Positions 1 to 31,323 of a DNA stretch of 31,323 bases are shown piece after piece. The notes below the pieces were generated by a model that saw only the letters and a list, made by a program, of their open reading frames with translations, had not been told where the DNA came from and did not search any database. Position numbers and translations under genes: made by a program. Source of the DNA: Anaerolineae bacterium (GTDB lineage: Bacteria > Chloroflexota > Anaerolineae > B4-G1). Position 1 is the stretch's first letter. Every line of letters begins with the position of its first letter. The stretch spans positions 1 through 31,323 of the forward strand of contig JALWUZ010000012.1 in assembly GCA_027079895.1 (NCBI GenBank), given 5' to 3'.

Positions 1-1122
1 GGGGGACAACCGGCGGGGGGGCAACCGCGAGGGTTGCCCCTACCGGCCCAGGACGGGCAACCGGTAGGGGCCGGTCTTGCACCGGCCCAAGAAAGGTTGC
101 CCCTACCGGCCAGTGTGGATTTCGCCACCGCCCGCACCGAGTTCTACACTCACCCGACGGCTCTCCCCCAGGTGGAGCGCAGTTCCATCAAACAGGACCT
201 CCATCGGCGGGATTTCACCATCAACACGCTGGCGATCCGGCTCGACCCGGCCCATTGGGGGGAGTTGCTGGATTTCTACGGCGGGGAGGCCGACCTGCGC
301 AACGGGGTCATCCGCGTCCTGCACAGTCTCAGTTTCGTGGACGATCCGACCCGGATGTTGCGGGCGGCCCGGCTGGAAAGTCGGCTGGGGTTCCGCCTCG
401 ACCCGCGCAGTGAGCAGTTGATCGGCGACGCGCTGCCGCTGCTGAAGCGGGTCAGCGGAGACCGCATCCGCCACGAGTTGGAGTTGATTTTCCGCGAGGC
501 GGAGCCGGAACGTGCGCTCTGCCGGTTGGAGGAGTTGGGGGTGTTGGAGCAGATTCATCCCCGCCTGCAGTGCGACGAGTGGCTGCGCCGGAAGTATCGC
601 GCTCTGCGCCGCAGCCGGTCGTCCTCCCCCGGTTTGGCGGACTGGGGCCTGGGCGATGACGATCTGCCGTTCCTGTACCTGGCCCTGCTGGTCTACCGGC
701 TCACCGAGGATGAACTGGGGCGGTTGCTCAACCGGTTGAACGGCCCACGCGCCGACCGGGACGCGCTGCGGTGGCTGCCGGAACTGAAACGGGCCCTCCC
801 GCGCCTGGGAAAAGCGCGGAAGGCCAGCGCGGCGGCCCGGATTCTGCGGCCCTATCCGGCCCGTATTCTGGCGGTCGCCTGGGTCGCCACCAACCGGCCC
901 CGGCTGCGAGGCCGCCTGCTCCGGTATCAGACGGAATGGCGGGCGGTGGAGCCGGAGTTGACCGGCGACGATTTGAAGGAAATGGGGCTCAAGCCCGGGC
1001 CGCTCTTCCGGCATCTGTTGTCCGCGTTGCGGGACGCCCGTTTGGACGGGAAAGCCCACACGCGGGAGGAGGAGGTGGCCGTGGTGCGGAAGTTGCTGGC
1101 AGAGGAGGGTCTGTTGCGATGA
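1..1122 (+). CDS. cca: Class II tRNA nucleotidyltransferase (CCA- or A-adding enzyme), 5'-truncated by the window edge
   Basis: Motifs VDFATARTEFY, QDLHRRDFTINT and SFVDDPTRMLRAAR. Frame 1 has no stop from base 1, so the true start is upstream and the TTG at 34 is not the start. Confidence 0.9.
   Translation, partial: GGQPAGGQPRGLPLPAQDGQPVGAGLAPAQERLPLPASVDFATARTEFYTHPTALPQVERSSIKQDLHRRDFTINTLAIRLDPAHWGELLDFYGGEADLRNGVIRVLHSLSFVDDPTRMLRAARLESRLGFRLDPRSEQLIGDALPLLKRVSGDRIRHELELIFREAEPERALCRLEELGVLEQIHPRLQCDEWLRRKYRALRRSRSSSPGLADWGLGDDDLPFLYLALLVYRLTEDELGRLLNRLNGPRADRDALRWLPELKRALPRLGKARKASAAARILRPYPARILAVAWVATNRPRLRGRLLRYQTEWRAVEPELTGDDLKEMGLKPGPLFRHLLSALRDARLDGKAHTREEEVAVVRKLLAEEGLLR
18..111. 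repeat. Cluster of GTAG-type REP-like palindromes inside the nucleotidyltransferase reading frame
   Basis: Hairpin GGGGCAACC(18-26)/GGTTGCCCC(32-40)+TAC. Second unit GGGCAACC(55-62)/GGTTGCCC(95-102)+CTAC encloses GTAG-GGGCCGGT(68-75)/ACCGGCCC(81-88). 17-bp direct repeat GGTTGCCCCTACCGGCC at 32-48 and 95-111. Confidence 0.8.
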
Positions 1123-1415
1123 ACACTGTCATCACCGGCGATCCGATTCGGGTCGGGGAGCGGGAGTTGCTCCCGTTGGCCCAGGTGACGTTCTCCGGTC
1201 GGCGGCGGGTGTCGCTCACCGGCCGGGGGACGATGGCGCAGGTGTGGGCCGTCGCCCGGCTGCGCCCCATCGCCATCGTGGAACGCGGCGACCAGGGCGA
1301 ACGCCGAATCTCCATCCGGGACGAGACGGCCCGGCTGCTGAGCGGCCTGTTGCTGGCGGCGATTCTCATCCCGCTGCTGTTGGAAGTGGCCGTGCGGTTG
1401 TACCGGAGGGAATAG
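1119..1415 (+). CDS. Small YtfJ/GerW-like protein with C-terminal membrane helix (98 aa)
   Basis: ATG at 1119 overlaps the upstream stop (ATGA). GDPIRVGERELLPLAQV...RPIAIVE parallels GEPVTVEGRTIIPVAKI...QPLAVVE of the next gene. Hydrophobic C-terminus. Confidence 0.65.
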   Translation: MNTVITGDPIRVGERELLPLAQVTFSGRRRVSLTGRGTMAQVWAVARLRPIAIVERGDQGERRISIRDETARLLSGLLLAAILIPLLLEVAVRLYRRE

Positions 1416-1434
1416 TTCAGTTAAGGAGGCAGAG

Positions 1435-1854
1435 ATGGAGGCGATGATTCAGAAGTTGCTCGATTCTTTCACCGCTTTGCGGGAGCGGGCCAGCGTCAAC
1501 GCGCTCTTCGGCGAGCCCGTGACCGTCGAGGGACGCACCATCATCCCCGTCGCCAAGATCGCTTACGGCTTCGGGATGGGGGCGGGCACCGCGCCGGTCC
1601 TCTCCTCCACAGGGGAGCAGGAGGAGACGGACGAGGAGAGCCCTTCCCAGCCAGCGAATGAGGGGAGCGGGGGAGGCGGAGGGATGATGGGACAGCCGCT
1701 GGCGGTCGTCGAGGTGACGGAGGAGGCCGTGCGCGTGCAGCCTATCATTGACGAGCAGAAGGTGGCTCTGGCGGGGACGCTCCTCGCGGCGTGGATCGTC
1801 GGCTGGCTGGCCTACGCGCTGATGCGGATCTTCTCCCCCCGCCGGACGGCCTGA
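1435..1854 (+). CDS. ytfJ: YtfJ/GerW family protein
   Basis: FGEPVTVEGRTIIPVAKIAYGFGMG...GSGGGGG...QPLAVVEV signature; RBS AAGGAGG upstream. Confidence 0.85.
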   Translation: MEAMIQKLLDSFTALRERASVNALFGEPVTVEGRTIIPVAKIAYGFGMGAGTAPVLSSTGEQEETDEESPSQPANEGSGGGGGMMGQPLAVVEVTEEAVRVQPIIDEQKVALAGTLLAAWIVGWLAYALMRIFSPRRTA

Positions 1855-1892
1855 CAGGGGGCCGGATTCTCAAGCGAGATAAGGAGGACAGG

Positions 1893-2756
1893 ATGTTGCC
1901 GGAGTTCGATCTGTTGCAGCCCCGCAGTCTGCCGGAGGCGTTGGAGATGTTGTCCGCGCAGAGGGGGGGGGCGTTGCCGCTGGCCGGGGGGACGAATTTA
2001 GTCGTTGACCTGCGCAGCGGTCGCCGCCGTCCGTCGCTGCTGGTGGACATATCGCATCTCGACGAGTTATGCGCCATCCGGCGGGAGGGGGATAGGCTGG
2101 TGGTCGGCGGCGGGGCCACGATCGCCCAGATTTTGGACGAGCCGCTGATCGCCGAGTACGCGCCGTCGGTGCGGGAGGCGGCCCGGGTGTTCGCCAATCC
2201 GCTGGTGCGCAACCGGGCGACGGTGGGCGGGAATTTGGTGGACGGCTCGCCGGCGGCCAATATGCCGCCTCCGCTGTTGGTGCTGGACGCGGAGGTGGAG
2301 TTGAGCAGCCGTGACGGGCGGCGCACTATGCCGCTGGACGATTTCCTGCGCGGCGTGCGGCAGACGGCCCGCCGCCCGGATGAGTTGTTGACGGCGGTAC
2401 GGTGGGCGATTCCCGCGCCGGGGAGCGCGACGGCGTTCTACAAGGTCGGCCTGCGCAAGTCGGACGCCATCGCGGTGGTGGCGGTGGCGGTGCTGGTGGA
2501 GCAGGACGCGGCGGGGGTGTGCCGGAAGGCCCGCATCGCGCTGGGGTCGGTCGCGCCGCGCGTCATCCGGGCCCGCGAGGCGGAGTCCGCGCTGGAGGGG
2601 TATCCGCTGACGGAGGAGCGCGTCGCCGAGGCCGCCCGCCTGGCCGCCGCGGCGACCAGTCCCATCAGCGACATCCGGGCGTCGGCGGCCTACCGGCGGC
2701 AGGTGTCGGAGTCGCTGGTGCGGCGGTTGTTGCTCGCCGCCCGTGAGCAGGGGTGA
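1893..2756 (+). CDS. Molybdenum hydroxylase (xanthine dehydrogenase/CoxM family) FAD-binding subunit
   Basis: LAGGTNL, VRNRATVGGNLVDGSPAA and DIRASAAYR motifs. Start moved to ATG 1893, behind RBS AAGGAGG. Confidence 0.92.
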   Translation: MLPEFDLLQPRSLPEALEMLSAQRGGALPLAGGTNLVVDLRSGRRRPSLLVDISHLDELCAIRREGDRLVVGGGATIAQILDEPLIAEYAPSVREAARVFANPLVRNRATVGGNLVDGSPAANMPPPLLVLDAEVELSSRDGRRTMPLDDFLRGVRQTARRPDELLTAVRWAIPAPGSATAFYKVGLRKSDAIAVVAVAVLVEQDAAGVCRKARIALGSVAPRVIRAREAESALEGYPLTEERVAEAARLAAAATSPISDIRASAAYRRQVSESLVRRLLLAAREQG

Positions 2757-2759
2757 GGT

Positions 2760-3938
2760 ATGGGGCTGACGGGCATACGGGTCCGCAATTACCGCGTGCT
2801 GGCGGATATCGCCCTCGAGACCGGCGGGGTGAACGTGCTGTTCGGCCCCAACGGGTCCGGCAAGTCCACGCTGTTGGACGCCGTCCGGTTCGTCCACGAC
2901 TGCGCCGTCCAGGGGGTTGACGGGGCGTCGTCGTACCGCAACTACGGCGTCGGTGCGCTGTGGGACGGCGCGAATGGGGAGGCAGCCCTCACGATCACCC
3001 TCGAAACGGGAGCGTTCGTGTATCGGGTCGCCCTGGGGTATTCCGCCGGCCGAATCGTGCCCTTCGCCGGGGAGCGGTTGCTGGTCAGAGGGCAGACGAC
3101 GCCCCTGGTGGAGCGAAGGGTCGGGAGCAAGGAGGCCGAGTTTTACCGCGCCGACGGGGAGGTGGTCACGGTGTCCCTCCGGGAGCCGGAGCGGCTGGCG
3201 GTTTCGCGCTATCTGGAGTTCGACGAGGGTCGGCACGCCGTCGCCGCCGAGTTGGACGCGCTGCTCCGGTCGGTCAGTTTTTTCTACCTGCGCCAGGTCA
3301 ATCTGACGCGCCTCAAGCGGTTCGGTTCGGAGTCGAGCCACCACGTCCGGTTATGGGAGGACGGGCGGAATCTGTGGTCGGTCCTGCGCAATCTCCACGA
3401 CCGGCGGGCCGTTGACGGGCGTTACGACGCGATTATGGGCTTTATGCGGCGGGGCTTTCCGGGCTTCCGGGATTTGCTCATCGAGCAGACGGGGCCCAAT
3501 GCGGTGTACGGCAGTATCATCGAGGAGCACCACCGCCGCCCCATTATGGCGTCCGACGTGTCCGATGGGTATCTCCAGGCCCTGGCGCTGCTGACGGCCT
3601 TGTTCTCCGAGGGGCGGGAGAGGCCATCGCTGCTCCTGTTCGACGAGCCGGAGATCTCTCTGCACCCTTACGCTCTGGCGGTCTTCGCCGAGGCCGTCAG
3701 GGAGGCCGTGACGGGATGGCAGCGGCAGGTGTTCATCGCCACCCATTCGCCGGTGCTCATCAGCCAGTTCGCGCCGGAGGAGGTTCTGGCGACGCGGGTC
3801 GCCCCCGACGGGCGGGCTGTCATCACGCGGGTCAGTGAGATGGAGGAGGTCGGCGACTTGGTGGCGGAGTACGCCATCGGGTCGCTCTACATGGCGGAGA
3901 TGATCGCGCCGCAGAGCCGGTTGGAGGGCGAGGGATAA
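2760..3938 (+). CDS. ABC-superfamily (AAA_21/COG4637-like) soluble ATPase
   Basis: Walker A GPNGSGKST, signature-like VSDG, Walker B LLLFDEPE, H-loop ATHS; no transmembrane segments. Confidence 0.88.
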   Translation: MGLTGIRVRNYRVLADIALETGGVNVLFGPNGSGKSTLLDAVRFVHDCAVQGVDGASSYRNYGVGALWDGANGEAALTITLETGAFVYRVALGYSAGRIVPFAGERLLVRGQTTPLVERRVGSKEAEFYRADGEVVTVSLREPERLAVSRYLEFDEGRHAVAAELDALLRSVSFFYLRQVNLTRLKRFGSESSHHVRLWEDGRNLWSVLRNLHDRRAVDGRYDAIMGFMRRGFPGFRDLLIEQTGPNAVYGSIIEEHHRRPIMASDVSDGYLQALALLTALFSEGRERPSLLLFDEPEISLHPYALAVFAEAVREAVTGWQRQVFIATHSPVLISQFAPEEVLATRVAPDGRAVITRVSEMEEVGDLVAEYAIGSLYMAEMIAPQSRLEGEG

Positions 3939-4690
3939 TGGAAGCGGCCTGCTTCTATCTCCGCTTCGGGCTGATAGTGACCGGTAGGACGGAGGAGGAA
4001 CACTTGCCGAAGTTGTTCCGCTCGCTCGCGGCGACCGGCCTCTGCCACTTCGAGGTGATTCGCCGAATCGGTCAACGGGGGCCGGTCACTTCAGTACGCC
4101 GACGATTGCGGATAGTCGGCAGTGGGCAGGTTATCCCCACGAAGGATGTCACCGAAATCGGGTTTCCGGCCCGACGGTATCTGTCCGCCGGATGTCGGCT
4201 GGTGGTGCTGGTGGATGACTTGGAACGCCGTCGTCGAGGGCAGGCGGCGGAGATTTTCCAACGCTACAGGGAAGCAATTGACGCTGTGTTGAACGTCGAG
4301 CAACGCCGCCGAGCGGCAGTGCATTTTCTGGTCAATATGCTGGAAGCCTACTATTTCGCCGACGCCGAGGCGGTCAACGCGGCTCTGGGGCTGAAGCCGC
4401 CGTTGCGGGATTACGAAGGCGATGTGGAGGCTATCCGCAATCCCAAGAGCGAGCTCAGGCAACTCTACCCGGCGTTCGATGAGGTGGCGGACGGGGAGCG
4501 GATATTGTCGCTCCTCGACGTGGAGCATATCCTGGCCCGCCCGGAGACGTGTGCCTGGCTTAGAACGTTGTTCGCCTGGTGCGTGCAGGCGTTGGCGCGG
4601 TTGTCGTCATTCGATGTCGCCCCGTTGGGGGAACGGTATCATCTCCATGATGGGGTGTTGAGCCCCGTCACGGGGGTACAGTTGGAGTAG
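3938..4690 (+). CDS. DUF4276-like (TOPRIM-related) partner of the ABC ATPase
   Basis: Start overlaps the ATPase stop (TAATG). LIVTGRTEE, LVDDLE and MLEAYYFAD..NPKSEL motifs resemble DUF4276. Family assignment by eye. Confidence 0.65.
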   Translation: MEAACFYLRFGLIVTGRTEEEHLPKLFRSLAATGLCHFEVIRRIGQRGPVTSVRRRLRIVGSGQVIPTKDVTEIGFPARRYLSAGCRLVVLVDDLERRRRGQAAEIFQRYREAIDAVLNVEQRRRAAVHFLVNMLEAYYFADAEAVNAALGLKPPLRDYEGDVEAIRNPKSELRQLYPAFDEVADGERILSLLDVEHILARPETCAWLRTLFAWCVQALARLSSFDVAPLGERYHLHDGVLSPVTGVQLE

Positions 4691-4708
4691 TGAGCAAGGA
4701 GATTCGAT

Positions 4709-5179
4709 ATGCAGGTCAAGGCTATCACTCTCAAGGTGAACGGGCGTACCCATTATGTCGCTCTGCCGCCGAACGTGACGTTGCTCCGTGCGCTGCGCGA
4801 CCTGGGGTATACCGATGTCAAGAGCGGCTGCGAGAAGGGGGACTGCGGCGCGTGCGCTGTCCTTCTCGACGGTCAGGCGGTCAACAGTTGCCTGGTGCTG
4901 GCCTGGCAGGCCGAGGGGGCGGAGATCATCACCAATTCCGGCCTGGGGACGATGGAGCACCCTCACCCTATCCAGGAGGCGTTCGCCGACACCGGAGCAG
5001 CGCAGTGCGGGTACTGCACGCCGGGGATGATCATCTCCGCCAAGGCGTTGCTCGACCGGAATCCGCACCCGACGGTGGACGAGATTCGGGAGGCGATCGC
5101 GGGGAATCTGTGCCGCTGCACCGGCTACGGCCAGATCATCGAGGCGATTCAGCGGGCCAGCGCGATGATGGGGCAGTAG
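4709..5179 (+). CDS. Molybdenum hydroxylase 2x[2Fe-2S] small subunit (CoxS-like)
   Basis: GCEKGDCGAC, QCGYCTPG and GNLCRCTGY motifs. Confidence 0.95.
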   Translation: MQVKAITLKVNGRTHYVALPPNVTLLRALRDLGYTDVKSGCEKGDCGACAVLLDGQAVNSCLVLAWQAEGAEIITNSGLGTMEHPHPIQEAFADTGAAQCGYCTPGMIISAKALLDRNPHPTVDEIREAIAGNLCRCTGYGQIIEAIQRASAMMGQ

Positions 5180-5193
5180 GTCAGGAGGGAAAG

Positions 5194-7533
5194 ATGTACA
5201 CAGCCAAACCGTTACCGGAAGTCAATCTCCCCCCGTTGCGCGTGGTCGGCAAGCCGCTGCGCCGCGTGGACGCTTTGGGCAAGACGACCGGCGCGCTGGT
5301 TTACGCCGGGGATTTCAGTATGCCGAATATGTTGCACGCAAAGGTGTTCCGCTCTACGCAGGCTTCGGCCCGCATCAGGCGGCTGGATGTGAGCCGGGCA
5401 CGGGCGTTGGAGGGGGTCGTCTGTGTGCTGACGGCGGATGATCTGCCGGACGCTAAACTGGTCACGGATATGCCCGGCCAGACCGGACAGAAGCAGCGGA
5501 AGGGGTCGGACGCGCCGGTGTTGGCCGCCGACCGGGTGCGCTTCGCCGGGGAGCCAATCGCGCTCGTCGCCGCCGAGACGCTGGAGCAGGCGGAGAGGGC
5601 GTTGGAGTTGATCGAGGTTGAGTATGAGCCGCTGCCGGGGGTCTTCGACCCGTTGGAGGCGATGAAGCCGGGCGCGCCGGTAGTCTACGAGCCGGATAAC
5701 ATCGTCGCCCGCTGGAAAATCCGCAAGGGGGACGTGGAGGCCGGGTTCGCCGTCGCCGATGAGATCGTCGAGAATACTTTTCGCGTCCCGTTCGTGGATC
5801 ACGCTTATCTGGAACCGGAGGCGGGGGTGGCCTGGGTGGACGGGCGCGGGGTCATCAATATCCGCGTCTGTACGCAGGTGGTGGAGCATTTCCGCAGCAT
5901 CGCCCGCGCCGTCGGCGTGCCGCACAATAAGATTCACGTCCAGGGGACGATGTTGGGCGGGGGGTTCGGCGGTAAGGAGGACATCACCGTCGAGATTTTC
6001 CTCGCGCTGCTGGCGAAGCATACCCGCCGCCCCGTCAAACTGGTCTATACCCGTGAGGAGTCCATCCAGGCCCACTCCAAACGGCATCCGTTCATCATCA
6101 CGCACCGGACGGGGGTCAAGCGGAACGGGCGCATCACCGCCGCCGAGATTACGATGGTCTCCGACGCCGGGGCCTATCCTTATCTCAGTCCTTACGTGCT
6201 GCTCTACGCCACGATCGCCTCGACCGGGCCGTATCGGGTGGATAATCTCAAGGTGGACAGTGTCTCCGTCGCCACGAATAATCCGTTCACCAGCGCGTTC
6301 CGGGGTTTCGGGGCGGCGCAGGCGGCGGTCGCCTACGAGCAGCAAATGGACGAAATCGCCAAGAGGCTGGGGCTCGACCGGCTAGAGGTGCGGCGGGTCA
6401 ATTATCTCAAGACCGGCGACCGGAATACCACCGGGCAGGTCATCAGGAGCGCGGCCTGGTTGGAGGAGACGGCGACGCGGGTGTTGGAGGCTCTGGGGGA
6501 GAAGAGCGAGCCGCCCAACGAGCACGTGCGGATTGGGCAGGGGTTCGCCTCTTACTGGCAGAGTTATGGCCGCATCACTTGGTTCCACGACACTTCCCGC
6601 GCCTGGGTGGGGCTGGAGTTGGACGGGAGCGCGGTCATCCGGTGCGGCGTCCCTGACCTGGGGGCGGGACAGGTGAACAGTCTATGCCAGATCACCGCCG
6701 AGGTGCTGGGGGTGCCGCTGGAGGAGATCACGATTTACAGCACCGATTCCGCGCTGACGCCGCTGGCCGGGACTTCGACCGCCACCCGGCAGTTGTATAT
6801 GTCGGGGAACGCGGTTTACATGGCGGCCAGTAACGTGCGCCGGGTGCTGCTCGACCGGGCCTCCAAGTATTTCGAGGAGGAGCCGGAGAATCTGGACTTG
6901 GCGGACGGCAAGGTGTTCGTGAAAAGCGACCCGGAGAACGCGCTGCCGCTGGCGGAGTTGGCGGGGATGTGCGCGGCGGACGGGCTGCCGCTCTCGAATC
7001 TGGCGCTGTTCCGCGCCCCGTTCACCGCCAAACTGGACCCGGAGAATCTGCGGGGCGATGTTTTCCCCGATTTCACTTTCGGGGCGCACGGGGTGGAGGT
7101 GGCGGTTGACACGGAGACCGGCGAGGTGACGCTGCTCAAGTCGGTGGCCTGTCACGATGTGGGACGGGCGATCAACCGGGCCGCCGTCGTGGGGCAGATT
7201 CAGGGCGGCAGTGCGCAGGGTATCGGTTACGCGCTGATGGAGGAGGTGCAGGTCAAGGAGGGTATCATCCAAACGCCGTCGCTGTCGGAGTATCTGATTC
7301 CGACGGCGTTGGACCTCCCCATCACTCAGGCGTTCGTGCTCGAATCGGGGACGGGGATGGGGCCCTTCGGGGCGAAGGGAATCGGGGAGCCGTCGCTGAC
7401 GCCGGCGGCTCCGGCGGTCGCCAACGCAGTGGCGGACGCGCTGGGGGTGCGTATCCACAGTCTGCCGCTGACGCCGGAGAAGGTGTTGGCGGCGGTGCGC
7501 GGCGCGTCTGAGCCCGAATCCGGCGAAAATTGA
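5194..7533 (+). CDS. Molybdopterin-binding large subunit, xanthine dehydrogenase family
   Basis: HAYLEPE, GGGFGGKE, AFRGFG and GAKGIGE motifs. Real start is ATG 5194 after RBS AGGAGGG, not 4690. Confidence 0.93.
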   Translation: MYTAKPLPEVNLPPLRVVGKPLRRVDALGKTTGALVYAGDFSMPNMLHAKVFRSTQASARIRRLDVSRARALEGVVCVLTADDLPDAKLVTDMPGQTGQKQRKGSDAPVLAADRVRFAGEPIALVAAETLEQAERALELIEVEYEPLPGVFDPLEAMKPGAPVVYEPDNIVARWKIRKGDVEAGFAVADEIVENTFRVPFVDHAYLEPEAGVAWVDGRGVINIRVCTQVVEHFRSIARAVGVPHNKIHVQGTMLGGGFGGKEDITVEIFLALLAKHTRRPVKLVYTREESIQAHSKRHPFIITHRTGVKRNGRITAAEITMVSDAGAYPYLSPYVLLYATIASTGPYRVDNLKVDSVSVATNNPFTSAFRGFGAAQAAVAYEQQMDEIAKRLGLDRLEVRRVNYLKTGDRNTTGQVIRSAAWLEETATRVLEALGEKSEPPNEHVRIGQGFASYWQSYGRITWFHDTSRAWVGLELDGSAVIRCGVPDLGAGQVNSLCQITAEVLGVPLEEITIYSTDSALTPLAGTSTATRQLYMSGNAVYMAASNVRRVLLDRASKYFEEEPENLDLADGKVFVKSDPENALPLAELAGMCAADGLPLSNLALFRAPFTAKLDPENLRGDVFPDFTFGAHGVEVAVDTETGEVTLLKSVACHDVGRAINRAAVVGQIQGGSAQGIGYALMEEVQVKEGIIQTPSLSEYLIPTALDLPITQAFVLESGTGMGPFGAKGIGEPSLTPAAPAVANAVADALGVRIHSLPLTPEKVLAAVRGASEPESGEN

Positions 7534-7540
7534 GCGTTGG

Positions 7541-7576
7541 CCTCCCGCCGGTTCGTCCATCGGCGGGAGGTTTTTT
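7541..7576 (+). terminator. Rho-independent terminator
   Basis: Perfect 10-bp stem CCTCCCGCCG/CGGCGGGAGG with 10-nt loop, followed by TTTTTT, 8 nt after the stop codon. Confidence 0.88.
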
Positions 7577-7599
7577 GTCCACCGTGAACGGAGCGAGGA

Positions 7600-7708
7600 A
7601 TGATGGAAGCGATCGAGCGTCTGTTGAAGGCAGCGCGACGGCAGCGCATGGAATGCGCTGCCTGGCCTGGGGAGAAGGATGATGGAAGCGATTGAGCGTC
7701 TGTTGAAG
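7600..7708 (+). repeat. 30-bp direct repeat (29/30 identical) of the thioesterase 5' end, flanking a hairpin
   Basis: ATGATGGAAGCGATYGAGCGTCTGTTGAAG at 7600-7629 and 7679-7708; stem GGCAGCGCAT(7640-7649)/ATGCGCTGCC(7653-7662). Confidence 0.9.
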
Positions 7709-8137
7709 CCTTATCCGGTCGCCATCGAACTCCCGGTGTTGTGGGGGGAGATGGACGCTTTCCAGCACGTCAACAACGTGGTCTACTTTCGGTATTTCGA
7801 GAGCGGGCGCATCGCTTATCTGGAAGAGGCCGGGATGGTGCGGTTTATGGAGCGCAGCGGTATCGGGCCGATTCTCGCATCGGTGGGGTGCCGCTTCCGC
7901 GTCCCGCTGACCTATCCCGATACGGTCTCCGTCGCCGTGCGGGTGACGGAGGTAGGAGAGGATCGGTTCACGATGGAGCACGCCGTCATCAGTCATAAGT
8001 TGGGGAAGGTGGCGGCCATCGGCGAGGGGGTGATCGTGACTTACGATTATCGGGCCCGCCGAAAGGTGTCGCTGCCGGACGAGGTGCGGCGGATGATCGC
8101 GGCGGTGGAGGGGTCGCTGCCGAAAGGGGGACGCTGA
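7679..8137 (+). CDS. Hotdog-fold acyl-CoA thioesterase (4HBT/YbgC-FadM family)
   Basis: WGEMDAFQHVNNVVYFRYFESGR motif. Confidence 0.9.
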   Translation: MMEAIERLLKPYPVAIELPVLWGEMDAFQHVNNVVYFRYFESGRIAYLEEAGMVRFMERSGIGPILASVGCRFRVPLTYPDTVSVAVRVTEVGEDRFTMEHAVISHKLGKVAAIGEGVIVTYDYRARRKVSLPDEVRRMIAAVEGSLPKGGR

Positions 8138-9477
8138 TGGAGCAGTTCGATGTGTTGCTGGTCAACGGCCTGGTCGTCACCGGAGAGGGGGTGCGGCGGG
8201 CCGATGTAGCCATTCGTGGTGAGCAAATCGCCGCCGTCGCGCCCAATCTGCCGCGCACAGGGGCGCGGGAGGTGGTGGACGTGAAGGGGAAGTATGTCCT
8301 GCCCGGCATCATTGACGTGCATGTCCACCCGGTCTATCTGGACGATGTCGAGCATTGTTCCCGCGTCGCGGCCTACGGCGGCACGACGACGATTATTCAC
8401 TACGCCTACGCCCGCACCGGCGACAGTCTTTTGCAAAAGGTGGAGGAGATGTTGGAGGACGGGCAGGCGCATTCGCTGACCGATTTCGGGCTGCACGGGG
8501 GGATGTTCGAGGCGTCACGCCAGATAGCGGAGATTCCCCAGGTGATGAGGTTGGGGGTGCGCACGTTCAAGTTTTTCATGCCTTATATCAAGCAGGGGTG
8601 GACGACGGACGATTATCACTTGGTCAAGGCGATGGATCTGCTGGCGGAATTGGGGGGGATGGTGATGGTGCATGCGGAGAACGGCGGGGCGATTGATTAT
8701 CTGGAGGATAAGTATCTCACTCGCCCCGACGCTTCGGCGGCCTATTTCAATCTGACCCGGCCGGCGGCGATGGAGGAGGAGGCGGTTTTCCGCGCGATTC
8801 GGATGGCGGAGGTGACGGGCTGCCCGCTCTACATCGTCCACAACACCACCCGCCGCGCACTGCGGCATATCCGCGAGGCGCAGGAGGCGGGTCAACAGGT
8901 CTATGCCGAGACTTGTCCGCAGTATCTCACGCTGACGAAGAAGGTGGTCGAGGAGCGGGGGGCGTTGGCGAAGATCGGGCCGCCCATCCGCACCGAGGAG
9001 GACCGGCTCGCGCTCTGGGACGCGCTGGCCGAAGGGGTGATTCAGGTGGTGGCGACGGATCACGCTCCCAAACGCAAGGATGTGAACGGCGATTTTCTGG
9101 CCCAGCCGTTCGGTTCGCCGCAGATCGAGACGTTGTTGCCGCTGGTTCACGATGAGGGGGTGAATCGGGGACGCATTAGTCTGGTGCGGATGGTGCAGGT
9201 GCTGAGCGAGAATCCGGCCCGTATTTTCGGCCTGTATCCGCAGAAAGGGACGCTCGCGCCCGGCTCCGACGCCGATGTGGTGGTGTTCGACCCGACACGA
9301 GAGTTCACTATCCGGGCGGAGAATCAGCACTCGAAGGCGGGGTATACGCTCTACGAGGGGCGCACGGTTCTCGGATGGCCGGAGTTGAGTTTTCAGCGCG
9401 GACGAGCGGTGTTGCGGGACGGGGAGGTGGTGGCGCAGCCGGGACAGGGGAGGTTTTTGGAGGTGGGGGGGAGGTAG
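8137..9477 (+). CDS. hydA: Dihydropyrimidinase/hydantoinase-like cyclic amidohydrolase
   Basis: PGIIDVHVH, FKFFM (carbamylated Lys position), VHAENG, IVH and ATDHAP motifs. Confidence 0.82.
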   Translation: MEQFDVLLVNGLVVTGEGVRRADVAIRGEQIAAVAPNLPRTGAREVVDVKGKYVLPGIIDVHVHPVYLDDVEHCSRVAAYGGTTTIIHYAYARTGDSLLQKVEEMLEDGQAHSLTDFGLHGGMFEASRQIAEIPQVMRLGVRTFKFFMPYIKQGWTTDDYHLVKAMDLLAELGGMVMVHAENGGAIDYLEDKYLTRPDASAAYFNLTRPAAMEEEAVFRAIRMAEVTGCPLYIVHNTTRRALRHIREAQEAGQQVYAETCPQYLTLTKKVVEERGALAKIGPPIRTEEDRLALWDALAEGVIQVVATDHAPKRKDVNGDFLAQPFGSPQIETLLPLVHDEGVNRGRISLVRMVQVLSENPARIFGLYPQKGTLAPGSDADVVVFDPTREFTIRAENQHSKAGYTLYEGRTVLGWPELSFQRGRAVLRDGEVVAQPGQGRFLEVGGR

Positions 9478-9531
9478 GCAGGTTTGCAAGTGGCAAGTGT
9501 GCAGGTGGGCAGGTTTGCAAGTTTGCAGGTG
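9478..9531 (+). repeat. Tandem 7-8 bp repeat GCA(A/G)GT(N1-2), seven units, between convergent genes
   Basis: gcaggttt gcaagtg gcaagtgt gcaggtgg gcaggttt gcaagttt gcaggtg, directly after the hydA stop. Confidence 0.8.
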
Positions 9532-9554
9532 GCAGTAGGAGGCCCGCGTGTCCG

Positions 9555-10757
9555 TCAGGGATGGCGCGGGTTTTGTTTTTGGGGACCCTGCTCCTGGGGT
9601 GCGCCGAGCAGTGTGCGGTAGAACGAGAGGAGGCGGGACTGTTCCCGCTCCCAGGTGTAACGGGACAGCACCACCGCGCGGCCCCGCTCGCCCATCGCCC
9701 TGGCCTCGACGGGGTGGTCGCGCAGCCAGAGGACGGCATCGGCCCAGGCGGCGGCATCCTCCGGCGGGACGACCAGGCCACAGTCAGCCTCTTCGATGTA
9801 GACGCGGCGGTGCGGATAGTCCGCGCTGACGACCGGCAGGCCGCAGAGCATGTACTCGAACAGTTTGGTAGTGAGGCCGGGGTTCTTGTATTGCCGGGTG
9901 ACGAGGCCCGGTATCAGACCCACGTCGGCAGCGACCAGGTAGTGTTTCAGTTCCTCGTGAGGTACTCTCCCCAGCCAATGCACTTGGTCGGACAGGCGGT
10001 GGGCCGCTGTGAAGGAGCGGATGTGCTCGATGTAGGCCGGAGAGGTGTCAGGGCCAATCAGGAACAGACGCACGCCTCGAACGCCGTCGGCGCGTAGACG
10101 GCGCATCATCTCTAGCAAGACGTCAATGCCCCGTTTGGGGAGTATCAAGCCCACGTAGATCAGTTTGAACCCCTCCCCGGCCAGCGCGGGGTGGGGATGA
10201 GCGTCCCGAAATATCCGGGCGTGAGGGAGGTTCCTGACGACGGCCACCGGCCCGGCGAAATCTTGGTACAGAGCGGCCTGTCCATCCACCGCGCAGACGA
10301 TGCCGTCCACTCCGCGCACCAGCAGCCGCTCCAAAAGTCCGGCCACAAAGCGGACGAAAGGACGCAGCCGCCGGGGAATCCAGTACTTGCCGGCCAGCGA
10401 GTCCACAAAGTACTCATGCACGTCGTAGACGATTTTGACCCGGCGACCGAACGCCAGGCGGAACCAGGGCACGAGCAGGAGCAGTTCCGGGTCGTGGAAG
10501 TGAATCACGTCGGGGCGCAGACGCAGCGCTCGACGCCAAAGCCGCAGCCACACCAACGGACGCCCCCGACGGGTACGCGGTCGCGGTACGCAGAAAAACT
10601 GGACGCCGTCTCTGTCTGGGGGGCAGTCGTCGGAGGGAGCGAGCAGCGTCACCTGGTAGCCGCCCTCCGCCAACGTGGTGCTCTCGCGGTGGAAGATACG
10701 ACCATCCAGGGGCGAATGAACCGAGGTCAGGACGCACACCCGAGCCGCCGTCATCAT
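9555..10757 (-). CDS. Glycosyltransferase family 4
   Basis: MMTAARVCVLTSVH..DGRIFHRE N-terminus, PDVIHFHD, KRGID and TKLFEYMLCG motifs. Start overlaps the wbqC stop; the longer ORF extension is spurious. Confidence 0.9.
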   Translation of the reverse strand: MMTAARVCVLTSVHSPLDGRIFHRESTTLAEGGYQVTLLAPSDDCPPDRDGVQFFCVPRPRTRRGRPLVWLRLWRRALRLRPDVIHFHDPELLLLVPWFRLAFGRRVKIVYDVHEYFVDSLAGKYWIPRRLRPFVRFVAGLLERLLVRGVDGIVCAVDGQAALYQDFAGPVAVVRNLPHARIFRDAHPHPALAGEGFKLIYVGLILPKRGIDVLLEMMRRLRADGVRGVRLFLIGPDTSPAYIEHIRSFTAAHRLSDQVHWLGRVPHEELKHYLVAADVGLIPGLVTRQYKNPGLTTKLFEYMLCGLPVVSADYPHRRVYIEEADCGLVVPPEDAAAWADAVLWLRDHPVEARAMGERGRAVVLSRYTWEREQSRLLSFYRTLLGAPQEQGPQKQNPRHP

Positions 10758-11449
10758 TCCCCCAGCAAAACCGTCCTGCTCTCCGGCCCGCAGTTGAAGA
10801 GCAAGTCCACGATGGAGAGATTGGGAACGAACTCGCCGAATAACTGCGGGTACACCGGGCAGGTGAACTCCTGGTAGGTCAGGCGGATGCCGTTGGCGGC
10901 GTAGTACGTTTCGTCGTTGTACTTGCGTGCTCCCTGGCCGGAGAGGTAGGTGTCGGCTCCCAGGCGGCGGCAGATGTTGACGATCAACTCGCTTTTCTGT
11001 CCCGTCACCTCCGGCAGCGCGGAGAGGCGGTGGAGCGGGGTGTCTATCTCCAGTTGGGAGAGGAAGTAGCGAATCAGGGCGATGTTCATCTCCACGAAAG
11101 ACAGGGGCTGGAGCAGGATTTCCGCAATCTGGTCGAAATAGGGGTGGAAGTGGGGCGCACGACTGTAGTTGACGCGCAGGGTCTTCAGGTGCTTTTTCTT
11201 CCACCGGTCGTCGCGCAGGATGACGTCCAGGTAGGAAGCCTTGCCCTGAGTGCCCTTCGGCAGCGAGACGGGCACTGTGAGCCATTGGGCGCCCTGAACG
11301 GTCTTGATGCGGTTGCGGTTGGCGACGCTCCTCCCACGAGGGTACTGGGTGCTGTCCAAGAAGACGAAGTGGTCCACCTGGGCGATTTTGTGGAAGTACC
11401 CTACCCAGGGGAGGTAATTCGGCTGGTGGACGGCTACGGTCACGCTCAT
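10754..11449 (-). CDS. wbqC: WbqC family protein
   Basis: HQPNYLPWVGYFHKI, NRNRIK, YLSGQGARKY and NLSIVDLLFNCG signature motifs. Confidence 0.93.
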   Translation of the reverse strand: MSVTVAVHQPNYLPWVGYFHKIAQVDHFVFLDSTQYPRGRSVANRNRIKTVQGAQWLTVPVSLPKGTQGKASYLDVILRDDRWKKKHLKTLRVNYSRAPHFHPYFDQIAEILLQPLSFVEMNIALIRYFLSQLEIDTPLHRLSALPEVTGQKSELIVNICRRLGADTYLSGQGARKYNDETYYAANGIRLTYQEFTCPVYPQLFGEFVPNLSIVDLLFNCGPESRTVLLGE

Positions 11450-11463
11450 CGGACTCGTCCTGT

Positions 11464-12465
11464 CTACGGGTCGTCCCGCTCGAACCGGTCAAGCAGACGC
11501 CGGAACGCGGCCCGCGACGTCGGGTCGTCGTAGGTGCGGAAGGGGAAACTCTCCGGCGGGGTGGCGGTCATCTCGATTTCTGCGTCGAACCACTGCCGAC
11601 ATCGTTCCTGAATCCGCTGCAAGATGCCCGTCGGGCTCGCGCACAGTTCCCGGTAGGTCAGCGAGATGACGCGCTCTTGTCCTACGGCGGAGATCTGCTG
11701 CCGGTACAGCCGCCGCAGGTAGTAGACCTGCCCGGCGATCTGCTCCATATACGGCTTGTCCTTCAGCCACTCGTACTCCAGCGGGACGGTGCTCCACCAG
11801 AGGTTGGGGTCGTCGTAATACTCCCGGCGGGCCTTGAGGATGGAGATGGCACTGTCCACCGGGTCGCGCTCGATGTAGACGAAGACCGCTTTCCCCAGAA
11901 GGCGCAGCAGCCGCTCGATGTAGTATCCCCCAAAGAGGTTTTTGAACACCAGAGGACGGTCGAACTCGTGTTGGATGTTGAGCAGCGTCCGCCGCAGGCC
12001 GGGCCAGTCTATCTCGGCGGCCCGCTCTTGCGCCCGCGCGAAGTCGGTCAGCGTCTCCGCCCGAAACCAGTGCCGCCAAAAGTAGCCAAAGGCGTGCAGG
12101 TCGGTGATGTGGCCGGTCGTCGCGTACCGCGATTGGTAGTCGGTGTGCTTTTCGGTGAACAGGATTTTCGAGAGGCGGATGCCCGTCACCGGAGCGAGCC
12201 AGAAGCGGGCGATGAAGTTGTTGATGTAGCCGATGTCGAAACTGTGGGCGATCAGTTGCGCCAGCAAGGTAGTGCCGGAACGCGGCACGCCAAGGACGAA
12301 GAGGATCGGGTAGGATTCCGGGTAATCGCCGTAGAGTTGTATCTCCCGCTCCCGCAGGTACAGGTTGAGGTCGAGCAGGAAGTTTTCGTCGGCGGGGGAT
12401 TTGAGGTGCTCCCGGCGGCGTCGAAGGTTCAGGTCTTGCAGGGAAGCGGTCACTTCATAATCCAT
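11464..12465 (-). CDS. PAPS-dependent sulfotransferase
   Basis: 5'-PSB loop VLGVPRSGTTLL and 3'-PB-like YIERDPVDSAIS. Confidence 0.88.
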   Translation of the reverse strand: MDYEVTASLQDLNLRRRREHLKSPADENFLLDLNLYLREREIQLYGDYPESYPILFVLGVPRSGTTLLAQLIAHSFDIGYINNFIARFWLAPVTGIRLSKILFTEKHTDYQSRYATTGHITDLHAFGYFWRHWFRAETLTDFARAQERAAEIDWPGLRRTLLNIQHEFDRPLVFKNLFGGYYIERLLRLLGKAVFVYIERDPVDSAISILKARREYYDDPNLWWSTVPLEYEWLKDKPYMEQIAGQVYYLRRLYRQQISAVGQERVISLTYRELCASPTGILQRIQERCRQWFDAEIEMTATPPESFPFRTYDDPTSRAAFRRLLDRFERDDP

Positions 12466-13085
12466 CGTAGCACCTCGAACGCCTCCGCGTACCGGCCTTC
12501 GATTTGGGTGCCGCGCGTGCGGGCCAGACTCCAGACGAACTCGTCATCCAGATAGGCACGGTGGGCCTGGCTATGGTAGCAATGCAGGGCCTCGATTTTG
12601 CGCTCCACGTGGTGTTTTTTCAGCGGGATGAAGCAGCGGGTCTCGAAGACGATGTTGTTCCAAGGCTCCTCGTAGCCCAAGACGGTGTGCCGCTTGAAGG
12701 CCCGCAATCCCTCGGCGGCGATGACCTGATGGTCTTGGTGGATGTCGTGGGGGGAGGGCACCAGAATCAGGTCGGGGTTGAGTTGGCGTCGGAGGTCAAC
12801 GAGAATCTGGAGGATCTCCTGCCGATGTTCTGGGAAGTGGCGCACGGGGAAATCGTAGATGAACAGGTGTTCTGGGAGGATGCCCAAAACGCGGGTGGCC
12901 TCTTTGACCTCTATTTCCAGGATGTTGTCGGGGAACTCCGGGCGCACCGATGTGCGGGCGGTGGAGAACGCGGCGTAGTAAACCTTGCGCCCTTCCTCGA
13001 TGAAACGGGCGATGGTGCCGCCACAGCCGATCTCGCCGTCGTCGGTGTGGGGGGCCAGAATCAAAACGGATTTAGAGATGTCCAT
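12450..13085 (-). CDS. PIG-L/LmbE family N-deacetylase
   Basis: APHTDDGEIGCGG (HxDD) and DIHQDH motifs; start taken at ATG 13085. Confidence 0.9.
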   Translation of the reverse strand: MDISKSVLILAPHTDDGEIGCGGTIARFIEEGRKVYYAAFSTARTSVRPEFPDNILEIEVKEATRVLGILPEHLFIYDFPVRHFPEHRQEILQILVDLRRQLNPDLILVPSPHDIHQDHQVIAAEGLRAFKRHTVLGYEEPWNNIVFETRCFIPLKKHHVERKIEALHCYHSQAHRAYLDDEFVWSLARTRGTQIEGRYAEAFEVLRWIMK

Positions 13086-13494
13086 TGCTCTCACTCTTTT
13101 TCCTCGTTTCGGACGTGTGACGCGCGTCGTCACCGGCTCTCCAATGCCTGTAGACCCAATTCACCGCCTGTTTTGGCAACCGGAACTGTCTTTGGCTCAT
13201 AGACCGCCACTCTTCTTCAGTATAGACCAACACATCCACAGGCACCGGGAGTTCCGTTGTATCCCATTCGACCGACCGTCGTGTGAAAGGTTGCTCAGAA
13301 TGGGTCACGATGATGATCAGGTCTAGGTCGCTCCCCACGCCCCAGTCACCGCGAGCGTAAGAGCCGAAGTAGCCAATTTGAACGACATCTGTACGATGGC
13401 GGAGCACTTCTTCTACCCACCGGTGCAGCGCCCGCTCGACCATCTGGTCACTGGGCCATTTGAGCACGGACGAATTCAACGATCTCACCGGCAT
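13072..13494 (-). CDS. Minimal nucleotidyltransferase (MNT) antitoxin with a read-through C-terminal tail
   Basis: GSYARGDWGVGSDLD (GSx10DxD). The typical MPVRSLNSSVLKWP start overlaps the HEPN end, and the frame runs through the 41-bp repeat. Confidence 0.85.
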   Translation of the reverse strand: MPVRSLNSSVLKWPSDQMVERALHRWVEEVLRHRTDVVQIGYFGSYARGDWGVGSDLDLIIIVTHSEQPFTRRSVEWDTTELPVPVDVLVYTEEEWRSMSQRQFRLPKQAVNWVYRHWRAGDDARHTSETRKKSESNGHL

Positions 13495-13840
13495 AGCGAA
13501 TAGCCTCCTCGCTTTGCAGGGGGCCATAATGTTCAAAGGGCGCCCCCTGCGGGTGGCTGTTCGGATAGCGGGCAGGGATATAGAAATTGTCCAGCACGCG
13601 GCCTTGCTCTATCAACTGTTCTGGCACCGACACCGTCTCTGGCAATTCCCGCAAAAGCCGGGCCACGACGTGCCCCCACGCCTCCTGACCTGTATACAGG
13701 TGTAGCGCTTTGACCGCCTTCTCGGCCGCCTGTTGGGCGGCAAAACAGGCCCACTCGTGGCGCCCATCGCGCATCGAGTCTCGCGCCTGTTCCAAGTCTC
13801 GCAGTGATTGATTGAACCAATCATACGCGCGATTTGGCAT
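13448..13840 (-). CDS. HEPN domain protein (toxin of HEPN-MNT pair)
   Basis: CFAAQQAAEKAVKAL, WGH and YIPARYPNSH motifs; RBS AAGAAGGGA before ATG 13840. Confidence 0.9.
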   Translation of the reverse strand: MPNRAYDWFNQSLRDLEQARDSMRDGRHEWACFAAQQAAEKAVKALHLYTGQEAWGHVVARLLRELPETVSVPEQLIEQGRVLDNFYIPARYPNSHPQGAPFEHYGPLQSEEAIRYAGEIVEFVRAQMAQ

Positions 13841-13903
13841 TCCCTTCTTACCCCCCATCTGCAATTTGTCTCTGTGCTCGTCACCAGTGGAGACATTGTC
13901 GCT

Positions 13904-13912
13904 ATTGTATCA
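13904..13912 (-). promoter_or_regulatory. Extended -10 promoter element for the HEPN-MNT cassette
   Basis: Minus strand TGATACAAT (TGn-TACAAT), about 65 nt upstream of the HEPN start and inside the repeat-bounded insert. Confidence 0.5.
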
Positions 13913-14043
13913 CGGCTGCTCTGCCCAAACAAACATTGCTGGTGTGTTCGAAGCAAGTCGGTTCTGTGGGACGTCGTCTGCTCGACGCTGACGGTGCTTC
14001 CGCCGGTACACGCCTTCTCGTCTCGGACGTGTGACGCGCGTCG

Positions 14044-15204
14044 TCACCGGCTCTCCAGCAAACGCTCATACAACGTGAGCAATTTGCGGGCCTCATGCCC
14101 CCAGTTCAGTTCCTCGCGGGCGGCCCGGCGGGCGTTACGGCACATCCGCTCGTACCGCTCCCGATCGTTGAGCAGGCTGTTGATGACGCGAGCGATGTCC
14201 TGCGGGTCGCTCTGGTCGAAGACGGCGCCGACGCCGTAAGTCTCGACGATGCGCCGCTTCTCCGGCTGGTCGCTGACCGCCGCCGGGATACCGGCCATGA
14301 TGTAGTGGAACAGTTTGTTGCCCGCGCCGTAGTGGTAACTCAGGTCCACGTCCTGGGTGGGAATCACGCCCAGGTCGGCGGAGGCGACGTAGCGGGCCAC
14401 CTCGTCCGGCGGCACCGGTTCGCGGAACAGAACGCGCTCCTGCAACCCCATCTGGGAGACCAGCGATTGAAGCCGTCCGTTCAGCCGATCCTTGCCCATC
14501 AGGACGACGACGGCCCGGTCGAGGTGCGGCGCGGCGCGTATCAGGTGCTCCAGTCCCCGACCAGGGGCGAAGAGGCCGGGATAGATAACGATGCGCTGTT
14601 CCGGCGGGATGTGCAATTCCTCCCGCAAGACAGCATTGCGCTCAACGGGCCGATACTCCTGACAGTTCATCAACACGACCGGCGGCGCGATGCGATACCG
14701 CCGGGCCAGCAGTTCCGCGATGGGCGGGTTGATGGTGATGACAGCGTCGGCGCGACGGGCCAGAAATCTCTCGGTGAACATCACCAGGCGGCGCACCCAG
14801 GCGGCCCGGAGGAGCACCGCGTGCCGCTCGGCCCACAGTTCGTGGGCGTCGTAGACCAGGCGGGCGCACGAGCGGCGGGCGGCAAGGTAGCCGGGCACCA
14901 GCGCGTTCACGTCGTGGGCGTGGACGACCGCCGGGTGCAGGTGGGCGACACGGGCGACGGCGCGGACTATGAACTCCAGGTACTTGAGCAGCCGCACGCC
15001 GAAGTGAGCCCCCCAGCCCCGCGAGCGCAGCCGGATACGCTCCACCAGGTAGCCGTCCCGCTCCTCTGTCTCCGGCAAGTCACCGCCGTGCAGGGCGAAG
15101 ACGGTGACCGAGTATCCGGCCTCGGCGAGTGTCTTGGCCTCCTTCTCCACGCGGGTATCGTGGGTGAAGGCGTTGATGACGAGCATGGCGACGCGCTTGT
15201 TCAT
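14044..15204 (-). CDS. Glycosyltransferase family 4
   Basis: DTRVEKEA, VHAHD, VYDAHE, PGRGLE and NKLFHY motifs. Confidence 0.9.
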   Translation of the reverse strand: MNKRVAMLVINAFTHDTRVEKEAKTLAEAGYSVTVFALHGGDLPETEERDGYLVERIRLRSRGWGAHFGVRLLKYLEFIVRAVARVAHLHPAVVHAHDVNALVPGYLAARRSCARLVYDAHELWAERHAVLLRAAWVRRLVMFTERFLARRADAVITINPPIAELLARRYRIAPPVVLMNCQEYRPVERNAVLREELHIPPEQRIVIYPGLFAPGRGLEHLIRAAPHLDRAVVVLMGKDRLNGRLQSLVSQMGLQERVLFREPVPPDEVARYVASADLGVIPTQDVDLSYHYGAGNKLFHYIMAGIPAAVSDQPEKRRIVETYGVGAVFDQSDPQDIARVINSLLNDRERYERMCRNARRAAREELNWGHEARKLLTLYERLLESR

Positions 15205-16346
15205 CCCGCCGCCTCGAGGGAGCGATATAGGTCGAGCAGTTTCCGCTCCTCCACTCCCCAGTTCAGTTCCTCGCGGGCGGCGCGACGGGCGTTACGGCAC
15301 ATTCGCTCATACCGCTCCCGGTCGCCGAGCAGGTCGTTGATGGCCTGGGCGATACTGCGGGGGTCGGTCTCGTCGAAGACGACGCCGACATCGTAGGTCT
15401 CGACGATGCGCCGTTTCTCCGGCTGGTCGCTGACCGCCGCCGGGATGCCGGCCATGATGTAGTGGAAGAGTTTGTTCCCGCTGCCGTAGTAGTAACTGAG
15501 TTTGATCGCCAGGGTGGGCATAACTCCCACGTCCGCACTGGCGACGTAGCGCGTCACCTCCTCGGATGGAACCGGCGGGTGGAAGTAGACGCGGTCGGAC
15601 ACGCCCAACTCTTCGCTCAGGCGTTGGAGTTTGCCGTTCAGCCGGTCGCGCCCCATCAGTACGACCACCGTCCGCTCTAGGTAGGGAACGGCGGCCAGGA
15701 GGTTTTCCAGGCCGCGCCCGGCGGTCAGGGAGCCGGCGTAGATGGCGATGCGCCGGTCGGGGGGGATGTGCAGTTCACGGCGCAGGAGGTCGCTTTTCTC
15801 GACCTCTACGTACTCCTGACAATTCATCAGCACGACGGGCGAGACTCCGTACAGGCGGTGCAACTCCTGGGCGACGGACTCGTTGACGGTGATGACCCCC
15901 TGGGCGCGGCGGGCGAGAGCGCCCTCTATGCGCTGCATAGCCGCGAGACGCAAGCGGGCCGTCCACTTGTGGGCGATGCCGCCACTCCAGAGTTCGTGCG
16001 CGTCGTAGACCAGAGACGCTCCCGTCAGTCGGGCGGCGAGATAGGCTTGCAGGAGGGCGTTGGCATCGTGGGCGTGGTAGACGTCGGCCCGTTCGCGCAC
16101 CAGTGCGGCGGTCAGGGCCCAAATCTGCTCGGCAAGCAGCATCCCCGGCACCCGCCAGGCGGTGCGTGCCAGGCGCAACTCCCTCCGACGCACGGTGAAG
16201 CCGCCCATCCTCTCCTGTGCCGGAAGCCGGCCATCTCCTAGAGCCCAGACCGTCACATCGTGACCGTCCCGCGCCAGTGAATGGGCCTCTTTGTAGACGC
16301 GGGTATCGTGGGTGAATTTGTTGAGGACGAGCATGCAGATCTTCAC
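15201..16346 (-). CDS. Glycosyltransferase family 4, paralog of the adjacent gene
   Basis: DTRVYKEA, YHAHD, VYDAHE and NKLFHY motifs. GTG 16346 behind RBS GGAGG is preferred; ATG 16367 is the alternative start. Confidence 0.88.
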   Translation of the reverse strand: MKICMLVLNKFTHDTRVYKEAHSLARDGHDVTVWALGDGRLPAQERMGGFTVRRRELRLARTAWRVPGMLLAEQIWALTAALVRERADVYHAHDANALLQAYLAARLTGASLVYDAHELWSGGIAHKWTARLRLAAMQRIEGALARRAQGVITVNESVAQELHRLYGVSPVVLMNCQEYVEVEKSDLLRRELHIPPDRRIAIYAGSLTAGRGLENLLAAVPYLERTVVVLMGRDRLNGKLQRLSEELGVSDRVYFHPPVPSEEVTRYVASADVGVMPTLAIKLSYYYGSGNKLFHYIMAGIPAAVSDQPEKRRIVETYDVGVVFDETDPRSIAQAINDLLGDRERYERMCRNARRAAREELNWGVEERKLLDLYRSLEAAG

Positions 16347-16363
16347 CGCGTTTCCTCCGCATG

Positions 16364-18358
16364 TCACGGCTTGGCCGTCGGGTCATCCCGGTCGAAGAAC
16401 AGCCGCATCCACAACTCGAAACAGACCATCCGCCATAGAGCACGGTCGGCCTGCACTCGTCCCGCCTTGTGCTGTTCCAAGAGAGTCAACGCCGCCTCCG
16501 GTTGCACGTAACCGCGCTCTCTGAGCCGCCGGGAACGAAGGATCTGCTCCACCTCGTCGGCCACCTCATCCCGAAACCACCACGAGCCGGGGGTCGGGAA
16601 GCCCAGTTTATCCTGCCGCAGTCGGACGAGGTCGGGGATGATACCCCGCATGGCCTTGCGGAGCACGACTTTGGTCGTCCCGCGGTTGATTCTGAGGTGC
16701 GCTGGCAGCCGGTAACTCAGTTCCACCAGCCGGTAGTCGAGGAAAGGCACGCGGGCCTCGACGGAGAAGGCCATCGAGTTGTGGTCCTCGTAGTGGAGCA
16801 GGGAGGGGAGGGAAGAGCGCGTCAAGGAGTTGTAGAGATGTTCGTCGAGAATCGAGGGGAAGTGGCGCTCCCCTTCCGGCTGAGGGGCGTAATGGTCGGT
16901 CAGCGCGGGGTTCAGCCACTCCGGGGCGATGGGAGCGGAACGCAGGCGCGGTCGTCCGCTCCAATGCAAGGCGACCTTGCGCAGAGCAGCGACGAGGGTG
17001 GCGCGGGGCCGCAATCCCAGATGATGGGGGAATGACCGCCACTCGCGCCACAGGGCAGCGAATCGCCCGGTGCGAATCAGGTCAGCCAGAAAAGAACTGT
17101 AGTAGGGTGAGTATCCGGCCAGCATTTCGTCGGCTCCCTGACCGTCGAGGAGCACCGTGACTCCGGCGGCGCGGGTCAACTCCATCACGTGCCACTGGGA
17201 GTAGATGGTGGTGGAGCCGAACGGTTCCCCCTGATGCCAGATGAGGCGCGGCGCGATGGCGAACAGGTCGGCGGCCTGGGGAGTGACGCGGTGACTTTCG
17301 ACGTTAGTCTGGGCGACGACAGCCTCGATGAACCGCTCCTCCTCGATGCCCGGATAGTCGTAGACCGACGAGAAAGTCTTCTGCCGGTCGCCAATCTGAG
17401 TGTCCACGCCCAATCCGCCGTCGGAGAGGAGCAACTGGTTGACCAGGCAGACGATGCTCGACGAGTCAATCCCGCCGCTCAGGCAAGAACCGACCGGTAC
17501 GTCGCTGCGCAGGCGCAGGCGGACGGCGTCCTGCAAGGTGGCGCGGAACTCGGCGACCCACTCCTGGTCGGAACGGCGCGGCGCAGCGGGGTGCAAGTCC
17601 CAGTAACGGGAGATCCGCACTCCGTCGCCGTCCACCAGCATGTAACTGGCGGCAGGTAGTTGTTGGATGTCCTTGAACAGCGTCTCGGCGGTGCGGTTGA
17701 GGTAACGCAGGGCCAGGTAGTCGTAAACCCGCGCCGGGTTCGGCTCGCGGGGGACGTGCGGGTCGCAGAGCAGGGCTTTGATCTCCGAACCGAAAATGAA
17801 ACGGCTGCCGTCGTGGAAGTAGTAGAACGGCTTGATGCCGAACCGGTCCCGTGCGCAGAACAGGCAGCGGCGACGGCCATCCCAAACGGCGAAGGCCCAC
17901 ATCCCGTTGAACCGTTCCAGGCAGTCGGGCCCCCATTCGGCGTAGGCGTGCAGCACCACCTCGGTATCGGTGGCGGTCTCGAAGCGGTGCCCTAGGCTCT
18001 CCAACTGGGCCCGTAGTTCCAGGTAGTTGTAGATCTCGCCGTTGAAGACAATCCACAATCGCCTGTCTGCGTCGCCCATCGGCTGGTGGCCGGACGGGGA
18101 GAGGTCAATGATGGCGAGCCGCCGGAAACCCAGGGCCAGGTCGTGCGGCCTGTCTCCGGCCTGGGCGATGTCAGGCAAACGGAGCGCGGGGACTGTGTCC
18201 CGACCGCCGTATTCGTCACAACTCCCGGCGGCGGTGTCCACGAACAGGTAGCCCTCATCGTCCGGCCCCCGATGGCGCAAGGTGGTCGTCGCCCGCCGGA
18301 TGGTCTCCGGGGGTACCGGGCTGCCGTCGAGATGCCAGACGCCGAAGATGCCGCACAT
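16364..18358 (-). CDS. asnB: AsnB-family glutamine-dependent amidotransferase (polysaccharide-type)
   Basis: N-terminal MCGIFG, RRLAIIDLS..GHQPM, FNGEIYNY, LSGGIDSS and EARVPFLD motifs. Confidence 0.93.
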   Translation of the reverse strand: MCGIFGVWHLDGSPVPPETIRRATTTLRHRGPDDEGYLFVDTAAGSCDEYGGRDTVPALRLPDIAQAGDRPHDLALGFRRLAIIDLSPSGHQPMGDADRRLWIVFNGEIYNYLELRAQLESLGHRFETATDTEVVLHAYAEWGPDCLERFNGMWAFAVWDGRRRCLFCARDRFGIKPFYYFHDGSRFIFGSEIKALLCDPHVPREPNPARVYDYLALRYLNRTAETLFKDIQQLPAASYMLVDGDGVRISRYWDLHPAAPRRSDQEWVAEFRATLQDAVRLRLRSDVPVGSCLSGGIDSSSIVCLVNQLLLSDGGLGVDTQIGDRQKTFSSVYDYPGIEEERFIEAVVAQTNVESHRVTPQAADLFAIAPRLIWHQGEPFGSTTIYSQWHVMELTRAAGVTVLLDGQGADEMLAGYSPYYSSFLADLIRTGRFAALWREWRSFPHHLGLRPRATLVAALRKVALHWSGRPRLRSAPIAPEWLNPALTDHYAPQPEGERHFPSILDEHLYNSLTRSSLPSLLHYEDHNSMAFSVEARVPFLDYRLVELSYRLPAHLRINRGTTKVVLRKAMRGIIPDLVRLRQDKLGFPTPGSWWFRDEVADEVEQILRSRRLRERGYVQPEAALTLLEQHKAGRVQADRALWRMVCFELWMRLFFDRDDPTAKP

Positions 18359-18361
18359 AGG

Positions 18362-19834
18362 CTAACCCTTTCTCCGCCTCACAACGAGACGGCTGCTCAC
18401 CATACGGAGTGCCTCTAGAATGTAGCGACGTTCTAAAAGCAGCATAAAGATGCCATAAGTCACAGTGAACACCAACGCTTTCATCAAACCGGTGCGCCAG
18501 TCAGAGCCGCCGAGTCCCGGCAGGCTCACAACCAGCAGAGAAAGAGACAATCCGGCCACCAAGGCGGCCAGCGGGGCCGCGAACAGCCGTGTGACTGAAA
18601 AATCCACGTAGGCGCGGGCCTGCCACAGCAGGATGGCGATCCCAACAACCAGCATCAAGTCCACGGCCAGTGCAACCCCGGTGATGCCAAATGGAATCCC
18701 CAGTGAAAACAATCCGGCCACCATCACAGCCAATTGGATAGAGCGAGCCCTCACTATCAGTTCCGGCTTTCCTACCGCCACGAACAGTTTGCCGACCGTC
18801 ACTTTGATGGGATCAAACAAAGCGTAGACCAGCATAAAGCGAAAAGCGTCCAGCATTGGGAGCCACTTCTCGCCCAGCAAAAGGCGGATGAACTCCGGCG
18901 CGACGAGGGCCAGCAACCCGGCCAGCAGGAAGCCGCCGCGTACCAAGAAAGCATTGACGCGGAAGAAGGCCCGTGAAAGGCTGGCTCGGGTCTCCTTCAA
19001 TTCAGCGTAAGTGCCCCCGGCGACGGTGTTGAGAGGCGTGGCTAAGATGGTACGGGGGTAATTGGCAAAACGGTAAGCGCGAGAATAGAAACTCAACGGG
19101 GTTTTCCCCAGGAAGAGCCCCGTCCACAGGTCGTCGGTGCGCTCCAACGCCCGTGCCAGCAACGTCGCAAGGAACGCCCGGCCGCCGAAACTCAAGAAAT
19201 AGCGGGTGGCCCTCAAATCCCAGGCCCAATGCGGGCGCCACACTGGACGCCACACGTACAAGGCAAGAAAACTCAGGAGAAGCATCACCAAGTCGGTCGC
19301 CACCAATGCCCACACAGTAGGCTTGTAGGAGGCAATGCCGAGGGCAATCGCAGTGGACAAAATAGCGTTGAGCAACTGTATCACAGCCAGCCGCCGATGC
19401 ACCACTCGGCGTGTCAGAATCAACCGGGGAGTTTCCGTCAGTTGGATACCGGCCCGAACGGCGACAATCGCCAGCATGACGATTCGGTCGGCCTTCTCAG
19501 CCAGCACCAACATACCGACGGCCAGCGCACCGGCCCATACCAGGGTGAAAATAGTTTTGAGGGTGAAATGTACCGCCGCAGCGTGCTCCTCGTCCTCGGT
19601 CTCCGGCGCACGGTGCAGAAACGCGCTTTCCATCCCGAAGTTCGGCAAGGGAGCGGTCAGGGCTGTAATCGAATTCGCCAAAGCATAAACACCGAACGCC
19701 TCCACCGGCAGCCAACGGGCCAACAGGACGGAGCGAATGAAGAGCACGACCACCTTCACCAAACTGGCGACAATGTTCCACGAGGCGGAGGTTACAGTGC
19801 GTTCGGCCAGACTTGTCTCTTGTTTACGTGCCAC
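18362..19834 (-). CDS. wzx: Wzx-type polysaccharide flippase
   Basis: Many hydrophobic segments; LARWLPVEAFGVYALA and LGEKWLP patterns typical of MOP-family flippases; glycan-locus context. Confidence 0.85.
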   Translation of the reverse strand: MARKQETSLAERTVTSASWNIVASLVKVVVLFIRSVLLARWLPVEAFGVYALANSITALTAPLPNFGMESAFLHRAPETEDEEHAAAVHFTLKTIFTLVWAGALAVGMLVLAEKADRIVMLAIVAVRAGIQLTETPRLILTRRVVHRRLAVIQLLNAILSTAIALGIASYKPTVWALVATDLVMLLLSFLALYVWRPVWRPHWAWDLRATRYFLSFGGRAFLATLLARALERTDDLWTGLFLGKTPLSFYSRAYRFANYPRTILATPLNTVAGGTYAELKETRASLSRAFFRVNAFLVRGGFLLAGLLALVAPEFIRLLLGEKWLPMLDAFRFMLVYALFDPIKVTVGKLFVAVGKPELIVRARSIQLAVMVAGLFSLGIPFGITGVALAVDLMLVVGIAILLWQARAYVDFSVTRLFAAPLAALVAGLSLSLLVVSLPGLGGSDWRTGLMKALVFTVTYGIFMLLLERRYILEALRMVSSRLVVRRRKG

Positions 19835-19840
19835 GACCCA

Positions 19841-19960
19841 TCACCTGGGATTCGACGCGGCCATCAACAGACGGCCCTTCTCCCGCGCCTGAGTGCTAAA
19901 CTCTGGCGACGTGCGGCTGACATCCATCAGATCAACCAGAAATGGAATGTTGGACATTTC
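19841..19960 (-). pseudogene. Orphan MNT 3' fragment (EMSNIPFLVDLMDVSRTSPEFSTQAREKGRLLMAASNPR*)
   Basis: Duplicate of the C-terminal part of the 20527-20865 MNT, ending in TGA 6 nt before the wzx start. Confidence 0.65.
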
Positions 19961-20034
19961 GATCACTTGTGGGCAATCCCGTACTGTCATTGCCCAGCAC
20001 GGCTATGGCGATGGTGCGATCTCGATACATTGAG

Positions 20035-20265
20035 TCATTCCAACAACGCCACAAATTCGTCGCGTGTCAACTCTGCGTCGCGGATTATCTTACGCAGCAA
20101 ACCGCGCCCTATATCCCGCCCCGGATGAACAGGCACAGTAACCACCCGTCCGTCTCGATGCATCATTCGCACATGACTACCCTTCTGACGAACAATGTGG
20201 AAGCCCCCTCTCTCAAGAGCACGTATGAGTTCTGCGGCTTTCAACACGGGTAATCTTTTTGGCAT
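20035..20265 (-). CDS. hicA: HicA family mRNA interferase toxin
   Basis: GFHIVRQKGSHVRM and VTVPVHPGRDIGRGLL motifs. Confidence 0.93.
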   Translation of the reverse strand: MPKRLPVLKAAELIRALERGGFHIVRQKGSHVRMMHRDGRVVTVPVHPGRDIGRGLLRKIIRDAELTRDEFVALLE

Positions 20266-20480
20266 CAGACGGTCACCTTCTGAATGCCTACCACTTCCGG
20301 CATTAACTCATCCATCTCTTCCTCGAGACAAAGTTCAATAACTTCTCTCATATTCGCCATCAGTTCATCAAGTGTTTTTCCCTGGCTGTAACAGGCCCGT
20401 AGCTGAGGCACCTCGCCGACATAATATCCATCCTCATCACGCTCAATGATCACATAGAACTCTCGCATAACCGGCTTCAT
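20265..20480 (-). CDS. hicB: HicB family antitoxin, short form without a DNA-binding domain
   Basis: IIERDEDGYYVGEVPQLRACYSQGKTLDE..NMREVIELCLE; 71 aa; stop overlaps the hicA start. Confidence 0.9.
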   Translation of the reverse strand: MKPVMREFYVIIERDEDGYYVGEVPQLRACYSQGKTLDELMANMREVIELCLEEEMDELMPEVVGIQKVTV

Positions 20481-20526
20481 TTTTCCCTCCTTGCTTCCCT
20501 CACGTCCGGGAAATCGCTACGCTTAC

Positions 20527-20865
20527 CTAATTGCTCCATAGCAAACGGCCCTTCTCCCGCGCCTGAGTGCTAAACTCTGGCGACGTGCGGCTGCCATCCA
20601 CCAGATCAACCAGAAATGGAATGTTGGACATTTCCAGGCGTTCGCGAATCAGGCTCAACTCCCTGGTCACATCGTCGGGGGAAAAGACGATGATGTCGAA
20701 ATCGGAAGCCTCGGAGTGCTCCCCGCTGGCCCTGGAGCCGAACAGATATACCTCGCACCGGCGCTCCTTCAATCCCTGAGCCAGTAGGGAAATGATTTGT
20801 TGCAGGTACCGCCCCTGACCGGTGCTCCGGGCTACCTCGTCCAGAGTTTCCTGCTTTAGTTCCAT
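20527..20865 (-). CDS. Minimal nucleotidyltransferase (MNT), no adjacent dedicated partner
   Basis: VYLFGSRASGEHSEASDFD (GSx10DxD) and IPFLVDLVD motifs; ATG 20865 lies 2 nt after the HEPN stop. Confidence 0.85.
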   Translation of the reverse strand: MELKQETLDEVARSTGQGRYLQQIISLLAQGLKERRCEVYLFGSRASGEHSEASDFDIIVFSPDDVTRELSLIRERLEMSNIPFLVDLVDGSRTSPEFSTQAREKGRLLWSN

Positions 20866-20866
20866 G

Positions 20867-21316
20867 CTAATCCTCACCACCGCGCTCACCGGCTAAATCC
20901 CGCGCGATGATGTCCTCGGCCCAACGGACGGTCGCCTCGGCGATATTGATAGCCTCCTCATACTGCCCCTCGGTGATCGGTTCTAGCCACCCAGGATAGC
21001 GTGTCACCACCGCGTATCTGGTCAAGCGTGCAGCCCGACGTACCTCTGGGGGGACATCGTATCGTGTCTTTGCCAGAACAAGCTCAAGTAAGTTGGCGAT
21101 ATCATGGATGTAAGGGAATCCCACCCTGTTGAGAACCAACACTGCTTTTATGGCCTTCTCCGCTGCTTGCTGAGCGGCAAAACACATATCCTCCAAGTAG
21201 ACACCTTCCACCCGTGCCCGCGCTTGTACCAGATTGCTCCTAGCACGGTTGAGCCACTCTCTGGGGTCATCAGGAGGGAAACGCTTGCCCTGCACAAGTC
21301 TTAGCTTAGCCGGCAT
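20867..21316 (-). CDS. HEPN domain protein
   Basis: PDDPREWLNRARSNL, CFAAQQAAEKAIKAVL, PYIHDI and LTRYAVVTRYPG motifs. Start uncertain (GTG 21295 is possible). Confidence 0.88.
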   Translation of the reverse strand: MPAKLRLVQGKRFPPDDPREWLNRARSNLVQARARVEGVYLEDMCFAAQQAAEKAIKAVLVLNRVGFPYIHDIANLLELVLAKTRYDVPPEVRRAARLTRYAVVTRYPGWLEPITEGQYEEAINIAEATVRWAEDIIARDLAGERGGED

Positions 21317-21626
21317 AGATCACCCGTCCTTCTTTCATCGCCGGTTTGATGACCAATCCAATGGAGTCGCGGTATCTCTCGACATCCTCCGGAGTGACGA
21401 CGATGACATCCACAGGCTGCCCCACTCCAATGAGGTTCATATAAATGTCCCCGGCCAACTCCCCGCGATGGGTCACGCCTGACTTAATGACCAGCAGATC
21501 CACGTCGCTATTCGGCCCCATCTCTCCGCGTGCGGCGGAGCCGAACAGGATGATTCGCTCCGGCTGTGCCACCTCGACGATGCGCCGGACAATCTCGTCC
21601 AGAACAGCCTGGTCTACCTGTCCCAT
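21306..21626 (-). CDS. Minimal nucleotidyltransferase (MNT) antitoxin paired with the downstream HEPN
   Basis: IILFGSAARGEMGPNSDVDLLVI (GSx10DxD); RBS GAGGAG before ATG 21626. Confidence 0.9.
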   Translation of the reverse strand: MGQVDQAVLDEIVRRIVEVAQPERIILFGSAARGEMGPNSDVDLLVIKSGVTHRGELAGDIYMNLIGVGQPVDVIVVTPEDVERYRDSIGLVIKPAMKEGRVIYAG

Positions 21627-21662
21627 CGCCTTGCTCCTCGTCACGCAGTCGCCTACCCCCGT

Positions 21663-21710
21663 TCAAAATTCAGCGACTGAATTTTAACACAGGGATACCC
21701 CCTGTCAAGC
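21663..21710 (-). promoter_or_regulatory. Sigma70-type promoter fused to a palindromic operator (copy A)
   Basis: TTGACA(21708-21703)-16 nt-TAAAAT(21686-21681) with TGn extension; AAAATTCAG-N3-CTGAATTTT overlaps the -10 and the start site. Confidence 0.8.
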
Positions 21711-22775
21711 CTACGAGCGGCCGACAGCCTCTCCGCCGTAGAAAACCTGATCCATGTACCGCACCATCCGCCGACCGTAGGCAATGCGCTCCCGATAAGC
21801 CCGTACCTCGTCGGGGCCGATCTCCCCCAACGCCAACTTGACCGCCACGTAGGGCGCGATGAAATCATCCTGGTAGATGAAACTGGACACGCGCGGGTTG
21901 ATCTCAATCAGCCGGTCGCCGATGAACTGCAAATTGACGCAGTAACTCAGGGGGATGACCCGCAGAATCTCCCGCGTCTGCTCGATTAGATCCGGGCGGC
22001 GAATCAACTCACCGCGCACGATGACCCCCCAGCGGGCCTGCTCGACCGTTTTGACCGTCGTCACCAATTCCTCCCCGTTCAGGCAGATGGAGTCGGTCGT
22101 CACCTCGCCACCGGTGAGGAACTCCATCACGATGAAGTCCGGGAAATCCGGCTCATCCCGAAAGATGGTGACGAACTCGTCCAGCGACATATAGCGGCTG
22201 TTGGGCTTGTAGTTCATCAGCAGGTCGCGGCGGCTGATGGAAGCGTCCATAATCCGAAACCCCCGGCTCCCTTTCGCCACGTGGGGCTTGAAACAGACTG
22301 CCTTCTCAGGGTATCCCAACTCGTGAGCCGCCGCGATGAACTCATCCAGGCTCTTGGGCCAGCGATATGCCGGCAGCGGCAAATCCGTCTCCTGTCTCAA
22401 CGCCTCGTACATCAGATACTTGTTGTTCGCCAGGTCAATGCTCTCCGGCGATGAGACCACTACCCGCGTTCCCAGAGCCTCGAACTCCTCCCTGTGACGG
22501 GCCAGCACCGGTACCTCGAAACTGCTCTCCGGGAACAAGACATCCGGCGACTCCCGCCTGACTACCTCTAGCATCCGCTCGATGTAATCATCGGCGGAGG
22601 CCGCCGGGACGGTGTAGAACCGGTCGGCCAGAAAACGCCCGATCGCCTCGTGATCCATATCCACGCCGACGATCTCCACCTCGCGCTCACCGTTCTGCCG
22701 CAGCATGCGGATAAGCGTGGACGCCCCCGGACAACCACAGGCCGTCACCAGAATCTTCAACGGTTTCAACGTCAT
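21711..22775 (-). CDS. ATP-grasp protein (carbamoyl-phosphate-synthase-like family found in glycan loci)
   Basis: ILVTACGCPG, NNKYLMY, FKPHVAKGSRGF, MEFLTGGE and LIEINPR motifs. Confidence 0.88.
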   Translation of the reverse strand: MTLKPLKILVTACGCPGASTLIRMLRQNGEREVEIVGVDMDHEAIGRFLADRFYTVPAASADDYIERMLEVVRRESPDVLFPESSFEVPVLARHREEFEALGTRVVVSSPESIDLANNKYLMYEALRQETDLPLPAYRWPKSLDEFIAAAHELGYPEKAVCFKPHVAKGSRGFRIMDASISRRDLLMNYKPNSRYMSLDEFVTIFRDEPDFPDFIVMEFLTGGEVTTDSICLNGEELVTTVKTVEQARWGVIVRGELIRRPDLIEQTREILRVIPLSYCVNLQFIGDRLIEINPRVSSFIYQDDFIAPYVAVKLALGEIGPDEVRAYRERIAYGRRMVRYMDQVFYGGEAVGRS

Positions 22776-22793
22776 CTTCGTCCCTCCGATAGG

Positions 22794-23588
22794 CTATACT
22801 TCACCGGCTTGCTCTTGCAGCCGAATCTCCTTTTCCACTTCTTCCTCCAACAGATTCAGCACCCGTCGGCGGACGGCCAGGAACGCTTCTCCAGTGTAAT
22901 CGCGGGGACGGGCCATATCCACATCCACGATCCCCTTCACCGTCCCCGGCCGGGCGGTCATCACGACGATGCGGTCCGCCAGAAAGACCGCCTCGATGAC
23001 GCTATGGGTCACGAAGACCACCGTTTTGTGCGTCTTGTCCCAGATGTCCACCAACTCCCGCTGCATATGCTTGCGCGTTTGGGCGTCCAGAGCCCCGAAC
23101 GGCTCATCCATCAGCAGCACCTTGGGGTTGTAAGCCAACGCGCGGGCGATTCCCACCCGCTGCTTCATCCCGCCGGAGAGGGTATGGGGATAAGCGTTCT
23201 CGAAGCCGCCGAGATGCACCAGGTTGATGTACTCCTGAGCCACCCGCTGCGCTTCGGACTTGCTCCACCCGTTGTGGATCAAGCCGAACATCACGTTGCC
23301 CAACACCGTTTTCCAGGGGAACAGCGCGTAATCCTGGAAGACGAACCCCCGATCTGGCCCTGGCCCTGCTATCTCCCGACCGTCCAACAGAATGCGGCCC
23401 GCCGTCGGCTGCTCGAAGCCGGCCATCAGGTAGAGCAGGGTGGACTTGCCGCACCCCGAAGGGCCGATCAACACGGTGAACTCCCCCTCGTGGATGTCGA
23501 GAGTGACCCCCCCCAGGGCCTCTACTTGAGCGGCGCCCTGGTCGAAAACCTTGTGTACGTCCTGCACCTCGATGATCGCTTTGCCCAT
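22794..23588 (-). CDS. NitT/TauT-family ABC transporter ATP-binding protein
   Basis: GPSGCGKST, FQDYALFPW, LSGGMKQR, LLMDEPFGALDAQTR and FVTHSV motifs. Confidence 0.95.
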   Translation of the reverse strand: MGKAIIEVQDVHKVFDQGAAQVEALGGVTLDIHEGEFTVLIGPSGCGKSTLLYLMAGFEQPTAGRILLDGREIAGPGPDRGFVFQDYALFPWKTVLGNVMFGLIHNGWSKSEAQRVAQEYINLVHLGGFENAYPHTLSGGMKQRVGIARALAYNPKVLLMDEPFGALDAQTRKHMQRELVDIWDKTHKTVVFVTHSVIEAVFLADRIVVMTARPGTVKGIVDVDMARPRDYTGEAFLAVRRRVLNLLEEEVEKEIRLQEQAGEV

Positions 23589-23594
23589 AATCGC

Positions 23595-24389
23595 CTACCG
23601 TTTAGCCAACATCCCCCACTTCTCGACCGTCTCCCGCTCCAACCACTTCAACAACACCCGGTCGAGCAGGAAGCCGGAAAACCCGATAATCAGCAGCCCC
23701 ATCAACATCACCGCCACGTCGTTCCAGAAGCGGGCCTGATAGACCATTTTGCCGATTCCCCACTCGACCAGCGCGGAGAGCATCTCCCCGCCCACCAGGG
23801 CCCGCCAGGAGTACCCAATCCCCAGCCTCAATCCGGTGATGACCGAGACCAGCGAGGCCGGCAACAACACCTCGACGAACAGCCGCCATCCGCTCACCCC
23901 CATAATCCGCGCCGCGTTCAACTGCCCCTGATTCACCATCTCGATACCGCGCATCGTGTTGTAAGTGATGGCGAAGAAGCCGCCCAGGAAAACCGCCGTG
24001 ATGACCGTCCGGTCGCCCAGCCCCATCGTGATGAGCAACACCGGCACCCAGGCGATAGTCGGCACCGAAATGAGCATGCTGAGCACCGGCGCGAACATCT
24101 CCCGGAGCAGCCGACGGGACGCCAGCGCCACCCCCACTATGATGCCCAGTCCCACCGCCAGGACGTACCCGATGGCCAGGCGGTACAGGCTGCTGGCCAG
24201 ATGGTGGAGCAGCACCCCCCTGATGGTCAACGTCCACAACTTGCCGACGATCACCGACGGGGACGGCAGCATCTCCATCCCGACGAGGTGCAGCCGTACC
24301 GCCAGTTCCCACAGGAGGCCGACGACGAGGAAAGGAAACAGGAACTCGACTATGCTCTTGGCGGCTGCGCGACCGGAATCGCCGTTCAT
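23595..24389 (-). CDS. NitT/TauT-family ABC permease
   Basis: LPSPS, VPTIAWVP, GLRLGIGYSWRALVGGEM motifs; start at ATG 24389 overlaps the upstream stop. Confidence 0.92.
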   Translation of the reverse strand: MNGDSGRAAAKSIVEFLFPFLVVGLLWELAVRLHLVGMEMLPSPSVIVGKLWTLTIRGVLLHHLASSLYRLAIGYVLAVGLGIIVGVALASRRLLREMFAPVLSMLISVPTIAWVPVLLITMGLGDRTVITAVFLGGFFAITYNTMRGIEMVNQGQLNAARIMGVSGWRLFVEVLLPASLVSVITGLRLGIGYSWRALVGGEMLSALVEWGIGKMVYQARFWNDVAVMLMGLLIIGFSGFLLDRVLLKWLERETVEKWGMLAKR

Positions 24390-25204
24390 CTCTGCACCAT
24401 CCCCCAGCGTTCGACGGTGAACTTTTCGAGTGTGTTGACCAACCCCTTTTCGATGACGAAATAGATGATGATGAGCAAGAAAATCCCCCCGTAAACCACC
24501 CCGGCCCGCAGATACTCGGCGGCATCCCAGATCATATAACCCAGTCCCCAACTGGCGGCGGCGATGAACTCAACGGCGATAATCGTCCGCCAGCAACGGG
24601 CCAGGCCCAACTTGACGCCCACCAACACGTACCCGGCGGCCCAGGGGAGATACACGTCGAAGAGCAGCGTCCCCTTGCCGGCCTCCATCATCCGCGCCGC
24701 CCGCACCAACTGCGGGTCAATGCTGCGCACCCCCGCAGCCGTGTTGTACGCCAGCGGGAAGAAAGCCGCGATACTGCCCAGCGCGATGATGGTCGGGTCG
24801 CCGAACCCCAGCCAGACGATGAACAACGGGGCCATCGCAATCCCCGGCACCGGCATCAACACCGTGATGAGCGGGTCGAAGAAGCGGTACAGGCGGCTGC
24901 TGATACCCATCAGGGCCCCCGCCAGCGTCCCGGACAATATCCCAATCACCGACGCCACCAGCAGACGGCTCAACGTGGCCGTGACGTGGCCTATCAACAG
25001 CGAACGAGTTGGCAGACCACTCGTGTACAACTCTGCCAACTCGCTCGCTATCTCCGTCGGCGGCGGGAACAGCGACGGATTGATGAGATTGACACCGGCA
25101 AGTAACTGCCAACCGGCCAGGAACAGAGCGACCGGCAACGCCGGCAGCCACCACCGGCTACCGGTCGCCCTACTGCTTTTGTGCTTCCTCCAAGAAACTC
25201 CCAT
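24386..25204 (-). CDS. NitT/TauT-family ABC permease (second)
   Basis: FPPPTE, PVPGIAMAPLFIVWLGFG and WRTIIAVEFIA motifs. Confidence 0.92.
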   Translation of the reverse strand: MGVSWRKHKSSRATGSRWWLPALPVALFLAGWQLLAGVNLINPSLFPPPTEIASELAELYTSGLPTRSLLIGHVTATLSRLLVASVIGILSGTLAGALMGISSRLYRFFDPLITVLMPVPGIAMAPLFIVWLGFGDPTIIALGSIAAFFPLAYNTAAGVRSIDPQLVRAARMMEAGKGTLLFDVYLPWAAGYVLVGVKLGLARCWRTIIAVEFIAAASWGLGYMIWDAAEYLRAGVVYGGIFLLIIIYFVIEKGLVNTLEKFTVERWGMVQR

Positions 25205-26141
25205 CCCACCTGAACTCCGGCACGGCGTCTATCTTGCCCTTCTCGTGCAAGAACTGAGCCGTGTCCTCGATAGAAGCCAACACCTGCTCGTCGAACTTCA
25301 GCGAGAAGTCCACCCGCTCGAAAATGCGCTTGAACGCATCGGCGGACACGTTTATCCCCTGCGCCGAGGCGGCTTCGGCGGCCAACTTCGCGGCCTGGTC
25401 GGGGTCGGACTCGATCATCTCCACCTTGTCAATGTGGGCCGCCAGGAAGTTCACGAGTGCCTGATGATTGTTGTTGGCGAAATCTACGGTCGTGTGGATG
25501 GACACCGGGACCAGCGCGATGTCCCCGTAACTGCGCAACACCCGCCCCACGCCCTGGGATTCGGCGATCGCCGGCGTGGGCTCCCAGGCGGTGAACGCCT
25601 CGATGCTCCCGTTCTCCAACGCGGAGATCATATCCTCGATCTTCACGTTCACCCAGTTGAAATCATCCCACGAGAGATCATCCACCTGGTCGAAGTACCG
25701 CAACAGAACCTGCTCCGCGCCGGTCCCCAAGCGCGTGCCGACGGTCTGCCCCTTCAAGTCGTACCAGGTCTGGTACGGCGAGTCCGCCCTGACGATGGTC
25801 GAGTAGCGGTCTCCCCGCTGAACCGTGCCGATGATCAACGCCCGGTCCGGCATCGCACTGAACAGGGCCACCGTCTTGCTGTCCGAACCCACGTTGACGT
25901 CAATCTCGCCGGAGATGAGGGCCTGATTGTTCTCCGTGCCGGAACTGAACAGAATGTGCTCCACGGTCAGACCGTGATCCGTCCAGAACTGCGGATGGCC
26001 CTTCAGGAGAAACTCGCCGGGGTAATACTGCCCCCCGTACCGGATCTTCATCTCCGGCGTGCTCTTGCATCCCCCCAGCAGGGAGACGCCGAGCGTCAAC
26101 AACAGAACGATAGAAACGTACCACGTGAACCTTTTGCTCAT
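25170..26141 (-). CDS. NitT/TauT (SsuA/TauA-like) ABC substrate-binding lipoprotein
   Basis: Signal peptide with lipobox LLGGC; FSSGTENNQALISGEIDV, DLKGQTVG and GSIEAFTAWEP motifs; RBS GAGGAGG. Confidence 0.88.
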   Translation of the reverse strand: MSKRFTWYVSIVLLLTLGVSLLGGCKSTPEMKIRYGGQYYPGEFLLKGHPQFWTDHGLTVEHILFSSGTENNQALISGEIDVNVGSDSKTVALFSAMPDRALIIGTVQRGDRYSTIVRADSPYQTWYDLKGQTVGTRLGTGAEQVLLRYFDQVDDLSWDDFNWVNVKIEDMISALENGSIEAFTAWEPTPAIAESQGVGRVLRSYGDIALVPVSIHTTVDFANNNHQALVNFLAAHIDKVEMIESDPDQAAKLAAEAASAQGINVSADAFKRIFERVDFSLKFDEQVLASIEDTAQFLHEKGKIDAVPEFRWDGSFLEEAQKQ

Positions 26142-26171
26142 GACCTGCCTCCTCAAGATTTAGTCGAGGCA

Positions 26172-26215
26172 ATTCTAATGGAGGCAGTCCAGGAAAGCAA
26201 ATAACGAACCTTTAT
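26172..26215 (-). promoter_or_regulatory. Promoter of the ABC operon with an abutting LysR-type box
   Basis: TTGCTT(26200-26195)-17 nt-TAGAAT(26177-26172); dyad ATAA-N7-TTAT (T-N11-A) at 26201-26215. Confidence 0.65.
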
Positions 26216-27141
26216 CGCCGCTCCGCCTCGAGCGAGCCGAGCACTTCAGCGGCGGAGCGGTGAGCGAAGTCCAGGAACGCGCGGGCCAGGTTGGACAGCG
26301 GGGTGGTGCGGCGATAGACGGCGTACAGGTGACGGTTCAACTCGACCCCTTCCACCGGCACCTCCACCAGCACGCCGCGGGCCAGTTCCTCGGCGACGCC
26401 CAGTCGGGAGATGATGGCGACCCCCAACCCGGCCCTGACGGCGGTCTTGACCGACTCTTGGAGCCCGACCTCCGCCACGATGTGCAACTCGTTGAAAGAG
26501 ATGCCGTACTCCCGCAGCGCGTCCTGCAACACCGCCGTGGCGCCGGAACCGCGCTGCTGCAAGATCAACGGCGCGTTGAGCAACTGCTTGTAGGAGACTT
26601 TCCGCGCGGCAGCCCAGGGATGACCCGGCGGCACAATCAAGACCAACCGGTCGCGCACGAAAGGCTCGAAAGTCAGGTGGCGGTCCCGTCGCGCCACTCC
26701 CACGAACCCCAGCGCAAACCGCTGCCGGAGCACGCCGTCTATCGTCTCGCTGGAGTCGCCCACGTGCAGGGCGACCTCGACTTCTTGATGTCGCTCCTTG
26801 AACCGCCCCAGGAGCAGGGGCAGCAGGTACTCGCCGGGGCCCGTGCTGGCCCCGATGGTCAGCCGGCCGGCGACGTGCCCGTGTAACTCGCGGACTCGCT
26901 GGCGGGACTGCTCGTACAGATCCACTATCTGCCGGGCCGACTCGTAGACGACGCGCCCGCTTTCGGTCGGCTGAACCTCGAACCCACCCCGATGGAGCAG
27001 TTGGACGCCGTACTCCTCTTCCAGGGATTTGATCTGCATACTGACCGCCGGCTGAGTGATACCCAGCGACTCAGCCGCGCGGGAGAAACTCCGTTGCTCC
27101 ACCACCCGGCACAGGGACTTGAACTCCTCCAAGCGAGCCAT
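26212..27141 (-). CDS. LysR family transcriptional regulator (CysL/CmpR/selenium-metabolism-associated-like)
   Basis: SFSRAAESLGITQPAVSMQIKSLE helix-turn-helix; IGASTGPGEYLLP and VKTAVRAGLGVAIIS motifs; start at ATG 27141. Confidence 0.92.
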   Translation of the reverse strand: MARLEEFKSLCRVVEQRSFSRAAESLGITQPAVSMQIKSLEEEYGVQLLHRGGFEVQPTESGRVVYESARQIVDLYEQSRQRVRELHGHVAGRLTIGASTGPGEYLLPLLLGRFKERHQEVEVALHVGDSSETIDGVLRQRFALGFVGVARRDRHLTFEPFVRDRLVLIVPPGHPWAAARKVSYKQLLNAPLILQQRGSGATAVLQDALREYGISFNELHIVAEVGLQESVKTAVRAGLGVAIISRLGVAEELARGVLVEVPVEGVELNRHLYAVYRRTTPLSNLARAFLDFAHRSAAEVLGSLEAERR

Positions 27142-27151
27142 CGCCGCCGAC

Positions 27152-27463
27152 TCACACATACTCCAGCCACGGATCGTTCTGGATGTGCGCCAACTTCCGC
27201 CCCAGATACGGCAGCCTCTCCAGCCCGTGCCACCGACGCAGCAAGTGATAAGCCGACGACGTGAGCAAGCGGCACTTGTCCACCGCCTCGCGCCATTCCG
27301 GCTTCTTGACCTCCGCCACCGTCTCCGGCAGCGGCAAAATCCCGAAATCCCAGGCAGCGCACAGCCGGACGAGGAAGTCAATCCGCTCGTCCAGGCTCTT
27401 CAACTCCGTCGGCGGCTCCACGTCGGGGTACAGAGAGCCGTCCAGCCAGTCGTTAGCGGGCAT
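27152..27463 (-). CDS. Hypothetical protein (103 aa)
   Basis: Strong RBS AGGAGGAG, globular composition, fits between MNT and LysR without overlap; no family recognised. Confidence 0.7.
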   Translation of the reverse strand: MPANDWLDGSLYPDVEPPTELKSLDERIDFLVRLCAAWDFGILPLPETVAEVKKPEWREAVDKCRLLTSSAYHLLRRWHGLERLPYLGRKLAHIQNDPWLEYV

Positions 27464-27503
27464 TCAGGAACTCCTCCTGGGACCAATTCCTGACCCTGGC
27501 GTC

Positions 27504-27866
27504 CTACGCCAGCCTCATCCCTTCCTCCAGTGCCCGGCGGATGAACAGATTGCCCTCGGACAACATCCGCCTCACCTCCTCCCTGGTGTAGGGGAAGACA
27601 TCCACCCCCACCGGCAGACCCGTCGGGAGATAGCGTGGGATGCGCTCCAGGAAAGGGCGGTCGGCCTGCGACAGAATGACCAGGAGGTCGGCGTCGCTGC
27701 ACGGCACGGCCTCGCCACGCGCCAGCGAGCCGAACAGGAGCACCTGTTCAATCTCCGGGTGACGTTGCCTCATCCGCCGCGCGGAATCCCTCAACATCTC
27801 CACCGTTTTCTGCGAGTCCAGCCAGTGTATCCTCACAGAACCGGATGATGGCTCGGTATTTCTCAA
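27504..27866 (-). CDS. Minimal nucleotidyltransferase (MNT) without HEPN partner
   Basis: VLLFGSLARGEAVPCSDADLLVIL (GSx10DxD) and PVGVDVFPYT motifs; start uncertain (TTG). Confidence 0.83.
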   Translation of the reverse strand: MRNTEPSSGSVRIHWLDSQKTVEMLRDSARRMRQRHPEIEQVLLFGSLARGEAVPCSDADLLVILSQADRPFLERIPRYLPTGLPVGVDVFPYTREEVRRMLSEGNLFIRRALEEGMRLA

Positions 27867-27867
27867 T

Positions 27868-29211
27868 CTACTCCCCGGCCCGACTTCCCGGTCTGCCCCG
27901 TCCCACGCCGCGATAGATCCACCCCGCCGCCGACACCCGCTCCGGTCGGAACACGTTCCGCCCGTCCACCAGCACCGGATGGGCGACCAGCCCCCGCAGA
28001 TACTCCAGATCCAGGTCGCGGTACTCGTCGTGGGCCACCATCACCACCAGCGCGTCGCACCCGCTCACCACCTCTGCCAGGTCGCCCTGATACTCCCGCA
28101 CCCAGGGGTCGTGGACGCACGTCGTAGCCCCCAGTTCCGCCAGCCGGTTGACCAGAATCTCGCTGGGCGAGTTGCGCGTATCGTCCGAGTTCTCCAGATA
28201 GGCGTACCCCAGCACCGCCACCCGCGCCCCCTCGATTTCCAGACTGGCCTCCTCGAGCGCCTCGACGGTCAAATCCGCCATGTGGAGCGGCATGAAGTCG
28301 TTGACCGCCCGCGCCGCCGGAATCAACCGCGCCTGCACCATCTCACTCGCGCCGTAGGCCAGCAGCCAGGGGTCTTTGGGGATGCAGTGCCCGCCCACGC
28401 CCGCGCCGGGATAGAGCACGTTCCGACCGGGGCTCTTGTTCACCAGTTCCCGCACCCGCCACACGTCGGCCCCCACCCCCTCACAAATCAGGGCCAACTC
28501 GTTGGCGAAAGCGATCTGCACGTCCCGGTAAGCGTTCTCCCCCGTCTTGACCAACTCCGCCGTCACGCAATCCGCCAGGTCCAGGTCGGCCTCGACGATG
28601 TGCCGGTAGAACGCCTGCGCCAGCCGGGCCGCCTCCGGCGTGTCCCCGCCGACGACGCGGCTCATCTGGGCCAGATTCCTCAACAACATACCCGGCATCA
28701 CCCGCTCCGGGCAATGCACCAGGTAGAAGTCGCGCCCGCTCGTCCGCTTCCCTCCGGCTTCCAGGATTGGCCGCACCAGCCGCTCCATCGTCCCCGGCGC
28801 GATGGTGGACTCGATGATCACCAACGCGCCGGGCTTCAGGTGCGGTTCCAGCGACCGCAGGGCGGCACGCAGCGCACTGTAGCGGGGCTGGTGAATGCTG
28901 TCTATCGGCGTCTCCACCGCAATCAGCACCACGTCCGCCTCGCGGCAGACGGCGTAGTCGCCCGTCGCCCGCAGCCGTCCGGCGGCCACCACCTCGGCGA
29001 CCAACTCCGCCAGCCCCGGCTCCTTCCCTTCGATTGGGCAATCCCCGCGGTTGATGATCGCCGTCTTCTCGGCGTTCACGTCCAAACCGGTCACGTCGAA
29101 CCCCACCCGGGCGAAACTGGCCGCCACCGGCAGCCCGACGTACCCCAGCCCGATGACGACCAGGCGGGCCGCGCGTTCCTCCATCCGCTTCAACAGCGTC
29201 TCGAAATCCAT
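27868..29211 (-). CDS. Nucleotide-sugar 6-dehydrogenase (WecC/WbpA-like UDP-HexNAc dehydrogenase)
   Basis: VIGLGYVGLP, HCPERV, KTGENAYRD and GAGVGGHCIPKDP motifs. Confidence 0.93.
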   Translation of the reverse strand: MDFETLLKRMEERAARLVVIGLGYVGLPVAASFARVGFDVTGLDVNAEKTAIINRGDCPIEGKEPGLAELVAEVVAAGRLRATGDYAVCREADVVLIAVETPIDSIHQPRYSALRAALRSLEPHLKPGALVIIESTIAPGTMERLVRPILEAGGKRTSGRDFYLVHCPERVMPGMLLRNLAQMSRVVGGDTPEAARLAQAFYRHIVEADLDLADCVTAELVKTGENAYRDVQIAFANELALICEGVGADVWRVRELVNKSPGRNVLYPGAGVGGHCIPKDPWLLAYGASEMVQARLIPAARAVNDFMPLHMADLTVEALEEASLEIEGARVAVLGYAYLENSDDTRNSPSEILVNRLAELGATTCVHDPWVREYQGDLAEVVSGCDALVVMVAHDEYRDLDLEYLRGLVAHPVLVDGRNVFRPERVSAAGWIYRGVGRGRPGSRAGE

Positions 29212-29214
29212 CTC

Positions 29215-30225
29215 TCACCTCTTCACGATTACTCGATGCTCGCGGCCCGACCGCACCAAATCCTGCGAAAGTTCCAGGGCCGTCAAACCGTCCTCGCCGC
29301 TCACGACGGTGGACTGCTCGCCCCGCGCTGCCGCGACCAACGCCTCCAACTCCGCCCGCAGCGGCTCCCGGCGATGCAGTCGGAGGCGAATCATCTGCCC
29401 CTCGCTCACCCCGCGCAGGATGCGCAGATTGTTCCAGTCCAGCCCGCCGGCGTCGTCGTTCTCGTAGAGATACAGGTCTTGCGTCAGCAGATTCGCCAGG
29501 AACATCCCGCGCTGTCCGGTGACGGTGATCTCCCGTATCTTGGTCGGCGTGAGCCAGTTGATGTTCAACACCCCCACGATGCCGTCCTCGAACCGGAGCA
29601 GGCCGGAGAACAGGTCTTCGTGGGCGGTGTGAATTTCCTGCTCCGTCTCGGCGTACAGCCGCACCACCTCTTTGCCCGTCAGATAGCGCATAATGTCCAG
29701 GTCGTGAGGGGCCAAATCCACCACCACTCCCACGTCCCGCACCCGCGCCGGAAACGGCCCCAGCCGCCGGGCGTGGATTTGGAAAATGCCTCCCAGTTCC
29801 CCGGCGTCCAGCCGCCGCTTCAACTCGATTACCGCCGGATTGTACCGCTCGATATGCCCTACGGCCAGCACCCGTCCCAGGGCAGCGGCCCGCGCGATCA
29901 TCTCCCGTCCCTCGTCCAGCGTGGCGGCGATCGGCTTCTCCACCAGCACGTGACAGCCGGCCTCCAGCGCGTCCAGCACCACCTGATGATGGGCCTGGGT
30001 CGGCACGGCGACTGTCACCACATCCGGCTGTACCTCCTCCAACATAGCGCGGTAGTCCCTGTACGGACGTGCGCCGCGCAGCCTGGCCGCCTCCTGCACC
30101 GCTCGCTCGGAGAGGTCGGACACGGCGGCCAGTTCGACATCCGCCATCTCCTGATACACCCGCGCGTGATTGCGTCCCATCGCTCCCACGCCAATCACGG
30201 CCGCTTTCAGCACATTGTCGCTCAT
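29215..30225 (-). CDS. Gfo/Idh/MocA oxidoreductase (WlbA/WbpB-like)
   Basis: VIGVGAMGRNH, HVLVEKPIA, VGHIERYNPA and DLAPHDLD motifs; start at ATG 30225. Confidence 0.9.
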   Translation of the reverse strand: MSDNVLKAAVIGVGAMGRNHARVYQEMADVELAAVSDLSERAVQEAARLRGARPYRDYRAMLEEVQPDVVTVAVPTQAHHQVVLDALEAGCHVLVEKPIAATLDEGREMIARAAALGRVLAVGHIERYNPAVIELKRRLDAGELGGIFQIHARRLGPFPARVRDVGVVVDLAPHDLDIMRYLTGKEVVRLYAETEQEIHTAHEDLFSGLLRFEDGIVGVLNINWLTPTKIREITVTGQRGMFLANLLTQDLYLYENDDAGGLDWNNLRILRGVSEGQMIRLRLHRREPLRAELEALVAAARGEQSTVVSGEDGLTALELSQDLVRSGREHRVIVKR

Positions 30226-30241
30226 TGTCACCTCGATTGTC

Positions 30242-30290
30242 TCAAAATTCAGCCGTTGAATTTTAGCACCGGCCACACCCCGTGTCAAGC
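30242..30290 (-). promoter_or_regulatory. Sigma70-type promoter fused to a palindromic operator (copy B)
   Basis: TTGACA(30288-30283)-17 nt-TAAAAT(30265-30260) with TGn extension; AAAATTCA-N5-TGAATTTT overlaps the -10 and the start site. Confidence 0.8.
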
Positions 30291-30317
30291 ACAGGACGCG
30301 GCGTCCACTGACGAGGG

Positions 30318-31322
30318 TCAGAGATAGCGCACCCGCTCGTAACCACGCCGGGCCGCGCCCAGGGGGGCGGTAGCGTCCAGCCCCATCTTGGCCGTGCGCG
30401 ATTTCTGCCCCGGCACCTGCCGCGCCGACGGGTCGAGGCTGCTGCCGGGCCGGTCGGGGAAGAGCAGCAGGTCACGGTCGGCCTGGAAGCGGGTAGCGAT
30501 CGCCCACTCCACGTCCTGGCTGTCGTAGATGTCCACGTCGCCGTCCACCACCACCACGTGCTTGAGCGAGGAGTGCCCCCGAAAGGCGGCCTCGATCGCC
30601 CGGCGACCGTCCGCGGCGTCCCGCTTCTCGATTTGCACGACGGCGTGCAGCCACGAGCCCCCGCCCGGCGTGATGTAAACCCCCGTGCAGCGGCAGACCT
30701 GGGAGACGGCGGCGAAGATAGTCGGCTCGCGGGGCATGCCCATCAGATTCTTGTGCTCCAGGCCGCCGGGCAGCAGGGCGTGGAAGAGCGGGTCGCGGCG
30801 GTGGGTGATGCGTTCGATCTCGATTACCGGCTGGCGGCGCACCTTGTCCAGCGTTCCCGTCAGGTCGGGGAAGGGGCCCTCATCCGCCAGCGTGTGGGTG
30901 ATGCGTCCCTCCAGCACCAACTCCGCCTCCGCCGGGACCGCCAGGCCGTTGGCGCAGCGCGTCAGCGTGAAAGGGGCGAGCGCGTTGGCGATGCCCATCT
31001 CGTCCACGCCGGGCGGGGGGCTCATCGCCGCCGCCAGCAGCACCTGAATGGGGTTGCCGATGGCGATGGCGACCGGCAAATCCCCGGCGACCTTGCGCCA
31101 GGCGGTGTGCGTCCCGCGCCCCTCGACGAGCCGGGCGGCGAAGTGACGTTCGTCCAGCACCAGCAGGCGGTGGAAGGCGACGTTCCGGCCCAGGTCGGGG
31201 TCCTCGACGACGGCAATACCGGCGGTGACGTACCGCCCGCCGTCGCGGGGATGGTAGCGGGGGATTGGCAAGCGGGTCAAGTCAACCGCGGCCTCCACCT
31301 CCCGACATGGGCCGGAATCCGA
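30318..31322 (-). CDS. UbiD family prFMN-dependent decarboxylase, archaeal-type; 5'-truncated by the window edge
   Basis: GPCREV..VDLTRLPIP, GRYVTAG, EGPFPDLTG, SLKHVVVVDGDVDI and VEWAIATRFQ motifs; the frame stays open to the end of the window. Confidence 0.9.
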   Translation of the reverse strand, partial: SDSGPCREVEAAVDLTRLPIPRYHPRDGGRYVTAGIAVVEDPDLGRNVAFHRLLVLDERHFAARLVEGRGTHTAWRKVAGDLPVAIAIGNPIQVLLAAAMSPPPGVDEMGIANALAPFTLTRCANGLAVPAEAELVLEGRITHTLADEGPFPDLTGTLDKVRRQPVIEIERITHRRDPLFHALLPGGLEHKNLMGMPREPTIFAAVSQVCRCTGVYITPGGGSWLHAVVQIEKRDAADGRRAIEAAFRGHSSLKHVVVVDGDVDIYDSQDVEWAIATRFQADRDLLLFPDRPGSSLDPSARQVPGQKSRTAKMGLDATAPLGAARRGYERVRYL

Positions 31323-31323
31323 C

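What the first reader, a model, noticed from the sequence alone, without database searches (positions are those of the whole stretch)
21663..30290. The same promoter-operator module drives both the TA cluster and the nucleotide-sugar genes
Seen (minus strand): A GCTTGACAGGGGGTAT-CCCTGTGTTAAAATTCAGTCGCTGAATTTTGA (21710-21663) and B GCTTGACACGGGGTGTGGCCGGTGCTAAAATTCAACGGCTGAATTTTGA (30290-30242), 40 of 49 columns identical by hand alignment. Each has a consensus -35 and an extended -10, and the dyad AAAATTCA-N5-TGAATTTT covers the -10 and start site. A precedes MNT-HEPN-MNT-hicB-hicA-wzx; B precedes the oxidoreductase and dehydrogenase. Known: operators overlapping -10/+1 are repressor sites, and many TA modules autoregulate via such palindromes. 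Inference: one unidentified repressor, possibly a TA component, co-controls toxin-antitoxin expression and surface-glycan precursor synthesis. Alternatively, the promoter was duplicated when the 8.5-kb block between the copies arrived.
Basis: partly seen in the sequence, partly recalled or inferred. Interest (0 to 1): 0.78.

Follow-up and report, generated by a model that had tools for sequence, protein, structure and literature searches.

The report
Shared operator of a glycan-locus regulator
The two look-alike promoters are real, and they carry the conserved binding site of a MarR-like regulator encoded elsewhere in this Anaerolineae genome; that regulator, not a toxin-antitoxin protein, most likely switches the surface-glycan genes, with the embedded toxin-antitoxin genes carried along.

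Summary
Sites A (21663-21710, minus) and B (30242-30290, minus) are 40/49 identical. Each is TTGACA-N16/17-TG-n-TAAAAT with the dyad AAAATTCA-N5-TGAATTTT over the -10 and the predicted start.

The genome (a hydrothermal-vent Anaerolineae MAG) holds exactly three such sites. The third lies in front of a 159-aa winged-helix regulator ("REG", contig C749). REG is MarR_EPS-like but scores below that family's cut-off and carries an extra C-terminal domain.

In 64 of 80 loci from other Anaerolineae, the same dyad sits within 150 nt upstream of the REG orthologue. It is almost absent elsewhere in those loci. Among 61 related genomes it tracks REG presence. Most loci that carry the dyad have no MNT1/HEPN1-like gene beside REG.

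Near relatives have one dyad and a single co-directional array: REG, wbpD/E-like, Gfo, dehydrogenase, LysR-ABC, ATP-grasp, wzx. In this genome the array is broken upstream of Gfo, where site B lies. Site A came with an MNT-HEPN cassette inserted before wzx.

Best reading: a three-promoter regulon of an autoregulated repressor. Binding and transcription starts are untested, because no RNA runs were listed.

The scan noted the same regulator-palindrome pair earlier on another genome (e1-2629006).

This is a new member of a known kind, of moderate interest.

The parts
21663..21710 (-). Site A promoter-operator. -35 TTGACA at 21708-21703; TG-extended -10 TAAAAT at 21686-21681; dyad AAAATTCA-GTCGC-TGAATTTT at 21685-21665. 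The predicted start lies in the loop, near 21674.
   Evidence: It is orthologous to the promoter-MNT1-HEPN1-REG heads in G020, G036 and G021; the same genes stand in G030, where no dyad was found in the held upstream DNA. Strain variants fall around the -35, -10 and dyad but not inside them, among the rows shown.
30242..30290 (-). Site B promoter-operator. -35 at 30288-30283; TG-extended -10 at 30265-30260; dyad AAAATTCA-ACGGC-TGAATTTT at 30264-30244. The predicted start is near 30253.
   Evidence: No dyad precedes Gfo in near relatives L155 and L074, so this copy is derived.
27868..30225 (-). The first two genes behind B: a Gfo/Idh/MocA oxidoreductase (WbpB-like, 30225-29215) and a nucleotide-sugar dehydrogenase (WbpA-like, 29211-27868).
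   Evidence: Pfam and NCBIfam. Orthologues lie downstream of REG, wbpD-like and wbpE-like genes in L074 and L155.
21711..27866 (-). Co-directional genes between B's sugar genes and A: MNT (27866-27504), LysR (27141-26212), ABC importer (SBP, two permeases, ATPase; 26156-22794) and ATP-grasp ligase (22775-21711). No convincing terminator separates them.
   Evidence: Pfam; terminator scan not enriched; the same order in relatives L155, L159 and L160.
20035..21626 (-). TA-type genes behind A: MNT1 (21626-21306), HEPN1 (21316-20867), MNT2 (20889-20527), HicB (20480-20265) and HicA (20265-20035).
   Evidence: Pfam. MNT1 and HEPN1 orthologues (78-86% and 60-68% identity) stand in front of REG in four other genera, directly behind the dyad in three of them. 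This cassette is absent between ATP-grasp and wzx in L159 and L160. hicBA is flanked by a 93-nt repeat at 97% identity.
14044..19834 (-). Glycan assembly genes further downstream of A: Wzx flippase (19834-18362), AsnB-type amidotransferase (18358-16364) and two GT4 glycosyltransferases (16367-14044).
   Evidence: Pfam and NCBIfam. No other promoter-like match lies between A and wzx.

Best explanation
A and B are two of three copies in this genome of one strong sigma-70-type promoter fused to the operator of a locus-specific winged-helix regulator, here called REG.

REG:
- It is 159 aa, encoded at G000:C749:1518-1997, outside the window.
- It is MarR_EPS-like and carries an extra C-terminal alpha/beta domain.

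Proposed mechanism (inferred, not shown):
- REG binds as a homodimer to AAAATTCA-N5-TGAATTTT.
- The left arm of the dyad is part of the -10 hexamer, and the loop holds the predicted start.
- Bound REG should therefore exclude RNA polymerase and repress.
- An unknown signal, perhaps sensed by the C-terminal domain, would release it.

The regulon is one pathway cut into three transcription units:
1. REG, MNT, HEPN-like gene, small membrane ORF, wbpD-like, wbpE-like (contigs C749/C397/C162).
2. Site B: wbpB-like Gfo and wbpA-like dehydrogenase, possibly reading on into MNT, LysR, ABC importer and ATP-grasp.
3. Site A: MNT1, HEPN1, MNT2, HicBA, wzx, amidotransferase, glycosyltransferases.

The TA-type genes are passengers of these operons, not the regulators.

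History:
- Relatives have one operator at the head of a single array.
- In this lineage the array broke upstream of Gfo, and that fragment carries its own operator-promoter (B).
- The promoter-MNT1-HEPN1 head, which precedes REG in other genera, now sits in front of wzx (A).
For: Shown by sequence and comparison:
- Three sites and no more in the assembly; scores 36.6-43.2 against 21.1 for the next best.
- The third site is 43 nt upstream of REG.
- REG matches HTH_24 and MarR_2. Its best NCBIfam match is TIGR04176 MarR_EPS at 70.8 bits.
- The AlphaFold model (pLDDT 89) has an N-terminal winged helix that matches the MarR-family structures FabT, HcaR and MepR.
- A homodimer is predicted at 0.59, against a best control of 0.00. 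That mark was reached by 20 of 30 known homodimers and 1 of 23 monomers.
- In 80 loci with REG orthologues (47-79% identity), 64 have a dyad with at most 2 mismatches within 150 nt upstream. That is 68 sites in 13.5 kb.
- Only 11 sites lie in the other 729 kb, most of them at promoter-like sites further upstream of REG.
- Pattern-free 7-mer counting agrees: AAATTCA/TGAATTT occurs in 55 of 79 upstream regions and 2 of 74 control regions.
- Among 61 related genomes, 19 of 20 with a dyad of at most 1 mismatch have REG. Only 1 of 37 without REG has one, and that one lacks a -35.
- Large genomes of distant relatives hold one or two copies of the core.
- Residues of the recognition helix (G34, V36, N37, W38, R42) are invariant in 21 orthologues.
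- Synteny in the near relative L155: one dyad, then REG ... MNT, NTase-binding protein, wbpD, wbpE, HEPN, Gfo (96%), dehydrogenase (87%), MNT3, LysR, SBP.
- Synteny in L074: dyad, REG, wbpD, wbpE, Gfo, dehydrogenase.
- In L159 and L160, ATP-grasp is followed directly by wzx with no dyad.
- In G000, C749 overlaps C397 by 127 nt. This gives REG ... wbpD, wbpE, then a terminator on C162.

From established knowledge: MarR-family dimers bind palindromes overlapping their own promoters, and an operator over the -10 and +1 represses.
Against: - No experiment or RNA data exist. No RNA run holding this DNA was listed, so the starts are predicted only.
- REG binding to the dyad rests on position, co-occurrence and family behaviour, not on an assay.
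- REG scores below the curated MarR_EPS cut-off (70.8 against 88 bits) and has a different architecture, so family behaviour may not transfer fully.
- Repression rather than activation is inferred from geometry alone.
- The PWM was built from pattern-selected sites. partly removes that circularity.
- The MAG is 93% complete, so further sites could exist.
- Read-through from upstream could make A and B less decisive for expression than assumed.
Confidence: 0.7

Rival explanations
1. A toxin-antitoxin component (MNT, the HEPN-MNT complex or HicB) binds the dyad and autoregulates the TA cluster, with the sugar genes co-controlled.
For: MNT1-HEPN1 lies directly behind the dyad in G000 and in three other genera (G020, G021, G036), and is highly conserved at 78-86% for MNT1. 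Many TA modules autoregulate through palindromes (general knowledge).
Against: Most dyad-bearing loci have no MNT1/HEPN1-like gene beside REG, yet keep the dyad in front of REG. In G009, MNT1-HEPN1 sits behind the dehydrogenase with no dyad. The MNT, HEPN, 71-aa HicB and HicA proteins show only their catalytic or partner domains and no HTH or RHH.
Confidence: 0.05
2. Another DNA-binding protein uses the dyad, for example the LysR regulator encoded between A and B or an unlinked factor. REG would then be merely one of its targets.
For: The dyad fits a loose T-N11-A LysR-type outline, and a LysR gene lies inside the block. Binding was not tested.
Against: This LysR accompanies the locus only in the nearest relatives, whereas the dyad occurs across Anaerolineae wherever REG occurs. 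One or two sites per genome, always at the REG operon, argue for a local autoregulator.
Confidence: 0.1
3. The dyad is not a protein operator. It would be a structural element, such as a DNA cruciform or RNA hairpin, or simply a hitch-hiking part of a duplicated promoter with no regulatory role.
For: The arms are self-complementary. A and B, at 82% identity, are more alike than 99% of between-genome pairs of such modules, whose mean is 67%. This is compatible with a within-genome copy.
Against: With TAAAAT as the -10, the transcript would start inside the loop and lack the left arm. The outer arm positions show no compensatory co-variation, and conservation is base-specific around TTCA/TGAA. 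The dyad is conserved across regulators down to 47% identity while the flanks are not. Similarity between A, B and the C749 site stops at the module edges.
Confidence: 0.07

Closest known systems
MarR-family autorepressors with palindromic operators (such as MepR, FabT, HcaR and MarR itself)
   Same: The winged-helix DNA-binding core matches. Foldseek aligns about 80 residues to FabT-DNA 6jbx, HcaR and MepR-DNA. A dimer is predicted. The palindrome overlaps the regulator's own promoter.
   Different: The wHTH sits at the extreme N-terminus. It is followed by one long helix (residues 65-102) and a small alpha/beta domain (107-152) that forms part of the predicted dimer interface. The operator sequence and the glycan regulon are not described in the papers searched.
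NCBIfam TIGR04176, MarR family EPS-associated transcriptional regulator
   Same: It is the best family match, at E 8e-20 over residues 5-96. A protein with that name aligns to residues 4-99 of the model. REG is associated with polysaccharide loci.
   Different: REG scores 70.8 bits, below the curated cut-off of 88. It is 159 aa against a profile of about 105 positions, and it has an added C-terminal domain.
HEPN-MNT (HepT-MntA type) and HicAB toxin-antitoxin modules
   Same: The MNT, HEPN, HicB and HicA domains are present behind site A.
   Different: No DNA-binding domain is detected in them. The promoter-operator in front of them belongs to REG. MNT1-HEPN1 behaves as a conserved resident of the REG operon head in several genera, not as a sporadic mobile pair.
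WbpA/WbpB/WbpE/WbpD-type pathway for UDP-2,3-diacetamido-2,3-dideoxy-hexuronic acid
   Same: The enzyme classes match: a nucleotide-sugar dehydrogenase, a Gfo/Idh/MocA 3-dehydrogenase-like enzyme, a DegT aminotransferase and a hexapeptide acetyltransferase. They are contiguous behind REG in relatives.
   Different: All equivalog scores are below cut-off, so the exact sugar is inferred. In G000 the four genes are split over two operator-bearing units.

Membership tests
Sigma-70-type housekeeping promoter | -35 TTGACA, a 16-18 nt spacer, -10 TAnnnT, and an optional TG extension | tested here: met
   A has TTGACA-16-TAAAAT with TGT. B has TTGACA-17-TAAAAT with TGC. Both score 11 of 12 and are the only such matches in 12000-31323.
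Sigma-70-type housekeeping promoter | A mapped transcription start downstream of the -10 | not testable with these tools
   No RNA run holding this DNA was listed.
MarR-family autorepressor and operator pair | A winged helix-turn-helix of MarR type | tested here: met
   Pfam HTH_24 4.9e-15 and MarR_2 1.3e-8. Foldseek to FabT, HcaR and MepR, probability 1.00, rmsd 2-3 A over about 80 aa.
MarR-family autorepressor and operator pair | A homodimer | tested here: met
   Prediction only: score 0.59 against a best control of 0.00. The mark was reached by 20 of 30 known homodimers and 1 of 23 monomers.
MarR-family autorepressor and operator pair | A palindromic site overlapping the regulator's own promoter, conserved with the regulator | tested here: met
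   64 of 80 orthologous loci have the dyad within 150 nt upstream, and in most of the closer relatives it overlaps a -10-like hexamer. It co-occurs with REG in 61 genomes.
MarR-family autorepressor and operator pair | Demonstrated DNA binding and ligand-relieved repression | not testable with these tools
   This needs EMSA or footprinting and reporter assays.
TIGR04176 MarR_EPS (equivalog) | A score at or above the curated cut-off of 88 bits | tested here: not met
   70.8 bits.
TIGR04176 MarR_EPS (equivalog) | Location in polysaccharide biosynthesis loci | tested here: met
   REG is followed by wbpD/E/B/A-like genes or by glycosyltransferases in L074, L155 and L059.
TA-module autoregulation through its own antitoxin | An antitoxin or TA complex with a DNA-binding domain | tested here: not met
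   MNT1, HEPN1, MNT2, HicB (71 aa) and HicA show no HTH, RHH or AbrB domain in Pfam.
TA-module autoregulation through its own antitoxin | The operator travels with the TA genes | tested here: not met
   Most dyad-bearing loci have no MNT1/HEPN1-like gene beside REG. MNT1-HEPN1 in G009 has no dyad.

The most novel reading that the evidence does not exclude
The MNT1-HEPN1 pair may not be a selfish TA passenger but a domesticated part of the REG circuit. For example, the nucleotidyltransferase could modify REG or the HEPN RNase, or the HEPN RNase could trim the glycan-operon mRNA.

Points in favour:
- The pair is kept between the operator-promoter and REG in several Anaerolineae genera.
- MNT1 is more conserved (78-86%) than REG itself (about 75%).

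If so, the three-operator layout in this genome would couple a nucleotidyltransferase/RNase switch to surface-glycan synthesis.
Probability: 0.1. Interest if true: 0.7.

Novelty: new member of a known kind. Interest (0 to 1): 0.42.

Why it matters
- It names the likely regulator and a precise operator (consensus T-AAAATTCA-N5-TGAATTTT) for surface-glycan loci in Anaerolineae. This is a largely uncultured Chloroflexota class with hardly any described transcription-factor sites.
- The regulator family has at least 2487 members, annotated only as generic MarR or wHTH proteins.
- The genome gives a clear natural example of a regulon preserved through operon fragmentation. A pathway whose genes form a single array in relatives is split into three units here, each headed by the same promoter-operator.
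- The module is compact, at 49 bp with a near-consensus promoter. It should be directly testable in E. coli.
- The result corrects the idea that the TA genes control glycan synthesis.

Tried and rejected
- RNA evidence: two run searches listed no RNA run, so starts could not be mapped.
- Hairpin reading: a test for symmetric co-variation of the outer dyad positions found none. Pair (0,20) is even anti-correlated, because of overlapping tandem dyads.
- Weaker sites: no other site in the assembly scored above 21.1, against 36.6-43.2 for the three real sites.
- AddA/UvrD-like helicase: it precedes the promoter in G020, G021 and G036. It was sought in G000 to find an ancestral junction and was not found at 1e-10.
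- UbiD and OAD-beta neighbours: neither is seen beside REG in the 95 related loci compared. OAD-beta does precede REG on a near-identical vent-metagenome contig.
- Fourth promoter copy: a contig joint in X5 (21690 to 27148) hinted at one upstream of LysR. The sequence there shows none, and the joint rests on only 27 letters.
- ATP-grasp orthologues: sought in 60 relatives to date junction A, with only two hits. Metagenome contigs had to be used instead.
- Literature: searches for TIGR04176 and for the EPS-associated MarR regulator gave nothing on operators.
- Recent cassette-type duplication of A and B: considered and set aside. The true cassette-flanking repeats in this window are 97-98% identical. 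A and B are 82% identical, differ in loop and spacer, and share no flanks.
Full report
**1. Observation**

Both modules are in the sequence as described, on the minus strand.
- Site A (21710-21663) reads GC-TTGACA, a 16-nt spacer ending TGT, TAAAAT, then TCA-GTCGC-TGAATTTT-GA.
- Site B (30290-30242) is the same with a 17-nt spacer ending TGC and the loop ACGGC.
- Alignment gives 40 identical of 49 columns, and similarity stops at the module edges.

The dyad AAAATTCA-N5-TGAATTTT, allowing up to 3 mismatches, occurs only at these two places in the window. Shuffles expect 0.02. A and B are the only 11-of-12 promoter matches in 12000-31323.

Contigs from other samples of the same vent system carry both junctions. 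The X2 contig bridging A differs at 84 positions over about 6 kb. The layout is therefore real and shared by related strains. In those strains, substitutions fall at 21651-21660, 21701, 21721 and 21724. Among the rows shown, none falls in the -35, the -10 or the dyad. The numbers are small.

**2. A third copy and the regulator**

The window is a whole contig (C12) of a 3.6-Mb, 809-contig MAG with 65.6% G+C.

A genome scan finds a third site at C749:1454-1474, reading TTGACA-16-TAAACT with the same right arm and GA. A weight-matrix scan separates these three sites (36.6-43.2) from everything else (at most 21.1).

The third site lies 43 nt upstream of a 159-aa protein, here called REG.
- REG matches HTH_24 and MarR_2.
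- Its best NCBIfam family is TIGR04176, the MarR family EPS-associated regulator, at 70.8 bits. That is below the cut-off of 88.
- The AlphaFold model (pLDDT 89) shows an N-terminal winged helix, a long helix (65-102) and a small alpha/beta domain.
- Foldseek aligns the first ~80 residues to MarR-family structures, including DNA complexes of FabT and MepR.
- A protein named as an EPS-associated MarR aligns to residues 4-99.
- A homodimer is predicted through the long helix and the C-terminal domain: score 0.59, best control 0.00. The mark was reached by 20 of 30 known homodimers and 1 of 23 monomers.

**3. The dyad belongs to REG**

Among 61 related genomes:
- 24 have REG.
- 20 have a dyad with at most 1 mismatch.
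- 19 of those 20 have REG.
- The one exception has no -35.

A wider scan found 238 relatives of REG, all in Chloroflexota MAGs apart from one short contig binned with an archaeon. The named ones are mostly Anaerolineae and include Thermoflexales and Caldilineaceae.

In the 80 best loci (47-79% identity):
- 64 carry a dyad with at most 2 mismatches within 150 nt upstream of REG. That is 68 sites in 13.5 kb.
- Only 11 sites lie in the remaining 729 kb.
- Most of those 11 are promoter-like sites further upstream of REG, with MNT-HEPN or small ORFs in between, or belong to a second REG.

Counting 7-mers without any pattern gives the same answer. AAATTCA/TGAATTT occurs in 55 of 79 upstream regions and in 2 of 74 control regions.

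In most of the closer relatives the site overlaps a TAAAAT or TATAAT box placed 17±1 nt from a TTGACA-like hexamer. Many relatives have two overlapping dyads 14 bp apart, or an extra TGAA half-site. Large genomes of distant relatives hold one or two copies of the core.

The outer arm positions do not co-vary symmetrically. With this -10, the transcript would start in the loop. The element therefore behaves as a base-specific protein site, not a hairpin. Residues of the recognition helix of REG are invariant in 21 orthologues.

**4. What the three promoters control**

Pfam and NCBIfam give the gene map.

Behind B:
- a WbpB-like Gfo/Idh/MocA oxidoreductase and a WbpA-like nucleotide-sugar dehydrogenase;
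- then MNT, a small ORF, LysR, an NMT1-type ABC importer and an ATP-grasp ligase;
- no convincing terminator separates them.

Behind A:
- MNT1, HEPN1, MNT2, HicB and HicA;
- then Wzx, an AsnB-type amidotransferase and GT4 glycosyltransferases.

Behind the C749 site:
- C749 overlaps C397 by 127 nt;
- the unit reads REG, MNT, NTase-substrate-binding (HEPN-like) protein, a small membrane ORF, a hexapeptide acetyltransferase (WbpD-like) and a DegT aminotransferase (WbpE-like);
- its end, with a strong terminator, lies on C162.

The three units together look like one pathway. The first two would supply a 2,3-diacetamido-uronic-acid-type nucleotide sugar, and the third would handle its polymer assembly. 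The exact sugar is an inference, because all equivalog scores are below cut-off.

**5. History from relatives**

- In L155, the nearest relative with a long contig (REG 84%, Gfo 96%, SBP 91%), there is one dyad in 14.5 kb, upstream of REG. It is followed by one co-directional array: REG, Tricorn-like gene, MNT, NTase-binding protein, wbpD, wbpE, HEPN, Gfo, dehydrogenase, MNT3, LysR, SBP, permease.
- L074 has dyad, REG, wbpD, wbpE, Gfo, dehydrogenase, with no dyad before Gfo.
- In L159 and L160 (ATP-grasp 91% and 83% identical), the ATP-grasp gene is followed after about 130-230 nt by wzx. There is no dyad and no MNT cassette.

Two changes are therefore specific to this lineage.

First, the array was broken between wbpE and Gfo. 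The Gfo fragment now lies behind ubiD and has its own promoter-operator, site B. By my reading, the ~20 nt between the module and the Gfo start still resemble the native Gfo leader of L074.

Second, a promoter-MNT1-HEPN1 unit, together with MNT2 and hicBA, sits between ATP-grasp and wzx. Exactly this unit heads the REG operon in G020, G021 and G036, with MNT1 at 83-86% identity. G030 has the same gene order (MNT1 78%), but no dyad was found in the held upstream DNA. Site A is therefore the orthologue of that operon head.

A and B, at 82%, are more alike than 99% of between-genome module pairs, whose mean is 67%. They are far less alike than the 97-98% identical repeats that flank young cassettes in this window. 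They differ in loop and spacer. An old within-genome copy is possible but not shown.

**6. Mechanism and confidence**

Shown:
- the three sites;
- their promoter-like architecture;
- the conservation of the dyad with REG;
- the synteny.

Inferred, from MarR-family behaviour and from the operator lying over the -10 and +1:
- REG dimers bind the dyad and repress all three units, including their own gene;
- an unknown signal relieves repression.

I put this at about 0.7.

The TA-component reading is unlikely (0.05).
- The dyad persists where no MNT1/HEPN1-like gene stands beside REG.
- MNT1-HEPN1 occurs without the dyad in G009.
- The TA proteins lack DNA-binding domains.

LysR or another factor as the binder (0.1) and a non-protein role (0.07) remain possible.

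The second criterion, preferential conservation in orthologous loci, was tested and passed.

**7. Comparison with known systems, and novelty**

This works like a classical MarR-type autorepressor. It is related to the EPS-associated MarR family but not a scoring member of it, and it has an added C-terminal domain.

I found no paper on its operator. Databases name the at least 2487 homologues only generically.

First-stage notes of this scan had already flagged the same palindrome-plus-regulator on another genome (e1-2629006). By its coordinates that appears to be my site G028:C398:13498-13518. Other notes flagged the extra C-terminal domain on related proteins.

I class this as a new member of a known kind. 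Its modest special interest is the three-fold operator that follows operon fragmentation, and the conserved MNT-HEPN pair at the operon head.

Noticed in passing
G000:C749:1-3200 with C397 and C162 (outside the window): The end of C749 overlaps the start of C397 by 127 nt. Joined, they read: OAD-beta | dyad promoter, REG, MNT, NTase-substrate-binding protein, small membrane ORF, wbpD-like, wbpE-like. C162 starts with the wbpE C-terminus, followed by a strong intrinsic terminator and a convergent gene.
   Followed up: partly
L059:9988-11253, L060:9679-10935, L061:7735-9019, L069:9742-10939: In three other genera the REG operon head is dyad promoter, MNT1, HEPN1, REG; a fourth (G030, L069) has the same gene order, but no dyad was found in the held upstream DNA. 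MNT1 is 78-86% identical to the window's MNT1, which is more conserved than REG itself (about 75%). That is unusual for a selfish TA pair.
   Followed up: partly
L079:5955-5989, L119-L131 upstream of REG, L144:5954-5988: Many relatives have two overlapping dyads offset by 14 bp (for example AAAATTCA-N5-TGAATTTCA-N5-TGAATTTT) or an extra TGAA half-site. This suggests cooperative binding of two dimers. The three G000 sites are single.
   Followed up: no
L059:6592-10017, L060:10906-14412, L061:4288-7725: In G020, G036 and G021 the -35 and upstream part of the REG promoter lie inside, or at the very end of, the open frame of a ~1140-aa AddA/UvrD-type helicase-nuclease gene. This helicase was not found in G000.
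   Followed up: partly
L061:7735-14460 (G021:C97): G021 has two REG paralogues 5.4 kb apart. One follows MNT1-HEPN1 and the other follows its dyad directly. Each has its own dyad.
   Followed up: no
window 21711-22775: The ATP-grasp ligase is rare among related genomes (2 of 60). It has homologues at 61-66% identity in MAGs labelled Heimdall-, Hod-, Thor- and other Asgard archaea, and Bathyarchaeota. This suggests lateral transfer of the gene.
   Followed up: no
window 27852-27868: Contigs from runs X2 and X3 carry 360 extra letters in place of 15 bases between the dehydrogenase gene and the following MNT gene. This is a strain-level insertion or deletion at another gene junction.
   Followed up: no
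window 19868-19960 and 20542-20634; 13103-13143 and 14017-14057: A 93-nt direct repeat (97% identical) brackets the MNT2 tail and hicBA. A 41-nt repeat (98% identical) brackets another HEPN-MNT pair. This confirms two earlier first-stage notes. These repeats are much younger than the A/B pair.
   Followed up: partly
window 21690 and 27148: One X5 contig joins 21690 (inside site A) to 27148 (just upstream of the LysR start), skipping LysR, the ABC importer and ATP-grasp. Only 27 letters lie on the shorter side, and no promoter copy is visible at 27148, so it is probably unreliable.
   Followed up: partly
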